Positions 1 to 64,000 of a stretch of 64,000 bases of DNA are shown one piece after another. Each line of letters opens with the position of its first letter. Position 1 is the stretch's first letter. The translations under genes were made by a program, and so were the position numbers. The notes below the pieces were generated by a model, which had not been told where the DNA came from, made no database searches, and saw only the letters and a program-made list of their open reading frames with translations. Source of the DNA: an uncultured Candidatus Saccharibacteria bacterium (GTDB lineage Bacteria > Patescibacteriota > JAQUNI01); assembly GCA_964555185.1 (NCBI GenBank), contig CAZKRD010000003.1, forward strand, positions 83,943 to 147,942, in the 5' to 3' direction.

Positions 1-578
1 TAAAAATTACCCGTGATCAGAGTCCAGAGCAGGAATATATACTTACTTCCAATACCCCTCTCTGGGTTCATAAGGGAGACATGGTCTCAAAAGGGGCTCA
101 ACTCACTGATGGTTATTTGGATTTGCGGAAGCTGTTTGAGATCACAAATGCTGAAACTGTGCAGAAGTATATTATCAGAGAAGTGCAACATATTTATTCT
201 ACTCAAGGCCAGGATATTAATGATAAACATATTGAGATTGTAACCCGGCAGATGTTTTCTAAAGTAAGAGTAGAGGAACTCGGTGATACCAAATTTATTC
301 GGGAGTCGGTTGTTGACAAGGTTCACTTTGAACGGACCAATAAAGAGATAGAAAAACAAGGGAAGCAAAAAGCCAAAGGAGAACATCTTCTGCTTGGTAT
401 TACCAAAGCTTCTTTAAATACAGAGAGTTTTTTATCAGCCGCTTCCTTCCAGGAAACAGCGCGGGTCCTAATTGAGGCGGCAGTTATGAACAAAGAAGAT
501 AGACTGGAAGGACTAAAAGAGAACGTGATTATTGGTCATTTGATTCCAGCCGGTACGGGTTTTAGGGGGAAGATATGA
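1..578 (+). CDS. rpoC: DNA-directed RNA polymerase subunit beta' (RpoC), C-terminal fragment; 5' end is outside the window
   Basis: The frame is open from window position 3 (KITRDQSPEQEYIL...) and continues into the listed ORF. The C-terminal ...NVIIGHLIPAGTGFRGKI is the conserved RpoC terminus (GxLIPAGTG). Confidence 0.8.
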   Translation, partial: KITRDQSPEQEYILTSNTPLWVHKGDMVSKGAQLTDGYLDLRKLFEITNAETVQKYIIREVQHIYSTQGQDINDKHIEIVTRQMFSKVRVEELGDTKFIRESVVDKVHFERTNKEIEKQGKQKAKGEHLLLGITKASLNTESFLSAASFQETARVLIEAAVMNKEDRLEGLKENVIIGHLIPAGTGFRGKI

Positions 579-654
579 AGATAGATACGAATTGTGCCAA
601 TCAGGATCAGGTCTTTTTAAGAATAATAAACAATAAATAAAAAATAGATATATT

Positions 655-2970
655 ATGTTGGGGGCTCTCAGATCTCGTCGGGGGAGACCGCCGGGATCTA
701 AAAATAAAAAAAGAGGTCGCCCAAGGAAAGAACAAACCGTGTTGCCCGCAATCCGTCAGAATTCAAGTGTACGTTTAAGTCCTAGGATGAGACGGGCAGT
801 GTTTTTGGTTTGTTTATTTATTGCCGGTTTGATTGGCGTTTTGAGTATTGCCAATTTAGCAGGACCGGTTGGTCAGTATTATAAATTAATTTTGATCAAT
901 CTTTTTGGTTGGGCTTACTTTTTTATCCCCTTTGTGTTATTAGGCCTTTGTTATTTCGTCTTGAGGAGCAATAGATACAAGGTGCGTGTTTTAAATTATA
1001 TTGGCTTGGTTTTATTTCTGCTGGGCTTTTTAACCCTGCTTCAACTGATTTTAGCGGCTGATCTGCGTTTCCAGGACATGAAGGGTTGTATTGGCGGCGG
1101 TTATTTAGGATTTGCAGTCGCGATGATGCTCCAGAGGGCTTTGGGCCTTTGGGGCAGTTTGGTTTTAGCTTTTGGCGTTTTTGTCTTGGGTTTTCTTCTG
1201 ATGTTTAACATTTCTCTCCAAAAGATGGCCCAGACCACCAAAAAAGGACTGGACAAGGCCTCGGATTTCCGGTCTAAGCTGAAAGATACTTCTTCTCATG
1301 ACATTAGGATTAAAGATATTGACGGCAAAGAAGAATTATTAAGCGAGAAAGGACTCCAGCGAAAGATAAGGCTTAAGAGAATTAAAGGGCGGCCCTGGAT
1401 CAGTCTGCCCAGTGACGTTGAATTGACAACCACAAGCAAAAAAAGAGCTCGCCTAGTTGATGCGGGTTGGAATTTGCCTCCCTTGTCTCTTTTAAAGGAA
1501 GCGCGAGGCAAGCCGGTCTCTGGCAATATTCGCTTACGTTCTCAAATTATTGAAAAGACTTTAGCCGATTTTGGCATTGCGGTAGAAATGGATCAGGTTA
1601 ATATCGGCCCAACCGTTACCCAATATACCCTAAAACCTGCTACCGGCGTTAAATTGCGGCAGATTACCACGCTCCAAAATGATCTTGCCATGGCTTTGGC
1701 TGCTCACCCGATTCGGATTGAGGCCCCAATCCCAGGCAAGTCTTTGGTCGGCATTGAAATTCCCAACCAGGAGGTTGCTTTGGTCCGTCTCAAAGAAATA
1801 TTGGTTTCTAATCCGTTTCAGCAAATCAACTCCGATTTAAGAATCTGTTTGGGCAAGGATGTGGCCGGCCATTCGGTGGCGGCTGATTTGGAGAGGATGC
1901 CCCATCTTCTGATTAGCGGGGCGACAGGCTCGGGCAAGTCAGTATGTCTTAATAGCATTATTTTAAGTCTCCTTTATCAACGTTCGCCGCGCGAGCTTAA
2001 ATTTATTTTGGTTGATCCCAAACGGGTGGAGATGACGAATTATAACAAGCTCCCCCATCTTTTAACACCAGTGGTCACGGAACCGAAAAAGACAGTCAAT
2101 GCTTTGAAATGGGCAGTTAAGGAAATGGATAGGCGGTTTCAGATTCTATCTGAATCGGGTAAAAGAAATATAGGGGATTTCAATACCAAGTGTGATCTGC
2201 CAGAAAGATTACCCTATATTGTAATCATTATTGATGAATTGGCAGATTTAATGGCGGTAGCGGCCCGCGATGTGGAAGCGGCGATTGTCAGGCTTGCCCA
2301 AATGGCGCGAGCAACCGGTATTCATTTGGTGGTAGCGACTCAACGGCCATCAGTTGATGTGATTACGGGATTAATTAAAGCGAATATCACCGCCCGGGTC
2401 GCTTTTAATGTCGCAAGCCAGATTGATTCACGGACAATTCTTGATATCGCCGGCGCGGAAAAACTTTTGGGCAACGGCGATATGTTGTATATTTCCTCAT
2501 CAGAATCAAAGCCCAAGAGAATCCAAGGAGCTCTGGTTTCAGATTCTGAAATTGAGGCAGTAGTGAAATTTTCAGGGCAACAGGAAAAGCCCGAGTTTAA
2601 TAGCGAGGTTACAGAAAAGCAGGGGCGACTCACTTTTGGCGGTTTGCCTGTAGGAAAAGTAAGGGGTGAGGTTGACGATGAATTGTTTGAGGAGGCGCGG
2701 GAGCTTGTCATTAATGCGGGCAAGGCTTCGGCTTCGCTTTTGCAGAGACGTTTAAAAATTGGTTATGCGCGGGCAGCGCGTCTCTTAGATTACTTAGAAG
2801 AGCAAGGTATTGTTGGGCCCTCTGACGGCGCTAAGCCGCGAGAGATTTTGGTTAAGGGATTAGAGGCCCAAAGCGGAATAGTAGAGAGTAGAGGAGAGCG
2901 GCAGGGTTTGAGAGAGGATTTAGAAAAGATCAGAACTATTGAGGAGCAGGAGAAGAATAATCAGTATTAG
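655..2970 (+). CDS. ftsK: DNA translocase FtsK/SpoIIIE with an N-terminal AT-hook-like basic tail and TM segments
   Basis: Walker A GATGSGKSVCLN and a Walker B IIDELADLM are present. The C-terminal gamma winged-helix domain reads LLQRRLKIGYARAARLLDYLEEQGIVGP. There are four or more N-terminal hydrophobic helices. The N-terminus carries RRGRPPGSKNKKRGRPRK. Confidence 0.9.
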   Translation: MLGALRSRRGRPPGSKNKKRGRPRKEQTVLPAIRQNSSVRLSPRMRRAVFLVCLFIAGLIGVLSIANLAGPVGQYYKLILINLFGWAYFFIPFVLLGLCYFVLRSNRYKVRVLNYIGLVLFLLGFLTLLQLILAADLRFQDMKGCIGGGYLGFAVAMMLQRALGLWGSLVLAFGVFVLGFLLMFNISLQKMAQTTKKGLDKASDFRSKLKDTSSHDIRIKDIDGKEELLSEKGLQRKIRLKRIKGRPWISLPSDVELTTTSKKRARLVDAGWNLPPLSLLKEARGKPVSGNIRLRSQIIEKTLADFGIAVEMDQVNIGPTVTQYTLKPATGVKLRQITTLQNDLAMALAAHPIRIEAPIPGKSLVGIEIPNQEVALVRLKEILVSNPFQQINSDLRICLGKDVAGHSVAADLERMPHLLISGATGSGKSVCLNSIILSLLYQRSPRELKFILVDPKRVEMTNYNKLPHLLTPVVTEPKKTVNALKWAVKEMDRRFQILSESGKRNIGDFNTKCDLPERLPYIVIIIDELADLMAVAARDVEAAIVRLAQMARATGIHLVVATQRPSVDVITGLIKANITARVAFNVASQIDSRTILDIAGAEKLLGNGDMLYISSSESKPKRIQGALVSDSEIEAVVKFSGQQEKPEFNSEVTEKQGRLTFGGLPVGKVRGEVDDELFEEARELVINAGKASASLLQRRLKIGYARAARLLDYLEEQGIVGPSDGAKPREILVKGLEAQSGIVESRGERQGLREDLEKIRTIEEQEKNNQY

Positions 2971-3109
2971 AGATGTGAAGTTTTTTTGTTTCTTATTTCT
3001 TATTTTTTAATTTTTATTTATTTTTTGTTTTTTATTGAATAGTATTCCACGCTTTCTTTAAAATTTAAAAATAAGAAATAAAAAATCAATAAGAAACAAG
3101 CAAGAGGAA

Positions 3110-3147
3110 ATAAAAAATTACCCCAAATTCTTTGGGGAAATTTTTTA
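3110..3147. terminator. Bidirectional rho-independent terminator between the convergent ftsK and pyrG
   Basis: The hairpin is ccccaaattctttgggg, flanked by an A-run on the 5' side and a T-run on the 3' side. Confidence 0.55.
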
Positions 3148-3165
3148 CCTTCAGTTTTCTGTTAC

Positions 3166-4809
3166 TCATCCCAAGGAGCGTGTCTGCCGCGAATTGGCTT
3201 GTTTGATAAATTCTAAAAACAAAGGGTGAGGCCGCAGGGGGCGGGATTTAAACTCGGGATGAAACTGGGTTCCGACAAAGAAGGGATGGTCAGAAAGTTC
3301 AATGATTTCAACGAGGTTGCACTTGGGGTTGACCCCACTCACAACCAATCCTTTTTTAATAAGCCGGTCGCGGTATTTGTTGTTTAGTTCATAGCGGTGG
3401 CGGTGACGTTCGCGCACTTGCCTCTGCCTATATGCCTTTGCTGCGATGGTGTTCTTTTTCAGAAGACGGCAGGTGTAAGCGCCCAAGCGCTGGGTTTTGC
3501 CGTAACCTTTAATTTTCAAAAGGTCCTTTTGTTCTTCCATCAGGCAGATGACCGGATAGGGGGTTTTAGGGTTAATTTCCGTGGTGTGGGCATTGTTCAT
3601 TCCGGCTAGATTGCGGGCAAATTCAATCGTGGCCAGCTGCATACCATAACAAAGTCCCAAATAAGGGATTTTTTGTTCGCGAACATACTGGATCGCGAGG
3701 ATTTTTCCTCTTACTCCTCGTGATCCATACCCGCCCGGCACAATAATCCCGCCGTAGTTTTTCAATTCTTTTAGTTTTTTCTTATCTTTTTCATATTTTT
3801 CCGAGTTGATCCATTGGATATTTGGTTTGCAATCACAGGCCCAGGCAGCGTGTTTTACAGCCTCAATTACGGAAATATAGGAGTCCTTTAAGGTGAAGTC
3901 GCCGGTTTTAAAGTATTTGCCGACAATTCCGATTTTGACCTTCCCTTTGACTGTTTTGATTGTCTGAACCAATTTTTTCCAGTTGTTAAGATCCCCCTGC
4001 CTTGGTTTGAGTTTGAAGAGTTTGAGAATTTTCTTAGCGAATTTCTGTTGATTGAAGATAAGCGGCACCTCGTAGATTGAATCCAGGTCAGGGTTGGCAA
4101 TGACATGGGCTTCGGGCACGCCGCAGAAGAGTGAAATTTTACTGATCCTCTTTTTGTCTAGTGGGAGGCTGGCCCGGCCGACAATAAAATCAGGCTGAAT
4201 GCCGGCAGCGTTTAAGGTCCGGACAGAGTATTGCACCGGTTTGGTCTTCATCTCACCCACAGTCTTGGGCAGGGGAAGGTAAGAGACATGGATATGGGCG
4301 ACGTTTTCCGGATCCGCTCTTTTCATCATTCGGTTTGCCTCCAAGAAGAGTACGCCCTGGTATTCACCGACCGTGCCGCCTAATTCAATAATTACAAACT
4401 CGGCGCGCGCCCGTCTTCCCGCTTTTTTAAATCTCCTGATGATTTCTTCTGGTATATGGGGCACTACTTCCACGTCTTCGCCCTCATATTCGAGGTTCCT
4501 TTCTTTTTTAATCACGGCTTGGTAGATTTGACCTGTGGTCAAGAAATTGGAGGTATTGAGGTTAGTATCCAAGAATCTCTCATAAGAGCCGATGTCCTGA
4601 TCGGTTTCAATCCCATCTTCGGTCACAAAGACTTCGCCGTGTTCTGTGGGGCGGATTGTGCCGGCGTCAATGTTGACATACATTTCGCATTTAACATTAG
4701 TGACCCGGTAATCTTGGACCTGGAGGAGTTTGGCCACGGAAGCGGCGGTTATCCCTTTACCTAAACTTGAGATCACACCGCCAGAGATAAAGATGTATTT
4801 TGTTTTCAT
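3166..4809 (-). CDS. pyrG: CTP synthase
   Basis: The N-terminus MKTKYIFISGGVISSLGKGITAASVAKLL is the canonical PyrG start. The GLCYGMQ motif is the glutamine amidotransferase active-site Cys. Length is 547 aa. Confidence 0.95.
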   Translation of the reverse strand: MKTKYIFISGGVISSLGKGITAASVAKLLQVQDYRVTNVKCEMYVNIDAGTIRPTEHGEVFVTEDGIETDQDIGSYERFLDTNLNTSNFLTTGQIYQAVIKKERNLEYEGEDVEVVPHIPEEIIRRFKKAGRRARAEFVIIELGGTVGEYQGVLFLEANRMMKRADPENVAHIHVSYLPLPKTVGEMKTKPVQYSVRTLNAAGIQPDFIVGRASLPLDKKRISKISLFCGVPEAHVIANPDLDSIYEVPLIFNQQKFAKKILKLFKLKPRQGDLNNWKKLVQTIKTVKGKVKIGIVGKYFKTGDFTLKDSYISVIEAVKHAAWACDCKPNIQWINSEKYEKDKKKLKELKNYGGIIVPGGYGSRGVRGKILAIQYVREQKIPYLGLCYGMQLATIEFARNLAGMNNAHTTEINPKTPYPVICLMEEQKDLLKIKGYGKTQRLGAYTCRLLKKNTIAAKAYRQRQVRERHRHRYELNNKYRDRLIKKGLVVSGVNPKCNLVEIIELSDHPFFVGTQFHPEFKSRPLRPHPLFLEFIKQANSRQTRSLG

Positions 4810-5025
4810 TTTGTAAGTGATAGTTTATTTTAGGAAAAAACACAAAAACCCTTGGTTTTTTGTTCTAGGGTTTTTTTTAACTCTAATGATTAAATTCTGA
4901 TTATATTGTAACTATGCTAAATTTAAAAGTCAACCCTACTTTTTCATTTTCTATGGTTTCTTAAATAACAAATACCTGATATATTATATAAAGAGGGATG
5001 TGTGATGTAGGAATTTTAAACTTTT

Positions 5026-6042
5026 ATGCCTGACTTCAATTCCAAAAAAATAAGAGGGGAGAGCTTTGGTGAGACTTTAAGAAAGAGAAGACTGGATTTG
5101 GGCTACAGCTTGAAGCAGGTGGCAGAGGTTTTACAAATTAGAAAGAACTACCTAGAGGCTTTAGAGGGAGAGGACTTGAAGTCTCTGCCTTCGTCAGTCT
5201 ACGTCCAGGGATTCTTGAGACACTATGCGCGTTTTTTGAAATTAGATCAAGGAGCCATTCTTAAATCTTATCAGACAGAACGCACTATTTCAGATAACCT
5301 AGAGTCGAAGGCTGAATTGCCTTATCCAAACAAGGTTAAGCGGATTTCTCCTTTGGCTCTGAACCCTCGCTTGGTCAAGTTGAGCCTAATTGTTTTGGCT
5401 GTAGTGGCCTTTTTTATTTATCTTGGCTGGGAACTTTCCGGCTTTTCTGCCCCGCCTTCTCTGAAGATAATTTCGCCTCAAGACGATGAGAGAATTAATA
5501 CTGATTTTGTGATGATTGTGGGACAGACAGATGAAGGAGCAGAAGTTTTGATTAATAGTCAGCCGGTTTTCATTGATCCTAAGGGGTATTTTAGGGAGCA
5601 GATTATTTTATCCGAAGGGCTTAATACTGTCGAAGTATTGGCTAAGAACAAGCTGGGCAGAGAGCGTAGGGAAGAGAGGAAAATTTTAGTTACTTTGTCA
5701 CCCGACGTGTTTTCGGAAAGAAGTTCGGGCGCTCAAAAGAAACAAAAAGGTGAGAGCAGTGTTTTATCAGAAGAGATAGGGCTTCAAGTTGAAATTAAAA
5801 ATAGCGCAACCTGGATCTCTGTGGATACTGATGAGGTCAATGCTTTTCAGGGCACAATGCTGCCTGGAACTTCACAGGATTTTTATGCCCAGAAAAAGAT
5901 CAGTATTACTTCCGGTCAAGCAGGCAATACTTATATTATTTTTAATGGTGAAGACTTGGGTAATTTAGGAGAGCCTGGAGAGGTGGTGAGGGATGTTGAG
6001 TTTACAAGGGAGTTGGAGGTGGGAAATTTGAAGGAGGAGTGA
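5026..6042 (+). CDS. rodZ: RodZ-like cytoskeleton protein (N-terminal HTH, single TM, C-terminal DUF4115-like domain)
   Basis: The HTH reads LGETLRKRRLDLGYSLKQVAEVL...VYVQGFLRHYARFL. One TM helix is LSLIVLAVVAFFIYLGW. The C-terminal domain reads ATWISVDTDE...QAGNTYIIFNGEDLG. Confidence 0.6.
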   Translation: MPDFNSKKIRGESFGETLRKRRLDLGYSLKQVAEVLQIRKNYLEALEGEDLKSLPSSVYVQGFLRHYARFLKLDQGAILKSYQTERTISDNLESKAELPYPNKVKRISPLALNPRLVKLSLIVLAVVAFFIYLGWELSGFSAPPSLKIISPQDDERINTDFVMIVGQTDEGAEVLINSQPVFIDPKGYFREQIILSEGLNTVEVLAKNKLGRERREERKILVTLSPDVFSERSSGAQKKQKGESSVLSEEIGLQVEIKNSATWISVDTDEVNAFQGTMLPGTSQDFYAQKKISITSGQAGNTYIIFNGEDLGNLGEPGEVVRDVEFTRELEVGNLKEE

Positions 6043-6053
6043 TTTGCTGATAT

Positions 6054-6084
6054 CCTGCCTGCGCTTATGAGCTTCGGCAGGCAA
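6054..6084 (+). repeat. GC-rich palindrome (cctgcctgc...gcaggcagg family) 12 nt downstream of the rodZ stop
   Basis: The 7-bp stem tgcctgc/gcaggca is read directly. It belongs to the same motif family as the palindromes at 10798, 13864 and 25805/25836. Confidence 0.5.
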
Positions 6085-6132
6085 ACTTCAAATGATTTTA
6101 GTTTTGACGTTTGGCATTTATTTGTTTCTGGG

Positions 6133-6290
6133 TTATAAGCAAGCTTGAAATTCTTGTTCGGAAAAAGTGAAAAGGAATTTCACTTTCTCCTCACTGCGAA
6201 TTATAAGCAAGCTTGAAATTCTTGCTCGAAGAAAATGCAAGTGGTTACTTGCTTTTCTTCTCACTACGAATTATAATATTCTGATAAGTC
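6133..6290 (+). repeat. Tandem direct repeat of about 68-70 bp (2.3 copies) immediately upstream of recA
   Basis: Unit 1 (6133-6200) and unit 2 (6201-6270) both begin ttataagcaagcttgaaattcttg and both end tc(c)tcact(g/a)cgaa. A partial third unit begins at 6271. Each unit has an 8-bp palindrome CAAGCTTG and an internal hairpin of different sequence (gtgaaa-agga-tttcac versus gcaagt-ggtt-acttgc). Confidence 0.8.
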
Positions 6291-6304
6291 AATAAATAAA
6301 AAAT

Positions 6305-7339
6305 ATGACAAAAGAAATAACAGAGGATGGGAAATCTCAAGCCGTGGAGGCGGCGATCAGTCAGATCAAGGAAAGGTTTGGTGAAGGATCGATTATGCAC
6401 CTTGGCGAGGCCAAGATTATGCAGGTCGAGTCGATCCCCACTGGTTCGGTTTCTTTAGATATCGCTCTTGGTATTGGCGGGGTGCCGCGCGGGAGGGTTC
6501 TTGAGATCTTCGGACCGGAAGCTTCCGGGAAGACTACCTTGGCCCAGCACATTGTGGCCGAGATTCAAAAGCGGCGAGGGGTGGCCGCTTTTGTTGATGC
6601 CGAGCACGCTTTGGATCCTGATTATGCGAAAATAATCGGTGTTAATGTGAACCAATTGTTGATTTCTCAACCCGACACAGGCGAGCAGGCATTGGAAATT
6701 GTTGAGACCCTAGTCCGCTCTAACGCGATTGATGTGATTGTGATTGATTCAGTGGCAGCTTTAACCCCCCGGGCCGAGATTGAGGGCGAGATGGGGGATG
6801 TTCATATGGGTTTGCAGGCCAGATTGATGAGTCAGGCTCTCCGCAAACTGACTGCCGTGATTGCCAAATCCAAGACCACGGTAATTTTTTTAAACCAGAC
6901 ACGGATGAAGATTGGTGTTTTTTTTGGCAATCCAGAAACGACCCCTGGCGGCAAGGCGTTGAAATTCTATGCTTCGGTCCGGATTGAGCTGCGCAGGTCT
7001 GCCCAGATTAAACAGGGTGATAAAATAATCGGCAACCGGGTTAAGGTCAAAGTGGTGAAGAACAAAGTGGCTCCTCCTTTTCAGACCTGCGAGTTTGATA
7101 TTATGTATAACGAAGGGATTTCTTATACCGGAGATCTTTTGGATGTGGGGACGGCTTACCAGGTTGTAGACAGGAGTGGGTCTTGGTATCAATATGGAGA
7201 TCAGAAATTAGGCCAAGGTAGAGAGGTAAGCAAGCGGTATTTAAGGGAAAACCCAAAGATAGCGCGCGAGATCGAGAAGAGGATTTGGCAGAAAGTAAAA
7301 GAAGAAGGAAAAGCCAAACAAGAGAAATTTGGTAAATAA
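6305..7339 (+). CDS. recA: Recombinase RecA
   Basis: The Walker A region reads [70 protein letters not shown] at 6272-6277 lies upstream. Length is 344 aa. Confidence 0.95.
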
Positions 7340-7405
7340 AAAATAAATAACCACTTCTTCTGTCATTTATTTTAGGTTAATTAGAACAATTAGGTTAATT
7401 TTTTC

Positions 7406-7963
7406 CTATACTCTCTCTACATATTCCCCTGTTTTTGTGTTTATTTTTATCCGGTCTCCCTCTTTAATGAAAAGAGGCACTGTGACTTTCGCACCGGTTT
7501 CTAAAACAATTTGTTTACTGCCGCCTTGAGCTGTATTGCCTCGAATATTTGGTGGGGCCCTTTTAACCTCTAATGCTGTTTTGGGAGGGAGTTCAATATT
7601 GATTGGCTGATTATTGAAATTGATAATTTCAACTTCCATCCCTTCTTTCAAAAAATTTGTTTTGTTCCTCAAACTTTCTTTGTTGAAAGAGAACTGTTCA
7701 TAACTTTTTTGATCCATAAAATGGAACCTGCTTCCCTCGCAATACAAAAATTGAGCCTTTGTTTTTGGAAGCTCAATTTTTGAGAATTTATTATTCCCCT
7801 TGAAGTTCTGTTTGATCACGTTGCCGGTTGCGAGATTCTTGAGTTTTGTCTGTCGAATAGCGCCGCCGCGTCCTAGCTTTACATGGCGAGATGAAAGCAC
7901 CTGGTATGGTTCACCTTTATATTCAATTGTCGTGCCGATTTTAAGGTCGTTGATACCGAGCAT
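7406..7963 (-). CDS. efp: Elongation factor P
   Basis: The protein is 185 aa. The N-terminal KOW-like region reads NDLKIGTTIEYKGEPYQVLSSRHVKLGRGGAIRQTKLKNLATGNV and resembles EF-P. Confidence 0.85.
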   Translation of the reverse strand: MLGINDLKIGTTIEYKGEPYQVLSSRHVKLGRGGAIRQTKLKNLATGNVIKQNFKGNNKFSKIELPKTKAQFLYCEGSRFHFMDQKSYEQFSFNKESLRNKTNFLKEGMEVEIINFNNQPINIELPPKTALEVKRAPPNIRGNTAQGGSKQIVLETGAKVTVPLFIKEGDRIKINTKTGEYVERV

Positions 7964-7966
7964 TGT

Positions 7967-8197
7967 TTAACGTAAAGTAAATGGAAGGAGGGCGATAAAG
8001 CGGGCTTGTTTTACCGCTTTTTCTAATTGGCGCTGATGAGCAGAACAGGTGCCGGTTCGTTTTTTGGCCCTGATTTTGGCGTAGCTAGAAAGACACCCCT
8101 TGAGCAATTCAGGATTTTTGTAATTGATTATTTTATTAGGGTCAACGCAAAAGCGGCAGTATTTTTTGGGAGGCACGGATTTTAGTTCAAAGTTCAA
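7967..8197 (-). CDS. rpsR: 30S ribosomal protein S18
   Basis: The 76-aa protein has YCRFC...INYKNPELL...RAKKRTG.C...QRQLEKAVKQARFIALLP, the S18 signature. It sits in the conserved rpsF-ssb-rpsR arrangement. Confidence 0.9.
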   Translation of the reverse strand: MNFELKSVPPKKYCRFCVDPNKIINYKNPELLKGCLSSYAKIRAKKRTGTCSAHQRQLEKAVKQARFIALLPFTLR

Positions 8198-8228
8198 AAT
8201 TAAAAATTCAAAGTGACAAATTTCAATT

Positions 8229-8277
8229 TGTCATTGCGAGGAGCCCGTCCGAAGGACGAGGCGACGAAGCAATCTCA
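8229..8277 (+). repeat. MITE-like palindromic dispersed element, copy A (tgtcattgcgagg-N-cgaagcaatctcat)
   Basis: It lies in the rpsR-ssb spacer. The same arms recur at 41892-41943, 41968-42014 and 43632-43674. The inner hairpin is CGTCC-gaa-GGACG. Confidence 0.75.
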
Positions 8278-8318
8278 TACAGAGCAGTATAGATGACAGC
8301 TCGCGCTGTCACTTTTAA

Positions 8319-8912
8319 CTAGAACGGAATATCCTCAATACTAATCCCTTCGTTTTCTGTTTGTTCTCCCGAGGAAGCGGGGGCTGGTTTTTTTTTGTCT
8401 TCTTCTGGTTTGGTTTCTGCCTTGGTATCCACTGGCTCAACATTAATCGTGGGAATTTCTTCGGGAGGGCCTTGGGTCTTGAGTATAGCCTCTGCTGTCG
8501 GGGTTTGAGCTGGCTGGATTGGCGCGGTGGTCGGTCCCAGGTTTTTTCTGGATTCAGCCATTGCTTCGGGAGGCCTGCCGCCTGGAGGGGAGCCGAGCAT
8601 AATCAGATCGCGAGCCACGATTTCGGTGCGATAACGTTTAATCCCATCTTGGCCTTCCCAGTCCCTGGTCTGGAGTCGGCCTTCGATATAGACTTTGTTT
8701 CCTTTTTTCAAGTACTGGCCGCAGATGTCAGCGAGTTTTCTCCAGGCCACAACATTGTGGTACTCAACAGCTTCTTGTCGCTGGCCCGCCTGATCAGTCC
8801 AGATGCGATTGGTTGCCACGCCGAAGTTAGCCACGGAATCTCCGGAAGGGACATTGCGCATTTCCGGGTCGCGGGTTAGATTGCCAATAACCATTACCTT
8901 ATTTAGATCCAT
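8319..8912 (-). CDS. ssb: Single-stranded DNA-binding protein
   Basis: The OB-fold N-domain reads [10 protein letters not shown]...[33 protein letters not shown] Pro/Gly/Gln-rich linker follows. The acidic C-terminal tail is IEDIPF (the conserved DIPF tip). Confidence 0.9.
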
Positions 8913-9061
8913 ATTTTTCCTTTTTTAAAATTATTTTATCTATCAGGGTATTATAACCTGCGGAGGTTTCTAGGGCAAGGCTTTCTGAACCTCCAATCTC
9001 CAAGCTTAAAAATCATAGTTATTCTTTGAGAATTGAAATTTAGAGTTTTATTGGTGCTTAC

Positions 9062-9110
9062 ACCTTCGTCCCGAGGGCGTTCGACTGAGCTCAGCCGAAC
9101 GCCTCAGGTC
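9062..9110. promoter_or_regulatory. GC-rich near-perfect palindrome between rpsF and ssb (possible intra-operon attenuator or processing hairpin)
   Basis: gggcgttcgactgagctcagccgaacgcc is near-palindromic around a gagctc centre. It is located 3' of rpsF and 5' of ssb on the minus strand. Confidence 0.4.
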
Positions 9111-9130
9111 GAGGGAGATTGGAAATTATT

Positions 9131-9640
9131 TCACAACACTTCCTCTTTTAAGATCTTGTCTAATTTGTCATCTAAATCTTGCAAATCTGATTTTTTTGTT
9201 TTTGTGATTTTCTTTTCAGTTTTTTCCTCTTTGATTTTACTCTCTTTTTTTTCTGGTACTGTTGCCTTTTCTTTTTTCAGGGGTTTTGCTTTTGTTGTTC
9301 TGATTTCTTTTTCCCCTTTTTCAGTTTCTTGTTTTCTGGGAGGAATAAGTTTTTTGGGCTCTGCTTGAGTAATTAAGAATCTTAATAGCTTATTTATTGA
9401 TTTAAGTTTTTGGTTCAGCTTTAAGACTTGGTTTTTTTTAAACTTAAACCAGGCTACGTGATAATAGCCTTGTCTATGGTGTTGGATCGGGTAGGAGAGC
9501 TCTCTTAACCCCCAGTATTCTTCTTTTTCAATTTCACCTCCGAGCTGTTTGATGATCTGATTGGTTTTCTTGATTTTTTCTTTTGCTTCTTTTTCTGATA
9601 TTTTTGGAGAAAAAAGATACATCACTTCATAGTTTGGCAT
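9131..9640 (-). CDS. rpsF: 30S ribosomal protein S6 with a long K/E-rich C-terminal extension
   Basis: The N-terminus MPNYEVMYLFSPKISEKEAKEKI...QLGGEIEKEEYWGLRELSYPIQHHRQGYY matches the S6 fold. The extension runs about 70 aa. Confidence 0.85.
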   Translation of the reverse strand: MPNYEVMYLFSPKISEKEAKEKIKKTNQIIKQLGGEIEKEEYWGLRELSYPIQHHRQGYYHVAWFKFKKNQVLKLNQKLKSINKLLRFLITQAEPKKLIPPRKQETEKGEKEIRTTKAKPLKKEKATVPEKKESKIKEEKTEKKITKTKKSDLQDLDDKLDKILKEEVL

Positions 9641-9726
9641 TGCTTGTTTTTAAGGTTTAATGATTTTACTATTTATATACTAACAAAGGCAGGGCGTAAA
9701 GGCAAGGTTAGTTTTTAGAGAGAAGT

Positions 9727-10788
9727 TCAGGTTTTAAATTTAAATTCGATCACATCGCCATCGCGGACAATATAGTCTTTGCCCTTGGTTTTGATTAAGC
9801 CCAAATCATGGGCCTTAACCCAAGAGCCGGCCACAATGAGTTCTTGCCAGTTGGCAACTTCGGCTTTGATAAAGCCCTGTTCAAAATCCGTGTGTACCCT
9901 GCCCGCGGCTTTTGGCGCGAGAATCCCAGAGGGCACGGGCCAGGCGCGGAGCTGTTTTGTACCTTTTATTGTATAGAAGGTGATTAAATCCAATATCTTA
10001 AAGCTGGATCGGATCAGTTTGTTGATACCGGTTTCCTTTAAATTTAATTCATCGCGGTATTCTTTTTGTTCTTTTGCTGGCAATTCAGAGATTTCTAATT
10101 CCAACCGAAGCGGCAGAGCGAGATCTATCTTTGGATTTTCTTCTGGCCTTCTATTTTCGTCACAGTTTAAAAGCTGGATTGTTGGCTTAGAGGTTAAGAG
10201 AGAGAGGCTGTGGATGATCCTCTCCTCTTCTTTGTTGAATTTTTTGTCCTTGATCAAATCTCTTTTTTTTAAATATTTTTCCAGTTTTTTTAAAAACTCC
10301 AGTTCTTTTATTTTTTCTTTGTCTTCGCCTGCCCTCCTGGTTTTTTCTATTCTTTTTTGGACAGCAGCCAAGTCAGCGAGGGCAAGTTCGGAATTGATAA
10401 TTTTGATATCCCGTTCGGGGTTAATGTTTTTTTCCGTGTTTTGAATATTGGGATCAGAAAATCCGCGGACAACATGAATAATCGCGTCCACTTCCCGGAT
10501 CCGGGCTAAGAATTGATTGCCCAAGCCCTCGCCTTTATGCGCATTACGAACCAGGCCGGCGATATCTGAAAATTCAACTTGGGCGGGCAGGACCCGGATC
10601 CCTGGAACGAGTTTAGCGATTTTTTTAAGCCGTGAGTCTGGCACCTTGACGACGCCGACATTGGGATCAATCGTGCAAAAAGGATAATTCGAAATAGCCA
10701 CCTGTTTTTTGGTCAGGATCTGGAAAAGAGTAGATTTGCCCACATTGGGGAGGCCGATGATGCCGATCTGCATAATTTGTAAGATCAA
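9727..10788 (-). CDS. ychF: Ribosome-binding ATPase YchF (Obg-family)
   Basis: MQIGIIGLPNVGKSTLFQILTK...NYPFCTIDPNVGVVKVPD is near-identical to the YchF G1 region. A TGS C-terminal domain is present. The true start is probably the internal MQIGIIG at about 10773. Confidence 0.9.
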   Translation of the reverse strand: MILQIMQIGIIGLPNVGKSTLFQILTKKQVAISNYPFCTIDPNVGVVKVPDSRLKKIAKLVPGIRVLPAQVEFSDIAGLVRNAHKGEGLGNQFLARIREVDAIIHVVRGFSDPNIQNTEKNINPERDIKIINSELALADLAAVQKRIEKTRRAGEDKEKIKELEFLKKLEKYLKKRDLIKDKKFNKEEERIIHSLSLLTSKPTIQLLNCDENRRPEENPKIDLALPLRLELEISELPAKEQKEYRDELNLKETGINKLIRSSFKILDLITFYTIKGTKQLRAWPVPSGILAPKAAGRVHTDFEQGFIKAEVANWQELIVAGSWVKAHDLGLIKTKGKDYIVRDGDVIEFKFKT

Positions 10789-10797
10789 AAATCAAAT

Positions 10798-10818
10798 CCC
10801 TGCCTACCGGCAGGCAGG
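10798..10818. repeat. REP-like GC-rich palindrome ccctgcctaccggcaggcagg followed by caaaatg(c/t)aaa tandem repeats
   Basis: It is a near-perfect palindrome in an AT-rich spacer. The same motif appears at 13864-13884 and 25836-25856. Confidence 0.6.
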
Positions 10819-10948
10819 TCAAAATGCAAAATGTAAATGCAAAATGTAAAATTGTCAAATTCAAAAAGTTCCATTGCTTTCATTATAGAATATTGTCAAA
10901 AAATATAAAGGGAGTATAATGTTGAAGTATCATTAACCTTCAAAATGT

Positions 10949-12373
10949 ATGAAAATAAATCCAGAGATTTTTCGCGGTTATGATCTACGAGGAGTTGTTG
11001 ACCGCGATTTAAACCCTGAAATTGTAGAACATTTGGGCAAGGCCTACGGCACTTATCTGCGCAAAAAACGGATCAAAAGGGCGGTTATTGGTTATGACTG
11101 CCGGCTATCAAGCCCTGATTACAAGCAGGCAATGATCCGCGGTCTTGTCAAAACCGGCATTGACGTGATTGATATTGGTTTGACCCTGGCCGGCACTTTT
11201 TATTGGGCCCAGTATTATTTACGATCCCGAGGCGGAGTGATGGTTACGGCTTCTCATAATCCTCCAGAGTATAATGGTTTTAAGTTCGCGCTTGGCTATT
11301 CGCGGACAATGGTTACGGACGAAATTCAGGATTTGAGAAAATTAGCAGATGGAGGACAGTTTGTCAAGGCAAAGAAGAAAGGGACGGTTAGCAAGCGGGA
11401 GATCACTGCTGCTTATTTTGCTGATTTAGCAAAACGTTTTAAGAAGATTAAGAAATTCAGAGTGGTGATTGATCCAAGCAATACCACGGCCGGCGCTTTT
11501 ATTCCCAAGCTTTTACGTAAAGTCGGCTGCACGGTGATTGAACAAAATTGCAGGATTGATGGTTCATTCCCTGTGGGCACCCCTGATCCAACCGAAAAAA
11601 AGGTAGCAGAGAGACTCTCTCGAGGGGTTCGAGAGAGAAAAGCAGACCTTGGTTTTTCTTATGATGCTGATGGCGATCGAATCGGTATTGTTGACGAGCA
11701 GGGGAATATTCTTTGGAATGATATCCTGGTTGCCTTGTTTGCGGCTGATGTCATTGATCAAAATCCAGGGGCCAAAATCGTTTTTAATACTCTATGCTCC
11801 AAAGTTGTGGAGGATGTAATTAAGGCAAAAAAGGGAAAGCCAATAATGTGGCGCACCGGACATTCTTTTATCAAAGCTCAAGCCCAGAAGATAAAGGCGA
11901 AGTTTGCCGGTGAGTTGTCGGGTCATTTCTTTTTCTTGGACAAGTTTTATGGCCATGATGACGGCGCCTATGCTACTTTGCGGGTGCTTGATTATCTTTC
12001 CCGCACCGGCCAGACTTTGGGTCAAGCGGTTGCTTCCTTTCCTAAGTACATTTCCAGCCCCGAGATCAAGGTCGGCTGTCCGGATTCAAAAAAAGTGAAG
12101 CTGATCGCAAAGATTGCGAAGGTTTTGAGAGGCGACTTTAAAGACGCAAAAGTCATTGATGATGACAAGCGGGCGGGCGACGGAGCAAGATTAGAAATGC
12201 CGGATTCGATGTTTGTGATTCGTTATTCTCAAAACGGGCCTTATCTTACGATTAAATTTGAAGCTAAGACTCAAGTAGAATATAACAGGTTGAAAAGATA
12301 TATCAACAAGCTTCTGCATTCCTATCCCGAGGTTGATTGGAGTTTTGGCGTGAATGTGGAGAGTTTGAAATAG
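10949..12373 (+). CDS. Phosphomannomutase/phosphoglucomutase (alpha-D-phosphohexomutase family)
   Basis: The active-site loop is MVTASHNPPEYNGFKF (the TASHNP phosphoserine motif). The metal-binding DADGDR motif is present. Length is 474 aa. Confidence 0.85.
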   Translation: MKINPEIFRGYDLRGVVDRDLNPEIVEHLGKAYGTYLRKKRIKRAVIGYDCRLSSPDYKQAMIRGLVKTGIDVIDIGLTLAGTFYWAQYYLRSRGGVMVTASHNPPEYNGFKFALGYSRTMVTDEIQDLRKLADGGQFVKAKKKGTVSKREITAAYFADLAKRFKKIKKFRVVIDPSNTTAGAFIPKLLRKVGCTVIEQNCRIDGSFPVGTPDPTEKKVAERLSRGVRERKADLGFSYDADGDRIGIVDEQGNILWNDILVALFAADVIDQNPGAKIVFNTLCSKVVEDVIKAKKGKPIMWRTGHSFIKAQAQKIKAKFAGELSGHFFFLDKFYGHDDGAYATLRVLDYLSRTGQTLGQAVASFPKYISSPEIKVGCPDSKKVKLIAKIAKVLRGDFKDAKVIDDDKRAGDGARLEMPDSMFVIRYSQNGPYLTIKFEAKTQVEYNRLKRYINKLLHSYPEVDWSFGVNVESLK

Positions 12374-12441
12374 GGACGATTGTGGATGAATTCTCTTGAC
12401 CAGTTTCCAGAGAGTATGATAAAGTATGATAGTATAATACT

Positions 12442-13308
12442 TTGTTATACTTTTTTTATTTTATGTCTCGTGAACGATTAACAATCACAATCAGCAAAAG
12501 ATTAATCAAACTCCTCGATGATTCAATTGATGGGGCTAAAATCAGAAATCGCTCCCACGCGATTGAGTATCTGTTAAGCAGAGTCCTAGTCCCGAAGGTG
12601 AACCGCGCGGTTATCTTAGCCGGCGGTGAAGGAGTGAAGATGCGGCCTTTTACTTATGAAATGCCTAAATCCTTGATTCCAATCAAGGGGAGGCCTCTTT
12701 TGGAACACACGATTGAGCTTTTAAGCAAACACGAGATCCGGGAGATCATTTTAGTGATCGGCCATTTGGGCGACAAGATTCGCAATCACTTTGGCGATGG
12801 TTCGCGCTTTGGCGTGAAGATCACTTATGCTGACCAGGGTGAAGCTTTCAGAGGGACCGGCGGCGCTTTGAAAGCAACGAGCCACCTAGTTGGCGGGAAG
12901 CCTTTTTTGCTGGTCTATGGCGATGTTCTAGCAGACATTGATTTACATGACTTGATTGATTTTCATAAAAGCCATGGCAAAATTATGACCATGGCCTTAA
13001 CCAGTGTAGAAGACTCCTCGATTTGGGGCGTGGTCCAACTGCACGGCACCCAGATTAGGGACTTTACCGAGAAACCAAAACCGAGCCGGAAATTGTCGCG
13101 GCTGATTAATGCCGGCATTTATGTGGTTGAGCCCAAAATCTTTGATTATTTTTTCAAGAAAAGAGTTTTTCGCCTCGAAGAGAATGTTTTCCCAAAATTG
13201 GCCCGCGAGGATCAGCTTTACGGTTATCCGTTTGAAGGCCAATGGTTTGACATCGGCACCCCCGAGATTTATGAGCGGGTTTTGAAGGAATGGAGAGGAA
13301 TAAAATAG
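12442..13308 (+). CDS. Sugar-phosphate nucleotidyltransferase with an N-terminal ribbon-helix-helix (CopG-like) extension
   Basis: The RHH-like N-terminus reads MSRERLTITISKRLIKLLDDSIDGAKIRNRSHAIEYLL. The NTP-transferase signature is AVILAGGEGVKMRPFTYEMPKSLIPIKGRPLL. The probable start is the Met at about 12466. Confidence 0.7.
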   Translation: MLYFFYFMSRERLTITISKRLIKLLDDSIDGAKIRNRSHAIEYLLSRVLVPKVNRAVILAGGEGVKMRPFTYEMPKSLIPIKGRPLLEHTIELLSKHEIREIILVIGHLGDKIRNHFGDGSRFGVKITYADQGEAFRGTGGALKATSHLVGGKPFLLVYGDVLADIDLHDLIDFHKSHGKIMTMALTSVEDSSIWGVVQLHGTQIRDFTEKPKPSRKLSRLINAGIYVVEPKIFDYFFKKRVFRLEENVFPKLAREDQLYGYPFEGQWFDIGTPEIYERVLKEWRGIK

Positions 13309-13350
13309 AATTTTCAATTTTCAAGTACCAATTTTCAATCAATTTTCAAT
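13309..13350. repeat. Left arm of a perfect 41-bp inverted repeat (aattttcaattttcaagtaccaattttcaatcaattttcaa)
   Basis: Its exact reverse complement occurs at 14975-15015 (ttgaaaattgattgaaaattggtacttgaaaattgaaaatt). I checked this base by base. Confidence 0.85.
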
Positions 13351-13479
13351 GTTTTAATGATTTAATTTTAAAAAACAAAGAATAAGGTTTTGGTTTGAAA
13401 TGTTTCAAGTCAAAATTTTGCTTTTTGGATTACATTTTTTTAGAGAAAATTCTCGATCTTTTTTTTGGAGGGAGGAACC

Positions 13480-13668
13480 ATGGGTCAAACAAATAAGCTT
13501 CCGGACTATTGTATTGCGGGTGCCATAGGTAGGGCATGCTTACAATTGAAAGGTACTGGTTGTCCTGGTCATGATTTTTGTTACCGGGGAGATGAATGTA
13601 AAAAGAAAAGAAAGGAAAGGGGGACAATAGGCCATGGATCTGACACAGTTGATCAGTCACCAGTTTAG
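13480..13668 (+). CDS. Small Cys-rich hypothetical protein (62 aa, 6 Cys)
   Basis: The protein is MGQTNKLPDYCIAGAIGRACLQLKGTGCPGHDFCYRGDECKKKRKERG... A strong SD GGAGGGAGG at 13467-13475 precedes it. A terminator follows at 13790-13819. Confidence 0.45.
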   Translation: MGQTNKLPDYCIAGAIGRACLQLKGTGCPGHDFCYRGDECKKKRKERGTIGHGSDTVDQSPV

Positions 13669-13789
13669 AGCCGGCTCAAGCAGCGCTTGCCAGAGAGTTT
13701 TTGGCTTTATGTGGCAATTCAGGGAGTGAGGGATTGGCCGCTGCCGCTGCTCTATGAATTAGTAATACCTTAGATTTGCTCTTTTTTGT

Positions 13790-13819
13790 AGGCCGATATA
13801 TCTAATCGGCCTTTTTTTG
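13790..13819 (+). terminator. Rho-independent terminator
   Basis: The stem aggccgatatatctaatcggcct is followed by TTTTTTT. Confidence 0.65.
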
Positions 13820-13863
13820 TTTGATTTAAAAAAACCAAAACCAGAGAAAAATTTTAGTTTTTG

Positions 13864-13884
13864 CCCGTCTGCCGGCAGGCAGGG
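13864..13884. repeat. REP-like palindrome cccgtctgccggcaggcaggg just 3' of trpS
   Basis: It belongs to the same cctgcc..ggcagg family. Confidence 0.55.
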
Positions 13885-13904
13885 ATTCAAGATTTTAGAT
13901 TAAA

Positions 13905-14879
13905 TCATCGTGCACCGATTTTCTTCCTAATCTCTTGCAGATTCGTTTTCGCCATTTCACGCGCTCGTTTCGCACCATCCCTTAAGATTTGTTCGACCTC
14001 TTCTGGTTTTTGTTTCAGATTTTCATAACGGATCCGGATATCACCTAGTTTGGCGGCAATGTTTTGAGCTAGAATTTTTTTGCATTCGACACAGCCTAAT
14101 TTTCCGCTTTTACAGTCTTTTTCAATGGTTGTTGCGAGATCAGTGAGGGAAAAGATTTGATGTAAAGAATAGATATTACATTTTTCCGGGTGGCCCTTTG
14201 ATCCTTTTTTGATTTTCTTGGGATCAGTAAAGGCTCCGGCCAGTTTTTTTTCTATGTTTTCTTGAGGTTCAAAGATGCCGATGTAATTATTTCTGCTTTT
14301 GCTCATTTTGTATTTTCCATCTAGGCCCACGATTCGCGGCGCTTTAGTCTTTAAGGTTTTGATTTCAGGAAAGGTGTCGCCGAATTTTTTATTGAATTTT
14401 CTGGCGACGAGGCGAGCAAATTCCAAATGAGGATCCTGATCTTGACCCACAGGCACAGCCTCGGCTTTGTAAACCAAGATATCCGCTGCCATTAAAACCG
14501 GGTAAGCTAAAAGACCGAGATTGAGATTCTCGGGAAATTGCTTCTTTTTTTCTTTATAAGTGGGCATTCTTTTGAGTAAAGGGATCTGGGTTAAGGTCCC
14601 TAAAATCCAGGCCAGTTCAGTCTGTTCGGGAATATAGGATTGCACAGCTAAAATAGATTTAGCAGGGTCAATGCCGCAGGCCAAGAGTTGAGTAGCCATT
14701 TCAAAAACGCCACGCCGCAAGTCTTTGGGTTTAAAGGGCGTGGTCAGGGCGTGGTAATCCACAATTTCGAAAATACATTGGTATTTATCTTGCAATTCCA
14801 CCCAGTTTTTGACTGCGCCAAAATAATTGCCCAGATTAAGATCACCAGTTGGACGAATGCCGGAGAAGAGGGTCTTCAT
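13905..14879 (-). CDS. trpS: Tryptophan--tRNA ligase
   Basis: MKTLFSGIRPTGDLNLGNYFGAVKNWVELQDKY...IVDYHALT aligns closely to bacterial TrpS. The KMSKS motif is present (KMSKSRNNYIGI). Length is 324 aa. Confidence 0.9.
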   Translation of the reverse strand: MKTLFSGIRPTGDLNLGNYFGAVKNWVELQDKYQCIFEIVDYHALTTPFKPKDLRRGVFEMATQLLACGIDPAKSILAVQSYIPEQTELAWILGTLTQIPLLKRMPTYKEKKKQFPENLNLGLLAYPVLMAADILVYKAEAVPVGQDQDPHLEFARLVARKFNKKFGDTFPEIKTLKTKAPRIVGLDGKYKMSKSRNNYIGIFEPQENIEKKLAGAFTDPKKIKKGSKGHPEKCNIYSLHQIFSLTDLATTIEKDCKSGKLGCVECKKILAQNIAAKLGDIRIRYENLKQKPEEVEQILRDGAKRAREMAKTNLQEIRKKIGAR

Positions 14880-14974
14880 ATAATTTTTAATTTCTAATTC
14901 TTAATTTTTAATCAATGTTTAATTTTCGAATAGATTTAATTTTCAAACAGTTTGAACATTTAGTCATTGGTTAT

Positions 14975-15015
14975 TGAAAATTGATTGAAAATTGGTACTT
15001 GAAAATTGAAAATTG
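14975..15015. repeat. Right arm of the perfect 41-bp inverted repeat
   Basis: It is the reverse complement of 13310-13350. Confidence 0.85.
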
Positions 15016-15087
15016 ATTAGTAAACCCTTCGGCAAGCTCAGGGTGGTGAGCATAGTCGAACCATTAAGAATTAAAAATTAGTGCTGA

Positions 15088-16893
15088 TTAGGCTTCAATC
15101 ACCACTGGCAAAATCATTGGTCTTCTTTCGGTTTTCTTAAACAGGTATGCGCCGATTTCATTTCTTATCCGGGATTTGATATAGGCTGCATTAGCGCTCA
15201 TATTTTTTCTGCCGGTTGGATTAACGATTCTTTTGACTTGGTTTTTGACTTCTTTTATTAGTTTATCAGATTCTTTCATATAAATAAAGCCGCGGGAAAC
15301 AATATCCGGCTCGCTGATCAGGGCCCCGTTCTCTTTGTTGATCGTGACGATTACCACGAACATCCCGTCTTTCGCCATTTGCTGACGGTCCCGCAAGACC
15401 ACCTGACCGACATCACCAACGCCCAGCCCATCAACCAGAACATATCCGGAAGGAGCTCTTTCTTTTTGGATCCGAGCGTTTTGCTTTTGGTCAATGCCTA
15501 AGATTTGTCCATTCTCCATAATAAAGATTTGTTCGTTTGTGAAACCAAGCTCTTTCGCGATCCAAGTGTGGTTAACGAGCATATGGTGTTCGCCGTGGAT
15601 TGGGATGAAATATTTCGGCTTTAAGAGGGAAAGCATCAGCTTTAGGTCTTCTTTATGTCCGTGTCCGCCTGTGTGGATGTCCATGATTTTTTCATAAAAT
15701 ACCCGTGCTCCTTGTCGGAAAAGATTGTCCATCATATTGTAGATAGAACGTTCATTGCCCGGTATTGGCGAAGAGGAGAGCAGGATAGTATCTCCTTTCT
15801 TGATTTTGATTTCTCTGTGTTCATTGCGGCTCATTCGGGCTAAAGCAGAGGCCTCTTGGCCTTGGCTGCCGGTTGCCACGATCGCCACCTTGTTCGGGGC
15901 AAGGTTTTTCGCTTGACGTAGACTGACAATGGTATTAGGCGGGATTTTGAGATAATTAAGATCGACAGCGATTTTAATACTCTTCTCCAGAGAGAGGCCG
16001 GAAAAAGCAATTTTGCGGCCGCTTGAGTAAGCAGAGTTAATTGCTTGCTGGACGCGGCTGATCAAGGAAGAGAAAGTGGCCATAATGATTCGCCCTTTCG
16101 CTGTTTCAAAGATCCGGCGCAGAGTCCGGCCGATCTTTTTTTCCGAGATAGAATGACCCTCTTTTTCTGCGCTGGTTGAGTCGCACATCGCGACCAAGAC
16201 CCCTTGTCCTCCCAGTTTTGCGATCCGAGAGAAGTCACTCGGTTTTTCGTCAACCGGGGTGTAGTCAAACTTAAAGTCGCCGGTTGTAACGCAAAGCCCG
16301 ACTGGTGTATAGATCGCAATCCCTACTCCATCAGGGATATTGTGGTTGACCCGAAAGAATTCGAGCTCAAAGTCGCCGATCCGGATGTTGTCATTAACCG
16401 TAAAGGTGTTCAGCTTGGATTTGTTATTCATCTTGAATTCAGAGAGCCGGTCGCGCAGAAACGCCATAGTCAGGGGCGTACCGTAAAGATAAGGATTTCC
16501 TAATTTTTCTAAGAGATAGGGGACAGCACCAATGTGATCTAAATGGCCGTGGGTAAAGACTACGCCCCGGATGTTTTTCCGCCTTTTTACAAGATAAGAA
16601 ATATCAGGGATCACATAATCAATTCCCAGCATTTCTTCGTTAGGAAACATCAGGCCCATATCCACAATCAAAATATCATTGCCGTATTCAAACACAGTCA
16701 TATTCCTGCCCACTTCTTCTAAGCCTCCCAAGGGGATTATTTTCAAAAGTTTTTTTTCTTTTGGTTTTGGCTGCTTTTGCTTGACTTTTATTTTTTTGGG
16801 AGGACTAGTGGTTTTAGGTTTGCTTTTTCGAGGAGCGATTTCTAGAGTAGGGATTGGTTTGGTTTTGAATTTTGGTCTTTTTGTTTTGGACAT
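15088..16893 (-). CDS. rnj: Ribonuclease J (metallo-beta-lactamase/beta-CASP) with a 55-aa K/P-rich N-terminal extension
   Basis: The zinc motif is VVFTHGHLDHIGAVPYLL (HxHxDH). A beta-CASP region and an RNase J C-terminal domain are present. Length is 601 aa. Confidence 0.9.
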   Translation of the reverse strand: MSKTKRPKFKTKPIPTLEIAPRKSKPKTTSPPKKIKVKQKQPKPKEKKLLKIIPLGGLEEVGRNMTVFEYGNDILIVDMGLMFPNEEMLGIDYVIPDISYLVKRRKNIRGVVFTHGHLDHIGAVPYLLEKLGNPYLYGTPLTMAFLRDRLSEFKMNNKSKLNTFTVNDNIRIGDFELEFFRVNHNIPDGVGIAIYTPVGLCVTTGDFKFDYTPVDEKPSDFSRIAKLGGQGVLVAMCDSTSAEKEGHSISEKKIGRTLRRIFETAKGRIIMATFSSLISRVQQAINSAYSSGRKIAFSGLSLEKSIKIAVDLNYLKIPPNTIVSLRQAKNLAPNKVAIVATGSQGQEASALARMSRNEHREIKIKKGDTILLSSSPIPGNERSIYNMMDNLFRQGARVFYEKIMDIHTGGHGHKEDLKLMLSLLKPKYFIPIHGEHHMLVNHTWIAKELGFTNEQIFIMENGQILGIDQKQNARIQKERAPSGYVLVDGLGVGDVGQVVLRDRQQMAKDGMFVVIVTINKENGALISEPDIVSRGFIYMKESDKLIKEVKNQVKRIVNPTGRKNMSANAAYIKSRIRNEIGAYLFKKTERRPMILPVVIEA

Positions 16894-17003
16894 ATTTTGT
16901 AAGCTAAGAGCTAAAAGTGTAAAGCTAAAAGTTAGAAATTTAAAAAACTTTTAATTTTAGACTCAACTTTTAACTTTGCATTTTTAACTTTGAACTGAAT
17001 CTG

Positions 17004-17088
17004 TGCCGGAGGTGGGATTCGAACCCACAAGCCATTTTGTGGCACGCGGCCCTGAACCGCGCATGTTTTCCAGTTTCATCACTCCGGC
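17004..17088 (-). tRNA. tRNA-Leu (anticodon CAG), 85 nt, no encoded CCA
   Basis: The reverse complement reads GCCGGAG...CGCGG-TTCAGGG-CCGCG...TGTGGGTTCGAATCCCACCTCCGGCA. It has a long variable arm, a GTTCGAATC T-loop, and a matching 7-bp acceptor stem. Confidence 0.7.
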
Positions 17089-17203
17089 CAATTGGGAGCA
17101 TTATTTTTAACATAAAATTTGAGCGGAAGCAACGCCTTTTATTTTTTATTATTTTTTTAAAACAATGGAACAATAAAATAATGAAATGATTTTTGTTTTT
17201 ATC

Positions 17204-18985
17204 TTAATCCTCTTTTTTAACCCATTTCCTTTCCTGTTCAATGTACCAGTCTGACAGCCCGGCGAATCTTTCATGGGGGAACACGACTTCCTGGGCCTTG
17301 ATCCCTTTGATTTTTTTAGTGATGCCGTAAAGATAATGAGGGGTGTAAAGAGGGATTACGGGTGTTTCTTGGCTGATGATTTCTTCCAGCGCCTTGTATT
17401 TTTCTTTTCTCTCTTCTGGATTTAAGGTCCTGATTTCTTCTAAGATTTTGTCAGCCTCTTGATTTTCAAAGCAGGCGATATTGAGCCCTGGGTCTTTGAT
17501 TTGAGAGGAATGCCAGAAAATGTAAGGGTCGGGGTTGTGGACCAGGATCTCTCCGTAGAGCAGGGCTTCGAAATTGCGCGGCCTGATGTATTCCTGTTGG
17601 ATTTTGGCAGTGTTGTAAGATTCAGTGACTAATTCGATCCCCGCTTGTTTGTATTTTGCTTTTAAAATTTCCGCGGTTTTTAAGTATTCGGGCCAATCAG
17701 TAGTGACCAAGGTCAAGCTTAGTCGTTCTGCGGCTTTAGTATAGATGCCGTCTTCTTCATCTTTTGTCCATTCTTGGGCTTCTAACAATTCCTCTGCCTT
17801 GAGAGGATCGAATTCTCTTGTGGCAAGTTCATCATCTTTGCTAAGGAGCAGAGGGGAATAGATTATTTTGCCGTTGCCAAAGATCGCTTGCTCTAGGATT
17901 TCTGTTTTTGGCGTAGCGTACTCCAGAGCTTGTCTGATATATTGATTTTCTAAAAGTTCGTTTTGGTTTTGGTTTAAGAAAATAGAGTAGGCGTGGGGCA
18001 GTTCTAGTGAATAAATCTCCAGGTATTCGCCGCCGTTTAGTCTGTCCTTCTTTTCTTTTGGGATATAGGAAAGACCGTCTACCTGCCTTGCTTTTAGGTC
18101 GGAGAGCAGGCTCTCAAAATCAGGATAAAATTGGAAGCTGATTTTTTCCAAAAAAGGAGATTTGCCGTAATAATGAGGATTGGGTTTTAAGGAATAAGAT
18201 TCAATATTGCCCTCTTTATTTTTTTTAAGCTTGTGAAACTGCCAGGGTCCGGACCCGATCGGTTTTAGGTTGTATTCAGCCAGGGCGGCATTAGCTGACG
18301 GAATGGTTTCCCAGATGTGCATTGGCAGGATGCCGAAATTTAAGTTAGAGAGAAAAGGGGAATAGGGTTCTTTTAAGACAAACTTCAATGTTCTCTCGTC
18401 AATTTGATCCATCTTTACGCCCAAGAAAACCGAGCGCAGAGGACTTTTAAAATCTGGGTCTTGAATCCGATGCACGGTGAAGATGATGTCATCGGTGGCT
18501 AATGGCTCGCCGTCCTGCCAAAAGAGGTTGGGTTTCAGGGTGAATCGGTAAGTTTTTTTATCTTCAGAAATTTCGTACTCCGAAGCTAAGTCCAGAGCCA
18601 GTTCTTGATTTTGATCGTATTTGACAAGACCTGAGAAAATGAGGCTGGATAGGTCCAGATCGATATCATTGGTTTGGGCCAGGGCTGGATTGATGTACTT
18701 GGGCTGGCCGACCATTCCTTCTGTGTATTGGCCGCCGACCTTCGGGACTAGCTCTGAATGCTTGAGATAATAGATTTGAATCCAGAAGATTAGGCTGACA
18801 ATAATAATGCCGGCAAGGGTGAAAATCAGAATTCGTTCCCAGGTGGTTAAGGTGCGGGGGAGATTGGCGATTTGTTTTAATTTGGGAATCTTGAGTTTTT
18901 TTGATTCTTCTCGAGAAAAAAACTGAGTCCGCTGGGAGCGGATTTTTTTTAAGCCATCAAGGGATTTTTTAAAAGGTGGCTTCAT
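17204..18985 (-). CDS. ABC-transporter-type extracellular solute-binding protein, family 5 (peptide/nickel-like), N-terminally membrane-anchored
   Basis: The protein is 593 aa with one N-terminal TM helix. The SBP_bac_5-like core includes LKPNLFWQDGEPLATDDIIFT. No permease gene is adjacent. Confidence 0.6.
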   Translation of the reverse strand: MKPPFKKSLDGLKKIRSQRTQFFSREESKKLKIPKLKQIANLPRTLTTWERILIFTLAGIIIVSLIFWIQIYYLKHSELVPKVGGQYTEGMVGQPKYINPALAQTNDIDLDLSSLIFSGLVKYDQNQELALDLASEYEISEDKKTYRFTLKPNLFWQDGEPLATDDIIFTVHRIQDPDFKSPLRSVFLGVKMDQIDERTLKFVLKEPYSPFLSNLNFGILPMHIWETIPSANAALAEYNLKPIGSGPWQFHKLKKNKEGNIESYSLKPNPHYYGKSPFLEKISFQFYPDFESLLSDLKARQVDGLSYIPKEKKDRLNGGEYLEIYSLELPHAYSIFLNQNQNELLENQYIRQALEYATPKTEILEQAIFGNGKIIYSPLLLSKDDELATREFDPLKAEELLEAQEWTKDEEDGIYTKAAERLSLTLVTTDWPEYLKTAEILKAKYKQAGIELVTESYNTAKIQQEYIRPRNFEALLYGEILVHNPDPYIFWHSSQIKDPGLNIACFENQEADKILEEIRTLNPEERKEKYKALEEIISQETPVIPLYTPHYLYGITKKIKGIKAQEVVFPHERFAGLSDWYIEQERKWVKKED

Positions 18986-19034
18986 TGTTCTTTTTTCAAA
19001 ATAGTTCTTTGATTCCTGTTGCTTCTAAAACATT

Positions 19035-19250
19035 TTAGATCAACACATTAACTAAGGCTAAAGCCAGGAATACGATCGATAGAACTACCGTCGCTTTGAA
19101 AATGAATTTTTCCGCTCCCCGTTTGGTGCGATAGACATTGCCGTCGCCGCCAAATGTACTGCCCAGTCCCATGCCGCGCGCTTGCAATAAAATAGCGCCT
19201 GAAAGTAAAACAGCTAAAATAATCTGGACGATTTTAAGTATTTGTGACAT
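19035..19250 (-). CDS. secG: Preprotein translocase subunit SecG
   Basis: The protein is 71 aa with two TM helices. The LLQARGMGLGSTFGG loop is typical of SecG. Confidence 0.8.
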   Translation of the reverse strand: MSQILKIVQIILAVLLSGAILLQARGMGLGSTFGGDGNVYRTKRGAEKFIFKATVVLSIVFLALALVNVLI

Positions 19251-19420
19251 AATTTAGGGTATTCTTAGAAGAGGAGAGAATCAGTAGTATCAGTAGTAAG
19301 GATAGCATTTTGAAGGCCGGGAGTCAATAAGTTGGAATCATGAATTATGCCACCAATTCCGGGTGGTCATCCAGTACGGGTGAAATTATGAATTATGAAT
19401 GATTCTCAATTCAAGATTTA

Positions 19421-19540
19421 CTATTTGCTCTTTTTATCAATAATCCGTTTCAGGCTCACTACAGAACGGCCTGAAACTTTCATCCGCTTTTTTCTTTTGG
19501 CTTCTCGTTTTTTGATTTTGTGTTTAAGTTTTCTTTCCAT
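19421..19540 (-). CDS. Very small basic hypothetical ORF (39 aa, MERKLKHKIKKREAKRKKRMKVSGRSVVSLKRIIDKKSK); could instead be a structured RNA
   Basis: I translated it by hand. It contains a 9-bp hairpin gtttcaggc...gcctgaaac inside the frame. It is not in the supplied ORF track (<60 aa). Confidence 0.2.
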   Translation of the reverse strand: MERKLKHKIKKREAKRKKRMKVSGRSVVSLKRIIDKKSK

Positions 19541-19771
19541 ACAGGAGTGATTTGAATGTCAAAGGTGATGATAATGTCTGATATACCTAAAGGTGCGGAA
19601 GAGGCGCTTTGGGAATTTTGGTTCATCCCCCACCTAAGAGTTCGTTCCATGTGTGGAGAGGTAGGGCTTGAACTTTTAGTTGGGGAAGTTTCTCATGAGA
19701 GCCCCGGAGAGGATCACGAATCCCTTGACGAAGAATTGATGGAAGCTCTTTCGATTGTGGGTGACCGGTAG

Positions 19772-21217
19772 CTAATACGCTGTCGGTTTTTTTAACCTAT
19801 TTTTTACTCTTTGCGCTATTTTTTTGTCTAACACTTTTTCAAGGTCGGTTATTCTTGCTTTTTTGATGTTTTCGATTGAGCCGAATTCTTGAAGAAGCAC
19901 TTGTTTTCTTTTTGGGCCAATGCCTGGGATCTGATCGAGCTTGGAAGCAATTGTTGCTTTTTTGCGCAGTTTGCGGTGATAGCTGATTGCAAAACGGTGG
20001 GCTTCATCGCGGATTTGTTTTAGAAGCATTAAGGACCTGGAATCATCTGGCAGAGTAATCGCTTTCTTCTTTTTTGGAAAGTAGATCTCTTCCAGTTTTT
20101 TAGCGAGAGCGCGTACAGGTATTTTAAGATTATATTTCTTGATTGCTTTGAGAGCAGTATTAAGCTGGGCTTTGCCTCCGTCAATCACAATAAGATCGGG
20201 CTTTGGCCATCCCTCTCTTTGTTTTCTAAATCGCCTTTCTAAAATTTCTTGGATCATCGCGACATCATTCGCGCCTTTGACGGTTTTAATTTTAAAGCGG
20301 CGGTAGTCAGATTTTGATGGTTTCCCATTATAGAACACAATCATCGAGCCGGTTGCTTGCTTTCCTTGGATATTGGAAACATCATAGGCCTCAATCCGGT
20401 AGGGGATCCCGAGAAGTTTTAAGTCGCCTTTTAGTTTAGCTCCGAGAGTTTCTTGATAGAGGTTAAGCTTGCCTCCTTGGATATTTTGTAAGAATTCTTT
20501 AATACTTTTTTTGCTCATCGCCTGAATCTTTTCTAAAGCAAACAATCGGTTGCGGTAAAATGTTGCTTTTTCATAATTTTGCTCTTGACTTGATTCAAGC
20601 ATTCTCTTCTTGCTTTCTCTTGTTATTTTTTTATGCTTCCCGCGTAGGAATTCTTGGATGCTTTTGATAATTTCCTGATAATCTTCTTTTTTGATTTTAT
20701 GAACACAAGGCGCAGGACAGAGTTCAATGTGATAGAAAAGACAGGTCTTCTTTGGTAGATTTTTACAGGAACGATAGGGAAAGATTTTGCGCAGAATTTT
20801 TAAGGTCTGTTTGGCAGCAAAGGAGGAAAGATAAGGACCAAAGAGTTTCCCTGAGAATTTGTCCTTTTCTTTCTCGCGCAGAATAAAAATCAGGGGGAAC
20901 TCTTCGCGGGTTAGGGCGATATAGGCGTGGGATTTGTCGTCTCTACCAATGATATTGTAATCTGGCCTGTATTTTTTAATCAGACTGTATTCTAAAAACA
21001 AGGCCTCGGTTTCGTCTATGACCACGATGTGCTCGATTTTTTTAATCTTGGCGAGCATCTGCTTTTTATCCGGGGCAAGGTTATTTCTTTCGCGAAAATA
21101 GGAAGAGACCCGTTTTTTTAGGTCCTTGGCTTTGCCAACATAAATAACGTGATTTTTAAAATCACGGAAGATATAGACACCGGGTTTTTTTGGCAACTCT
21201 GCTATTTGTTTTTTCAT
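19772..21217 (-). CDS. uvrC: Excinuclease ABC subunit C (short form, 481 aa)
   Basis: The N-terminal GIY-YIG domain reads PGVYIFRDFKNHVIYVGKAKDLKKRVSSYF. The C-terminal HhH reads IPGIGPKRKQVLLQEFGSIENI. It is shorter than the typical 600-aa UvrC. Confidence 0.8.
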   Translation of the reverse strand: MKKQIAELPKKPGVYIFRDFKNHVIYVGKAKDLKKRVSSYFRERNNLAPDKKQMLAKIKKIEHIVVIDETEALFLEYSLIKKYRPDYNIIGRDDKSHAYIALTREEFPLIFILREKEKDKFSGKLFGPYLSSFAAKQTLKILRKIFPYRSCKNLPKKTCLFYHIELCPAPCVHKIKKEDYQEIIKSIQEFLRGKHKKITRESKKRMLESSQEQNYEKATFYRNRLFALEKIQAMSKKSIKEFLQNIQGGKLNLYQETLGAKLKGDLKLLGIPYRIEAYDVSNIQGKQATGSMIVFYNGKPSKSDYRRFKIKTVKGANDVAMIQEILERRFRKQREGWPKPDLIVIDGGKAQLNTALKAIKKYNLKIPVRALAKKLEEIYFPKKKKAITLPDDSRSLMLLKQIRDEAHRFAISYHRKLRKKATIASKLDQIPGIGPKRKQVLLQEFGSIENIKKARITDLEKVLDKKIAQRVKNRLKKPTAY

Positions 21218-21321
21218 AATTTAAAGAGTATACTTAAGATTAGACGCCTGATTGTCCTGCGGTCTGTAGCTAGCTTTTTCGTTCTTTCATAATAACAGGT
21301 TGCGGTCTATCTCGAAAGGGG

Positions 21322-22035
21322 ATGAGATCGATGCGAAAGAAATGGAGCTACCTACTTATAGTTTTAGTGGTTTGTTGTTTATCGTGTGCGACGGTTGTCC
21401 CCAAGAAGCTCGAACAAGAGCCTGTCAAGATGACATTTTCCCCTAAGGCAGAATACCGCAGATTGCTTGCTGAAAAGCAGGAAGGGAGTATTCGTTTCAG
21501 GATATTTCTCTGTGGCGAACTCCGTGACTTTGATCAAGAGTTTTTTCTGTGGTATTGGTTTAGCTGCACAGTGGAAAATGTGGGAGAAGAAAAGATCGTT
21601 GTTCGGCCTCCTATGCCGCGGGGTGCGGTGGTTATGGATCTGACCATAGACGACGGCAAAACAGTCTCTCTTTTTCTTTACTCTGGAGTCATTTGCTACC
21701 TGGATCCGGTTGAGTTAATGCCTGGTTCAGGTATTGTCGTGGATAAGATCGCACCTTGGCTTCTGGAGTGGGGGCCTTTGGGGATCTTTGAAAAGCCCCG
21801 AGAGTATGTACTTGAATATAGGTACACTTACCATTACGATCCGTGGGGGCCGGAAAGTGAGAGGAGTTACAAGAGCTTGAAGGGAACAACATCAGGAAGA
21901 TCATTCTTCCCAGAATGGGTGGATCATGTTTGCCCTTGTTTTGATGTTGAGTTCCCCGTGGTTACTATTTACCAGCAGGGGGAAAAGTTCATCCCAGAGC
22001 GCTTTGGCATCTATATTATTGATGTTGAAGAATAG
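21322..22035 (+). CDS. Hypothetical secreted protein or lipoprotein
   Basis: The N-terminal signal peptide is MRSMRKKWSYLLIVLVVCCLSCATV. I recognise no domain. Confidence 0.4.
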   Translation: MRSMRKKWSYLLIVLVVCCLSCATVVPKKLEQEPVKMTFSPKAEYRRLLAEKQEGSIRFRIFLCGELRDFDQEFFLWYWFSCTVENVGEEKIVVRPPMPRGAVVMDLTIDDGKTVSLFLYSGVICYLDPVELMPGSGIVVDKIAPWLLEWGPLGIFEKPREYVLEYRYTYHYDPWGPESERSYKSLKGTTSGRSFFPEWVDHVCPCFDVEFPVVTIYQQGEKFIPERFGIYIIDVEE

Positions 22036-22191
22036 GCCTTTTGCTGGTTTGTCCCTGAATCTTCACCGCCGGTGTCTTTACCTGCGGTTTTTTTTGATAA
22101 AAACTGTGATTGTGTTAAAGTTAGTAATCGTTTTTAGTTTTACTTAGAAGTATATATTTGTTCATTTTCTAGTTCAAACCTTTATTTCGAT

Positions 22192-22788
22192 TTGAGAGGA
22201 GTGATTAGAATGTTCGTGCTTATAGGACTCATTATTATTGGTATTGGAGTTATAGTAACGATTATTTCAACAATCAAGGGAAAGGTAAGTCGTCGCTGGC
22301 TTAAATCTAATCTTGTGTTGAATGTACTTCTGTTGGTCCTTATTTTTGGAACACTTCTTGCTCGTGAGCGAGGAAGGTATGAATTCAAAGATTTTGATTT
22401 AGTATGTCAGGCTAGTCATCAGGGTTCGGTTTTCGGCTGGACTTATAGCGACGGAGAAGAAAGTAAAGACTTTTTGCCTTTCGGTCCTTTGGATTGCAGT
22501 GAGACAGAGGTTTTACGTTCTGCCGATGTTGAAGCAGAGCCTCATTTGATCGCGGGAGGGTCTATTGTTTGCCAGGCTTTGTCTTACGATGATACGGTCG
22601 TGGGCTGGTTTGAGAAGGGCAGTGACAGGAGAATGGTTCCTTATCTTTTGCCCTGTATGTTCTTCCGTGGTGGAAAGGATGGCAAGTTAACCTTTAGCAA
22701 AGGAGAGGCTAAGCTTCAAATAAGTTGTTTGGATAATGGTTTTGGAAAAGGAAAAAGGTATCAAATTGAGATCAAGAGTGTTCGCTAA
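22192..22788 (+). CDS. Hypothetical membrane-anchored Cys-containing protein
   Basis: A TM helix is MFVLIGLIIIGIGVIVTIISTI. The probable start is 22210, preceded by SD GAGGAG. A terminator follows at 22796-22830. Confidence 0.4.
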   Translation: MRGVIRMFVLIGLIIIGIGVIVTIISTIKGKVSRRWLKSNLVLNVLLLVLIFGTLLARERGRYEFKDFDLVCQASHQGSVFGWTYSDGEESKDFLPFGPLDCSETEVLRSADVEAEPHLIAGGSIVCQALSYDDTVVGWFEKGSDRRMVPYLLPCMFFRGGKDGKLTFSKGEAKLQISCLDNGFGKGKRYQIEIKSVR

Positions 22789-22795
22789 AGTTTTA

Positions 22796-22830
22796 CCCGG
22801 GATTTTTATTCTATGATCACGGGTTTTTTT
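22796..22830 (+). terminator. Rho-independent terminator
   Basis: The stem cccgggatttttattctatgatcacggg is followed by TTTTTTT. Confidence 0.6.
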
Positions 22831-22939
22831 ATTTAAACCATTTTGCCTGCCAGCCGAAGCTTATGAGGCGAAGGTTGGACTTTTAACTTTTCACGATGTA
22901 TAATTAGAAAGTTAATTTTTTGACAAAATCAAAAAGGAA

Positions 22940-25777
22940 ATGCCAAAAGAAATTCTGATCCGCGGGGCGCGGGTCCATAATTTAAAGAACATTGATCTTA
23001 AGATCCCGCGAGACAAACTGGTTGTGATCACTGGTCTTTCTGGTTCTGGGAAGTCTTCTTTGGCTTTTGACACGATTTATGCTGAAGGGCAAAGGCGGTA
23101 TGTCGAGAGTCTCTCTGCTTATGCCCGGCAGTTTTTGGGATTGATGGACAAGCCGGATGTGGATCAGATTGAAGGGTTGTCGCCCGCGATCTCGATTGAC
23201 CAAAGGTCAGCTTCTTCTAATCCCCGTTCGACCGTGGGCACGATCACGGAAATTTATGACTATCTAAGACTGCTATTCGCGCGAGTGGGCAGACCGCATT
23301 GCTCGAAGTGCGGTAAGCCGGTTTCAGCTCAGACCGTAAGCCAAATCACGGATAAAATCCTTTCGGTTCGCAAAGGGACCAAGGTGGTCATTCTAGCGCC
23401 AATGGTTCGCGATCAGAAAGGCGAACACAAAAGAGAGATTGCCGAGATTCAGAAAGCGGGTTTTGTTCGGGTGCGTCTGGATGGGACAATTATGGATGTA
23501 GAGGAAGCCTTAGAGACTGCGATTAATCGACGGAGGAGACACAACTTGGATGTGGTTGTTGATCGGTTGATCTTAGAGAAAAACAAAGAAGAGCGGGAGC
23601 GGCTTGTTGATTCTCTGGAGACTGCTTTGGATTTGGGCAATGGCTTGGTGATTATCAATCAGCCTGATGCCAAAAAGGACGTTCTTTTTTCGGAACACTT
23701 TGCTTGTCCGGATTGCGATATTAGCCTGCCGGCTTTGGAGCCGCGCAATTTTTCTTTTAATTCTCCGCACGGCGCCTGTCCTGAATGCACGGGTTTGGGC
23801 ACCAAGCTTGAGATTGATCAGAAGCTGATTATTCCGAATAAAAAGCTCTCGGTGCGCGAAGGAGCGATCCGGCCTTGGGCGCGGGCCGTTTCGGCTGGCG
23901 GCTGGTATATCCAGATGCTGGAATCAGTAGCCAGTCACTATGGCTTCTCTTTAGATCTTGCTGTAAATAAATTAAAACAGGACGATCTCAATATCATTCT
24001 TTACGGTACCAAAGGCGAGCGAGTGCCCACTACTTATCGTAAAGAGTATAGGCATTTTGAGGCAAAGATTCCTTTTGAGGGCGTGATCCCGAATCTGGAG
24101 CGCAGGTACAAAGAGACCCAGTCTGACTATATCCGGCGCGAGATTGAAAAGTATATGCGGATCTATCCCTGCCCGACCTGCCAGGGCGCCCGCCTCAAAC
24201 TCGAGATTTTAGCTGTCACTGTAGGAGAGAGATCAATTATTGATATTGTCAGGATGAACATTGCCGAAACCTCTGATTTCTTTAAGGATTTGAGTAAGTC
24301 TTTAACCCCTAAAGAAAGGATAATTGCGAAGCAGATCCTAAAAGAGATCAGAGAACGGCTTTCTTTTTTGCAGAATGTGGGTCTGCCTTATTTAACCCTA
24401 GACCGCTCCGCTTCTTCTCTGGCCGGGGGCGAGGCCCAGAGGATCAGACTGGCGACTCAGATTGGTTCTTCACTTTCTGGCGTTCTCTATATTTTAGATG
24501 AACCTTCAATCGGTTTACATCAGAGGGATAACCTGCGGCTCCTTGCTACCTTGAAGCAGTTAAGGGATCGGGGTAATACCGTGATTGTGGTTGAACATGA
24601 TGAAGAAACGATCTTGAATGCCGACCACATTATTGATATCGGACCAGGGGCAGGCAAACACGGCGGCGAGATCGTGACCCAAGGTTCGCCTGCACAGGTT
24701 AAGAATTGCAAAAAGTCCTTAACCGGCCAGTATCTAGCCCACAGATTGGAAATTCCTCTACCTCAACACTATCGTCGCGGCAATAGCCGCAAGGTTTCGA
24801 TTAAAGGAGCAAGAGAGCACAACTTGAAGAATATTGATGTTGAGATTCCTTTGGCCAAATTCGTTTGCATCACCGGTGTTTCTGGTTCAGGCAAGTCCAC
24901 TTTGATGGATGATATCTTGGCGCGGGCCTTGGCCCAAAAGTTTTATCGCGCAAAAAGACTGCCGGGAAAACACAGACGGATCACGGGTTTTTCTTATTTA
25001 GATAAAGTGATTACGATTGACCAGTCGCCGATCGGCCGGACGCCCCGTTCCAACCCAGCTACTTATACCGGCGTTTTTACTCCGATCCGCGAACTTTACG
25101 CCAAAGCCCCGGAAGCCAAGATCCGCGGCTATCGGGCGGGCCGGTTCAGTTTTAATGTTAAAGGCGGGCGCTGCGAGGCCTGCCGCGGCGAGGGCTTGGT
25201 CAGGATTGAAATGCAGTTTCTGCCTGATGTTTATGTGGAGTGTGAGGAGTGCCAAGGCAGCCGTTACAACAAGGCGGCTTTGGAGATTTATTGTAAAGGG
25301 AAGAACATCGCGCAGGTTTTGGAAATGACCGTGGAAGAGGCCTTGCAGTTTTTTTACAATATTCCGATTGTTCGTCAAAAATTTCAAATATTAAGTGAGG
25401 TCGGATTGGGTTATCTCCGCTTGGGGCAGCCCGCGCCTACCCTGTCTGGCGGCGAGGCGCAGAGAGTCAAATTAGCCACTGAACTTTCGCGCCGGGCCAC
25501 AGGCAAGACCCTCTACATTTTAGACGAGCCCACAACCGGTCTCCATTTTGATGATGTGAAGAGACTCTTAGGGGTCCTGAATCAATTAGTGGATAAAAAG
25601 AATACGGTTTTGGTGATTGAACACAATCTGGATGTGATTAAATCCGCGGATTGGATTATTGATTTGGGGCCGGAAGGAGGAGAGGCCGGAGGGGAGATTG
25701 TGGCACAGGGCACGCCGCGGCAGATGGCGAGAGTGAAGAAGAGTTATACGGGGCAGTTTTTGAAAAAATATTTTTAA
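22940..25777 (+). CDS. uvrA: Excinuclease ABC subunit A
   Basis: The protein is 945 aa. It has two ABC ATPase modules ([19 protein letters not shown] and [15 protein letters not shown]) and zinc-finger Cys pairs (CPDC, CPEC, CEAC, CEEC). Confidence 0.95.
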
Positions 25778-25804
25778 CATCTCAAATCTCAAAAGTCAAA
25801 AATG

Positions 25805-25856
25805 CCTCGCCTACCGGGAGGCAGGCAAATTAAATCCCTGCCTGCCTGCCGGCAGG
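25805..25856. repeat. Two adjacent REP-like GC-rich palindromes (cctcgcctaccgggaggcagg; ccctgcctgcctgccggcagg) flanked by imperfect inverted (a/g)tctcaaa/gtcaaaa tandem repeats
   Basis: Read directly from the uvrA 3' spacer. The second palindrome is perfect over 20 nt. Confidence 0.65.
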
Positions 25857-25939
25857 TTAAAAATATTTTTGACTTTCCCTCGACCTGAGGCTCGAGACTC
25901 GAAGGTTGATCTACATTTTTGAGATTTGACTTTTGACTT

Positions 25940-26905
25940 TTGACTTTTTATAACCGAGGAGATCCAACTCTAAGAAAGAGTATTTTATATACTCTCCACT
26001 ACTTCAACCTTCAAGGTAAGCCCTTGACTTTATTTGAGTGTTGGCGCAATCTTTTTTGGGCGGGCAAGGGAAGGCCTGTGATAGATTTGTTAGCGCTCCA
26101 GAGGGTTTTGGAAAAGATGCCAGGGGTGGAAACGGGGAGGGGATTTTACTTTTTAAAAGGCGACCTGGGTTTGGTTAAAAAAAGATTAGATTTTCACAAT
26201 TTTTCCCAGCCCAAATGGAAGCGGGCGAGAAGAGTAACGCGGCTTTTAGCTTTATTGCCTTTTGTCCGGATGATAGGGGTCTGCAATACAGTCGCTTTTA
26301 ATACTGCTAACCGCGAGAGTGATATTGATCTCTTGATTATTGTCAGGACAGGCAGAATGTGGACAGCCAGATTTTTGGTAACCTCTTTAGTTTCTTTTTT
26401 GGGTTTGCGGCGGCATAAAGACAAGATCGCTGACCGTCTCTGCCTCTCTTTTTATTTAGCTGATTCCCATTTGGATCTTCAGAAGGTTGCTTTGAAAGAC
26501 AAGGGTGAGATCCGTGATCCTTATTTGGCTCATTGGTTATCACAGGTCAGTCCGATTTACGATGATGGTGTTGCTTTAGAATTTTTTCGTCAGAACAAAA
26601 AACTCCTCTCGTCTTTGCCTTTTTATGTCCGATATTCCGGCGTGCCGCGGAGAATCGTGAAGCCTTTGATCCTTGGCGAGATTGCCAAGAGATTGCAGGA
26701 AATGTTGTTAGGTCACAGATTGGGAGATCTGATCGAGGCGGCTTTAAAAAAAATCCAGATTTCCAAGATGTCGCGCAACACTAAAAGTGCTGCCCAAGAG
26801 GATAATACCAAGGTTATTATTTCTGACGAGATTCTCAAATTTCACGAAAAAGATCTGCGTGAATATTACCACGATACTCTTGCCAAAAGATTTGGTTTGG
26901 TGTAG
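25940..26905 (+). CDS. Hypothetical protein, putative Pol-beta-superfamily nucleotidyltransferase
   Basis: GVCNTVAFNTANRESDIDLLIIV resembles the GS-x(n)-DxD nucleotidyltransferase motif. It is otherwise unrecognised. Confidence 0.35.
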   Translation: MTFYNRGDPTLRKSILYTLHYFNLQGKPLTLFECWRNLFWAGKGRPVIDLLALQRVLEKMPGVETGRGFYFLKGDLGLVKKRLDFHNFSQPKWKRARRVTRLLALLPFVRMIGVCNTVAFNTANRESDIDLLIIVRTGRMWTARFLVTSLVSFLGLRRHKDKIADRLCLSFYLADSHLDLQKVALKDKGEIRDPYLAHWLSQVSPIYDDGVALEFFRQNKKLLSSLPFYVRYSGVPRRIVKPLILGEIAKRLQEMLLGHRLGDLIEAALKKIQISKMSRNTKSAAQEDNTKVIISDEILKFHEKDLREYYHDTLAKRFGLV

Positions 26906-26931
26906 TATAGAATACTTGGAATTTATTAGTA

Positions 26932-26958
26932 TTGGCACTCTTGACAAGAGTCTGCTAA
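26932..26958 (+). promoter_or_regulatory. CIRCE-like inverted repeat (putative HrcA operator) upstream of groES
   Basis: The observed TTGGCACTC-N9-GTCTGCTAA compares to the consensus TTAGCACTC-N9-GAGTGCTAA. Three positions differ. Confidence 0.6.
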
Positions 26959-26969
26959 GAGAATATAAT
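26941..26969 (+). promoter_or_regulatory. Sigma70-type promoter TTGACA-N17-TATAAT overlapping the CIRCE element
   Basis: TTGACA is at 26941-26946 and TATAAT at 26964-26969, with a 17-nt spacer. Confidence 0.6.
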
Positions 26970-27010
26970 ATAAGTCCGAAGTAAAATTTTTTAATTAAAA
27001 AAGCAAAATT

Positions 27011-27301
27011 ATGAAAATTCAACCCCTAGAAGACAAAGTAGTAATCAAGCCTTTAAGCGAAGATGAAACAACTAAATCAGGGATTGTTTTGCCTGATACA
27101 GCGGAAAAAGAGAAGCCGGAAAAAGGCACGGTTTTGGCTGTCGGACCGGGCAAACTTTTGGATAATGGCAAACGGGCAGAGATGAGTGTTAAGCGCGGTG
27201 ATACGGTCCTTTTTACTAAATACAGCCCAAATGAAATCAAGATTGACGATAAAGAAGTTTTAGTTATCTCTGAATCTGACATTTTAGCAATTATTAAATA
27301 A
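27011..27301 (+). CDS. groES: Co-chaperonin GroES
   Basis: The protein is 96 aa. MKIQPLEDKVVIKP...GIVLPDTAEKEKPEKGTVLAVGPG is the GroES mobile-loop region. Confidence 0.95.
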   Translation: MKIQPLEDKVVIKPLSEDETTKSGIVLPDTAEKEKPEKGTVLAVGPGKLLDNGKRAEMSVKRGDTVLFTKYSPNEIKIDDKEVLVISESDILAIIK

Positions 27302-27324
27302 CCCGTAACCCTTGCTGCTTATAA

Positions 27325-29022
<1,698 letters not shown>

Positions 29023-29107
29023 GTGAACCCCACAAAATCTGCGATTTTCCGGGGGCCCCAAATATACCCCACAAATAAAACCAAGAAAACTTAAAATATT
29101 CAAAAAA

Positions 29108-29137
29108 CTCCGGGTATTTGACCCGGGGTTTTTTATT
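29108..29137 (+). terminator. Rho-independent terminator of groESL
   Basis: The stem ctccgggtatttgacccgggg is followed by TTTTTT. Confidence 0.7.
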
Positions 29138-29248
29138 ACTAAATTATTCAATGAACGGATTAGCGGATCGCGGATTTTTTGTTTGTTTTTTCTTGTTTTG
29201 CCCGAGAATCAGTGTTAGAATGTTTTAACGAAGGGAATTGAGATAAAT

Positions 29249-30169
29249 ATGATCGATTTAAACAAAAAGAAGATTCTAGTGACCGGCGCTTATGGTTTTT
29301 TAGGCCGGCATTTGGTTAAAAATCTTTTGGAGAAAAGAAAAGTACCAAGAAGAAATCTTACTCTGCCCCATTATCCAGGGTGTGATTTGCGCGAGATGGA
29401 GAATTGTCAGAGGGTGGTCCAGGGTCAAGACATTGTGATCCATCTGGCAGCCAAAGTTGGCGGGATTGGTTTGAATCAGAGAATTCCCGGTGAGATGTTT
29501 TACGATAATGAAATCATGGGCGTTCAACTGATGGAAGCAGCAAGGCAGGCCGGGGCCCAGAAATTTGTCGCCCTTGGCACGATCTGCTGTTATCCTAAGT
29601 TTACACCCCTGCCTTTTCGCGAAGAGGATTTGTGGCAGGGGTATCCTGAAGAGACCAATGCGCCCTATGCTTTGGCGAAGAAGATGCTTTTAGTCCAAGC
29701 CCAAGCCTATCGCAAGCAGTATGGTTTTAATGCGATTTTCTTAATACCGGTCAATCTCTATGGCCCGGGTGATAAATTTGATCCCCGGTTTTCACATGTG
29801 ATTCCAGCCCTGATCCGCAAGATTAGCGAAGCAAAAGAAAAGCACAAAAAACAGATTCGGGTTTGGGGCACAGGCAAAGCTACCCGCGAGTTTCTTTATG
29901 TGGAAGACGCGGCAGAAGGGATCCTGCTTGCCACTGAACTATATAATAAACCTGAACCTGTGAACTTGGGTTCGGGCAAAGAAATTTCAATTAAGGATTT
30001 AGTTGGTTTATTAACCAAGATTATGGATTATGAAGGGAAGATCTATTGGGATCGTTCTAAACCTGATGGCCAGCCCAAACGGCGAGTGGCAACAGAGAAG
30101 GCGCAAAAGGAGTTTGGCTTCAAAGCGAAAACTAATTTTACAACCGGGCTTAAGAAGACGATTACTTAG
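29249..30169 (+). CDS. fcl: GDP-L-fucose synthase (GDP-4-keto-6-deoxy-D-mannose 3,5-epimerase/4-reductase)
   Basis: IHLAAKVGGI, TNAPYALAKK (YxxxK) and NLYGPGDKFDPRFSHVIPALIRK parallel E. coli Fcl motifs. Length is 306 aa. Confidence 0.8.
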   Translation: MIDLNKKKILVTGAYGFLGRHLVKNLLEKRKVPRRNLTLPHYPGCDLREMENCQRVVQGQDIVIHLAAKVGGIGLNQRIPGEMFYDNEIMGVQLMEAARQAGAQKFVALGTICCYPKFTPLPFREEDLWQGYPEETNAPYALAKKMLLVQAQAYRKQYGFNAIFLIPVNLYGPGDKFDPRFSHVIPALIRKISEAKEKHKKQIRVWGTGKATREFLYVEDAAEGILLATELYNKPEPVNLGSGKEISIKDLVGLLTKIMDYEGKIYWDRSKPDGQPKRRVATEKAQKEFGFKAKTNFTTGLKKTIT

Positions 30170-30240
30170 CGGGAGAGTTATCAGAAATAAACCCCAAAAA
30201 ATCATCAGGTTTTCCCTAGGACCCCAAAGGGAAAATAAAT

Positions 30241-31212
30241 ATGTCTAAACCCAAGAAAACAAAAATACTAGTCACTGGCGCAGGCGGGTTTATTGGTCAT
30301 CACCTGGTCCGTTTTTTAAAAAAGAAAAGATATTGGGTGAGAGGGGTGGATCTTAAATATCCTGAATTTTCACCAAAAAACGAAGCAGATCAGTTTTTGC
30401 TTTTAGATTTGCGAGATCCCTCAAATTGCATTAAGGCAACCAAAGGTATGAGTAAGGTTTATTCCCTCGCCGCCAACATGGGGGGAATTGGTTTTATCAG
30501 CAGTGTTAAGGCCGAGGTAATGCGCGACAATGTTCTGATCAATGCTCATATCGCGGAAGCTTGCTATCGCAATAGTGTAAAGAGATTATTTTTTTCTTCT
30601 TCCGCCTGTGTCTATCCTGTTTCCAAACAGACAAATTCAAAAGTGATCGCCTTGAGAGAAAAAGACGCTTATCCGGCTGATCCGGATAATGAATACGGCT
30701 GGGAAAAATTATTTTCCGAAAGAATCTATCAAAACTATTATCAAGATCGGGGTTTGGATATCCGAATTGCCCGTTTTCATAATATCTTTGGTCCCGAAGG
30801 GACTTTTGAAGGCGGCCGGGAGAAAGCGCCAGCCGCTCTCTGCCGCAAGGCGGCAAAAGCCCAGCCAGGTGGGGTAATTGAGATTTGGGGTGATGGCCGT
30901 CAGACCCGATCCTTTTGCTATATTGATGATTGTTTGGAAGGGATTTATCGGTTGATGAATTCGAGTTGTCGTCAGCCTTTGAATGTTGGCTCTGACCGTC
31001 TCGTGACAATCAACAGGTTAGTTGATATAATTATCGGAATTTCGGGAAAAAAGTTAAAAAAGAAATATCTTACAAACAAGCCCCAAGGCGTGCGCGGACG
31101 TAATTCAGATAATAGATTGTGTAAAAGGATTTTAGACTGGAGCCCGCAGATTTCCCTAGAAGAGGGATTGCGCCGGAATTATCAATGGATCGCAGATCAG
31201 ATTAGGTCTTAA
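30241..31212 (+). CDS. GDP-mannose 3,5-epimerase (GME-type extended SDR)
   Basis: The protein starts ILVTGAGGFIGHHL. YGWEK...RFHNIFGPEGTFEGGREKAPAALCRKA...GVRGRNSDN aligns closely with plant/bacterial GME (RFHNIYGPFGTWKGGREKAPAAFCRKA...GVRGRNSDN). Confidence 0.75.
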   Translation: MSKPKKTKILVTGAGGFIGHHLVRFLKKKRYWVRGVDLKYPEFSPKNEADQFLLLDLRDPSNCIKATKGMSKVYSLAANMGGIGFISSVKAEVMRDNVLINAHIAEACYRNSVKRLFFSSSACVYPVSKQTNSKVIALREKDAYPADPDNEYGWEKLFSERIYQNYYQDRGLDIRIARFHNIFGPEGTFEGGREKAPAALCRKAAKAQPGGVIEIWGDGRQTRSFCYIDDCLEGIYRLMNSSCRQPLNVGSDRLVTINRLVDIIIGISGKKLKKKYLTNKPQGVRGRNSDNRLCKRILDWSPQISLEEGLRRNYQWIADQIRS

Positions 31213-31225
31213 CCTGTATTATAAA

Positions 31226-32257
31226 ATGCAAGTATTTTTATCCGGAGCCCACAACCGACCATCAGGAGGGACCAAGGTGATTAATCAGACTGCCCGGTTG
31301 TTTTCGGAGAAAGGGCATAGGGCTTGCGTTGTGATTCCAGGCAAACCTTATCGGGCGCATTTTATTTCTGACCCGGCAGAGATAATCGGTTTTTCCGATA
31401 TGGTTTCTCGCTGCAAACGAGAAGATATTATTATTGATGGCTGGCCGCTCAAAGAATCATGGGAAGCGACAAAAAAAGCAAAAGCAGAACGAAAGGTTTT
31501 TTGGCAGCAGGGCGCCTCGATTCCAATTGGTTGGAATTTTGTCGGTCCCAAAGTCTTTGCTCCTAATAGTATCTACACCCATCACTGGAACGTGAGCCGC
31601 GCCTGCCGGGATTATCTCCAAGACAAATACAATCTTTCTAAAATAGATATTGTTCATCCCTTTTTTGATACCCCAGGCTTAAATAAATATGTCAACAAAA
31701 GGCAGATCAGGGAAAGGAGAGGCATTCTTTGTTTGGCTGCAAGGGGTTCTTCCGTCCTCCCTTATATCTTAAGAGCATTTTCTGCTAGGACGAAAATTAC
31801 TGTGATTCACGGTCGTTATCATGAAGAAGAGTTTTTTAGGGAGCTTCTCTGTCATAAGTTTTTTGTTTCTTTGGATCAGGGAATAGGCAATCCGCCTTTT
31901 TGGCTTAAACTAAAGAGGAGAGCCCTGTTTTTAGTTAGCGCGGAGGAAAGGTATAAGAATTTTTGGCTCGTGCCAAGGGGCCGGATCTTGGGCTTTCCGA
32001 TGCCGCCAGCTGAAGCTGCGCGGTGTGGCGCTGTCGTGATCGGTTTTGCGATGGGCGGGGGCTTGGAATGGATGAACAAAAAGAATTGTTTTTTAGCAAA
32101 AGACAAGAATTTAAAATCGCTTTTGTTGAATATCAGAAGAGCTTTGAATACCAGTGAAGAAGAGTTGCAAGCTGTTGCAAAAAGGGGTTTCCGGGCCACC
32201 AATAAATTTACCAAAGCGCATACCTGGCAGCAGATATGTTCTTCTTTGGGGCTATGA
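31226..32257 (+). CDS. Hypothetical protein, possible GT-B fold glycosyltransferase
   Basis: The C-terminal GFPMPPAEAARCGAVVIGFAMGGGLEWM resembles the GT1/GT4 donor-binding region. This call is weak. Confidence 0.35.
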   Translation: MQVFLSGAHNRPSGGTKVINQTARLFSEKGHRACVVIPGKPYRAHFISDPAEIIGFSDMVSRCKREDIIIDGWPLKESWEATKKAKAERKVFWQQGASIPIGWNFVGPKVFAPNSIYTHHWNVSRACRDYLQDKYNLSKIDIVHPFFDTPGLNKYVNKRQIRERRGILCLAARGSSVLPYILRAFSARTKITVIHGRYHEEEFFRELLCHKFFVSLDQGIGNPPFWLKLKRRALFLVSAEERYKNFWLVPRGRILGFPMPPAEAARCGAVVIGFAMGGGLEWMNKKNCFLAKDKNLKSLLLNIRRALNTSEEELQAVAKRGFRATNKFTKAHTWQQICSSLGL

Positions 32258-33021
32258 GATTAAATCGAAAGAAAGCAGTTAAAACAATAGTTGATTTTTT
32301 AATCAAAGAATTCCGAAAGAGAAATAAGACAAAGGCCGTGGTTGGGATTTCTGGCGGATTAGACTCTGGGCTTACTGCTTTCTTGTGCCAAAGAGCGGGC
32401 TTAGACCTGTATGCCGCGATTTTGCCTTATCAAAAAAGGGGATTGCGGGACAGCAAGAGAGTGTGTTCTTTTTTGAATTTGGGCAGAAACCGAGTGGTGG
32501 TTTTAGATCTTGGCCCTTGGATTGATTTGCAGACTAAAACCTTACAAGATTTGATTAAGCTGGACCGGGTTGATCAAGGCAATCTCGCGGCCAGGCAAAG
32601 AATGGCGGTTCAGTATGCGGTTGCCAGATCGTTAGGCGGTTTGGTCGTCGGTACCGAGAACTTGAGCGAATATTATCTGGGTTATTTTACTCTGCACGGT
32701 GACAGCGCTTGTGATTTGAACCCGCTCGCCTGTCTTTTTAAAACCGAGGCGATTGCCCTGGCCAAGGATTTAGGCTTGCCCAAATGGCTTTTCAGCAAAA
32801 CACCCTCTGCCAATCTTTGGCCGGGTCAGAGCGACGAGAAAGAACTGGGTTTTAGTTACAAAAAAGCAGACCCAATTATTTATCTTTATAAAGTAAAGAG
32901 AATAGCGCCCTCTCTGATAGTCAAAAAATATGGTTTCAAAGAAAGCCTAGTTTTAGAAGTGATAGAGAGGATAAAACTTACGAATTATAAGCGCAAGAGA
33001 CTCCCGCGGCCAAATTTATGA
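32236..33021 (+). CDS. nadE: NH3-dependent NAD+ synthetase
   Basis: The PP-loop is AVVGISGGLDSGLTAFL (SGGxDS). It is NadE-sized, about 250 aa from the internal Met. Confidence 0.8.
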   Translation: MFFFGAMRLNRKKAVKTIVDFLIKEFRKRNKTKAVVGISGGLDSGLTAFLCQRAGLDLYAAILPYQKRGLRDSKRVCSFLNLGRNRVVVLDLGPWIDLQTKTLQDLIKLDRVDQGNLAARQRMAVQYAVARSLGGLVVGTENLSEYYLGYFTLHGDSACDLNPLACLFKTEAIALAKDLGLPKWLFSKTPSANLWPGQSDEKELGFSYKKADPIIYLYKVKRIAPSLIVKKYGFKESLVLEVIERIKLTNYKRKRLPRPNL

Positions 33022-33791
33022 GTGAGATTTTAGAAGTCGAAAGATTTTGGGACAACCGCCCTTGTAATATCCGCCACTCAAAAAAGCCGGTCGGCAGCCG
33101 CGTCTATTTTGACGAGGTAGAAAGACGTAAATATTTTATTGAGCCCCATATCCCATCTTTTGCTCAATTTAAAAAATGGAAAGGCAAGAAGGTTCTTGAG
33201 ATCGGTTGTGGGATTGGGACGGATGCAGTTAATTTTGTTCGCGCTGGCGCCAAGCTGACTGCTACTGAAATTTCAGGTAAAACCTTGGAAGTTTGCAGAA
33301 AGAGATTCTGGGTTTACAATCTTCCTGCTCGTTTCTATCTTGGCAATGCCGAGAAGTTAAGCTTTTTTGTGCCAGAGGAGAAGTACGATTTGATTTATTC
33401 TTTCGGCGTAATCCACTATACCCCTCGTCCAGAAAGAGCGATTTCGGAGATTAAAAAATATTGCGGCCCAAGGACCGAGGTTAAAATTATGCTTTACTCT
33501 AAGTGGAGCTTCAAGGTTTTGTGGATTATTTTCAAATTCGGCAAAGGGGCATTTTGGAGGGTCAATGAATTAGTGCCAGAATATTCGGAAGCCCAAACCG
33601 GCTGTCCAGTTACTTGGTGCTATTCTCTCCGCGAGATCCGCAGGCTTTTGCCTGGTTTTAAAATCATTGAAATCCGCAAGGAACATATTTTCCCTTACAA
33701 AATTTTCAAATATATCAAATATCAGTATGAAAAGATGTGGTATTTTCGTCTGATGCCGCAATCTTTGTCTCGTTGCTTGGAAAGAATTTGA
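33018..33791 (+). CDS. Class I SAM-dependent methyltransferase
   Basis: The SAM-binding motif I is VLEIGCGIGTDAVNFVRAGAKLTATEIS. Confidence 0.7.
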   Translation: MSEILEVERFWDNRPCNIRHSKKPVGSRVYFDEVERRKYFIEPHIPSFAQFKKWKGKKVLEIGCGIGTDAVNFVRAGAKLTATEISGKTLEVCRKRFWVYNLPARFYLGNAEKLSFFVPEEKYDLIYSFGVIHYTPRPERAISEIKKYCGPRTEVKIMLYSKWSFKVLWIIFKFGKGAFWRVNELVPEYSEAQTGCPVTWCYSLREIRRLLPGFKIIEIRKEHIFPYKIFKYIKYQYEKMWYFRLMPQSLSRCLERI

Positions 33792-33839
33792 GGTTGGCAC
33801 ACTTTAGTCACGGCTCAACTTAAAGATTAGTGGTTATTT

Positions 33840-35141
33840 ATGTCCCAAAAACAAAAAATTTCCGTAATCGGTTTAGGCAAACTAGGCGCTCCCCTCCTTG
33901 CTTGTTTTGCTTCGCGCGGGTATCAGGTGATTGGCGTAGATCTAGACCCTCGTCCGGTTAGTTTAATCAATCAAGCCAGGTCTCCGGCTTTTGAACCAGG
34001 GGTCCCCACTCTTTTGCGCAAGAATAAAGAGAGGATCAGAGCGACCCGGGACTATAAAGAAGCTATTTTGGATTCCGACTTTACTTTTATTATTGTGCCA
34101 ACGCCGAGCCAAGCAAATGGTCAATTTTCTAATCGATATGTTAAGGTGGCGGGCAGGGAAATCAGCAAAGCCTTAAGAGAAAAAATGGGTTTCCATCTGG
34201 TCGCCCTAGTCAGTACAGTCAGTCCGGGTTCAACCGAAGGAGAGCTTTTGCCGGTTTTAGAAAAGTATTCTGGCAAAAAAGCAGGCCGTGATTTTGGCTT
34301 GTGTTATAACCCCACCTTCATTGCTTTGGGTAATGCGATCAGAACTATTCTTTATCCTGATTTTATCTTGATTGGCGAGTGTGACAAGAAGAGCGGCAAT
34401 ATGCTGGAAGAATTCTATCAAAACTTATGTCCTGATCATCCGCCGATCAAAAGAATGGCGATGATCAATGCTGAAATTACCAAGATCGCCCTGAATACTT
34501 ATGTTACGACCAAGATTTCTTATGCTAATATGTTGGCAGAACTATGTGAGAGGGTGCCGGGAGGCAATGTTGACGCGGTAACAGATGCTTTGGGCTGTGA
34601 TCAACGGATCGGTTCCAAATATTTAAAAGGGGCTTTGGGTTATGGCGGACCCTGCTTTCCGAGGGACAATCGCGCTCTACTTTCTTATGGCCGCAACTTG
34701 GGTATTCCTTTGCCGCTTGCCGAGGCGACAGACAAGATTAATCAGAGACAGACCTCTCGTTTGATTAAAAAGATTATTTCTCTTTTGCCAAAAAGAGGAA
34801 GGGTCGGTATCTTAGGCCTTTCTTATAAGCCGGATACGAATGTTGTGGAAGAATCACAGGGTATTTTGCTTATTAAGGTTCTGCTCCGCCGGGGAATTTC
34901 AGTGATTGCTTACGACCCTCGTGCCTTGGAAAATGCCAGGAAAGTTTTAGGAGACAAAATAACTCTTGCTTCTTCTGGCGAAGAATGCGCGAGACAAGCA
35001 GATCTTATTGTCTTGATCACTCCCTGGCCAGAGTTCCGTAGGATCAAAAAAGCAGATTTGAGAAACAAAAAAGTGATTGACTGCTGGCGCTTCTGGGGTC
35101 AGCCAAAACAAAAGGGGCATTTAGCTTTAGGAATCAATTAA
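33840..35141 (+). CDS. Nucleotide-sugar dehydrogenase (UDP-glucose/GDP-mannose/UDP-ManNAc 6-dehydrogenase family)
   Basis: The N-terminal NAD Rossmann is ISVIGLGKLGAPLLACF. The catalytic Cys motif is GYGGPCFPRD. Length is 433 aa. Confidence 0.8.
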   Translation: MSQKQKISVIGLGKLGAPLLACFASRGYQVIGVDLDPRPVSLINQARSPAFEPGVPTLLRKNKERIRATRDYKEAILDSDFTFIIVPTPSQANGQFSNRYVKVAGREISKALREKMGFHLVALVSTVSPGSTEGELLPVLEKYSGKKAGRDFGLCYNPTFIALGNAIRTILYPDFILIGECDKKSGNMLEEFYQNLCPDHPPIKRMAMINAEITKIALNTYVTTKISYANMLAELCERVPGGNVDAVTDALGCDQRIGSKYLKGALGYGGPCFPRDNRALLSYGRNLGIPLPLAEATDKINQRQTSRLIKKIISLLPKRGRVGILGLSYKPDTNVVEESQGILLIKVLLRRGISVIAYDPRALENARKVLGDKITLASSGEECARQADLIVLITPWPEFRRIKKADLRNKKVIDCWRFWGQPKQKGHLALGIN

Positions 35142-35151
35142 GCTCTTCACT

Positions 35152-36027
35152 ATGGATTATCCACGGATCAGCCTAGTTACGGGCTGTTACAATCACGAGA
35201 AATATATTGGTGAAACCATCGAGTCTGTGGTCTCCCAAGGGTACCCCAATTTGCAGTATGTGGTGGTTAATGACGGGAGTACAGATAAGAGTGAAAAGAT
35301 AATCAAAAAGTATGCCCGTTATCTTGATCATTGGGAAACCTGGCCGGGTTATCGCAAGAATATTGTGCCAGCAATCAATCGAGGATTTTCTCATACCAAC
35401 GGTGAGATTATGGGTTGGTTGAACAGTAAAAATATTCTATTCCCGAAAAGTCTTTTCACCCTTGCTGAGATTTTTAGAGAACTCCCTAAAATAAATTGGC
35501 TGACGGGACTTGCCGCGAATATTGATCATCAGGGAAGAATCTTAAGCGTTAATTCTTACAAAAAGAATGTCTATGATTATTTAAGCGGAGATTGGTCAGT
35601 GATCCAGCAGGAATCAACCTTTTGGCGGCGTCCCCTTTGGGAGCGGGCAGGCGGCCGTCTTGTTAATCGCTGGGCTTTTGACCTTGAACTTTGGACCCGG
35701 TTTTTTTTACGCGCTAAACTTTATCATGTCAATACTGTTTTAGGCGCTTATCGTCTTATTCCAGAGGCTTCGTCAATTAAAAACAAAGGGAGGTATCGTC
35801 GTTTGGCCGAAAAAGGATTAAGGGAGATGCGCGAGAGATCATCAAAAAAACTTGTTGCTAGAGCGAGGGTCTACCGCTTTGGGAGAAAATATTTTTATCC
35901 TATTTTAGGTTTGATGCCAGGGAAAATGTTCGGCCATTTTTTTCCGCGTTGCGCCTACAAGACAATCTCCTACTCTTTTCAACATAAATCTTGGCAGATC
36001 GCAGCCCGAAACCCTTTTAAAAAGTGA
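35152..36027 (+). CDS. Glycosyltransferase family 2
   Basis: ISLVTGCYNHEKYIGETIESVVSQGYPNLQYVVVNDGSTDKS is the GT-A N-terminus with DxD. Confidence 0.8.
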   Translation: MDYPRISLVTGCYNHEKYIGETIESVVSQGYPNLQYVVVNDGSTDKSEKIIKKYARYLDHWETWPGYRKNIVPAINRGFSHTNGEIMGWLNSKNILFPKSLFTLAEIFRELPKINWLTGLAANIDHQGRILSVNSYKKNVYDYLSGDWSVIQQESTFWRRPLWERAGGRLVNRWAFDLELWTRFFLRAKLYHVNTVLGAYRLIPEASSIKNKGRYRRLAEKGLREMRERSSKKLVARARVYRFGRKYFYPILGLMPGKMFGHFFPRCAYKTISYSFQHKSWQIAARNPFKK

Positions 36028-36031
36028 TCAA

Positions 36032-36925
36032 TTGAATATGTATCCTCTTGTCTCTGTAATTATTCCGAGCCACAACGCGGGCCGCACACTTGCAACGGCG
36101 ATTCATTCAATTCTGGGACAAACCTATCCTCGTTTAGAGATTATTGTCGTAGATGATAACAGCGTTGATCATACTAAAGAGATCATCTCTGGATTTCTAA
36201 AAGAGTTTGATAATATTAGATATTACTCCTTGCCCTATGATGACCCCAAACGGCTTGATCATAAGGGAAAGAATATCAATGCTGGCTGGCTCGCCCGCAA
36301 CTATGGGATCAGAGAGGCAAAAGGCGAATGGATTACTTTTCAGGATGCGGATGATGCTTCCTTGCCTAGTCGGATTTTGTTTCAGTATAGGGCGGCAGAG
36401 AAGTTTAATTCTTCCCATGTCTGCATTGATTGGCAAAGATTTCAAAAAAGGCTTTTAGCTAAATCTGTTAATTTTAGCTCGATCAAAGGAGGTGGCCGCA
36501 AACTCTTTGTTTCAACAGATAAGATATTAGGTTTAGTCCGAAAAACCAAGGGCCCTCTTTTTTCTGTCCTGGGAGCGGCACACAGGAAGATCCCCTTTAT
36601 AATCAAGAAACAATGGCCGCTTGAGCCTTTGTTTTTTAAATCATGGGTTTCTTATCCTTGCGCTGGTAATTGCGCCTTGGTTAAAAAAGAGGTGTTGGAG
36701 AAGATAAGATTCAGGCCGTTATCCCAAAGAATCTGGCCCTCAAAGCGCGGCCGGGGCGCGGACCGGGATTTTAATTTCCAAGTAGCAGAAATATTTCGCA
36801 ACAGCATCTGCCTTAAAATTCCCCTGTATCTTTGGCGGGTTAAAAGGCAAAATTCAAATTATCTAAAATTATGCAGAAACTTTGGGAGAAAACAATTAAT
36901 ACCATCTTCCAAAAAGCAGGATTAG
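36032..36925 (+). CDS. Glycosyltransferase family 2
   Basis: VSVIIPSHNAGRTLATAIHSILGQTYPRLEIIVVDDNSVDHT and a later DADD motif are present. Confidence 0.8.
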   Translation: MNMYPLVSVIIPSHNAGRTLATAIHSILGQTYPRLEIIVVDDNSVDHTKEIISGFLKEFDNIRYYSLPYDDPKRLDHKGKNINAGWLARNYGIREAKGEWITFQDADDASLPSRILFQYRAAEKFNSSHVCIDWQRFQKRLLAKSVNFSSIKGGGRKLFVSTDKILGLVRKTKGPLFSVLGAAHRKIPFIIKKQWPLEPLFFKSWVSYPCAGNCALVKKEVLEKIRFRPLSQRIWPSKRGRGADRDFNFQVAEIFRNSICLKIPLYLWRVKRQNSNYLKLCRNFGRKQLIPSSKKQD

Positions 36926-37683
36926 AAGTCAAAAGACTAGATAAGAAAAAGAACCGCATGTCTCTCCGGGGAGCATTGTTGCATATTAAACGGTTGGGGT
37001 TTTATCCTAAGACCGTGATTGATCTGGGGGCGGCATTTGGGTCTTGGACAAGAAACTGCGTCCAGGTTTTCCCGAGAGCGCGCTACTTTCTGATTGATCC
37101 ATTGGGGGAGTATAGGAACTCACTCCAAGCAGCAGTTTCGGGAATTAAAAAGGCAAAGTATTTTAAAGTTGCCACAGGGTCGGAAAATAAAACCGCAACA
37201 ATCAACGTTCATAATGATTTAGTAGGTTCATCATTTTTCAGAGAACAGGAAGGGGCATCTGCAGATGGAACACCACGAAAAGTGGAGATGAAACGTTTGG
37301 ATGATATTGTTGCAGAACAGGGTGTCTTAGGGCCATTTTTAATCAAGATAGATGTGCAAGGAGCGGAGTTAGAGGTGCTGACTGGCGCAGAGAAGACATT
37401 GACCAGCACAGAGTATGTTATTTTGGAGACTACTCTCTTTTGCAGTATGATTGGTAGCCGGGGGATATACGATGTTTTAAAATTTATGAAAGAGCGAGGC
37501 TTTGTTTTCTATGATATTATTTCCTGTTTGTATCGTCCCTTGGATGGCGCTTTGTGTCAGATTGACACCGCTTTTGTAAAAGAAGATTCCTTGTTTCGGA
37601 AAGATCATCGGTATTGTACCCGGAGACAGCGGATTGTTCAGGATAAGCGGTTCCGGAAAAAGAACAAGAAAAGATTAATTTAA
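36871..37683 (+). CDS. FkbM-family methyltransferase
   Basis: VIDLGAAFGSWT...FLIDPLGEY...TATINVHNDLVGSSFF fits the FkbM domain pattern. Confidence 0.7.
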   Translation: MQKLWEKTINTIFQKAGLEVKRLDKKKNRMSLRGALLHIKRLGFYPKTVIDLGAAFGSWTRNCVQVFPRARYFLIDPLGEYRNSLQAAVSGIKKAKYFKVATGSENKTATINVHNDLVGSSFFREQEGASADGTPRKVEMKRLDDIVAEQGVLGPFLIKIDVQGAELEVLTGAEKTLTSTEYVILETTLFCSMIGSRGIYDVLKFMKERGFVFYDIISCLYRPLDGALCQIDTAFVKEDSLFRKDHRYCTRRQRIVQDKRFRKKNKKRLI

Positions 37684-37772
37684 GGCCCCAGTCATATGTG
37701 GAATCTTGGGTGTTTTTGGCAACACGTAATCCATATTTCTGACGGGTTAAGAATCAAACCCCAATTATGTAA

Positions 37773-38876
37773 ATGTTTCTAAATAATCCCAAAATTTTAT
37801 TTATTTACAGAAGCTCTCTGATTGTTGATGCCTTGAAAGATATATCTTCTTCGCAGCACCCCAAGGATTTCCTTTATGGTTTGGATCGCCTCCTTTCTCA
37901 AAAAGATTTAAATGTTGACTGGATTAATATTAAGAAAGGCAAGCGCGATACTTTAGCTCGTAAACTTTTCTATTTTATTGAAAAGCCATTCTCTTTGTTT
38001 ACTAAATTAGGTATGCCACTGGAAATCTATTTTGAGAACAAGAAGAAGATTCGTGAAAGTGAGGTAATTATTTGCGTTAACGATGCGATTAGCCTTTCTT
38101 TGTTATTCGCGAAGATGCTTGGTTTAGTAAAAGGCAGGGTCTTTATCTTGATCCAGTCTTTGCCTGAACGTTTAAAATATTTTAGAAGAAACAAGCCCCT
38201 AATTTTTTTTATCCAAAGGCTTTTGTCTAAAGCCGATCTTGTTCTCACTTTATCTGATTGCGCAAAAAGGCCTTTGGTTACAACTTTTAAGGTGCCCGCA
38301 AAGAAATTGCTATCCTTCTATTTTGGCGCGGACCTAAATTACTGGAAAGCCGCCTCTGGGATCAAAAGAAAGGATTTCATCTTGTCCGTGGGCAATGATT
38401 TTAACCGCGATTACGAAACCCTTGTTCGCACAGCGCCTCCAGATAGACGGCTTGTGATTGTGACCAAGAAAAAAATTGATTTCAGGGGCAAAAAAAACAT
38501 CAGAGTAGTTTCTGATATTCCTGATAGATTTTTGCGCCACCTTTATCGTTCTTGCTCTTTAGTTGTGATTCCTTCTGTTAAAATCAAGCGTGAGTCATCT
38601 GGTTTAAGCTGTGCTCTTCAGGCGATGGCTTGCGGCGCTCCGGTCTTGCTCTCAGATAGCCCGCCTATGCGCGAATATTTTAAAGAGGATAAACATGTTT
38701 TCTTTTATAGGCCAGAGGACGCAGAGGATCTTAAAAACAAAATTGTGATGGTATTAAGTGATCCCGTAAGCTGCGCTTCCAAGGCGCAAACAGAAGCCCA
38801 AGGCTTAATTTTTCGTAAATTCACGACAAGGCGGATGGCTGGGACATGGCACGATATCTTCAAAGGTAAGAGCTAG
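37773..38876 (+). CDS. Glycosyltransferase family 1 (GT4-like)
   Basis: The C-terminal donor-binding region is VIPSVKIKRESSGLSCALQAMACGAPVLLSDSPPMREYF. Confidence 0.7.
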   Translation: MFLNNPKILFIYRSSLIVDALKDISSSQHPKDFLYGLDRLLSQKDLNVDWINIKKGKRDTLARKLFYFIEKPFSLFTKLGMPLEIYFENKKKIRESEVIICVNDAISLSLLFAKMLGLVKGRVFILIQSLPERLKYFRRNKPLIFFIQRLLSKADLVLTLSDCAKRPLVTTFKVPAKKLLSFYFGADLNYWKAASGIKRKDFILSVGNDFNRDYETLVRTAPPDRRLVIVTKKKIDFRGKKNIRVVSDIPDRFLRHLYRSCSLVVIPSVKIKRESSGLSCALQAMACGAPVLLSDSPPMREYFKEDKHVFFYRPEDAEDLKNKIVMVLSDPVSCASKAQTEAQGLIFRKFTTRRMAGTWHDIFKGKS

Positions 38877-38903
38877 TTAAGATTGAATTTGTGCTTTGTT
38901 GTC

Positions 38904-40154
38904 TTATGTTTTTTTAAATAGAAATATTTGTAAGGCAAAACCAACGCTTTGAGAAACAAGCGAGGCAATAACAGCGCCGCCTAATCCCCAGATAGGGACG
39001 AAAATCAAGAGAGCGGTAATTGTCATAACAGGAGAAAAGATGCTTAAAATATAGAGAGTCTTTTTTTGTTTTTGAGCTTGGAAATAGATACCGAGCAGGG
39101 TTTGGGGGATAAAGATGATCGTTAAGCTAAAGATTTGGGAATAGAAGATTGAGTCAAGGTATTGAGGGAAGAAGACTTTATAAATAAAAGGAGCAAGAAA
39201 GAGATAAAGGATAATCAAGGGGATCAAGACAAAGTAGAGTTTAATTATTTTTTTTAACAGGGTGGCTTTGATTTCGCTTTTTTTCTGTTCACTGAATTTA
39301 GGCAGAGCAATGGGGAAAACATTAGTAAAAAGATTTTTTAGCTGTTGGGGGACGAGGATCGCGAAAGAATAAATGGCCAAAGAGCTTGCGCCCATGGAAT
39401 GCCAAAGAACAATCGGCGCTGCCTGGTTCGCGATCGTGTGAAATACCCCGATCAGGCTTAAGTGCTTACCGTAGGAGATGGCTTTAGGATCACTCTTTTT
39501 GTTCAAGGGCTGTTTTTTTAAAGAAAATATAAGGAAGAAAAGACGCAAAATTGTGAAAGAGAGAAAATAGACAAGAAGAATGAGGAATAAATTCTTGGTG
39601 AGAAGCAGGGTTGCGACCAAAGCCGAAGTAGAGAGAACCTGAATCACAATATTGTATTTTGTGTTGCGGTCGAAGCGCTTCCTGCCCTTCCAAAGCGCGC
39701 CATAGAGCATAAAGGGGTACATCAGGGGCAAAAAGAGAGCGACAATTAAGAAGGAGATTGCCAGTGTTCTGTTTTCAATAATCAAGTAGTATTCAGCAAG
39801 CCCCAAACTTGCGAGACTGCCAATTAGGCTCCAAATGAGTTTTGTTTTGAGCGCGGGGATAAAGCAGGCCTCTCGTCCGCGGGCGACAGCGCGGATCACT
39901 GCCGTATTGATTCCAGAAAGGGTCGGGATTGCCAGGATACTGATTAGGGAGAGGATATAACGATAATTGCCATAGGTTTCACGAGGCAGAAGGTTGGCAA
40001 AAGCAATAGCCAAGAGAATTCCAGATAAGGTCGCGACCGCTTGATTTAAGGTTAACCAAAAACCTCCCGAGGCTAAATAAACCATGTCGGTTTTAGTATA
40101 TTTTTCTGACCAGCGGAGGAGGTTATGAATTTTTTGTTTTACGTGCTTGATCAA
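38904..40154 (-). CDS. Polysaccharide/O-unit flippase (Wzx/MOP superfamily, about 12 TM)
   Basis: The protein is 416 aa and almost entirely hydrophobic helices, with a basic loop KGRKRFDRNTKYN. It sits in a GT cluster. Confidence 0.65.
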   Translation of the reverse strand: MIKHVKQKIHNLLRWSEKYTKTDMVYLASGGFWLTLNQAVATLSGILLAIAFANLLPRETYGNYRYILSLISILAIPTLSGINTAVIRAVARGREACFIPALKTKLIWSLIGSLASLGLAEYYLIIENRTLAISFLIVALFLPLMYPFMLYGALWKGRKRFDRNTKYNIVIQVLSTSALVATLLLTKNLFLILLVYFLSFTILRLFFLIFSLKKQPLNKKSDPKAISYGKHLSLIGVFHTIANQAAPIVLWHSMGASSLAIYSFAILVPQQLKNLFTNVFPIALPKFSEQKKSEIKATLLKKIIKLYFVLIPLIILYLFLAPFIYKVFFPQYLDSIFYSQIFSLTIIFIPQTLLGIYFQAQKQKKTLYILSIFSPVMTITALLIFVPIWGLGGAVIASLVSQSVGFALQIFLFKKT

Positions 40155-40221
40155 TTTTTTTACTTTTTTTGTTTACTAAATTTAAAAGATGGATTAGAAT
40201 GAAAGGAACTCAGAAAGATGT

Positions 40222-40884
40222 ATGCAAAATAAAACTTTTGTCGTGATTCCGGCCTATAATGAAGGAAAGCGGATTAGCAAGGTATTGAGGGAGACCAAGA
40301 AGTATTGTCCGAATATTATCGTAGTTGATGACGGATCAGAGGATGATACTTTTAGGCAAGCCAAAGAGGAGGGAGAGGCTTTGGTTTTGCGGCATAAAGT
40401 AAATTTAGGCAAAGGAGCGGCTCTCACAACCGGTTGCGAGGCAGCGCTTTTCTCGGACGCTCGGACTATAATCCTAATGGACGCGGATGGTCAGCATCAG
40501 TCTTCTGATCTGCCGCGGCTGGCGCAAGGCGTGGAGAGAGGGGATTACGATATTGTCTTTGGCTTGCGCCGCTTGCGCCGCAGAATGCCTTTTTCAATGT
40601 TAGCCGGCAATAAGTTTTTTTCCAAGGCGATTGAATACTTATATAATTTCAAGTTGACCGATACCCAGTGCGGGTTCCGCGCTTTTCGCTCTTTAGTTTA
40701 TCCTAAAATCCGCTGGCATTCCCAGGGTTATGATGTCGAGACAGAAATAATCATCAATGCCTTAAAAAATCATTTAAAGTGCGGCGCTCTCTACATTGAT
40801 ACTGTGTATCATGATAAGTACAAAGGGACAACGGTTTTGGACGGTTTAAGGATTTTAATTAAAATTATTGGCAGGAGATTTTAA
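40222..40884 (+). CDS. GtrB-like GT2 polyprenyl-phosphate glycosyltransferase (Dpm1-like)
   Basis: FVVIPAYNEGKRISKVLRET...IIVVDDGSEDDT...DADGQH is the GtrB/DPM1 signature. Length is 220 aa. Confidence 0.8.
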   Translation: MQNKTFVVIPAYNEGKRISKVLRETKKYCPNIIVVDDGSEDDTFRQAKEEGEALVLRHKVNLGKGAALTTGCEAALFSDARTIILMDADGQHQSSDLPRLAQGVERGDYDIVFGLRRLRRRMPFSMLAGNKFFSKAIEYLYNFKLTDTQCGFRAFRSLVYPKIRWHSQGYDVETEIIINALKNHLKCGALYIDTVYHDKYKGTTVLDGLRILIKIIGRRF

Positions 40885-40887
40885 AAG

Positions 40888-41229
40888 ATGACTACTTTCT
40901 TGGGCGTGCAAATTATTGGCGCGATCTTTGGTCTGTTTATGGCCTATTTCAGCTTTATCTATTTTAAGCGGGAGCAATTTTCCCTGCCGACTTTGATTTT
41001 TTGGGAGATTCTTTGGGTGGCACTGATTTTCGTCACGATCTTTCCCGCATCCACCAATTTCTTTTTGGAGAAATTAGGCTTAACCCGAGCAATGGACCTT
41101 TTTATGATTTTGGGGTTTATGGTTATTCTTGGTCTTTCTTTTTATAACTACATCATAATCGCAAATTTAAGGAAGAAGATCGAGAAGGTAGTGAGAAAGG
41201 AAGCATTGAAGGATTTTAGGAAGAAGTAG
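40888..41229 (+). CDS. Small 3-4 TM membrane protein (DUF2304/GtrA-like partner of the GtrB-like GT2)
   Basis: The protein is 113 aa and hydrophobic. The 4-nt gap to the upstream GT2 suggests translational coupling. Confidence 0.5.
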   Translation: MTTFLGVQIIGAIFGLFMAYFSFIYFKREQFSLPTLIFWEILWVALIFVTIFPASTNFFLEKLGLTRAMDLFMILGFMVILGLSFYNYIIIANLRKKIEKVVRKEALKDFRKK

Positions 41230-42508
41230 AATTTAATGTTTTTCGATAGATCTGTTCGTGATCTTGGGCGATTTTACCCCAGGTTAAATAGTTGGCAAGG
41301 TATTGATAAGCATTTTCTATTAATTTTTGATCAGGATTTTTGAGGGTTTTAAGAATTTTTTCCTTCCAGAGATTTACATCATTATAGGCTAAAACGAGGC
41401 CTAATTTTTTTTGAGAAAAAAGGTCAGCAATCCCTTCGCATTGGTCTGAAATAATTACAGGGGTTTTGGAGGCGGTTGCTTCCAAGGGGGACAGGGGGAA
41501 GGCCTCATATTGAGAAGGATAAACAAAAAGATTCGCTTCGTGGAGAGCAGCAAGCTTTATTTTTCCAAAAAGCGGACCAGTGAAAATGATTTTTTGTTCT
41601 AATTTTTTTTGTTGAATTTTTTTTTCTAGTTTTTTTTGATAATTTTCATCTGGTCCAGCAAGGACTAGTTTTGCTTGAGGCAATTCTTTGTCAACTTTAC
41701 TGAATACATCAATCAGGAAATCAAGTCCTTTGATTGGATTAATTCTGCCCAAAAAAAGAATAAAAGGAGAGCTTCCTAATCTGAATTTTTGGCGGAAGAG
41801 GTTTTTGGGAATAGGTTTTCTGAATTTTTCAAGATTAACTCCATTTTTTATTTGAATGATTTTCTTTTTCTTGTCATTGCGAGGAGTCCCGAGTTTGTCG
41901 AGGGACGACGAAGCAATTTCATATGGATAGTATTTTGTGGGGTCTCTTGAGATTGCTTCGGTCGTTCGCTCCCGCTCACTGCCTCGCAATGACATTTTAA
42001 TAAACTCTTGTTTTTCTTTTTTACTTAAGACAAGAATCCGGCTTGCCTTTTGCAGAATCCTTTTACCAAAAAGGAAATCAAATTTTTTTTTGACTGTTAT
42101 GAACTTTTTATGATAAGAAAGTGAGCCGTGTAAAGTGAGGACGCAGGGGATATTGTATTTGCGCGCGTAATGCGAGATCACAATATTTTGAAAAGTGCGG
42201 TATTCGTGTAAGTGAATAAGATCAAATGTTTTTACAAAATGCTTGGTCCCTAAAATAGAAGGGGTGATCGGTAGTTTGATCTGCGGGGATAGAGCATGAG
42301 ATATATTTTTGAAACAAAAGATTTCAAGATTGTTTATTTTTTTCTGTGTATAAGGGATTCTTTTCTGGGAATTCAAAGTATCTGTTGTATAGACTGTAAT
42401 TTCGTGGCCGCGCGTTGCCAAGGCTTTGCTTAACTCGAAAACAGCCCGGGCCGTGCCGCCGGAGCTTGGCCTCGGATAAAAATAAGGAGTAACTTGCAGG
42501 ATTTTCAT
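41216..42508 (-). CDS. Glycosyltransferase family 1 (GT4) carrying an in-frame 123-bp (41-aa) insertion of a palindromic repeat element between its two Rossmann domains
   Basis: The N-terminus is MKILQVTPYFYPRPSSGGTARAVFELSKALATRGHEITVY. Residues 165-206 (..MSLRGSERERTTEAISRDPTKYYPYEIASSSLDKLG..) are encoded by the element at 41892-42014. Confidence 0.75.
   Translation of the reverse strand: MKILQVTPYFYPRPSSGGTARAVFELSKALATRGHEITVYTTDTLNSQKRIPYTQKKINNLEIFCFKNISHALSPQIKLPITPSILGTKHFVKTFDLIHLHEYRTFQNIVISHYARKYNIPCVLTLHGSLSYHKKFITVKKKFDFLFGKRILQKASRILVLSKKEKQEFIKMSLRGSERERTTEAISRDPTKYYPYEIASSSLDKLGTPRNDKKKKIIQIKNGVNLEKFRKPIPKNLFRQKFRLGSSPFILFLGRINPIKGLDFLIDVFSKVDKELPQAKLVLAGPDENYQKKLEKKIQQKKLEQKIIFTGPLFGKIKLAALHEANLFVYPSQYEAFPLSPLEATASKTPVIISDQCEGIADLFSQKKLGLVLAYNDVNLWKEKILKTLKNPDQKLIENAYQYLANYLTWGKIAQDHEQIYRKTLNSTSS
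41892..42014. mobile_element. Head-to-head dimer of the MITE-like palindromic element (copy B 41892-41943 forward, copy B' 41968-42014 inverted), 123 bp, inside a GT1 coding sequence
   Basis: It reads tgtcattgcgaggagtcccgag...cgaagcaatttcata, then 24 bp, then tgagattgcttcggtcg...cctcgcaatgaca. Both arms match copy A (8229-8277) and copy C (43632-43674). Confidence 0.75.
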
Positions 42509-42511
42509 ATT

Positions 42512-43618
42512 TTAAGGAGTTAGTTCTTGAAATTGGTTTGGGATTTTTAGGATTCTGGCAATCAAAGAAATTGCCCAGAGAAACATTAAGGTGCCGTGGA
42601 TGTCAGGTTCTCTTTTACCTTTTGTAATTTTGGCATTGTAATAATAAACATTGGCTTTATGAGGCAAGAGAGAAAAAGCACCGACTTTTGGGAAATAGTA
42701 ATCGTGATAAATGTGTTTTAATTGATTCTGGGCAAATCTTTTGATTTCAGCAGGTTGGTAATTACCACCTGCTTTTTTATAGGCATGATAGAGGACATAG
42801 AGGGTGTTTAGGATATCACAAGCTTGTTTTGATTCGGCAGGCGACCCACGGGTCGCCCCTACATATTTTATTTGTAAACAGAGATCAATTAGTTTTTCAG
42901 GATAGGAAATTGGGAGATAGTTAATTAGCCTAAAACCCGTGATTATTTTCATCGCGCCATTGATTTTTTCTTGCAGAGGAGGTTTGCCACAGTACCAGGC
43001 GCCGTCTTTTGAGTGTTCTAATCTAGCGATCAGTTTAAGAGCAAAGGTAGTAAGCTCTTTTTTGTTTTTTAGGTTGCTGTTTTGTAAGAAGAAAACAAGG
43101 TGAGAGAAATGACTGCCGGCGTCCCAAGGTTTCTGCCAGTTGAGTTTGTTAAGATACAGATTTATCCTCCTTTTTGTTTTTGGGAAATTTTGATAAGGAT
43201 GATCAGGCTTTGCGCTTAAGAGCTTGAGGCTAGAAATTGCTTGCCTGGTCTCCGCACGCTTAGTTTTTTGACCAAAAGCATTTTGGAAGTTAAGAGAGGT
43301 GAGAGCGGACGCAATATTGCGCGGTCGTGCCTTTCTTGAAACTAAAGGATCAGAGATGCTTCCGTCTTCTCTTTCAAAGCTTTTGATAAATTGAATTATC
43401 TCTTTTTTTTCTTTTGAGGGTAATTTTTCTAGTTGATTTAAAATATAATAAATCTTTACGGCGAACACAGTGTTGCCTAATCCCCATTTTATGTTTTCAT
43501 TATAGAGATCACCAGACAGACTATAATGGAAAAAACCGGGCGCTTTTTCGCCCTTTAATTTTTTTAAGAATTTAGGAATTGTATTTTTTAATTCAAAGAC
43601 CCAGTCTATGTTTTGCAT
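42512..43618 (-). CDS. Hypothetical protein (possible alpha/alpha-toroid fold); the annotated ORF start at 43675 runs into repeat copy C
   Basis: The 368-aa core has motifs DGSISD, DGAWYCG and IHGTLMFLWAISLI. The N-terminal MSLRERATARPKQSHSPLN of the long ORF is translated repeat, so the start is probably the Met at 43618 (MQNIDWV). Confidence 0.4.
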   Translation of the reverse strand: MQNIDWVFELKNTIPKFLKKLKGEKAPGFFHYSLSGDLYNENIKWGLGNTVFAVKIYYILNQLEKLPSKEKKEIIQFIKSFEREDGSISDPLVSRKARPRNIASALTSLNFQNAFGQKTKRAETRQAISSLKLLSAKPDHPYQNFPKTKRRINLYLNKLNWQKPWDAGSHFSHLVFFLQNSNLKNKKELTTFALKLIARLEHSKDGAWYCGKPPLQEKINGAMKIITGFRLINYLPISYPEKLIDLCLQIKYVGATRGSPAESKQACDILNTLYVLYHAYKKAGGNYQPAEIKRFAQNQLKHIYHDYYFPKVGAFSLLPHKANVYYYNAKITKGKREPDIHGTLMFLWAISLIARILKIPNQFQELTP

Positions 43619-44675
43619 ATTTAGTGGGGAATGAGATTGCTTCGGTCGGGCAGTAGCCCTTTCTCGCAATGACATTTAAGATTTTCCATTTCAAGATCGC
43701 GAGTTTGATTTGATAAAAATGAATTCGTTTGATTCTTTTGGCTTTGTATTCTTTGTCCTTTAGGATTCTTTTGGCAAAAGTATAGTATTCTTGAGCGGTT
43801 TTTTGCAAGGAAAATTGGGGGAGCCTAGATTGATAATTGTGATAATCATTTTTAACTTTTTCAATTTTGGCAATCACATTTTTTTTGCCTTGGAATAATT
43901 CCCCGCCGTTTTTTAAAAGTTCGGGATGGCCGCCGCTTCTTCTTGCGACAACCGGAAGACCGGAAGACAGGGCTTCGATTAGGGAATTAGAACAAGGGTC
44001 ATTGAGGCTGCCAGTGATAAAGATATCACTCCTCTTTAGGATTTGGCCTAGATTCTCGGGGACAAGCGGGGTTAACCATTTTATGTTTTTAAATTTGATT
44101 GGCGAGTTGCCGATAAAGTACATTGCATAGCGACCAAAATCTAAGTTCCGGTCTAAGTATTGATAGATAGCAAAGCCTTTGCGGATATTTTTTGACCAAC
44201 TGACAGCCACCACTACGGTTTTTCTATTGGGGCGGAATTTTATTTTTTCAATCTGGTTAAAGATTTCAGGGTCAGGAGCATTGTGGATTATGGTTTGGTA
44301 AGGAGAAACTAGACCAAAAGATTTTCTGTTTTGTCTTTGTGACCAGCTAGACTGGAAGACAATGCCGTCAGCAAAATTGCGGGCAAAGCAGGCAATGATT
44401 TTATCTATTGTTCTGTTTTTGCCGCGATAAAAAGAGATCGGTCCGTCAACACGATGGATAATGATTTTGTTTGGGTCTTTTTGTTTTAGCTCCCAGATTT
44501 TTTTAAAAAGATATTCTGCGCCAAAAGGATAACTGTTGAAAATAATAACCTCTGCTTCTTGAGGGGTTTTACTATAGACACCTTGCTTTTCCAATTCTTT
44601 CCTTAAAGCTTGCAAGAATTGATTGCCTCCTCCCCAAGGGCTTTTGCGGAAATTGTAGAGGACGTGGATTTTCAT
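43593..44675 (-). CDS. Glycosyltransferase family 1
   Basis: The C-terminal region is GLPVVARRSGGHPELLKNGGELF. Confidence 0.65.
   Translation of the reverse strand: MKIHVLYNFRKSPWGGGNQFLQALRKELEKQGVYSKTPQEAEVIIFNSYPFGAEYLFKKIWELKQKDPNKIIIHRVDGPISFYRGKNRTIDKIIACFARNFADGIVFQSSWSQRQNRKSFGLVSPYQTIIHNAPDPEIFNQIEKIKFRPNRKTVVVAVSWSKNIRKGFAIYQYLDRNLDFGRYAMYFIGNSPIKFKNIKWLTPLVPENLGQILKRSDIFITGSLNDPCSNSLIEALSSGLPVVARRSGGHPELLKNGGELFQGKKNVIAKIEKVKNDYHNYQSRLPQFSLQKTAQEYYTFAKRILKDKEYKAKRIKRIHFYQIKLAILKWKILNVIARKGYCPTEAISFPTKYAKHRLGL
43632..43674. repeat. MITE-like palindromic element, copy C (inverted orientation)
   Basis: The reverse complement of tgagattgcttcggtcgggcagtagccctttctcgcaatgaca matches the arms of copy A. 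Confidence 0.7.
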
Positions 44676-45706
44676 TGTAGTTTTTTGTAGATTTTTTGGT
44701 AGTATCTTTTGCTGATTTCTGACCAGGAATAATTTTTTACAATGGTCAGGCCGTTTTTAATCAATTTTTTTTGCAAGGATTTGTTTTTGAGAAGTAAAGA
44801 AGATTTTTGGACAAGACCTTTTATCTCTGGCTCCGAGAGCAGGGCGTCGTGTCCATCTTGCGCAATATCTGGTACCATGCCTACGGTCGTCGCGACCACT
44901 GGAACCCCTGAAGCCCATGCCTCTAGGATTTGTTTTGGTCCGCCTTCGATTCGAGAAGTGATTAAGTAAAAATCAAGAGCAGGGTATAGTTTGGCGATTG
45001 TTGGGTAACTTTTAAGATAAAAATGTTTGTAAGGGATCCCTCTTTTTGCTAACTCTTTTTTAACATAACCGCGGGCTGGGCCTGTGAGCAGAACAAAAGG
45101 ATTGTATCTCTTTAAGTGAGCAATAACTTCCACCAATATATCCGGCCCTTTGATTGTTTTTGGTTTTTCGCCTTTACCCCAGCCCTTTCCGTCTTTTTGA
45201 AACGAGCCGATGATTGGCTGGCCTCCCGGCAAGCCCAAGCTTTCCCTTGTTCTTTTTTTCGGCTTGGGCTTGAAAAGGGCAAGATCAATTCCTAAGGGAA
45301 TTACAACTATTTTTTCTTTAGGGATTCCGATTGCAATAAGTTGTTGGCGCGTGATCTGGCAGGAGGTATGAAAAAGGTCAATCTGTTTTTCAATTCTTTT
45401 CAGATTTTTAACGCGAGGATTCTCGGGATCAAGATGAAAGCAGGTCAGGATTCTTTTATTTGAGTTGTGAGAAGGGCGCCAGGTGTGCAAGGACCCGAAA
45501 TGAATGATCTGCTTTTTAAGACCAAAGGGAAGGGTTGTGGTTCTTGCTTTGAGTAATTTTTTTTGGTTTAAGTTTTCAGCAAGATCATGACCAATCCTTT
45601 TAACTACCCAGTCGCCGGGCTCTGTCACATAAGACAGATCATAGTTTTTGCCCTGCCAGAGATTAAGATTTAAGTCTTTGATTGTTTGGATAATACCACT
45701 GCCCAT
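44672..45706 (-). CDS. Glycosyltransferase family 1 (GT4)
   Basis: The region reads EAWASGVPVVATTVGMVPDIAQDGHDALL. A 4-nt overlap with the downstream gene suggests translational coupling. Confidence 0.75.
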   Translation of the reverse strand: MGSGIIQTIKDLNLNLWQGKNYDLSYVTEPGDWVVKRIGHDLAENLNQKKLLKARTTTLPFGLKKQIIHFGSLHTWRPSHNSNKRILTCFHLDPENPRVKNLKRIEKQIDLFHTSCQITRQQLIAIGIPKEKIVVIPLGIDLALFKPKPKKRTRESLGLPGGQPIIGSFQKDGKGWGKGEKPKTIKGPDILVEVIAHLKRYNPFVLLTGPARGYVKKELAKRGIPYKHFYLKSYPTIAKLYPALDFYLITSRIEGGPKQILEAWASGVPVVATTVGMVPDIAQDGHDALLSEPEIKGLVQKSSLLLKNKSLQKKLIKNGLTIVKNYSWSEISKRYYQKIYKKLQ

Positions 45707-46326
45707 ATTTCATTAAATTGAATTGAATATTTTTTTATAGAAAGCCCTGATTTTGTTAGTTCTTTATGAAGAGAGCGAAGGGTATATTCGGTATAATGCG
45801 TTTGATCGAGACGCCATTCGCAGTGCAATTCTTTTTTGTAAAGCGTCAGCCAATCGCGGTTGAAAAGCGGTACGCGCAGCAAGATCTTTGGTCCTGTTTT
45901 TTTTATTTTTTGTAAGAAAGAAACCCGGTTTTTAATGTGTTCAAGGACATTGGAAAGCACAATAACATCAAATCCTTGTTTTTTTATTTTGGTTATATCA
46001 GCCGCTTTATATTTTAGATTAGCGGCGCTAAATTTTTTGCGGGCAAAGGCAATGTTTTTAGGATTAAGATCAAGGCCCAAGACAAGTTTTGCTTTTTGAG
46101 CTAAGGCAAAGGTCAGAAAGCCATTGCCGCAGCCAAGATCCAAAACCCGATCTCCTTTTTTGATATTTTTTAAAAAAAACAGGTGATATTTCAAGAGACG
46201 GTGTTTGGGGTGGAGGCCGTTGTTTAATTTGAGAGCGAGGGCAGAGATCTGGTTGTAGCTAAAGTTATGGAGACGGACAAGCAGTTTGATTGCGAGGAGA
46301 AGAATTTTTTTAGATAAGGTTTTCAT
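45670..46326 (-). CDS. Class I SAM-dependent methyltransferase
   Basis: Motif I is VLDLGCGNGFLTFALAQKAKLVLGLDLNP. Confidence 0.7.
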   Translation of the reverse strand: MKTLSKKILLLAIKLLVRLHNFSYNQISALALKLNNGLHPKHRLLKYHLFFLKNIKKGDRVLDLGCGNGFLTFALAQKAKLVLGLDLNPKNIAFARKKFSAANLKYKAADITKIKKQGFDVIVLSNVLEHIKNRVSFLQKIKKTGPKILLRVPLFNRDWLTLYKKELHCEWRLDQTHYTEYTLRSLHKELTKSGLSIKKYSIQFNEIWAVVLSKQSKT

Positions 46327-47404
46327 AAAGCTTCACTTCTTTTGCTGCAATTTTATCCAAAGAATGATTTTTTAAAATAAATTTGCGAGCAGCCTGGCCT
46401 AAATTTTTTTGCTGTTTGGGGTTATTGATCAAATTCAAGATGTTTTTGCGTAAACTTTGAGCATTGGGTTTTGCGAGCAGACCGGTTTTTTTGTGAGTGA
46501 TTATTTCGCGGGAGCCGGGAACAGTAGTCGCAACACAAGCCAAGCCGCAGGCCATTGCTTCGAGTAAGCTTTTTGGACATCCTTCATAGCTTGATGGCAG
46601 AACAAAGATTGGATAGCGCGTCAGTGTTTGGGGTAATTCATTGTGTTCGATTTTTCCTTTAAAATCAACCCTTACTTTTTGATTTTTCGCTGTTTGCTCC
46701 AGACTCTTTTTGAGCGGGCCTTTGCCAATAAGATCAAGAGCGACCTTGGTTCCTTTTAAGGCGTTGATCAGAGAGAAAAGATTTTTTTGTTTGTGCAGGC
46801 GGCCGAGATAGACAATTCTGTTTCGGGCTTTGGGCTTTCGGTTTTGAGATTTGAAAAGGTTAGTGTCAACCCAGTTAGGGAGGGTTTTTATTTTAGATCT
46901 GGATTTTTCCAAAAGAGAGGCAGTGAGGGCAAGATCAGAGGCGCGGCAAAGCCACTTTTCAAGCAGATAGACAAGGGGGTAGAATAATTTGTTTTCAGAT
47001 CGCAAAAACAGCGACCAAGGGAAACCACTGCGGAAAACAAATTTTGCTTTGGGATTGACCAATTTTGCGAAATAAGCGCTCCAGGCGCCGTCTGTCTGAT
47101 TGGATTTAAAAAAAGAACACCTTTTTAGGATGCGGCGGTGATAGAAAGGAATTAGAAAAGAATAGATAAGAGGAGAGAATCGGCTGTTTTTGAAAACTAT
47201 TTTTATGTTTGGTTTTAAATATTTTTGGTAGTTTAATTCATTTTTATTGCCGTAAGTGAAAAAGTAGATCTTTTTAAAATGTTGAGCGAGAAGATTATAA
47301 AGCGCGGCCTCTCGGGTTAGTGTGCCGTCCCTGTTCCATTTTTGCAAAGACATACCTCGGGTGAAAAAGAGGGCGAGGCAATGGTCTTTTAGTTCGTTGT
47401 TCAT
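46310..47404 (-). CDS. Glycosyltransferase family 1 (GT4)
   Basis: The region reads EAMACGLACVATTVPGSREIITHKKTGLL. Confidence 0.75.
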   Translation of the reverse strand: MNNELKDHCLALFFTRGMSLQKWNRDGTLTREAALYNLLAQHFKKIYFFTYGNKNELNYQKYLKPNIKIVFKNSRFSPLIYSFLIPFYHRRILKRCSFFKSNQTDGAWSAYFAKLVNPKAKFVFRSGFPWSLFLRSENKLFYPLVYLLEKWLCRASDLALTASLLEKSRSKIKTLPNWVDTNLFKSQNRKPKARNRIVYLGRLHKQKNLFSLINALKGTKVALDLIGKGPLKKSLEQTAKNQKVRVDFKGKIEHNELPQTLTRYPIFVLPSSYEGCPKSLLEAMACGLACVATTVPGSREIITHKKTGLLAKPNAQSLRKNILNLINNPKQQKNLGQAARKFILKNHSLDKIAAKEVKLYENLI

Positions 47405-47456
47405 TTAGGATTATTTGTGGGGACTATTTAATGCGGGCGACCACACGGAGTCGCCT

Positions 47457-48251
47457 CTACAGGATTGTTTGCGGGTCAAAATCAGAATATTGGTCTTGGC
47501 CGTATTTTAGTCTCTGTTTATAGAATTCTCTTGCTTTGCGGGCAAACCTTTTTTGTTTTTGTTTTAAGGTACAAGTGAGAGAGCTGGGGTGAGATCTGTG
47601 TTTAATTAAAAGGCGAGGGAGGACGGTAATTTTTTTGTCCATACTTAAGAGGCGCAGATAAAGATCATAATCCTGAGCTAAGTAGAATTTTTGACGGTAG
47701 GCGATACCTTGGTTTAGAAACATAATGGAAGAATGAAACAGGGGATTAAAACGTTTAAGTCTGCGGGCAAGTCTGGCGGGGTTGTCTTTTCGTTGATAGC
47801 GAGCAGTTTCTTGGCCGCTCTGATCAATCACGATCGCGCCGGCGCCGACCAGAAAGACAGCAGGATTCTTTCTTAAATAAGAGTATTGATAAGCGAGCCG
47901 TTTGGGCAAAGAGATTTCGTCTGCATCCTGACGGGCAATGTATTTGCCGCGCGCTAACTTCAAACCTCGATTTAGGGAATAGGTTAGTCCCTTGTTTTGT
48001 TTGTTTTGGAACGGTTTGATTCTTTGGTCTTTTTGGGCAAATTCTTGGATGATTTTCCAGGACCTATCTTTTGATCCATCGTCAATAATAATAAATTCAA
48101 AATCCTTGAAAGTCTGATTTAAGATTGAGTTGACGCCCTCTAGGAGATAGCGGGCTTGGTTGTAGACGGACATTATGACAGAGATTGAGGGAGGTTTTTT
48201 AGTCGTGGACATAGAATTCTTAATTTCCAATAACCAATTTCCAATTTCCAA
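47457..48251 (-). CDS. Glycosyltransferase family 2
   Basis: ISVIMSVYNQARYLLEGVNSILNQTFKDFEFIIIDDGSKD is the GT-A N-terminus. Confidence 0.8.
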   Translation of the reverse strand: MEIGNWLLEIKNSMSTTKKPPSISVIMSVYNQARYLLEGVNSILNQTFKDFEFIIIDDGSKDRSWKIIQEFAQKDQRIKPFQNKQNKGLTYSLNRGLKLARGKYIARQDADEISLPKRLAYQYSYLRKNPAVFLVGAGAIVIDQSGQETARYQRKDNPARLARRLKRFNPLFHSSIMFLNQGIAYRQKFYLAQDYDLYLRLLSMDKKITVLPRLLIKHRSHPSSLTCTLKQKQKRFARKAREFYKQRLKYGQDQYSDFDPQTIL

Positions 48252-48386
48252 ATAATTTCCGAATGACCAATTTCCAATTTTTTAGATCAATAACAAGATG
48301 AATGTTTGGAAATTGGATGTTGCTCACCTTCCGAGGTCTGGGCGCGAGAACAGGGATTTGTTTAGGTAGAGCTTAGAATTTTAATT

Positions 48387-50171
48387 TTATTCTTCTCTAA
48401 CTTTAAACAGTCTCACCCACTTCCCCGTTGCCTGGTCTGTCTCTTCGTGAATCAGCTCCACTTCTTTTAATTCAGTGGGTTTGTAGACCAGATTATGAAT
48501 CAGGGACTGGATTAAAGTTTCTGTTTTAAGGCCTTGCGGCGTTGTCCCGCGAAAGGTGTAGGCTATTCTTTGAGTGTTGGTTTGTCTTTGGATTTGGAAA
48601 TCTTCAGAATTAATCAAAAAATATTTTATTTCGTGTTCTTTAGCATAAGCCACTGCGCTAGCTTCAGGCTCCCAATATATTTTTGTTTCATCTATCTTGC
48701 TTCGCTCAAGATCATTAATCGGGACGAGATCGGTTAAGAAGTCATAATAGTGCTCCTCACCCCAGTTTAGGAAAATCCGCTCACCTTTTTGGGTGTTATT
48801 GCGGAGCCAAGCGGCCATCTGATATTCTCCTTCAGAAAGCGCGGGGTGAACCCAATACTTGTAGACAAACAGGGTTAAGAAAGAGGGGGCCAGGAGGATG
48901 ATGATTACAGCGGCAGTGTGAACTTTTTGTTTAAGCGCTTGATCATACATTGAGAAGTATTTTTTAAAGGCCCAGAGTGTAACCAAAGGGACGATAAAGA
49001 AAATCATTTTATCAAGCGGCCTAAGAATACTAGAGCCGGGGTTTACAAAAAGAACAATAATCAGAATACCGACCATTAGATAATCAAGGATGTAGAACTT
49101 TTTTTTGTACCAGAGGGCGTAGCTTGCGACCATCGCCATTCCCATATTCAGGATGCGCGAACCGCGGTCCACGGTGGAAGCAATAAAGTAACCCATAATC
49201 AGGAGGGTGGGGCCGACGACTTCTCTCTTTTTGTAAGCGGCATAGAAGCCGAAAGGGACAAAGAAACAAAGCAGATAGATGTCCAGAAATTTTTTATCCA
49301 TATCGGTCGGCACAAGGTCCTTGGAGTTGCGGCCTAAGATTTCGATTAGGTCAATACTGCGGTAGTGCATCGTAAAAGCGTTTAAAACCTGCAGGGTTTG
49401 TTCGTAAAACACATAACGGACCAGAATCAAACCGACAATTAAGATAATATAGAAATAGACTTGAGGATCAATTTTTTTGAAAAAGGAAAGAGGAGCAGTG
49501 CTTTTAGTTCCCTCTTTCTTTTTAGGGAGAAAGCAGAAAATGAGATAGACTAAAAGCAGAGGGAGAGCAAGGAGGAAGACTGGATTTAGGTTATAGCCGA
49601 TATAGGCAAGGATAAGAGCGGCTGCAAGATAATACCAATTTTTTTTCCAAGCTCCTTTTTTTGCCCGGGATCTTCTGGTAAAAGAGATGATCGCGATCAG
49701 AAAACCAAGCATAATTGGATACTGCAATAAATCATGAGTGAAGGAAACCACGGAGAGTGCTTGGACAGAAGAAATGCCGGTGTAGAAAAAGGCAGCTGCC
49801 AGGGCAATCAAGTTTAAACCCTTGGCATCAGTCTCTCCTTGTTTTTTGCTCGAGATGATCAGGTTCTTTATTAAGTAAAAAATCAAGACTCCGGTGAGAC
49901 TAGAGAGGATTGCCGCCAAAATACTGACGGCGTGAAGAAGATACTGATCAGAAAAGCCGTAGCCCAAGAATCTTAGCAGGTAGATCGTGATGTCCAAGCC
50001 CTGAAAGCCCTGGTACCGGGCTGCTACTTTGCAGTAAAACCAGATTTCAGTTAGATGGGAAGCGTGCCAGCCATATTTTTCCCAGAAGGCAATGTCCAAG
50101 AGCACCCTCTGCAACAGGCCGTAGCCGAAAATGATTAGAGCGAGCAGTTTGGAGTTTTTTAAAAGTTTCAT
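48387..50171 (-). CDS. Large polytopic membrane protein with a C-terminal soluble domain; putative GT-C-fold glycosyltransferase (ArnT/PMT/oligosaccharyltransferase-like)
   Basis: The protein is 594 aa with about 12 TM helices followed by a hydrophilic region of about 150 aa. It co-occurs with a GtrB-like lipid-sugar synthase and a flippase. No diagnostic WWDYG motif is present. Confidence 0.45.
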   Translation of the reverse strand: MKLLKNSKLLALIIFGYGLLQRVLLDIAFWEKYGWHASHLTEIWFYCKVAARYQGFQGLDITIYLLRFLGYGFSDQYLLHAVSILAAILSSLTGVLIFYLIKNLIISSKKQGETDAKGLNLIALAAAFFYTGISSVQALSVVSFTHDLLQYPIMLGFLIAIISFTRRSRAKKGAWKKNWYYLAAALILAYIGYNLNPVFLLALPLLLVYLIFCFLPKKKEGTKSTAPLSFFKKIDPQVYFYIILIVGLILVRYVFYEQTLQVLNAFTMHYRSIDLIEILGRNSKDLVPTDMDKKFLDIYLLCFFVPFGFYAAYKKREVVGPTLLIMGYFIASTVDRGSRILNMGMAMVASYALWYKKKFYILDYLMVGILIIVLFVNPGSSILRPLDKMIFFIVPLVTLWAFKKYFSMYDQALKQKVHTAAVIIILLAPSFLTLFVYKYWVHPALSEGEYQMAAWLRNNTQKGERIFLNWGEEHYYDFLTDLVPINDLERSKIDETKIYWEPEASAVAYAKEHEIKYFLINSEDFQIQRQTNTQRIAYTFRGTTPQGLKTETLIQSLIHNLVYKPTELKEVELIHEETDQATGKWVRLFKVREE

Positions 50172-50228
50172 TGTTTCATTGTTTCATTGTTTGATCGCTG
50201 CTTTTTAGGGCAACCAAACAATGTTTTG

Positions 50229-51200
50229 TTATGTTTTTGTTTTGTAATTTTTGGCGAATGTACCGGAAACAAGGGCAGCGAGAGCGACGCAGTTGCGCAG
50301 GAAGCTGACAAAAGGATAAAGAAGTATTACAGGATCCCTTTTTCGTTTTAGGGTCCAAACCAGAGGAGGGAGGGTGAGGAGCAAATAAGCAGCAATCAAG
50401 ATAAGTAATACGTAATATGTAATGGTTAATGTGTAAATAAGAAAGATTGAAAAGAAACCCAGTAAGATGATCAAGAGCTGGATCTGGATGATGTTGTCAT
50501 AAGAGTAAGAAGCAGAACCCTGCAGATAAGGACGGTAATAGGCATAGGCCCAAGAACGCTTTAAGAAGGACTTCAGGGTTGGCTTATAGTGGTGCCAGGC
50601 ATGAGCTTTTTTATTTAAAACGAGGCAAAAGCCCGACCCCACAAGCCGTAGGTTAAATTCGTTGTCAAAGGCGGCATTGATCAGTTCTTCTTTAAAAAAG
50701 CGGCTGACGCGGGAAAGAACAGAAGCGCGGTAGATAAGGTTAGCGGAGGTTAAGTGCAGGGGGCTTACCGACTGCTTCTTCATCTTGTATTCTACCTCGT
50801 AACCGGCAATCCGGGCAATCCAAGGGTCGTCCTCAAAGGGGTGTAAGATTCCGCCTACGCCGGCCACGCGGGAGTTCTTAAACTTTCGCAGGTTTTTCAA
50901 AAGCCACCTTTTTTCAATCCTGACATCCGATTCAACAAGAGCGACAAATTCATATTTTTTCGCTTTTTCTAAGCCCCGGTTTAAGGCGGCGGCCTGGCCT
51001 TTGTTTTTCTGGCCTAAAAGCTTGATCTCTCTGTATTTTTGAGCAAGCTTTTGGACAATCTCTCCTGAATTGTCTTGGGAGCCATCGTCAACCACGAGGA
51101 TCTCTTTTTGGAAGCCGCCTTTTTGCCTTAAAATTGAAAGCAGGGCGCCCTTGATCCAGCGCGCGTCGTTAAACAAACTGACGACAAAGAGAATTTTCAT
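50229..51200 (-). CDS. Glycosyltransferase family 2 with a C-terminal membrane anchor (two TM)
   Basis: The protein starts MKILFVVSLFNDARWIKGALLSILRQ... and has VVDDGSQDNS. The C-terminal TM pair is LLIILLGFFSIFLIYTL. Confidence 0.75.
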   Translation of the reverse strand: MKILFVVSLFNDARWIKGALLSILRQKGGFQKEILVVDDGSQDNSGEIVQKLAQKYREIKLLGQKNKGQAAALNRGLEKAKKYEFVALVESDVRIEKRWLLKNLRKFKNSRVAGVGGILHPFEDDPWIARIAGYEVEYKMKKQSVSPLHLTSANLIYRASVLSRVSRFFKEELINAAFDNEFNLRLVGSGFCLVLNKKAHAWHHYKPTLKSFLKRSWAYAYYRPYLQGSASYSYDNIIQIQLLIILLGFFSIFLIYTLTITYYVLLILIAAYLLLTLPPLVWTLKRKRDPVILLYPFVSFLRNCVALAALVSGTFAKNYKTKT

Positions 51201-52657
51201 TTTAAGATTCTGGTTATTATCTTTAGGTCTTTTGTGAGATTTTTGGGATTCCTATAGGTCCTGATCCGTTCTTTTAAAAATCCAAGCCTTAAATAAAAGT
51301 GGCGATAGGCCCATTTTTGCATTTTTTCCAACTCTTGATTAGAGAGATTGGGATAGGAGAGCAAAGCCCGGCGGCTTGGGTCTAATTTTTCGGTATTGAT
51401 TTTAAGGTATCCTTTCTTTTTACAAAAAGCGTGGTAAGGGGTGCCGGGAAAGGGGGTGGCAATCGAGAACATCACATTATTAACCTTCATTTTTTTGAGT
51501 TCTTTCACTGTATTTTTGATGTCAGCGACTGTTTCTTGGGGGCAGGTGCCAAAGACAATGTTGAATTTGGCTTCAATTCTGTATTTTTTGAGATTAGAAA
51601 GCGCCTTTTCAATATCATCGACCTTTAATCCTTTATGGATATAGTTTAATATTTTTTGATTTAGGCTTTCCACGCCGATATCAATGACCCTACAGCCGGC
51701 TTGGGCCAGTTTTTGAACAAGTTCAGGATCGGTCAGAAAATCAGCCCGAGAGAGACAGCCCCATTCTAAGTTAAGGTCGCGGATTCCGCTGCAGATTTTG
51801 ATTGTCCGTTTCCTGTCCCAGAGAAACTGGTCGTCAATAATCATCACGGCCCGAAAGCCCTGTTTTTTGATCAAGTTGAATTCAGAGATCACTCTTTCTG
51901 CCGAGAGCAGGCTGGGCGCTGGTTTGCCCTTGTGTTTTTTTAGGTGCTCTTGCTCGCGGGCAAAGCTTATACTGTTTGGAACGCAAAAAAGACAATGGAA
52001 AGCACAGCCGCGGGAAGTGATCATTACGGTTTGGGGGGAGCGCGAAAGCTTCGGGTTATAGTAGGACAGAGCATAATCGGCAATACTTTTATGCAGGCGG
52101 TCGAGAAGGGGAAATTTATTGATATCAAGAGGTTTTCCAGAGTAAGGCAGGTGGATGACCTCTCCTTTTTTTAAATAAGACAGGCTTTCTGGTTTACTTT
52201 TGGTTAAGAAACGGAGGATGTTTTCTTCTGGTTCTCCCCGGAAAACGATCAGATTAGGATCGAGAAGATATTCTCCGGGCACGCGCGTGGGTTCAGGGCC
52301 GTGGACCAAGACAAGGGAGCGGGGATTATACTTTCTTAACTTTTTGATCGTAAAGAGGTCGGCTTTTTTCGAAAGAATCACTGAATGGATGATATAGATT
52401 TTTGAATCATCCTGGGACAGTGTTTTTAAGAAAGCGGGCCAAGAGAGTTTGTCTAAAATAGCATCGAGGTAATTCATTTTGAAACCCTGCTTGTCCAAGA
52501 GGGTCAGGATGTAGAGATTGGCCAAATCCAGGGAATGGTAGAGTTGATAAGAACAGCCGAAGATTCTTTCGGGAATTTTTTTGGGATTTAAGCTGGGCGG
52601 TTCGATAAAAGTTATTTTCATTGAAGTTTTTTTTGTTTCCAAGCGAGAGCGTCGCAA
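51197..52657 (-). CDS. B12-binding-domain radical SAM enzyme (class B rSAM, methyltransferase-like)
   Basis: The N-terminal cobalamin-binding Rossmann-like region (MKITFIEPP...) is followed by the radical SAM motif ITSRGCAFHCLFCVP (CxxxCxxC). Length is 486 aa. Confidence 0.75.
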   Translation of the reverse strand: MRRSRLETKKTSMKITFIEPPSLNPKKIPERIFGCSYQLYHSLDLANLYILTLLDKQGFKMNYLDAILDKLSWPAFLKTLSQDDSKIYIIHSVILSKKADLFTIKKLRKYNPRSLVLVHGPEPTRVPGEYLLDPNLIVFRGEPEENILRFLTKSKPESLSYLKKGEVIHLPYSGKPLDINKFPLLDRLHKSIADYALSYYNPKLSRSPQTVMITSRGCAFHCLFCVPNSISFAREQEHLKKHKGKPAPSLLSAERVISEFNLIKKQGFRAVMIIDDQFLWDRKRTIKICSGIRDLNLEWGCLSRADFLTDPELVQKLAQAGCRVIDIGVESLNQKILNYIHKGLKVDDIEKALSNLKKYRIEAKFNIVFGTCPQETVADIKNTVKELKKMKVNNVMFSIATPFPGTPYHAFCKKKGYLKINTEKLDPSRRALLSYPNLSNQELEKMQKWAYRHFYLRLGFLKERIRTYRNPKNLTKDLKIITRILK

Positions 52658-53580
52658 AAAGCGCAGATTTTTTCCTGTTCAGCCCGGAAATGTTTAAATT
52701 TTTTGTTTGTCCAGATTTGGCTTAAAGTTTCCTCTCCCAGACTGCCGCAAATTTTGTTGCGCAGATTGCAGCAGGGCGCGGCCTTGCCGTCAACCGTGAT
52801 GTAAAGATGGTTGTCGGTTTTGAGGCATTTCCGGTCACAATCAGTCGCCAGATAACGGAACAGGTTAAACTGGTTAAGACAGAGGAATTTTAAATTAAGT
52901 TTTCTGGCGGCCTTTTTAGCGCGCCTGATTATTCTCTGTTCCTTTTGTGAAGAGGGTCGAGAGAGTTTGCTCCCCGGGTACTTGATTAGGCGAATCAGAT
53001 TGATTTTGTCCACTTTGTTTGCTGCGGCGAATTCGATCACATCTTTCACATCCCGGTATCCTTTTTGGCTGATAATGGTTTGGAGAGAGATCAAGGGGAG
53101 TTTTTTAGAACCCCTAATTTTAATGAAGTCCTTGATATTATTTAAGACTTGGATGTTGTTCTGATGGCCGGCGGAATTATTGTTGATTGCGTCGATTGAA
53201 AAAGAAACTTCGTAGATATTTGATTTAAGCAGATTTCTGGCCCAAGTCTGGTTTAAGAGAGATCCATTGGTTGTAAATTTTATTTTGCTTTTCGGAAATT
53301 TTTGGTTAATGTATTTTATCATTTTGGACAAGTCCTTGTGAAGCAGGGGTTCGCCCCAGCCAGTAAGGGTAATCGTCCGGGGGTGCTTTAGAGCGTCAAT
53401 CGCTTTTCGGAATGTTTTCCAGGTTATGTCCTTTTGTTTAGCTCCGATTAGTTTTCGGGGGCAGATTGGACAAGCAAAATTGCAGCGGTTAGTGATCTCG
53501 ATTTGGATCTCTTGGGGGTAGGGTTCTTGGACATTAAAAAACAAACAAAAAAACTTTTCTATTTTTTGAAAGAGGGCCAT
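52618..53580 (-). CDS. Radical SAM enzyme with a C-terminal SPASM/twitch Cys-rich domain
   Basis: The rSAM motif is EITNRCNFACPICP (CxxxCxxC). The C-terminal Cys cluster is ...GKAAPCCNLRNKICGS...CAFCDALAW. Length is 320 aa. Confidence 0.75.
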   Translation of the reverse strand: MALFQKIEKFFCLFFNVQEPYPQEIQIEITNRCNFACPICPRKLIGAKQKDITWKTFRKAIDALKHPRTITLTGWGEPLLHKDLSKMIKYINQKFPKSKIKFTTNGSLLNQTWARNLLKSNIYEVSFSIDAINNNSAGHQNNIQVLNNIKDFIKIRGSKKLPLISLQTIISQKGYRDVKDVIEFAAANKVDKINLIRLIKYPGSKLSRPSSQKEQRIIRRAKKAARKLNLKFLCLNQFNLFRYLATDCDRKCLKTDNHLYITVDGKAAPCCNLRNKICGSLGEETLSQIWTNKKFKHFRAEQEKICAFCDALAWKQKKLQ

Positions 53581-53740
53581 TTCTTTTATTATAGCAAAGA
53601 ATTCAGTTCTTGTTGTAATATTATATTCTATGCTATAATGGATTTAAGTTCAATCTTTAAAATAGAAAACAAAAAAAGATCGGAAAAATATCTTTTTGTT
53701 TGGGTTTTTAAATAATTAAAAAGATTTTAATTTCGCAAGT

Positions 53741-54127
53741 TTGGTTAGACAAAATTTAGATATAGCTGAATTTGCGATAAAAATTATGCCTGAAGGACAA
53801 AAGACGGAAGCTTCACCAACTCCTGCTCAAGGAGGACAAGACAAAGATGTTGAGGAGAATAAGGTCTTGGCGGCAATCAGCTACCTCTGGATTATCAGTT
53901 TGATCATTCTTCTGGTCAAGAAGGAGAGCGCGTTTGCCAAATTCCATGCCAAGCAGGGTCTTATTCTCTGGATCGCGTCAACCATCCTCTGGATTATTCC
54001 CTGGGTTGGCTGGGTCCTGAACATTGTAGTCTTTGTCTTCATCGTGATTGGTTTTATCAAGGCAATATCGGGCAAGTGGTGGAAGGTTCCTGGCGTTGGT
54101 CAACTGGCGGAAAAGATCAAGTTCTAA
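53741..54127 (+). CDS. DUF4870-like small membrane protein
   Basis: It matches the DUF4870 pattern (AAISYLW...FAKFHAKQGLILWI) and has two TM helices. The start is probably the Met at 53786. Confidence 0.55.
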   Translation: MVRQNLDIAEFAIKIMPEGQKTEASPTPAQGGQDKDVEENKVLAAISYLWIISLIILLVKKESAFAKFHAKQGLILWIASTILWIIPWVGWVLNIVVFVFIVIGFIKAISGKWWKVPGVGQLAEKIKF

Positions 54128-54196
54128 CTCTAAGATTTCGACTGGAGACTTAAGAGAAATTAATTTTTTGACCTGTTTGTCGGGGGCTTTATTTTC

Positions 54197-55648
54197 GTGT
54201 ATCAAAAAAGGACAAAAATCATCTGTACGATCGGGCCTTCATCTTCTGAAATGAGGGAGATTTTGGCTATGCTTAAAGCCGGGATGAATCTGGCCCGGAT
54301 AAATTTTTCCCACGGAAACGAGGAAGACAATGCTCATTTGGTAAGGCAGGTGCGCGGCGCGGCCAAAGCTTTGGGTCGAGCAGTGGCGGTTATCCAAGAT
54401 TTGCAAGGAGCGCGGGTCAGGGTGAGCAGTGTTAAGAGGGGAGGTTTAGAGTTACGGGAAGGGGAAGTGGCGGTGATTACAACCGGATCAATCTCGGCAA
54501 AAGAAAAAGAAGGAGAGGGTAAGAGTAAGGTCTTTCAAGTTACTTATAAAAAGTTAGCTCGCGACTTGGGGCGGGGGAGTATTATTTTAATCGATGACGG
54601 CTTGATTAAGTTAAAGGTTTTGAGCATCCGAGGGGGAAAAATCAAATGCCGGGTTGTGATTGGCGGGATCTTAACCCAAGGGCGGGGGATGAATTTTCCC
54701 AGCACTACTTTGGGCCTGCCCGCAATTACAGTAAAAGACCGTAAAGATTTAGAGGATGGCATTAAACTCGGCGTTGATTATGTTGCCCTTTCTTTTGTCC
54801 AGGGGCCAGAAGACATTGTCGCTTTGAAGAGGTTGATTAAGATTTATGAAGATTGCGCTTTGCCGCGGACTAAAGTGATTGCCAAGATTGAGAAGCAAGG
54901 GGCCTTAGACAACTTTGACAAGATTTTGGCCGAGACCGATGCGGTGATGATTGCCCGCGGCGATTTGGGGATTGAGGTTGATCCTACTCGTTTGCCTCTA
55001 ATCCAGAAAGAGATCATTATTAAGTGTTTGGAGGCGATAAAGCCGGTGATTGTTGCGACCCAAATGCTGGACTCAATGCAGGATAAGCCGCGTCCGACCC
55101 GGGCGGAAGTTTCTGATGTTGCGGCCGCGGTTATCGACCACACTGACGCGGTGATGCTTTCTCAAGAAACCGCGACAGGCAAATATCCAGTGGCGGCGGT
55201 AAAGGTGATGGCCCAAACCGCTTGCAGGACCGAACATTCGCGCTATGATGACATTATTTACCATAACGGTATTCAAAAAGAGTTTTCATCTGTTTCCGCG
55301 ATGAGCCGCTCGGCCTGTGTCCTTGCTTCTGATATTAAGGCCAAGGCAATATTGGTTACTACTCGTTCCGGCTTTTCCGCCCGCAGTCTGATAAGCCACC
55401 GGCCAGAGATGAACGCGATCATTGCCGTAACTAACAGTTTGAATGTTTACCGCGAGCTTTCTTTGTCTTGGGGGATCACCCCTTATTTGATCCGTGATTT
55501 CCGCGATGGCCAGGAACTAATTAGCAAAAGCATTAAAGCGATCAAAGCGGATGGCTTAGTTCGAGCCCAAGACAAGGTCGTGGTTATGACCGGCTTTAAA
55601 GAACGAGGCGACGGCTGGTCCAGTTCTCTCCGGGTTGTCGAGATTTGA
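54197..55648 (+). CDS. pyk: Pyruvate kinase
   Basis: The N-terminal signature is RTKIICTIGPSS...MNLARINFSHG. The K+/substrate motif MIARGDLGIEV is present. Length is 483 aa. Confidence 0.95.
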   Translation: MYQKRTKIICTIGPSSSEMREILAMLKAGMNLARINFSHGNEEDNAHLVRQVRGAAKALGRAVAVIQDLQGARVRVSSVKRGGLELREGEVAVITTGSISAKEKEGEGKSKVFQVTYKKLARDLGRGSIILIDDGLIKLKVLSIRGGKIKCRVVIGGILTQGRGMNFPSTTLGLPAITVKDRKDLEDGIKLGVDYVALSFVQGPEDIVALKRLIKIYEDCALPRTKVIAKIEKQGALDNFDKILAETDAVMIARGDLGIEVDPTRLPLIQKEIIIKCLEAIKPVIVATQMLDSMQDKPRPTRAEVSDVAAAVIDHTDAVMLSQETATGKYPVAAVKVMAQTACRTEHSRYDDIIYHNGIQKEFSSVSAMSRSACVLASDIKAKAILVTTRSGFSARSLISHRPEMNAIIAVTNSLNVYRELSLSWGITPYLIRDFRDGQELISKSIKAIKADGLVRAQDKVVVMTGFKERGDGWSSSLRVVEI

Positions 55649-55672
55649 CTTTTTTTAATTTTGAGGTATAAT
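55644..55672 (+). promoter_or_regulatory. Putative sigma70 promoter TTTGAC-N17-TATAAT immediately after pyk
   Basis: tttgac is at 55644-55649 and tataat at 55667-55672. Confidence 0.4.
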
Positions 55673-55754
55673 AAATTATCCTTTCATTCACGCTGTTTTT
55701 TGGTTTTTAAAATTTTGGATTTTTGTAACCTTTTTTGTATTCAGGGAGGGTGAT

Positions 55755-55910
55755 GTGGTGTTCAAAAAGAGAAAGAGCAACACGAAGAGTGAAAATGGCA
55801 AAGGGAAGTGTGGAGCATGTTCGCACTTCTGGGGTTGCCGGAATAAGGGTAAGAATATAGGATTATTGACGCAACAACCCGAAGATTGCAAAGAACGTGG
55901 TTTAAAGTAG
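55755..55910 (+). CDS. Small Cys-rich basic peptide (51 aa; VVFKKRKSNTKSENGKGKCGACSHFWGCRNKGKNIGLLTQQPEDCKERGLK), GTG start
   Basis: I translated it by hand. The SD AGGGAGGG at 55744-55751 lies directly upstream. It is not in the ORF track (<60 aa). Confidence 0.3.
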   Translation: MVFKKRKSNTKSENGKGKCGACSHFWGCRNKGKNIGLLTQQPEDCKERGLK

Positions 55911-55942
55911 ATTGTGCGGCGAAACCCGAAAGGAGGTTTTGG

Positions 55943-55999
55943 ATGAAACGACAGTTTTGTTTTGCTTGTTTAATCTGCGTTTCCTTCCCGGTCCATTAA
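55943..55999 (+). CDS. Micro-ORF, 18 aa (MKRQFCFACLICVSFPVH), with a perfect SD
   Basis: AGGAGG is at 55931-55936, 6 nt before ATG 55943. The stop TAA is at 55997-55999 (hand translation). Confidence 0.3.
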   Translation: MKRQFCFACLICVSFPVH

Positions 56000-56124
56000 A
56001 GGAGGTGATCCTAATTGCAGAAAACCGGGAAATGGTTCTTTAGAAATAATCACAGTCCTCCTTATGTTCACGAATCTTGAAAAAAGAATCAAGAACTAAA
56101 ACCAAATAATGGGAGGACCGATAA

Positions 56125-56370
56125 ATGCCGCGACATAAAGTTACGCAGGAAGCAAGGGATTTCTGGCAGGCTCTGGAAGAGCTGTTGGGAGAGCGATTTT
56201 CTGGGATAAAGGCCTTGATAATTGTTAAGCCAAAAGGCAATTATATAATTGTTTTGATTTCAGTCAAGGCGGTCAGGTTGTTGGGTTTAGGAGGAAGACG
56301 TCGGAGATTCAGGGGTAGTTCGGAAGTTGTGATACATGGAATCTCCAAAGAAATGAGTGCAGCTGCTTGA
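56125..56370 (+). CDS. Hypothetical 81-aa protein
   Basis: SD GGGAGG is at 56111-56116. The protein is MPRHKVTQEARDFWQALEELLGERFSGIKALIIVKPKGNYIIVLISVKAV... I found no recognisable domain. Confidence 0.35.
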   Translation: MPRHKVTQEARDFWQALEELLGERFSGIKALIIVKPKGNYIIVLISVKAVRLLGLGGRRRRFRGSSEVVIHGISKEMSAAA

Positions 56371-56482
56371 ACTAGGTAGGTTTACTCTTGCGTGGAGGTA
56401 AGCTTGGGGTGTGCGAAAAGCATGCCCTCTTTTCTTTTTGGCTAAAATTGGTTAGAATTTAGAGTGTAGAGTAATGAATTCT

Positions 56483-56570
56483 GAAGAGGTGCCTGAGCGG
56501 TCGAAAGGGCTTGCTTGGAGAGCAAGTGTATCCATTTTGGGTACCGAGGGTTCGAATCCCTCCCTCTTCG
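56483..56570 (+). tRNA. tRNA-Ser (anticodon GGA), 88 nt, no encoded CCA
   Basis: The acceptor is GAAGAGG/CCTCTTC. The anticodon stem-loop is cttgc-TTGGAGA-gcaag. It has a long variable arm and T-arm AGGGTTCGAATCCCT. Confidence 0.8.
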
Positions 56571-56590
56571 CAAAGTTTAGTTAGAAAAAA

Positions 56591-57232
56591 ATGAAAATCA
56601 AAAATAGAATCAGTGTTTCGAACATTAGAATTGCGGATTTCAAGAGCGGCAAATTCAGGAAACAATTGCCGGAGCTTTATGAATTAAAAAAGGTCATTGA
56701 AAACAATAGCTGGCATAACAATGATCCTGTCTTTGATCATACAATCGCTACTTTGGAAGAGCTTGATGGATTGTTGAAAAAAGCAAAAGGTAAAATTAAT
56801 TCGCGTCTCAATCAAAAAGTAGATCAACACACAAGAAAAGAATTGTTATTCTTGAGTGCGCTTTTTCATGACATTGCTAAAAAAGAGACTTACGTTTTAG
56901 AAGAAGATGATCAAACCTCTTGCTTAAATCATGAAAAGACTGGCGCTTGTAAAGCAAAGAAGATTCTAGAGAGATTTGATTTATCAGACAAAGAAAAAGA
57001 GATTGTGGTTAAGATTATTAAGTATCATGGCGAGATTCATGTTATACTAGATATAGGTAATGAGAATTTAGAGGGGGATTACGAAGCATTAAAGGCTAAA
57101 CATTCTGATATTTTTCTGGAGTTGATTCTGCTCGCAACAGCAGATACCCTAGCCAGTCAATTGAAAGACAACAATCCCGAAAAGTTTAACTATAGAATGG
57201 ACTTTTACCATAATATTTATGAAAACTTCTAA
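56591..57232 (+). CDS. HD-domain phosphohydrolase
   Basis: The H...HD metal motif reads VFDHT...LSALFHDIAKKETY, with a downstream LLATADTLAS Asp. Length is 213 aa. Confidence 0.6.
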   Translation: MKIKNRISVSNIRIADFKSGKFRKQLPELYELKKVIENNSWHNNDPVFDHTIATLEELDGLLKKAKGKINSRLNQKVDQHTRKELLFLSALFHDIAKKETYVLEEDDQTSCLNHEKTGACKAKKILERFDLSDKEKEIVVKIIKYHGEIHVILDIGNENLEGDYEALKAKHSDIFLELILLATADTLASQLKDNNPEKFNYRMDFYHNIYENF

Positions 57233-58478
57233 AAAAAGCTGGCTGCCGATTGTCGTTCTTGTGATTATTGTAGGCAGCATTATTGCCGGGATCTATCTTT
57301 GGCCAGGTAATTTTGACGAGAAAGCAGAGGTCATACAGAATGTCAGGTCTGCTGCTTTGGCAGACAGATACAAAGGTTATATTCTCTTAGACAGCGGAGA
57401 CCAAAATAAAGCTTGGTACATCTATCCGGTCAATGGCAGGAGATATTTTTTAGGTCAGCCCGAGAGGGGTTTGCAAGCTATGCGTAAGCTAGGAGCGATT
57501 ATTGGCAGCGGTGAGCTTGCGAAATTGCCGATTGCGGACAGCGGCGAGCAAGGGGATTTAGCTTTGCGTCAAGCAAGAGCTGGTTTTGTTTTAAAGCACG
57601 GGGCAGACACCTGGTATTTGAACCCGAAAAATTTAAATCGCTATTATTTAAATAGTCCAGGAGATCTCTCTCACCTTATTTCCCGTTTTGGCGTCAGCGT
57701 CAAAACCAGTGATTTGGTTTTAATCCCTTTGGCCATGGAGAACAAAAGCGCCTACATTCGCAAGAACATTCAAACCAAGCGCGGTAGTTTTTTGATTGAT
57801 CTGGTTACGATTGATCTCTCTCAAAATAATATCGGGGTAGTAACCGCAACCGCGAGTAAAACTGATTGCTATAATAACTGTCCGGCAAGACCTTTAGCTG
57901 ATTTTGTTAAAGCTGCTAATGGCTTTGTCGGCATCCACGGCGCTTATTTCTGCCCACCCGATTATGCTTCTTGTCAGAGCAAGATTAATTACTACTTTTT
58001 TCCTTTCTATGAAGTCAGCAATGGATTTTTAGTCAATGCCGGCCAAGTGAAGTGGCTCCAGGGTTCGATTTTAGTTTTTGATCAGAACAACAATCATTAC
58101 TTTTTCGTTGACGGTCGTGATTTTAAAAGCGTTACTGACTTTGAATTGAAATACAATGCTAAGATTCAGGCTCTAGCTTCCAATTCCCCGGCTTTGATTG
58201 CTAATGGTCAGAACGTCGTCGCAACGCAGAAGATGGATGACAAACAGCGCTCGGTTAAAGGTTACCGAGGGGGGATTGGGGTCCGAGGCAAGGTTGTTTA
58301 TCTCGTGATTGCGCGGGGAGCAACCGTGCCGGACATGGCGAGTGTCATGGAGGCTTTGGGCGTGCAGACTGCCTTGAATCTAGACGGCGGCGGTTCTTCT
58401 GCTTTGTATTGGAAAGGCCAGTATAAGGTCGGTCCCGGCCGGCTTCTGCCCACCGCGATTATCTTTAAGGAAAAGTAA
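57219..58478 (+). CDS. Membrane-anchored secreted protein with a C-terminal phosphodiester glycosidase (NAGPA-like) domain
   Basis: The N-terminal TM is SWLPIVVLVIIVGSIIAGIYLW. The C-terminal ALNLDGGGSSALYW is the NAGPA-family signature. Confidence 0.55.
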   Translation: MKTSKKSWLPIVVLVIIVGSIIAGIYLWPGNFDEKAEVIQNVRSAALADRYKGYILLDSGDQNKAWYIYPVNGRRYFLGQPERGLQAMRKLGAIIGSGELAKLPIADSGEQGDLALRQARAGFVLKHGADTWYLNPKNLNRYYLNSPGDLSHLISRFGVSVKTSDLVLIPLAMENKSAYIRKNIQTKRGSFLIDLVTIDLSQNNIGVVTATASKTDCYNNCPARPLADFVKAANGFVGIHGAYFCPPDYASCQSKINYYFFPFYEVSNGFLVNAGQVKWLQGSILVFDQNNNHYFFVDGRDFKSVTDFELKYNAKIQALASNSPALIANGQNVVATQKMDDKQRSVKGYRGGIGVRGKVVYLVIARGATVPDMASVMEALGVQTALNLDGGGSSALYWKGQYKVGPGRLLPTAIIFKEK

Positions 58479-58541
58479 AATAGTTTAAAAAACAAAAACC
58501 CTCAAAACAAATTTTGAATCAGGGGTTTTTATTTTCAAAAG

Positions 58542-59372
58542 CTATAATTCCTCGATATATTGAGTAAATAAATTCATCAGGATTTTTGTATTTTTGCCCA
58601 CCTTGCTGTTTCCGATTTGAAGGTTGTTGATTTTAGTAACCGGCATTACTCTTTTTATCGTGGCGGTAATGAAGATTTCGTCTGCTTCTTTTAATTCTTT
58701 GATTCTAATTTTTCTTTCATTGACTTTAAATTTCTTGCGGGCAAGCTTTAAAACCAGATTGCGGGTCGTGCCGATTAAGATATCATCTTTGGGTGTGATT
58801 AAAGCATTATTTTTAAAAATAAAAAAATTGCTGGTTGAGCATTCCAAAACATTGCCTTTAGAGGTATAGAGAATTTCTTGGGCGCGGGCAAGATTCAGCT
58901 TGGGTTTGTTTTGGAGCAGGCAGGTATAGTTTAAGGTTTTGGCGCGTGGATTATCTCTTTGGTATTCGGTAGTGATCAGTTTGATCCCTTTTGTGTAATA
59001 TTCTCGAGGAAAAGGATGAAGCGGCTCGGCTAAGATCAAGAAGCTTGGTTTCCCTCTGGGCGTTAAGCTGTCTTTGCCAACACCACCAGTCAAAACCAGG
59101 CGGATTGTTGCCTCGCGAAAGTTGTTTTTCTTAAGAAGTTTGTTAATTATTTCAGTTAGTTCTTTTTTTGATTTAGGTAACGGGAGATTGAGCAGTTTTG
59201 CTGAATTTTGAAAGCGCTGCAAGTGTTCTTTGAGCAGGAATGGCTTGCCGGCAAAAGTGCGGAGAAAATCAAAAATTCCGTACCCGCGTAAAAACCCTAA
59301 GTCATTAGGGCTTAGGCGAACGTTCTTTGCTTCCGTGATTTTGTTTTGGAAGAAATAATATTTTTTAGCCAT
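58542..59372 (-). CDS. Class IV (fold-type IV) PLP aminotransferase (branched-chain/D-amino-acid aminotransferase or ADC lyase family)
   Basis: LRGYGIFDFLRTFAGKPFLLKEHLQRFQNSAKLL is typical of class IV aminotransferases. Length is 276 aa. Confidence 0.65.
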   Translation of the reverse strand: MAKKYYFFQNKITEAKNVRLSPNDLGFLRGYGIFDFLRTFAGKPFLLKEHLQRFQNSAKLLNLPLPKSKKELTEIINKLLKKNNFREATIRLVLTGGVGKDSLTPRGKPSFLILAEPLHPFPREYYTKGIKLITTEYQRDNPRAKTLNYTCLLQNKPKLNLARAQEILYTSKGNVLECSTSNFFIFKNNALITPKDDILIGTTRNLVLKLARKKFKVNERKIRIKELKEADEIFITATIKRVMPVTKINNLQIGNSKVGKNTKILMNLFTQYIEEL

Positions 59373-59469
59373 GAATACTTTATTCTACCACCCTTTATTT
59401 TATCTGCAAACTTGTTTATAATTTAAAGACAAAGTAAAGTTCAAAATTCCAGTTTCAAAATTTCAACTT

Positions 59470-61257
59470 ATGAACGAAGTCGAAGAGATAAAAAATCGTC
59501 TTAATATCGCGGATGTTATTTCAGAATACATTCAACTGACTCAAGCAGGGGTGAATTACAAGGCCCGTTGTCCTTTTCATGATGAAAAAACACCCTCCTT
59601 TTTTGTTGCTCCAGATAAACAGATTTGGCATTGTTTCGGTTCTTGTGATGAAGGAGGGGACATTTTTACCTTTGTCCAGAAAATGGAAGGGATTGAATTC
59701 AGAGAGGCCTTGAAGATACTGGCGGATCGAGCGGGCGTGAAGTTGACCCCCCGTAATCCGCAGGCAGAGTCTAAAAAGAATCGCCTGCTCGAAGTCTGTG
59801 ATTGGGCAGCCAGGTTCTTCCATCAAGCCCTTCTCCGTTCCAAAGAGGCCCAGATCGCCCGCGACTATTTGGCCTCGCGTAAGGTAGAAAAGAAATCAAT
59901 CGAAGAATTTATTTTAGGTTATTCGCCTAATTCCTGGGATCTTTTAAGTCGGTTTTTGCGGAAAAGAGGTTACCATGATTTAGAGATCGCGCAAGCCGGA
60001 CTTTCGGTTCAAAAGAACCAGGGTAAATTTTATGACCGCTTCCGCGGCCGCTTGATTTTTCCGATTAACAACATCCACGGCCAGACCTTGGGCTTTGGCG
60101 CGCGGGTTTTGGACGAACAACGCGATCCTTTGGGCAAATACATCAATTCCCCTCAAAGTTTAATTTATGATAAAAGTGGAGTGCTTTATGGTTTGGATCG
60201 GGCCAAGAATGAGATCAAGAAGCGAGGTTTCTGCATTGCGGTTGAAGGCTATTTGGACGTGATTACTTCGCATGCCATTAGCATTCGCAATGTAATCAGC
60301 GTGTCCGGCACAGCCTTAACCCTAAGACAGATAGGTTTGATCAAACGCTACGGCAAGAACCTCGCTCTTTCTTTTGACGCGGATTCAGCCGGGTTCCAGG
60401 CCGCGAAAAAAGGGATTGACAATGCGATCGCCACCGGTATGAACGTAAAGGTTATTGTCTTGCCCCCTGGTGAAGATCCGGATTCTTTGATTAAAAAAGG
60501 CCCCAAACTCTGGCGAGCAGCGATTAAGCGAGCCCAGTCCGTGATGGATTTTTACTTTAACCGCGCCTTTGGCGACCATAACTCTAAAGAATTAGAAGGA
60601 AAAAAATTGATTGCCGCTGAGCTCCTGCCTGTGATCAAAAAAATACCAGACGACATTGAACAAGCGCATTATTTGCAGGAGCTCTCTAGCAAGATTGAAA
60701 TGAAGGAAGAAATTTTGCGTAAAGCAATGGACAAGGTTAGTTTTGACCAAAGACCCAAAACACAAGAGACAGAAGAGTCTCCCCAAGGCGTGGATTCTGG
60801 TTTATCTCTGGAAGAAGTCTTGGGCCGTCGTATTTTGGGTTTGGGCTTGAGGTATCCCCGCTTTCTAGGTCAGATTTTAAAAGGAGTAAAGACAACGATT
60901 CTTCCATCTTATCTCCAGGAGATTTACAGGATCTTAAAAAAATATTATAATAAAGATGAAGCTTTTGTTTTCAGTGATTTTAAGCGGAAAATAGAATCTT
61001 CGCATCCTAGTTTAGCCTCTAAAATAGATGTGGCTGTTTTGGGTGTTGAGAAAGATTTTGAGCAAGAAACAGAGGAAAGTGTGATTTCAGAAGAGCTGGA
61101 AGCTAACTTGAAACGTTTGCAAAAAGAATATTTGCAGAAAGAGTTAAAAGAGCTTGAGATTGAAATCAAAAAAGCAGAAGATGAAGGGAATAGAGCGACA
61201 TTGAAAGAATTAACAGAGAGATTTTCCTCTCTAACCCAGGGGCTTGCAGGACTGTAA
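59470..61257 (+). CDS. dnaG: DNA primase
   Basis: The CHC2 zinc finger is CPFHDEKTPSFFVAPDKQIWHCFGSC. A Toprim domain is present (EGYLDVIT, DAD). The gene is upstream of rpoD in the conserved operon. Confidence 0.9.
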   Translation: MNEVEEIKNRLNIADVISEYIQLTQAGVNYKARCPFHDEKTPSFFVAPDKQIWHCFGSCDEGGDIFTFVQKMEGIEFREALKILADRAGVKLTPRNPQAESKKNRLLEVCDWAARFFHQALLRSKEAQIARDYLASRKVEKKSIEEFILGYSPNSWDLLSRFLRKRGYHDLEIAQAGLSVQKNQGKFYDRFRGRLIFPINNIHGQTLGFGARVLDEQRDPLGKYINSPQSLIYDKSGVLYGLDRAKNEIKKRGFCIAVEGYLDVITSHAISIRNVISVSGTALTLRQIGLIKRYGKNLALSFDADSAGFQAAKKGIDNAIATGMNVKVIVLPPGEDPDSLIKKGPKLWRAAIKRAQSVMDFYFNRAFGDHNSKELEGKKLIAAELLPVIKKIPDDIEQAHYLQELSSKIEMKEEILRKAMDKVSFDQRPKTQETEESPQGVDSGLSLEEVLGRRILGLGLRYPRFLGQILKGVKTTILPSYLQEIYRILKKYYNKDEAFVFSDFKRKIESSHPSLASKIDVAVLGVEKDFEQETEESVISEELEANLKRLQKEYLQKELKELEIEIKKAEDEGNRATLKELTERFSSLTQGLAGL

Positions 61258-61282
61258 TTTTTTAATTTACTAGACTTACACT

Positions 61283-62713
61283 GTGACACGCAAAAAGAAC
61301 AAAACAAAAAGAGGCAAGCCCGCCTTGCCCGCAAAGCGAGGCAGGCCGCGTAAAAAACCCCGGCGCAAGACTGTCCCAAGGAAAACGGTTAAAGCCCGCC
61401 GCAGAAAAGAAACTGTCAAAAGGAAACCAAAGACCACTCGGAAAACCACACGCCGTAGAAAGTCTGCTATTCGCAAGACTGTTCGCAAGAAAGGCAAAAC
61501 CCGCGCTTATGCCAGTAAGAGCAAGAAAAGAACTCCTCGTCGCAAAAAAGCAGCAAGGAGATATAGGTCCGCCTTGCCCGCAAAGCGAGGCAGGCGTCCG
61601 CGAATAAGCAAAAAATCCAAACCCAAGCCAAAAGTATACAAGCTTAAGTATCTTTTCAAGAAAGGAAAGCAGCAGGGTTTTATTACCGAGAATGAACTCC
61701 TTGCCGCCATCCCTGAAATAGAGGAACAGGGTGAGGTTTTAGATCAGTTTTTAAGTGAATTAGACAGAGAAGGGATTGGGCTCCAAGAGACGAGCAGAGA
61801 CCTGATTAAGATCGAGACTAAAGCCGAGGGAATGAAAAAGCGTTCAAAAGAGGAGGAAATTTTTGCAAGAACTTTGGATCTTGGGGATATTTCTTCGGAT
61901 TCAGTCCAGATGTATTTGCGGGAGATTGGCAAGGTCCCTCTTTTGACCGGAGAGCAAGAGGTTGATTTAGCAAAGCGGCAGGAGAAGGGCGAACGGGAAG
62001 CAAAGAAACAACTGATTGAGGCCAACCTTCGTTTAGTGGTTTCCGTGGCCAAGAAATACGCCGGCCGTTCTCTTTCTCTTCTGGATTTGATTCAAGAAGG
62101 AAACATCGGTCTTTTTCGTGCTGTAGAGAAGTTTGATTACCGCCGGGGTTATAAATTTTCTACTTACGCGACTTGGTGGATCCGCCAGGCAATCACGAGA
62201 GCGTTAGCAGATCAGTCACGCACAATCCGAATCCCGGTTCATATGGTGGAGACGATCAACAAATTCACCCAGACTGAGCGGCGGCTGGTTCAGGACTTGG
62301 GCCGCGAGCCGATGCCGGAAGAGATCGCCGCCGAGATGGGGATCCCCTTGGAAAAGGTCCGCCAGATTTTGAAAGTTTCCCAAGAGACTGTTTCTTTAGA
62401 GACCACAGTAGGAGAAGATGATGAGGATTCCACCTTGGGTGATTTTATTGAAGACCAAAAGACACCCACGCCAGACCGCTTAGCCAGCCGTGAGCTTTTA
62501 AGGAATCATATCCAGGATGTAATTGGCGATCTGAACCCTCGGGAACAAAAGATTTTGAGTATGCGCTTTGGTTTGGCTGATGGTATTTCTCGTACCCTTG
62601 AAGAAGTAGGGAGGGAATTCGGCGTTACCCGTGAGCGGATCCGCCAGATTGAAGCCAAGGCCCTAGAAAAAATCCGAGACCATCATTTGGTGAAGAGATT
62701 GAAGGATTATTAA
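61283..62713 (+). CDS. rpoD: RNA polymerase sigma factor RpoD with a 115-aa extremely basic N-terminal extension carrying two AT-hook motifs
   Basis: Regions 2-4 are present ([61 protein letters not shown], ...[20 protein letters not shown]). The N-terminus has [11 protein letters not shown] and [13 protein letters not shown]. Confidence 0.9.
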
Positions 62714-62745
62714 TGTTTGAATTTAGAATTTTGAATTTAGAATTT
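62709..62745 (+). repeat. AT-rich tandem repeat (gaatttagaatttt x about 2.4)
   Basis: Read directly from the sequence. Confidence 0.6.
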
Positions 62746-62789
62746 TGAATTCTGTATTTAATATTTTTTTATATTTTAGGTTTCAACAA

Positions 62790-62864
62790 TCCGGGGTAGC
62801 TCAATGGTAGAGCAATTGACTGTTAATCAATTTGTTGTCGGTTCGAGTCCGACCCCCGGAGCCA
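62790..62864 (+). tRNA. tRNA-Asn (anticodon GTT) with encoded CCA
   Basis: The acceptor is TCCGGGG/CCCCGGA. The anticodon loop is CTGTTAA. The T-arm is GTCGGTTCGAGTCCGAC and the 3' end is GCCA. Confidence 0.85.
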
Positions 62865-62896
62865 ATAAAATAATCGCATAAACAAGCGGTTATTTT

Positions 62897-62922
62897 TGGT
62901 TACCCTGAATCGGATTCGAACC
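62897..62922 (-). other. Orphan tRNA 3'-end fragment (T-arm plus acceptor plus CCA, about 26 nt) with no tRNA body
   Basis: The reverse complement reads GGTTCGAATCCGATTCAGGGTAACCA. Upstream flanking sequence is pure AT, so no D-arm or anticodon arm exists. Confidence 0.4.
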
Positions 62923-63074
62923 TTTTAATTTATTTAATCAAAATAATCTGCTATAATTAAAGCAGGTTTTATTGTAATTAAGACTAGGCCCAGAAAAGGT
63001 TCCTGGCACCTTTTTCTATAATCAGTCTATGATGGTTATAGTGCGTCAATAATTGATAATAATTCAGAAATTCT

Positions 63075-63959
63075 ATGCAACGCCATCTTTTATATGTAGA
63101 TGAATCTGGTTTTGGAAACCTTGCTGACAGCCGTCAGAATCTGTTGTTGACAGGTCTTATTGTTGAAGAAAAAGAGGATTCTGAAATATCAGCATATTTT
63201 AATTACATAAAAAAAATCTACAAAATCGTTGAGGGCACTACCTTTCATTCTTATGATTTGTTTGAAAATCCAAAATCAAAATTATATCTTACACCTAAGA
63301 AAGCATTAAAGCTTGTGGCATCTTTGATTGAATTTATAAAAATTATTCCTATCAAGGTCTCTATACGTTACTTGGACAAAAAAAGACTTAGAGATTTTTT
63401 TAAAATGAAAGATGGTGAAAATAGATACTTCACTGGTAGTGAAGAAGCAGAGAGATGGAAAGATATTCCTTACGAGGTTCTCGCATCAAAAATATTTTTT
63501 TGGTTTGCCGATTATGTCGCTTCAGATAAAAAGTCTCGTGGCTCAATAGTAGCCGAATCAAGAAAGGAATCTGACCACGCATTACTTAGGTCATATTTAA
63601 GATGTAAAACACCGTCTCAATATAATTCTCAAAATATGAGAAAGTGTTCAGAAAAGATGCAAAGAGTGGTAAGCTCAATTAGATTTGAAGGAAAGATTGG
63701 ATGTCGGCCAGGATTAGAAATCGTGGATCTATTTTCTTATGTCGCTTATCAGTCGATTACAAATAAATTAAGGACTAAGCACTTCAAGGAAAGAAATTTT
63801 GCTAGCTTGTGGAGAGCAATAAAGAGTAAGATTGATAATAAAAAAATAAGTGAGGCTAATAACCGCACTTTTAAAACTTACCTTTTTTCGCGTAGAGTTT
63901 ACAAGATATCCAATAAGGTCAAGATGGTCAATAATCCAGAATCATTGGAAACCTTGTGA
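63075..63959 (+). CDS. DUF3800-family protein
   Basis: The N-terminal LLYVDESG is the DUF3800 hallmark motif. The gene is very AT-rich and sits downstream of tRNA-Asn. Confidence 0.55.
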   Translation: MQRHLLYVDESGFGNLADSRQNLLLTGLIVEEKEDSEISAYFNYIKKIYKIVEGTTFHSYDLFENPKSKLYLTPKKALKLVASLIEFIKIIPIKVSIRYLDKKRLRDFFKMKDGENRYFTGSEEAERWKDIPYEVLASKIFFWFADYVASDKKSRGSIVAESRKESDHALLRSYLRCKTPSQYNSQNMRKCSEKMQRVVSSIRFEGKIGCRPGLEIVDLFSYVAYQSITNKLRTKHFKERNFASLWRAIKSKIDNKKISEANNRTFKTYLFSRRVYKISNKVKMVNNPESLETL

Positions 63960-64000
63960 ACCCCACCCGAAGGTGGATGTCCACTATTTTTATTATAGCA

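What the first reader, a model, noticed from the sequence alone, without database searches (positions are those of the whole stretch)
41892..42014. MITE-like palindromic element family; a head-to-head dimer sits in-frame inside a GT1 glycosyltransferase gene
A unit of about 50 bp (tgtcattgcgagg - 5-bp GC hairpin - cgaagcaatctcat) occurs in four copies. One is in the rpsR-ssb spacer (8229-8277). Two form an inverted dimer at 41892-42014. One is at 43632-43674, at the start of the next gene. The dimer is exactly 123 bp (41 codons) and contains no stop. It therefore adds a 41-aa loop (..MSLRGSERERTTEAISRDPTKYYPYEIASSSLDKLG..) between the N- and C-terminal Rossmann domains of an otherwise intact GT4 enzyme. 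The neighbouring gene's apparent N-terminal extension (MSLRERATARPKQ...) is translated from copy C in the same phase. This suggests selection for reading-frame-neutral insertions, like coding-region MITEs such as RPEs and NEMIS. The element may carry its own promoter or RNA structure.
Basis: seen in the sequence. Interest (0 to 1): 0.7.

Follow-up and report, generated by a model that had tools for sequence, protein, structure and literature searches.

The report
Nuclease-linked hairpin repeat inside a gene
The repeat is real and is a new sequence family of an already described class of bacterial hairpin repeats (TGTC/CGTC-tagged REPs, the binding sites of small GIY-YIG single-strand DNA nucleases called Ssn), here inserted as an inverted pair, in frame, into a floppy loop of a sugar-transferase gene, as is already known for the same class in Rickettsia.

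Summary
There are four copies: 8229-8278(+), 41872-41922(+), 41948-41994(-) and 43631-43674(-). The 123-bp inverted pair lies at 41872-41994, 20 bases left of the coordinates given. It adds 41 residues to an otherwise intact GT4 enzyme. About 100 homologs lack them, and AlphaFold models them as a disordered loop. Copy C is not an N-terminal extension of the next gene; it is a 22-aa in-frame insertion in the C-terminal tail of the upstream glycosyltransferase.

The unit is TGTC + ATTGC + GAG + variable hairpin + CGAAG + GCAAT + C. Exact matches to its arms occur in at least 119 genome contigs from nearly all bacterial phyla and in at least 120 viral contigs. It has the tag, the A-T-first stem and the following C of CGTC-tagged REPs (Di Nocera 2013: dRS3, RPE-4, RPE-6) and of Ssn-related motifs (Chenal 2025).

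I tested the Ssn link directly. Of 80 metagenomic loci encoding a 95-aa GIY-YIG protein that is 44% identical to Neisseria SsnA, 65 carry this element within 200 nt upstream and 63 downstream, usually in the same inverted geometry as the window's pair. A syntenic relative lacks copy C.

Verdict: a new member of a known kind. No ssn gene lies in the window, and the way the element spreads is unknown.

The parts
8229..8278 (+). Copy A, a single unit in the ssb-rpsR spacer. It is antisense to the rpsF-ssb-rpsR operon, which is on the minus strand.
   Evidence: Model R1 hit at E = 4.7e-7.
41872..41922 (+). Copy B1, the left unit of the inverted pair, antisense to the GT4 mRNA. The C that follows the stem is a T here (GCAATT).
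   Evidence: R1 hit at E = 2e-4.
41923..41947 (.). Spacer between the two units of the pair.
   Evidence: Measured between the search arms it is 32 nt, within the usual 10-35 nt of 107 such pairs elsewhere.
41948..41994 (-). Copy B2, the right unit of the inverted pair, in sense orientation in the GT4 mRNA.
   Evidence: R1 hit at E = 1.2e-7.
41872..41994 (.). The whole inverted pair: 123 bp, tags outward, 13-bp perfect terminal inverted repeats TGTCATTGCGAGG / CCTCGCAATGACA. It makes up 41 codons of the GT4 gene.
   Evidence: As single-stranded DNA it folds into one long hairpin of -29.1 kcal/mol, z = -6.5.
41216..42508 (-). GT4 glycosyltransferase gene, 430 aa, carrying the pair. Homologs are about 390 aa.
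   Evidence: Pfam PF13439 and PF00534. Alignments A1 and A5. AF2 mean pLDDT 90.1, with only residues 184-210 below 50. The identical protein is found on 5 contigs of independent assemblies.
43631..43674 (-). Copy C, a single unit. It lies in frame in the C-terminal tail of the upstream GT and 13 nt upstream of the real ATG of the next gene.
   Evidence: R1 hit at E = 5.5e-7. The site is empty in the relative L240.
43593..44675 (-). Upstream glycosyltransferase gene, 360 aa. Its tail carries a 22-aa insertion that includes copy C.
   Evidence: Alignment A2 against the 338-aa ortholog. Pfam.
42512..43618 (-). Middle gene with its true extent (start at MQNIDW). The ORF from 43675 is an artefact of copy C being open in that frame.
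   Evidence: Alignment A3. Gene call of 368 aa.

Best explanation
The unit is a DNA-level hairpin repeat of the TGTC/CGTC-tagged REP class, that is, an Ssn-related motif.

Anatomy (shown):
- an unpaired tag TGTC;
- a 5-bp outer stem ATTGC/GCAAT;
- a conserved purine-rich internal loop (GAG / CGAAG);
- an apical hairpin whose sequence is free but whose pairing is kept;
- a C directly after the stem.

Mechanism (inferred from the Neisseria work):
- When the tagged strand is single-stranded, it folds and is bound sequence-specifically by a cognate GIY-YIG nuclease of about 95 aa (Ssn).
- Ssn nicks a few nucleotides 5' of the tag.
- It acts on neither duplex DNA nor RNA.

Genomic behaviour:
- Shown: genes for such nucleases are typically bracketed by two copies with the tags outward.
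- Shown: gene-less pairs in the same geometry recur, with conserved spacers, within genomes.
- Inferred: the window's 123-bp pair is such a non-autonomous unit, MITE- or REPIN-like.
- Shown: copy C is absent from a related genome.
- Shown: elements are depleted in coding sequence, with a surviving minority there.
- Inferred: copies are gained and lost on a short time scale. Those that land in genes persist only if the length is 3n, the frame lacks the two TGA-bearing reverse frames, and the site is a tolerant loop.
- Shown: the tagged strand has no stop in any frame of its arms.

The GT4 enzyme most likely stays functional with a disordered 41-aa loop. How copies are made is not known.
For: Arms and counts:
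- The arms are conserved and the centres differ in all four copies.
- Exact arm matches occur in at least 119 genome contigs across phyla and at least 120 viral contigs.
- Among 490 elements there are 329 distinct centres.
- After the stem the consensus is C, then Y, then C.

Hairpin:
- Covariation of the inner helix on 89 distinct 33-nt units: 4 of 5 pairs change on both sides, 61 cells against 17.4 in shuffles, 0 of 500 shuffles as high.
- On the tagged strand G.T pairs outnumber A.C 23 to 10.

Link to Ssn:
- In L164 a 95-aa GIY-YIG gene (PF01541, 2.7e-15) is bracketed by the element 10 nt before its ATG and 8 nt after its stop.
- Of 80 loci encoding its relatives, 65 have the element within 200 nt upstream, 63 downstream and 54 both.
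- Element density is 6.1 per kb near the gene against 0.31 per kb elsewhere in the same loci. The nearest upstream copy is '+' in 50 of 65 loci and the nearest downstream copy is '-' in 45 of 62.
- That protein is 44% identical (E = 7e-17) to the N. gonorrhoeae SsnA ortholog. The ortholog has Y6, Y17 and E64 as in PMC11893778 and is flanked by NTS repeats.
- Ssn biochemistry comes from PMC11893778.

Pairs and turnover:
- Pairs with tags outward make up 115 of 246 close pairs, and they recur as units within genomes.
- Copy C's site is empty in the relative. L240 holds no copy of this family in 21 kb.

Coding context:
- In low-GC loci 8 of 47 elements lie inside long ORFs, against 67% of random positions.
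- Two further in-frame cases sit in real genes: a DNA ligase and a PfkB kinase.
- The GT4 model is confident except for the insert.
- Class features and intragenic dimers of CGTC REPs (dRS3, RPE-4, RPE-6) are described in PMC3733652.
Against: - No ssn gene lies in the 64-kb window or in 21 kb of the relative. The only GIY-YIG domain in the window is UvrC. A cognate nuclease in this genome is therefore unproven.
- The element fails the published SRM search sequence, with 0 hits.
- It does not have the 8-9 bp stem and 4-5 nt loop of the four 2013 CGTC families.
- Nearest-neighbour DNA folding of single units is weak. The consensus unit gives -1.6 kcal/mol, no better than shuffles. Window copies give z = -1.9, -0.8, +0.6 and -2.4.
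- B1 has a T at the position corresponding to the C that is most important for SsnA binding of the NTS in Neisseria.
- Around Neisseria ssnA the repeat orientation is the reverse of that found here.
- No target-site duplication is visible.
- A GIY-YIG hydrolase alone cannot join strands, so mobility by Ssn is a conjecture.
Confidence: 0.7

Rival explanations
1. It is an RNA-level element. The transcribed hairpin stabilises or processes mRNA or tunes translation, as has been proposed for many REPs, and the nuclease association is secondary.
For: - As RNA the units fold better than shuffles: z = -4.2, -1.6, -1.4 and -3.2.
- The pairing covaries.
- G.U-type pairs exceed A.C.
- Di Nocera et al. 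argue that many REPs are transcribed.
Against: - In the window the tagged strand is sense to transcription in two copies and antisense in two.
- Elements downstream of long ORFs show no strand bias: 22 on the same strand, 25 opposite.
- There is no Rfam match.
- There is no U-tract or terminator-like site at the elements.
- Arms conserved across phyla argue for a sequence-specific reader. The only one known, Ssn, does not bind RNA.
Confidence: 0.12
2. It is a classical MITE: an internally deleted IS moved in trans by a DDE transposase that recognises the 13-bp terminal inverted repeats TGTCATTGCGAGG.
For: - The pair has perfect 13-bp TIRs with TG...CA ends.
- It shows presence/absence polymorphism.
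- Pairs recur as units within genomes.
Against: - No target-site duplication is seen at any of the sites.
- Single units are as common as pairs and carry both conserved arms.
- The centres are hypervariable while the arms are fixed.
- The gene found between the repeats is a 95-aa GIY-YIG nuclease, not a transposase.
Confidence: 0.05
3. It is a REP/REPIN moved by a RAYT, an IS200/IS605-type Y1 transposase.
For: The layout is similar: a tagged imperfect palindrome, inverted doublets and intragenic copies.
Against: - The defining tag GTAG is absent; the tag here is TGTC.
- CGTC REPs are reported to have no association with transposase genes (Table 1 of PMC3733652).
- The GIY-YIG association is strong.
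- I did not scan the loci for Y1 transposases.
Confidence: 0.04
4. The 41-aa segment is an adaptive, selected addition to the enzyme, such as a new interaction loop, rather than a tolerated passenger.
For: - The allele is identical on 5 contigs from several assemblies.
- The relative also carries foreign GC-rich sequence in the same loop.
Against: - The loop is predicted to be disordered.
- The same DNA element sits in unrelated genes and in spacers.
- The peptide is simply the translation of the repeat.
- No homolog has it.
Confidence: 0.05

Closest known systems
Ssn-related motifs (SRM), including the Neisseria Transformation Sequence CGTCATTCCCGCGMAVGCGGGAATCYRG, with their GIY-YIG single-strand nucleases Ssn (Chenal et al. 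2025, PMC11893778)
   Same: - Same flanks: (C/T)GTCAT before the stem and ATC-Y after it.
- A hairpin core of 20-50 nt.
- Orientation is defined by the tag.
- Copies bracket genes for Ssn homologs of about 95 aa (65 and 63 of 80 loci here, against 71% reported for SRMs).
- The distribution spans phyla.
- A near-canonical NTS (TGTCATTCCCGCGAAAGCGGGAATTC) sits in the syntenic relative L240.
   Different: - The stem sequence differs (ATTGC/GCAAT). It is interrupted by a conserved purine loop and carries a hypervariable apical hairpin.
- The element does not match the published degenerate SRM pattern (0 hits).
- About 17% of copies in low-GC loci lie inside ORFs, against 2% of NTS in N. meningitidis.
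- The repeat orientation around the gene is the reverse of that at Neisseria ssnA.
- No ssn gene is seen in the window.
CGTC-tagged REP superfamily: families CGTC-1 to CGTC-4, including dRS3 and Rickettsia RPE-4 and RPE-6 (Di Nocera, De Gregorio and Rocco 2013, PMC3733652)
   Same: - An unpaired tag that is often TGTC.
- A stem that begins with A-T pairs, and a short tail that begins with C.
- Mostly inverted dimers.
- In-frame intragenic copies, more than half of them dimers.
- Dimer peptides of the same type: SFLRKQES...LDSRFRGND there and SLRGSER...LGTPRND here.
   Different: - Those families have continuous 8-9 bp stems and 4-5 nt loops. This one has a split stem and a centre of 6 to over 40 nt.
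- The string ATTGCGAG does not occur in that paper or in its held supplements.
- That study covered 5 phyla for CGTC repeats and names no CPR organism in the parts I read.
REPINs and REPs with RAYT transposases (GTAG-tagged)
   Same: Inverted doublets of a tagged hairpin, a single associated gene bracketed by the repeats, and many gene-less doublets per genome.
   Different: The tag is TGTC, not GTAG. The associated gene encodes a GIY-YIG hydrolase, not a Y1 (HUH) transposase.
Coding-region MITEs such as Neisseria Correia/NEMIS elements
   Same: Small, palindromic, dispersed elements that can be co-transcribed with genes.
   Different: From my own knowledge: Correia elements are 100-155 bp with 26-bp TIRs and a TA duplication, and they are restricted to Neisseria. 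There is no sequence or architectural match here.

Membership tests
CGTC/TGTC-tagged REP superfamily (Di Nocera 2013) | An unpaired tetranucleotide tag CGTC (often TGTC) at one end | tested here: met
   All four window copies have TGTC. CGTC variants are present among the copies collected elsewhere.
CGTC/TGTC-tagged REP superfamily (Di Nocera 2013) | The stem begins with complementary A-T residues in the first and second positions | tested here: met
   ATTGC...GCAAT. Pairs 5-32, 6-31 and 7-30 are A-T or T-A in 75 to 87 of 89 sequences.
CGTC/TGTC-tagged REP superfamily (Di Nocera 2013) | A continuous stem of 8-9 bp with a loop of 4-5 nt | tested here: not met
   The outer stem is 5 bp, followed by a purine internal loop and a variable apical hairpin. 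Centres run from 6 to 45 nt.
CGTC/TGTC-tagged REP superfamily (Di Nocera 2013) | A short unpaired 3' tail (consensus CCA) | tested here: inconclusive
   The tail here is C, then T (68%) or C (28%), then C (75%). It begins with C but is CYC rather than CCA.
CGTC/TGTC-tagged REP superfamily (Di Nocera 2013) | Units mostly organised as inverted dimers, with intragenic in-frame copies occurring | tested here: met
   115 of 246 close pairs have tags outward. In-frame copies occur in the GT4 gene, a DNA ligase and a PfkB kinase.
Ssn-related motif (Chenal 2025) | Match to the degenerate search sequence HGTCWYN(0-2)YYVSBRHN(0-5)WNVSBRGN(0-2)RNCYNB | tested here: not met
   There are 0 matches in the window and in L240. 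The element fails at the YY positions, where it has TG or CG.
Ssn-related motif (Chenal 2025) | GTC directly upstream of the palindrome and a C directly after it (the bases that matter for cleavage and binding) | tested here: met
   Present in copies A, B2 and C. B1 has T instead of the C. The family consensus keeps both.
Ssn-related motif (Chenal 2025) | Copies flank genes for single-domain GIY-YIG proteins of about 94 aa that are homologous to SsnA | tested here: met
   - For the family: 65 of 80 loci upstream, 63 of 80 downstream, and a 20-fold local enrichment.
- The protein is 44% identical to Neisseria SsnA, with Y, Y and E conserved.
- This was not shown for the window's own genome.
Ssn-related motif (Chenal 2025) | The host genome encodes the cognate Ssn | not testable with these tools
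   Only 64 kb of the 706,972-bp scaffold can be read. There is no Ssn in the window or in 21 kb of the relative; UvrC is the only GIY-YIG domain.
Ssn-related motif (Chenal 2025) | Bound and cut by Ssn as single-stranded DNA only, on the tagged strand only | not testable with these tools
   This needs biochemistry. G.T exceeding A.C on the tagged strand (23 to 10) is only a weak hint.
Ssn nuclease family (cd10448), for the L164-type protein | Assignment to CDD cd10448 | not testable with these tools
   No CDD search is available. The supporting evidence is indirect: PF01541 only, 95 aa, 44% identity to SsnA, and a weak match to PDB 1zg2 (UPF0213).
Classical MITE | Terminal inverted repeats plus a target-site duplication | tested here: not met
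   The pair has TIRs, but no duplication is seen at A, at the pair or at C, nor in the filled-versus-empty comparison.
GTAG REP / REPIN (RAYT) | A GTAG tag and an associated Y1 transposase | tested here: not met
   The tag is TGTC, and the associated gene encodes a GIY-YIG protein. I did not scan for Y1 transposases.
Rickettsia palindromic elements (RPE domain models) | The insert peptide matches the NCBIfam RPE domain models | tested here: not met
   The 60-aa and 34-aa insert peptides give no NCBIfam hit even at E = 10.

The most novel reading that the evidence does not exclude
The cassette 'hairpin - ssn - hairpin' would be an autonomous mobile element of a kind not yet recognised. It would be driven by a single-strand-specific GIY-YIG nuclease rather than by a transposase. 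The gene-less pairs with tags outward, such as the one in the GT4 gene, would be its non-autonomous derivatives. They would be actively inserting across bacterial phyla, including CPR bacteria and phage genomes, and writing new peptide loops into proteins.
Probability: 0.3. Interest if true: 0.75.

Novelty: new member of a known kind. Interest (0 to 1): 0.4.

Why it matters
- It gives a name and a likely protein partner to one of the most widespread short repeats in bacterial and metagenomic sequence. This repeat is the source of many spurious 'hypothetical proteins' and false N-terminal extensions with peptides such as SLRG..RRSNL or ..LAMT / ..PRND.
- It shows that the published SRM search pattern misses at least one large family.
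- It adds filled-versus-empty sites between two related small genomes. That is direct evidence that these repeats turn over quickly and can remodel protein loops and gene ends.
- For annotation, it argues for masking such repeats before start codons are called.

Tried and rejected
- Rfam at gathering and at permissive thresholds gave nothing relevant.
- Full-text searches for the element's own sequence and peptide strings gave only primer noise. The lead came from the sister motif GTCATTCCCGC.
- The published SRM regex gave 0 hits.
- The fifth covariance-model hit, at 4075-4105, lies inside a conserved 547-aa ORF and has no hairpin, so I rejected it.
- I considered that the GC palindrome in the same GT4 loop of the relative is a decayed copy. 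It looks faintly similar by eye but is not detected by the model (best E = 2.2 anywhere in L240), so this is left open.
- NCBIfam RPE domain models gave no hit.
- The promoter and terminator scan found nothing at the elements.
- An iterated HMM search for an Ssn gene in the window found only UvrC.
- Thermodynamic folding of single units as DNA was not significant, so the case for the hairpin rests on covariation.
- Neither supplement set gave the element's sequence. None is held for the 2025 paper, and the 2013 files lack it.
- I ran no further search on finding the scaffold's own ssn. The top-120 listing could not be expected to reach it.
Full report
**1. The observation**

The window holds four copies of one unit:
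- A: 8229-8278 (+)
- B1: 41872-41922 (+)
- B2: 41948-41994 (-)
- C: 43631-43674 (-)

All four share the arms TGTCATTGCGAG(G/A) and CGAAGCAAT(C/T)TCA. Their centres of 17-24 nt are unrelated in sequence.

B1 and B2 form an inverted pair with the TGTC ends outward. The pair spans 41872-41994, which is 123 bp.

A covariance model built only from copies found in other organisms (R1) picks out exactly these four in the 64 kb, at E = 1e-7 to 2e-4. Its next hit (4075-4105, E = 0.08) lies inside a conserved 547-aa ORF and has no hairpin. The same GT4 allele occurs on five contigs from independent assemblies, so the pair is not an assembly artefact.

**2. The coding context**

*The GT4 gene.* ORF 41216-42508 (-) is a GT4 glycosyltransferase of 430 aa.
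- Its homologs are about 390 aa, and none of 103 aligned homologs has the 41 residues.
- An AlphaFold model built on that alignment is confident overall (mean pLDDT 90.1, pTM 0.87).
- Only residues 184-210 fall below 50. They lie between helix 163-182 and strand 217-219, in the last loop of the N-terminal domain just before the crossover to the C-terminal domain.
- The insert is therefore best read as a tolerated disordered loop.

*Copy C.* A syntenic contig from a relative (L240, about 80-85% nucleotide identity) was aligned base by base.
- The relative lacks copy C.
- The upstream glycosyltransferase is 360 aa in the window and 338 aa in the relative. The difference is an in-frame 22-aa block that contains the translated element, and the frame resumes afterwards.
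- The next gene starts at M20 (MQNIDW) in both genomes. A gene caller also gives 368 aa.
- The 'N-terminal extension' is therefore an artefact of the element being open in that frame.

*Other differences in the same 3.5 kb.*
- The window has a further 30-nt in-frame GC hairpin in the middle gene, absent from the relative.
- The relative has a different GC palindrome in the same GT4 loop.
- The relative has a pair of near-canonical NTS-like units (TGTCATTCCCGCGAAAGCGGGAATTC ...) that rewrites the C-terminus of its GT4. That site is empty in the window.
- The relative has no copy of the window's family in 21 kb.
- These elements are therefore gained and lost on the time scale that separates the two genomes.

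**3. What the unit is**

- At least 120 viral contigs match.
- At least 119 genome contigs match. They come from Alpha-, Beta-, Gamma- and Deltaproteobacteria, Chloroflexota, Patescibacteria, Planctomycetota, Cyanobacteria, Bacteroidota, Ignavibacteriota, Omnitrophota, Nitrospirota, Elusimicrobiota, Bacillota and others.

*Forms.*
- The commonest form is 33 nt: TGTCATTGCGAGGAGCGNAGCGACGAAGCAATC. The shortest is 27 nt.
- Among 490 elements there are 329 different centres.
- The bases after the stem are C, then T or C, then C. The upstream flank is not conserved.

*Structure.* On 89 distinct 33-nt units:
- The outer stem ATTGC/GCAAT is nearly invariant.
- The loop bases G10, A11, G25, A26 and A27 are invariant or nearly so.
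- The inner helix covaries. Four of five pairs change on both sides, in 61 cells against 17.4 in shuffles, and 0 of 500 shuffles reach that. Shifted registers collapse.

*Caveat on stability.* Nearest-neighbour folding of single units is weak, especially as DNA. The hairpin rests on covariation, not on energy. The whole pair can also fold into one long hairpin (-29 kcal/mol, z = -6.5).

**4. The link to a protein**

Rfam has no matching family. The literature search on the sister motif led to Chenal et al. 2025 (PMC11893778). That paper reports:
- Ssn is a 94-aa single-domain GIY-YIG nuclease.
- It binds the hairpin repeat NTS (CGTCATTCCCGCGMAVGCGGGAATCYRG) only as single-stranded DNA and only on the tagged strand.
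- It cuts a few nucleotides upstream.
- The C just after the palindrome matters most for binding. The three bases before the palindrome matter most for cleavage.
- 71% of ssn homologs are flanked by such 'Ssn-related motifs'.

The window's unit has the same flanks (GTCAT ... ATC-Y) around a different stem. It fails the published degenerate pattern.

I tested the association directly.
- On contig L164 a 95-aa GIY-YIG gene (PF01541, E = 2.7e-15) is bracketed by the element. One copy ends 10 nt before the ATG. An inverted copy starts 8 nt after the stop.
- I fetched 80 metagenomic loci encoding relatives of that protein at 59-73% identity.
- The element lies within 200 nt upstream in 65 of them, downstream in 63 and on both sides in 54.
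- Its density is 6.1 per kb next to the gene against 0.31 per kb in the rest of the same loci.
- The usual arrangement has the tags outward.

The protein is an Ssn homolog.
- It is 44% identical (E = 7e-17) to an ORF of N. gonorrhoeae.
- That ORF has Y6, Y17 and E64 exactly as described for SsnA, and it is flanked by NTS copies.
- The corresponding residues Y8, Y19 and E66 are present in the L164-type protein.

More distant homologs carry their own tagged families:
- TGTCATTCTGAG...GAAGAATC on a Planktothrix plasmid;
- TGTCATCCCGG...CCGGGACCC on viral contigs.

This fits the picture of many co-evolving nuclease-hairpin pairs.

**5. The class was described earlier at the DNA level**

Di Nocera et al. 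2013 (PMC3733652) defined CGTC-tagged REPs.
- The tag is often TGTC.
- Stems start with A-T pairs, and there is a 3-nt tail.
- The units occur mostly as inverted dimers.
- No dedicated transposase was found.
- dRS3 of Neisseria and RPE-4 and RPE-6 of Rickettsia belong to this class.
- Intragenic in-frame copies are documented, more than half of them dimers encoding 20-30 aa.
- Their listed peptides (SFPRKRES, VIPAKAGI, SFLRKQES...LDSRFRGND) are of the same type as SLRGSER...LGTPRND here.

The present family differs from the four 2013 families in two ways: its stem is interrupted by a purine loop, and its centre is long and variable. Its sequence is absent from that paper's text and held supplements.

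**6. Pairs, frames and selection**

- Among close neighbours, pairs with tags outward dominate (115 of 246). Their spacers are mostly 10-35 nt.
- The same pair, with the same spacer, recurs within genomes: L133, L323, L309, L259 and L106. Pairs therefore propagate as units.
- Pair lengths show no excess of multiples of three (40/30/37). The element is not intrinsically frame-neutral.
- The arms have no stop codon in any frame of the tagged strand, and a TGA in only one frame of the other strand (read from the sequence).
- In low-GC loci 8 of 47 elements lie within long ORFs, against 67% of random positions.
- Two of those ORFs are real genes carrying in-frame copies: an ATP-dependent DNA ligase of a Curtissbacteria MAG, and a PfkB kinase of an Omnitrophota MAG with MSLRGAKRRSNL.

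The simplest reading is insertion without regard to frame, followed by loss of the disruptive cases.

**7. RNA or DNA**

- In the window the tagged strand is sense to transcription in B2 and C, and antisense in A and B1.
- Elsewhere, elements downstream of long ORFs show no strand preference: 22 on the same strand, 25 opposite.
- No promoter-like or terminator-like site coincides with the elements.
- Together with the nuclease link, and the reported lack of RNA binding by SsnA, this favours a DNA-level element.
- An added RNA effect in particular contexts is not excluded.

**8. What remains open**

- No ssn gene lies in the window or in the 21 kb of the relative. The only GIY-YIG domain in the window is UvrC. 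The rest of the 707-kb scaffold could not be read.
- No target-site duplication is visible.
- A hydrolytic GIY-YIG nuclease cannot by itself join DNA, so how copies are made is unknown.
- The orientation of the repeats around Neisseria ssnA is the reverse of the arrangement found here.
- B1 carries a T at the position corresponding to the C that is critical for SsnA binding in Neisseria. It may be a decaying copy.

**9. Verdict**

The finding is real and well explained. It is a new sequence family of a known class (TGTC/CGTC-tagged REPs, also called Ssn-related motifs). It is present as an in-frame inverted pair in a disordered loop of a GT4 gene, and as a second in-frame copy in the tail of the neighbouring gene.

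In-frame dimers of this class were already known from Rickettsia, so the phenomenon is not new.

New here:
- the family itself;
- its very wide distribution, including CPR bacteria;
- the quantitative link to an Ssn subfamily;
- the filled-versus-empty comparison.

Interest is moderate.

Noticed in passing
window 42838-42867: A further 30-nt in-frame insertion sits inside the 368-aa gene, encoding ..YVGATRGSPA... Its core is the perfect GC hairpin GGCGACCC-AC-GGGTCGCC. It is absent from the syntenic relative and belongs to a different repeat family without a TGTC tag.
   Followed up: partly
L240 about 10492-10535: The relative carries a different GC palindrome (GGGGCGCGCC-ACG-GCGCGCCC) in exactly the GT4 loop where the window has the pair, and it replaces part of the native helix. 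The reason is unresolved: a tolerant site, an insertion hotspot, or a decayed older copy. The covariance model does not recognise it.
   Followed up: partly
L240 11182-11308: A pair of near-canonical Neisseria-type NTS units, tags outward (TGTCATTCCCGCGAAAGCGGGAATTC and TGTCATTCCCGA...TCGGGAATCC, the latter with a large nested centre), rewrites the C-terminus of the relative's GT4 to ..SFPRKREFRS. The site is empty in the window.
   Followed up: partly
window 10796-10819, 13861-13884, 25807-25826, 25833-25857; 61319-61346 and 61568-61595; 9101-9116 with 25876-25891: Three more families of short GC-rich palindromic repeats occur in this AT-rich window: AATCCCTGCCTRCCGGCAGGCAGG, CCGCCTTGCCCGCAAAGCGAGGCAGGC and GCCTCAGGTCGAGGGA. 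I did not check them for tags or for partner genes.
   Followed up: no
window 19775-21220 (-): This is UvrC (GIY-YIG, UVR, RNase H-like and HhH domains), the only GIY-YIG domain in the window. uvrA-like duplicated ABC segments lie at about 22976-24904.
   Followed up: partly
L325 (Planktothrix agardhii plasmid NZ_LR882964.1, 18847-19131): An Ssn homolog (66% identical to the L164-type protein) sits between an MmeI-type restriction-modification gene and DISARM drmA. It is flanked by a variant repeat TGTCATTCTGAG..GAAGAATC, in which the outer stem has covaried (ATTCT/AGAAT) while the GAG/GAAG loop is kept.
   Followed up: no
L326-L329 (IMG/VR contigs): Contigs classed as viral encode Ssn homologs (45-49% identity) bracketed by pairs, tags outward, of yet another tagged family: TGTCATCCCGG-[variable]-CCGGGACCC. 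At least 120 viral contigs also carry the window's family. Phages may move these systems between hosts.
   Followed up: partly
L324 (N. gonorrhoeae NZ_CP119142.1, 1881319-1882376; a chromosome filed as a plasmid): In this strain the ssnA ortholog appears to have a frameshift right after the ATG (ATGCACGGTTTATATTTTAGCAAGCCAACGTAA), with the conserved frame continuing in +1. The NTS copies around it are oriented with tags inward, the reverse of the arrangement found for the window's family.
   Followed up: no
L153 2014-2050 and L165 947-979: The same element is inserted in frame in an ATP-dependent DNA ligase of a Curtissbacteria MAG, where it splits the adenylation domain. It is also inserted in frame in a PfkB kinase of an Omnitrophota MAG.
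   Followed up: partly

What the first reader, a model, noticed from the sequence alone, without database searches (positions are those of the whole stretch)
55644..56460. Cluster of micro-ORFs with near-perfect Shine-Dalgarno sequences, including a 13-nt full anti-SD complement, in a genome whose genes mostly lack SD
Almost all annotated genes here (ftsK, recA, groES, groEL, dnaG, pmm, rnj and others) have AT-rich leaders with no SD. Three stretches break this pattern. Upstream of the 62-aa Cys-rich ORF at 13480 sits GGAGGGAGG. In the 0.8-kb spacer between pyk and tRNA-Ser sit AGGGAGGG before a 51-aa ORF (CGACSHFWGC), AGGAGG before an 18-aa ORF (MKRQFCFACLICVSFPVH), AAGGAGGTGATCC before a 21-codon TTG-ORF, and GGGAGG before an 81-aa ORF. 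AAGGAGGTGATCC is an exact complement of the canonical 16S 3' tail. That same SD can pair with the downstream atcacagtcctcc, making a possible SD-sequestering hairpin. A sigma70-like promoter (TTTGAC-N17-TATAAT) lies at the pyk stop. Possible readings are Cys-rich RiPP-like precursor peptides, regulatory leader peptides or a riboregulator for the 81-aa ORF, or horizontally acquired highly expressed small proteins. A SPASM radical SAM enzyme is about 2.3 kb away at 52618-53580, but pyk and a DUF4870 gene intervene.
Basis: partly seen in the sequence, partly recalled or inferred. Interest (0 to 1): 0.62.

Follow-up and report, generated by a model that had tools for sequence, protein, structure and literature searches.

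The report
Shine-Dalgarno-dependent small-protein operon in CPR
The 0.8-kb "spacer" is a real, evolutionarily conserved operon of two small proteins and two micro-peptides, found only in a small group of ultra-small (Doudnabacteria-like CPR) bacteria. It keeps strong classical ribosome-binding sites in genomes whose other genes have none, so it looks like a dedicated, specially regulated translation unit.

Summary
All four SD-led ORFs sit at the stated coordinates. In the window, 53 long ORFs have essentially no SD: the median predicted SD:anti-SD energy is -1.8 kcal/mol and 4 of 53 carry a 4-mer core. The four small ORFs score -10.2 to -21.5.

The spacer is not an Rfam RNA and not a RiPP locus. 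It is a self-contained operon with its own promoter, four cistrons and a terminator. It is conserved directly downstream of pyk in nine Doudnabacteria-like loci.

All 27 cistron starts in those loci have an SD of at least 5 nt, spaced 2-9 nt from the start codon. The neighbouring genes lack SD in the relatives as well.

The 81-aa protein and the 51-aa Cys-rich protein are under purifying selection (pN/pS 0.24-0.47). Both belong to rare families with no Pfam, NCBIfam, PDB or phage relative.

The 13-nt SD serves a conserved micro-ORF whose peptide ends in FF..[H/R]SPP, a RAPP-like stalling motif. Its Pro-Pro codons (CCUCCU) are predicted to pair with the SD of the 81-aa gene (probability 0.93-1.0 in three loci). 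This suggests leader-peptide control.

Protein function is unknown. The lineage's 16S tail could not be retrieved.

The parts
55645..55672 (+). Sigma-70-type promoter TTGACT-16-TATAAT. It overlaps the pyk stop codon (TGA lies within ATTTGAC).
   Evidence: 11 of 12 consensus positions. ATTTGAC-N17-TATAAT is conserved in 8 of 9 related loci (alignment A4; L066; L076 keeps only the -10 region and the start region).
55673..55742 (+). U-rich 5' leader of the operon transcript (inferred transcription start about 55679).
   Evidence: There are 3 differences in the first 94 aligned columns between the window and L066. Synonymous sites of the adjacent pyk differ by 0.19. In L053, L061, L057 and L065 the same position holds a short hairpin plus a U-run.
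55743..55750 (+). SD of the Cys-rich gene (AGGGAGGG, followed by TGAT).
   Evidence: (-11.6 kcal/mol). An SD of 5-10 nt is present before this ORF in all 6 loci that carry the gene.
55755..55910 (+). 51-aa lysine-rich protein with CxxC...C...C (probably zinc-binding). GTG start.
   Evidence: Homologues of 42-53 aa occur at the same position in L065, L060, L076, L064 and L057 (alignment A9). pN/pS is 0.28-0.47 with an excess of third-position changes. No Pfam, NCBIfam, PHROG or PDB match.
55930..55937 (+). SD of micro-ORF 1 (AAGGAGGT).
   Evidence: (-12.8 kcal/mol). The same GAAAGGAGG is present in L060 and L076.
55943..55999 (+). Micro-ORF 1: an 18-aa hydrophobic peptide, MKRQFCFACLICVSFPVH. 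Its stop codon abuts the next SD.
   Evidence: Counterparts are MKGIIRIFARLIFLSSPA (L060) and MVKYVVSLILETSPAPR (L076). In L076, L053 and L061 the stop of the upstream micro-ORF lies inside the next SD.
55999..56011 (+). 13-nt SD AAGGAGGTGATCC of micro-ORF 2. It is the full complement of the canonical 16S 3' tail.
   Evidence: It is unique in the window and scores -21.5 kcal/mol. A GGAGGTGA(T)-type SD with a 9-12 nt match stands before the equivalent micro-ORF in 6 of the 7 loci that have it. In the seventh, L066, it is AAGGGGGTGA.
56015..56080 (+). Micro-ORF 2 (TTG start): the 21-aa peptide (M)QKTGKWFFRNNHSPPYVHES. It is a candidate leader or arrest peptide.
   Evidence: Counterparts are MQMTGKWFFRNNHSPPYALIGNLR (L066), MRKAGKELFFDRSPP* (L060) and MIGGELFFAHSPPF* (L076). 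All 3 nucleotide differences within GKWFFRNNHSPPY between the window and L066 are synonymous. RSPP and HGPP are published arrest-prone motifs (PMC12992588).
56055..56062 (+). Anti-SD mimic GUCCUCCU, which is the Ser-Pro-Pro codons 14-16 of micro-ORF 2. It can pair with the SD of the 81-aa gene or with the 13-nt SD.
   Evidence: Its pairing with 56111-56118 has probability 1.00 in the ensemble. The SD is 0.00 unpaired, against 0.46 when the upstream sequence is shuffled, and 0 of 30 shuffles were as low. The same pairing appears in L060 (0.93) and L076 (0.99). The alternative helix with the 13-nt SD is -12.2 kcal/mol, and it shows a GGAGG:CCUCC to GGGGG:CCCCC double change in L066.
56111..56118 (+). 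SD of the 81-aa gene (GGGAGG) plus AC.
   Evidence: An SD is present before this ORF in 9 of 9 loci, with a spacer of 6-9 nt.
56125..56370 (+). 81-aa basic alpha/beta protein with a conserved GLGxRRRRFxG loop. It founds a rare lineage-restricted family.
   Evidence: A profile search of 1.84 billion cluster representatives gave 11 hits, all 66-91 aa. The AF2 model has pLDDT 85.6 with topology H-E-E-H-E-H. pN/pS is 0.24-0.46. No Pfam, NCBIfam, PADLOC, PHROG, PDB or BFVD relative.
56406..56438 (+). Intrinsic terminator: a 9-bp stem followed by CTTTTCTTTT.
   Evidence: A hairpin plus U-tract sits at the same position in all loci.
56429..56460 (+). Near-invariant block CTTTTCTTTTTGGCTAAAATTGGTTAGAAT. 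It is the terminator U-tract fused to a promoter-like element for the downstream tRNA.
   Evidence: It is the most conserved stretch of alignment A4. It is identical in L066 and present in L076. The promoter role is inferred (TTTTCT-17-TAGAAT).
56483..56571 (+). tRNA-Ser(GGA), the downstream boundary of the unit.
   Evidence: A tRNA-Ser also follows the operon in L053, L060, L061, L064, L065, L066 and L076.

Best explanation
The pyk-tRNA-Ser spacer is a conserved polycistronic operon of small genes, restricted to Doudnabacteria-like CPR bacteria.

It is transcribed from its own sigma-70 promoter on the pyk stop codon and ends at an intrinsic terminator. In the window it has four cistrons:
- a 51-aa Lys-rich 4-Cys protein,
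- an 18-aa hydrophobic peptide,
- a 21-aa peptide,
- an 81-aa basic alpha/beta protein.

Shown: unlike the rest of the genome, which starts translation from AT-rich SD-less leaders, every cistron of this operon has a canonical SD at canonical spacing. This has been maintained through divergence that has nearly saturated synonymous sites (pS 0.7-1.0 between the more distant loci).

Inferred: the lineage therefore keeps a canonical 16S tail (..GAUCACCUCCUUA) and reserves SD:anti-SD initiation for this unit and very few others.

Inferred, less certain: expression of the 81-aa gene is gated by the preceding micro-ORF.
- In the free mRNA, the Ser-Pro-Pro codons of the micro-ORF (GUCCUCCU) pair with the SD of the 81-aa gene.
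- A ribosome recruited by the 13-nt SD translates the peptide ..FFxx[H/R]SPP and pauses or stalls on the RAPP-like motif.
- This melts the helix and exposes the downstream SD.
- The upstream micro-ORF, whose stop codon touches the 13-nt SD, would feed ribosomes into this relay.

The biochemical role of the two proteins is unknown. Both are strongly basic, so nucleic-acid or ribosome binding is my guess.
For: Operon anatomy:
- Rfam finds no RNA family in the spacer.

Conservation:
- The same unit lies directly downstream of pyk in the window, L066, L060, L076, L064, L053/L054, L061, L057 and L065 (alignment A4).

SD exception:
- 27 of 27 cistron starts have an SD of at least 5 nt with a spacer of 2-9 nt.
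- Flanking genes in the window and in four relatives lack SD.
- GGAGG is enriched in the spacer, P = 3e-4.

Coding:
- pN/pS is 0.24-0.47, with an excess of third-position changes in the more divergent pairs, for both proteins.
- The AF2 model of the 81-aa protein has pLDDT 85.6.
- The family has 11 members among 1.84e9 cluster representatives, all 66-91 aa.
- The micro-ORF 2 peptide motif is kept in frame in four loci, and 3 of 3 substitutions against L066 are synonymous.

Gate:
- Predicted pairing of the SPP codons with the SD of the 81-aa gene has probability 1.00 (window), 0.93 (L060) and 0.99 (L076). [quoted passage not shown]
- In the window, 0 of 30 shuffled controls were as sequestered.
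- RSPP and HGPP are documented arrest-prone motifs, and RAPP-like motifs cluster near the C-termini of small upstream ORFs (PMC12992588).
- The stop of the upstream micro-ORF lies in or next to the 13-nt-type SD in the window, L076, L053 and L061.
Against: - The 16S 3' end of this lineage was not available. About half of Parcubacteria reportedly lack the CCTCCT motif (PMC9297842).
- There are no expression data.
- The gate model rests on 3-4 loci. L066 has a central A-C mismatch in that helix and its SD is predicted open. L057 and L065 have no micro-ORFs at all. L064, L053 and L061 have micro-ORFs without PP.
- Any CCUCC will pair with any of the four SDs at similar energy, so the pairing could be a by-product of Pro-Pro codons.
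- The window's motif is HSPP, not RxPP. Arg is reported as irreplaceable in SecM-type arrest.
- [RH]xPP also occurs twice in ordinary proteins of the window.
- Between the closest pair, the 81-aa gene shows an almost flat codon-position profile (18/16/21). Its pN is 7-fold that of pyk, so constraint on the protein is weak.
Confidence: 0.6

Rival explanations
1. Independent small genes only. The four ORFs are simply separately translated small proteins with strong SDs. The SD/CCUCC pairings and the HSPP motif are incidental, and there is no leader-peptide regulation.
For: - All SDs pair with the CCUCC segment at comparable energies.
- The helix is imperfect in L066 and L076.
- Five of nine loci lack the SPP micro-ORF yet keep the SD-led 80-aa gene.
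- [RH]xPP occurs in ordinary proteins of the window.
Against: - SD sequestration is predicted at probability 0.93 or higher, with the partner at the same distance, in three loci.
- The micro-ORF, its extended SD and its peptide motif are conserved.
- The stop of the upstream micro-ORF is consistently placed on the SD.
Confidence: 0.25
2. Non-coding RNA. The transcript acts as a structured or sponge RNA. For example, it could titrate the 16S 3' tail or 30S subunits, or carry a STAB-SD-like 5' stabiliser against RNase J. Under this reading the ORFs are fortuitous.
For: - Six GGAGG motifs lie in 0.8 kb.
- The 13-nt match to the 16S tail is longer than initiation needs.
- The 5' leader is more conserved than synonymous sites of pyk.
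- Folding z-score is -2.1.
- STAB-SD is recalled from my own knowledge (Agaisse and Lereclus 1996).
Against: - No Rfam family matches even at E <= 10.
- The ORFs keep frame, length and peptide motifs, with pN/pS below 0.5.
- Every SD is 2-9 nt from a start codon.
- The internal part is highly variable in content between loci.
- The z-score is modest and based on only 20 shuffles.
Confidence: 0.06
3. RiPP locus. The Cys-rich 51-aa peptide, and possibly the micro-ORFs, are precursors modified by the nearby radical SAM/SPASM and B12-radical SAM enzymes.
For: - The Cys-rich small ORF lies 2.3 kb from a SPASM radical SAM gene (52618-53580) and a B12-binding radical SAM gene (51197-52657).
- There are weak sub-threshold similarities to RiPP maturases such as CcpM and ApyD.
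Against: - The radical SAM genes are on the opposite strand, separated by DUF4870 and pyk.
- L053, L054, L061 and L056 have glycosyltransferases there instead.
- L056 and L057 share the same pyk protein. L057 keeps the Cys ORF, and L056 shows no rSAM gene nearby.
- L066 keeps the rSAM genes but has lost the Cys ORF.
- No NCBIfam or Pfam precursor family matches.
- All maturase hits are far below their curated cut-offs.
Confidence: 0.03
4. Mobile or conflict module. This would be a type I toxin-antitoxin-like or recently acquired cassette next to a tRNA gene. The hydrophobic 18-aa peptide would be the toxin, and foreign SD signals would reveal its origin.
For: - An 18-aa hydrophobic peptide is present.
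- SD-sequestering helices are predicted.
- A strong promoter-like site lies on the minus strand at 56267-56240.
- Gene content is variable, and the 81-aa protein evolves fast.
- The unit is adjacent to a tRNA. L063 has an IS insertion and L061 has a GIY-YIG ORF nearby.
Against: - The position between pyk and tRNA-Ser is fixed in nine loci spanning 62-72% pyk identity. This indicates vertical inheritance.
- GC content is like the surroundings.
- There are no phage, plasmid-type or defence-family relatives.
- The hydrophobic micro-ORF is present in only 3 of 9 loci.
Confidence: 0.06

Closest known systems
The rpsU (bS21) extended SD in Bacteroidia, whose ribosomes are otherwise 'SD-blind' (Jha 2021 PMC7797042; McNutt 2023 PMC9976891; Naeem 2026 PMC13000453)
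   Same: The genome is almost devoid of SDs, yet one small basic-protein transcription unit keeps a strong, extended, evolutionarily conserved SD. This implies that the anti-SD is retained for a dedicated purpose.
   Different: - The phylum is different (CPR).
- The SD-led genes are not rpsU and match no ribosomal-protein family.
- Four cistrons are SD-led rather than one.
- Sequestration of the anti-SD by bS21/bS18/bS6 and autoregulation are unknown here.
- The 16S tail has not been seen.
RAPP-like ribosome arrest peptides (SecM-secA, ApdA, ApdP, ApcA; RxPP and HGPP motifs; Sakiyama 2021 PMC7897499; Morici 2024 PMC10951233; Fujiwara 2025 PMC12992588)
   Same: A short ORF with an [R/H]SPP motif at or near its C-terminus lies directly upstream of a gene. 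That gene's SD is predicted to be sequestered by the very codons on which the ribosome would stall.
   Different: - The peptide is only 14-24 aa, too short to sense secretion.
- The window's motif is HSPP, not RAPP or RGPP.
- The downstream gene is an unknown 81-aa protein, not a Sec or YidC component.
- Arrest has not been tested.
Leader-peptide translational attenuation of erm and cat resistance genes (own knowledge)
   Same: The leader ORF is of similar size and has its own SD. A ribosome on the leader remodels a hairpin that hides the downstream SD.
   Different: There is no resistance gene and no known inducer. The stalling motif is of a different type.
SCIFF/ranthipeptide-type Cys-rich RiPP precursors with SPASM maturases
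   Same: A Cys-rich peptide of about 45 aa lies within a few kb of a SPASM radical SAM gene.
   Different: - There is no adjacency, co-orientation or co-occurrence with the maturase.
- No precursor-family match.
- The Cys pattern is CxxC...C...C with a Lys-rich N-terminus, typical of a small zinc-binding protein.
STAB-SD mRNA stabiliser of Bacillus thuringiensis cryIIIA (own knowledge)
   Same: A very long SD-like sequence in a 5' region could hold a 30S subunit and protect the mRNA in an organism that has RNase J.
   Different: Here the long SD is followed at 4-7 nt by a conserved start codon and a conserved peptide. It lies mid-transcript, not at the 5' end.

Membership tests
Rfam structured RNA (any of 4227 families) | A covariance-model match at or near the gathering score within 55649-56482 | tested here: not met
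   Only the tRNA-Ser passes. In E-value mode the best spacer hits are 14-28 bits against gathering scores of 34-95 bits.
Bacteroidia-type SD-poor genome with a dedicated SD-led gene | Genome-wide paucity of SD upstream of ordinary genes | tested here: met
   4 of 53 long ORFs have a 4-mer SD core and the median dG is -1.8. 30 of 30 flanking genes in relatives lack SD. Only 64 kb plus a few loci were sampled.
Bacteroidia-type SD-poor genome with a dedicated SD-led gene | A canonical anti-SD (CCUCC) retained at the 16S 3' end | not testable with these tools
   There is no rRNA in the window and the collection scans were exhausted. Retention is inferred from the conserved GGAGGTGA(T) in 6 of the 7 loci that have the micro-ORF. 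The literature reports loss of the motif in about half of Parcubacteria.
Bacteroidia-type SD-poor genome with a dedicated SD-led gene | The SD-led gene encodes bS21 (rpsU) | tested here: not met
   No Pfam or NCBIfam hit of any small ORF to Ribosomal_S21 or any other family. The predicted fold is alpha/beta, not a helical hairpin. No rpsU lies upstream of dnaG-rpoD in the window.
RAPP-like arrest peptides | A C-terminal core R-[A/G/S]-P-[P/G] in a small ORF | tested here: inconclusive
   L060 has RSPP followed directly by the stop codon. The window, L066 and L076 have HSPP, with His replacing the Arg that is described as essential.
RAPP-like arrest peptides | The ORF lies upstream of a gene whose SD is masked by a structure that the stalled ribosome would open | tested here: met
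   Predicted pairing of the SPP codons with the downstream SD has probability 1.00, 0.93 and 0.99 in the window, L060 and L076. It is not predicted in L066. This is in silico only.
RAPP-like arrest peptides | Experimentally demonstrable elongation arrest | not testable with these tools
   This needs toeprinting, a peptidyl-tRNA assay or Ribo-seq.
RiPP precursor with radical SAM/SPASM maturase | The precursor gene is adjacent to and co-occurs with the maturase across genomes | tested here: not met
   In the window the genes are 2.3 kb apart on opposite strands, with two unrelated genes between them. L053, L054, L056 and L061 have no rSAM there. L066 has the rSAM but no Cys ORF.
RiPP precursor with radical SAM/SPASM maturase | A match to a known precursor or maturase family above the curated cut-off | tested here: not met
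   The peptides give no NCBIfam or Pfam hit. The best scores are well below the cut-offs: the SPASM protein scores 138.8 bits against 380, and the B12-binding protein scores 160.9 bits against 577.6.
Type I toxin-antitoxin | A small hydrophobic toxin ORF with an overlapping antisense RNA | tested here: inconclusive
   An 18-aa hydrophobic ORF and a minus-strand promoter-like site exist. However, the ORF is present in only 3 of 9 loci, and the antisense site lies inside the 81-aa ORF with only partial conservation.

The most novel reading that the evidence does not exclude
This CPR lineage has abandoned SD-led initiation genome-wide but retains the anti-SD solely to run a small 'SD regulon'. 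The basic products of that regulon (the 4-Cys 51-aa protein and/or the 81-aa protein) are lineage-specific ribosome-associated factors. They would act as functional analogues of bS21, binding at or near the 16S 3' tail. Free anti-SD would then feed back on their own synthesis, with an HSPP arrest peptide as the sensor. This would be an independent, non-homologous reinvention of the Bacteroidia rpsU circuit.
Probability: 0.08. Interest if true: 0.85.

Novelty: new variant of a known kind. Interest (0 to 1): 0.6.

Why it matters
How bacteria that have given up Shine-Dalgarno initiation still use, or eventually lose, the anti-SD is an open question. So far it has been worked out only in Bacteroidia, where a single gene (rpsU) keeps a strong SD for autoregulation.

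This locus shows a second, unrelated lineage in which SDs survive in one small conserved operon against an SD-free background. The lineage is a CPR/Parcubacteria-type bacterium with a genome of about 0.7 Mb.

It gives a concrete handle for three things:
- Testing whether the anti-SD is functional in CPR ribosomes.
- Finding out what the last SD-dependent genes do.
- Testing a compact candidate arrest-peptide switch (14-24 aa, [H/R]SPP) in organisms that cannot be cultured alone.

It also defines two new small-protein families that standard annotation misses or leaves unnamed.

Tried and rejected
- Rfam, gathering and E-value modes: nothing in the spacer.
- Pfam, NCBIfam, PADLOC and PHROGs on all small ORFs and their homologues: nothing.
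- Word-indexed homologue search with the 81-aa ORF alone found only itself. The family emerged only from synteny, a profile search and the full HMMER scan.
- pyk scan of GTDB species representatives: best hit 44% identity, no usable relative.
- Near-identical contigs from other samples (L048-L052) were 100% identical and therefore uninformative.
- Metagenome protein-pattern scan: no confirmed relative.
- Foldseek against PDB and BFVD: no match with E <= 0.07. Weak dsRBD-like hits are not trustworthy.
- PDB sequence profiles: nothing.
- Phage tblastn and the IMG/VR scan: nothing.
- Single-sequence AF2 of the 51-aa protein: pLDDT 58, unusable.
- Whole-transcript folding: z = -2.1, too weak to argue for a global RNA structure.
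- Supplement look-up for the anti-SD status of Doudnabacteria: no files held.
- The two other large gaps in my crude gene list are ordinary genes: secG at 19035-19250 and a 360-aa ORF at 43593-44675.

Full report
**What is in the sequence**

- AGGGAGGG-N4-GTG, opening a 51-aa Cys-containing ORF (55755-55910).
- AAGGAGGT-N5-ATG, opening an 18-aa ORF (55943-55999).
- AAGGAGGTGATCC-N3-TTG, opening a 21-aa ORF (56015-56080).
- GGGAGG-N8-ATG, opening an 81-aa ORF (56125-56370).

A promoter, TTGACT-16-TATAAT, lies on the pyk stop codon (55645-55672). An intrinsic terminator lies at 56406-56428 and is followed by a T-run. The spacer is therefore bounded like a transcription unit of about 760 nt. Rfam finds nothing in it, either at gathering thresholds or at E <= 10.

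**Is the SD cluster exceptional?**

Yes.
- A crude gene list of 53 long ORFs shows AT-rich leaders almost everywhere.
- Scored against the canonical tail GAUCACCUCCUUA, the median leader gives -1.8 kcal/mol. That is weaker than random 20-mers from the same window (-3.9).
- Only 4 of 53 leaders have a GGAG, GAGG or AGGA core at -18..-4.
- The four small ORFs give -11.6, -12.8, -21.5 and -10.2 kcal/mol.
- GGAGG occurs six times on the + strand of the 834-nt spacer against 0.9 expected (P = 3e-4).
- The 12-mer AAGGAGGTGATC is unique in the window.

**Where the window comes from, and its relatives**

The 81-aa ORF and pyk are found verbatim on a 706,972-bp scaffold (ENA ERZ23486238) and on identical Logan contigs.

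GTDB species representatives hold no close relative; the best pyk hit is 44% identical. The large protein collection does hold pyk proteins at 62-72% identity, one of them named Candidatus Doudnabacteria.

I fetched their contigs and later those of family members. This gave eight further independent loci: L066, L060, L076, L064, L053/L054, L061, L057/L058 and L065. In each, DUF4870-pyk is followed by the same kind of unit and usually by tRNA-Ser.

**What is conserved** (alignment A4)
- The promoter on the pyk stop codon, in 8 of 9 loci.
- A U-rich leader. Some loci have a short hairpin plus a U-run here.
- The 80-91-aa ORF, in 9 of 9 loci.
- The Cys-rich 42-53-aa ORF (CxxC...C...C with a Lys-rich N-terminus), in 6 of 9 loci (alignment A9).
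- A micro-ORF preceded by an extended SD, in 7 of 9 loci. The SD is GGAGGTGA(T)-type in six of them and AAGGGGGTGA in L066.
- The terminator, fused to a nearly invariant block CTTTTCTTTTTGGCTnAAATTGGnTAGAAT.

A table of all 27 cistron starts shows an SD of at least 5 nt, and up to 12 nt, with a spacer of 2-9 nt in every case. None of the 30 flanking genes in four relatives has one. The SD exception is therefore an inherited property of this operon across divergence that has nearly saturated synonymous sites (pS 0.7-1.0 between the more distant loci).

**Coding or RNA?**

The 81-aa family:
- pN/pS is 0.24-0.46. Third-position changes are in excess in the more divergent pairs.
- A five-sequence alignment gave a confident AF2 model: pLDDT 85.6, topology helix-strand-strand-helix-strand-helix.
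- A profile scan of 1.84 billion cluster representatives found only 11 members, all 66-91 aa.
- The word-indexed search with the single sequence had found only itself, which explains why the ORF looked like an orphan.

The Cys-rich family has pN/pS 0.28-0.47.

Neither family matches Pfam, NCBIfam, PADLOC, PHROGs, PDB sequences, PDB folds or viral folds. Both proteins are strongly basic.

Between the closest pair (window and L066), pyk has pN 0.026 and pS 0.19. The 81-aa gene has pN 0.18 and pS 0.39, with a nearly flat codon-position profile. The protein is real but evolves fast.

**The micro-ORFs**

The ORF behind the 13-nt SD has clear counterparts:
- Window: (M)QKTGKWFFRNNHSPPYVHES
- L066: MQMTGKWFFRNNHSPPYALIGNLR
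- L060: MRKAGKELFFDRSPP*
- L076: MIGGELFFAHSPPF*

The start codon, the FF and the [H/R]SPP stay in one frame despite indels. The three nucleotide differences between the window and L066 inside GKWFFRNNHSPPY are all synonymous.

L064, L053 and L061 have shorter aromatic peptides after the same SD: MGGFVLFYFH, MMRGKVKFLFLVPI and MRGDWFRFPT.

The 18-aa hydrophobic micro-ORF has counterparts in L060 and L076. In the window, L076, L053 and L061, the stop codon of the upstream micro-ORF lies in or directly before the extended SD. That geometry favours termination-reinitiation.

**The hairpin**

- That helix is possible (-12.2 kcal/mol).
- It is the RNAalifold consensus of four loci.
- In L066 it shows a double change, GGAGG:CCUCC to GGGGG:CCCCC.
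- L076 has CCCCCC opposite an unchanged GGAGG, so the covariation is not consistent. The T-to-C change is also synonymous within Pro codons.

Ensemble folding shows a stronger alternative. The same segment GUCCUCCU is the Ser-Pro-Pro codons 14-16 of the micro-ORF. It pairs with the SD of the 81-aa gene, GGGAGGAC.
- The pairing probability is 1.00 in the window, 0.93 in L060 and 0.99 in L076.
[quoted passage not shown] - L066 does not show it.

**Proposed mechanism**

Shown: the region is a conserved SD-led small-gene operon.

Inferred: the lineage keeps a canonical 16S tail. The conserved motif extends to GGAGGTGAT in loci that share no flanking sequence, and that is hard to explain otherwise.

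Inferred, with lower confidence: a leader-peptide gate.
- [R/H]SPP resembles the RxPP and HGPP class of arrest-prone sequences.
- RSPP is partly arrest-competent in ApdA and ApdP. It was recovered in random screens and is under-represented in proteomes.
- Such motifs cluster near the C-termini of small ORFs upstream of regulated genes (PMC12992588; see also PMC7897499 and PMC10951233).
- A ribosome paused on SPP would sit exactly on the segment that masks the downstream SD.

Weaknesses of the gate model:
- The window has His rather than Arg.
- Five loci lack the SPP micro-ORF.
- Any CCUCC pairs with any SD.
- [RH]xPP is not absent from ordinary proteins of the window.

**Rejected readings**

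RiPP precursor:
- The SPASM and B12 radical SAM genes are on the other strand, beyond pyk and DUF4870.
- Glycosyltransferases replace them in L053, L054, L056 and L061.
- L066 retains them although it has lost the Cys ORF.
- They reach no RiPP-maturase cut-off.

Recent horizontal or phage origin:
- The position is fixed in nine loci.
- GC content is ordinary.
- There is no viral relative.

Pure ncRNA: see the coding evidence above.

**Comparison with what is known**

The nearest precedent is Bacteroidia. There the ribosomes sequester the anti-SD, and a single gene, rpsU, keeps an extended SD for autoregulation (PMC7797042, PMC9976891, PMC13000453). The present case shares that logic: an SD-free genome with one conserved SD-led unit of small basic proteins. 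It differs in phylum, in genes and in having four SD-led cistrons.

For CPR bacteria, the literature reports frequent loss of bS21 and loss of the anti-SD motif in about half of Parcubacteria (PMC9297842). Whether this lineage retains the motif is therefore the key missing fact. I could not retrieve its 16S rRNA because the collection scans and contig look-ups were exhausted.

**Verdict**

This is a real feature, conserved and not previously described as far as the searched libraries show. It is best classed as a new variant of a known kind: a dedicated SD-dependent unit in an SD-poor genome, with a candidate arrest or leader-peptide switch.

Confidence is high for the operon and for the SD exception. 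It is moderate to low for the gating mechanism. The protein functions are unknown.

Noticed in passing
window 13467-13668 (terminator-like hairpin about 13790-13820): A 62-aa Cys-rich ORF (MGQTNKLPDYCIAGAIGRACLQLKGTGCPGHDFCYRGDECKKK...) is preceded by GGAGGGAGG (dG -11.4). It is the only other clear intergenic SD-led ORF in the 64 kb. It has no Pfam or PADLOC hit. It may belong to the same 'SD regulon'.
   Followed up: partly
L061 4400-4760: A 5' fragment of tRNA-Ser (ggagaggtcgcat...) is followed by a GIY-YIG endonuclease ORF (4461-4721) and then by an intact tRNA-Ser start. This looks like a homing-endonuclease-type insertion at the tRNA next to the operon.
   Followed up: no
L063 53-1410: The homologue of the 81-aa gene is truncated to 66 aa (P0124) by an insertion sequence (HTH_Tnp_1 plus an rve transposase). 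The gene can therefore be lost or disrupted in nature.
   Followed up: no
window 56267-56240, minus strand: A strong promoter-like site, TTGACT-16-TATAAT (11 of 12 consensus positions), lies inside the 81-aa ORF and points antisense toward the micro-ORFs. It is partly kept in L066 (TTGGCT-16-TATGAT) but overlaps Ile-rich codons, so it may be fortuitous.
   Followed up: partly
window 55725-55990 versus L066 2824-2852: L066 is the closest relative and its pyk differs from the window's at pN 0.026. It lacks about 230 nt that contain the Cys-rich gene and micro-ORF 1. It keeps the leader, micro-ORF 2, the 81-aa gene and the terminator block.
   Followed up: yes
window 55673-55724 and 56429-56470: The non-coding ends of the unit are more conserved than synonymous sites of pyk (pS 0.19). 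The leader has 3 differences in the first 94 aligned columns. The block CTCTTTTCTTTTTGGCTAAAATTGGTTAGAATTTAGAGT is identical in L066 and near-invariant in all nine loci.
   Followed up: partly
window 59470-62713: dnaG (59470-61257) and rpoD (61283-62713) are adjacent, as in the classical rpsU-dnaG-rpoD operon. No rpsU lies upstream; a divergently oriented class IV aminotransferase sits there instead. This is consistent with the reported frequent absence of bS21 in Parcubacteria, but it is not proof.
   Followed up: partly
window 53741-54127 and 56591-57232: Gene callers disagree on the starts of the DUF4870 gene (113 versus 128 aa) and the HD-domain gene (188 versus 213 aa) on identical DNA. 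This is a practical consequence of the SD-less leaders in this genome.
   Followed up: no
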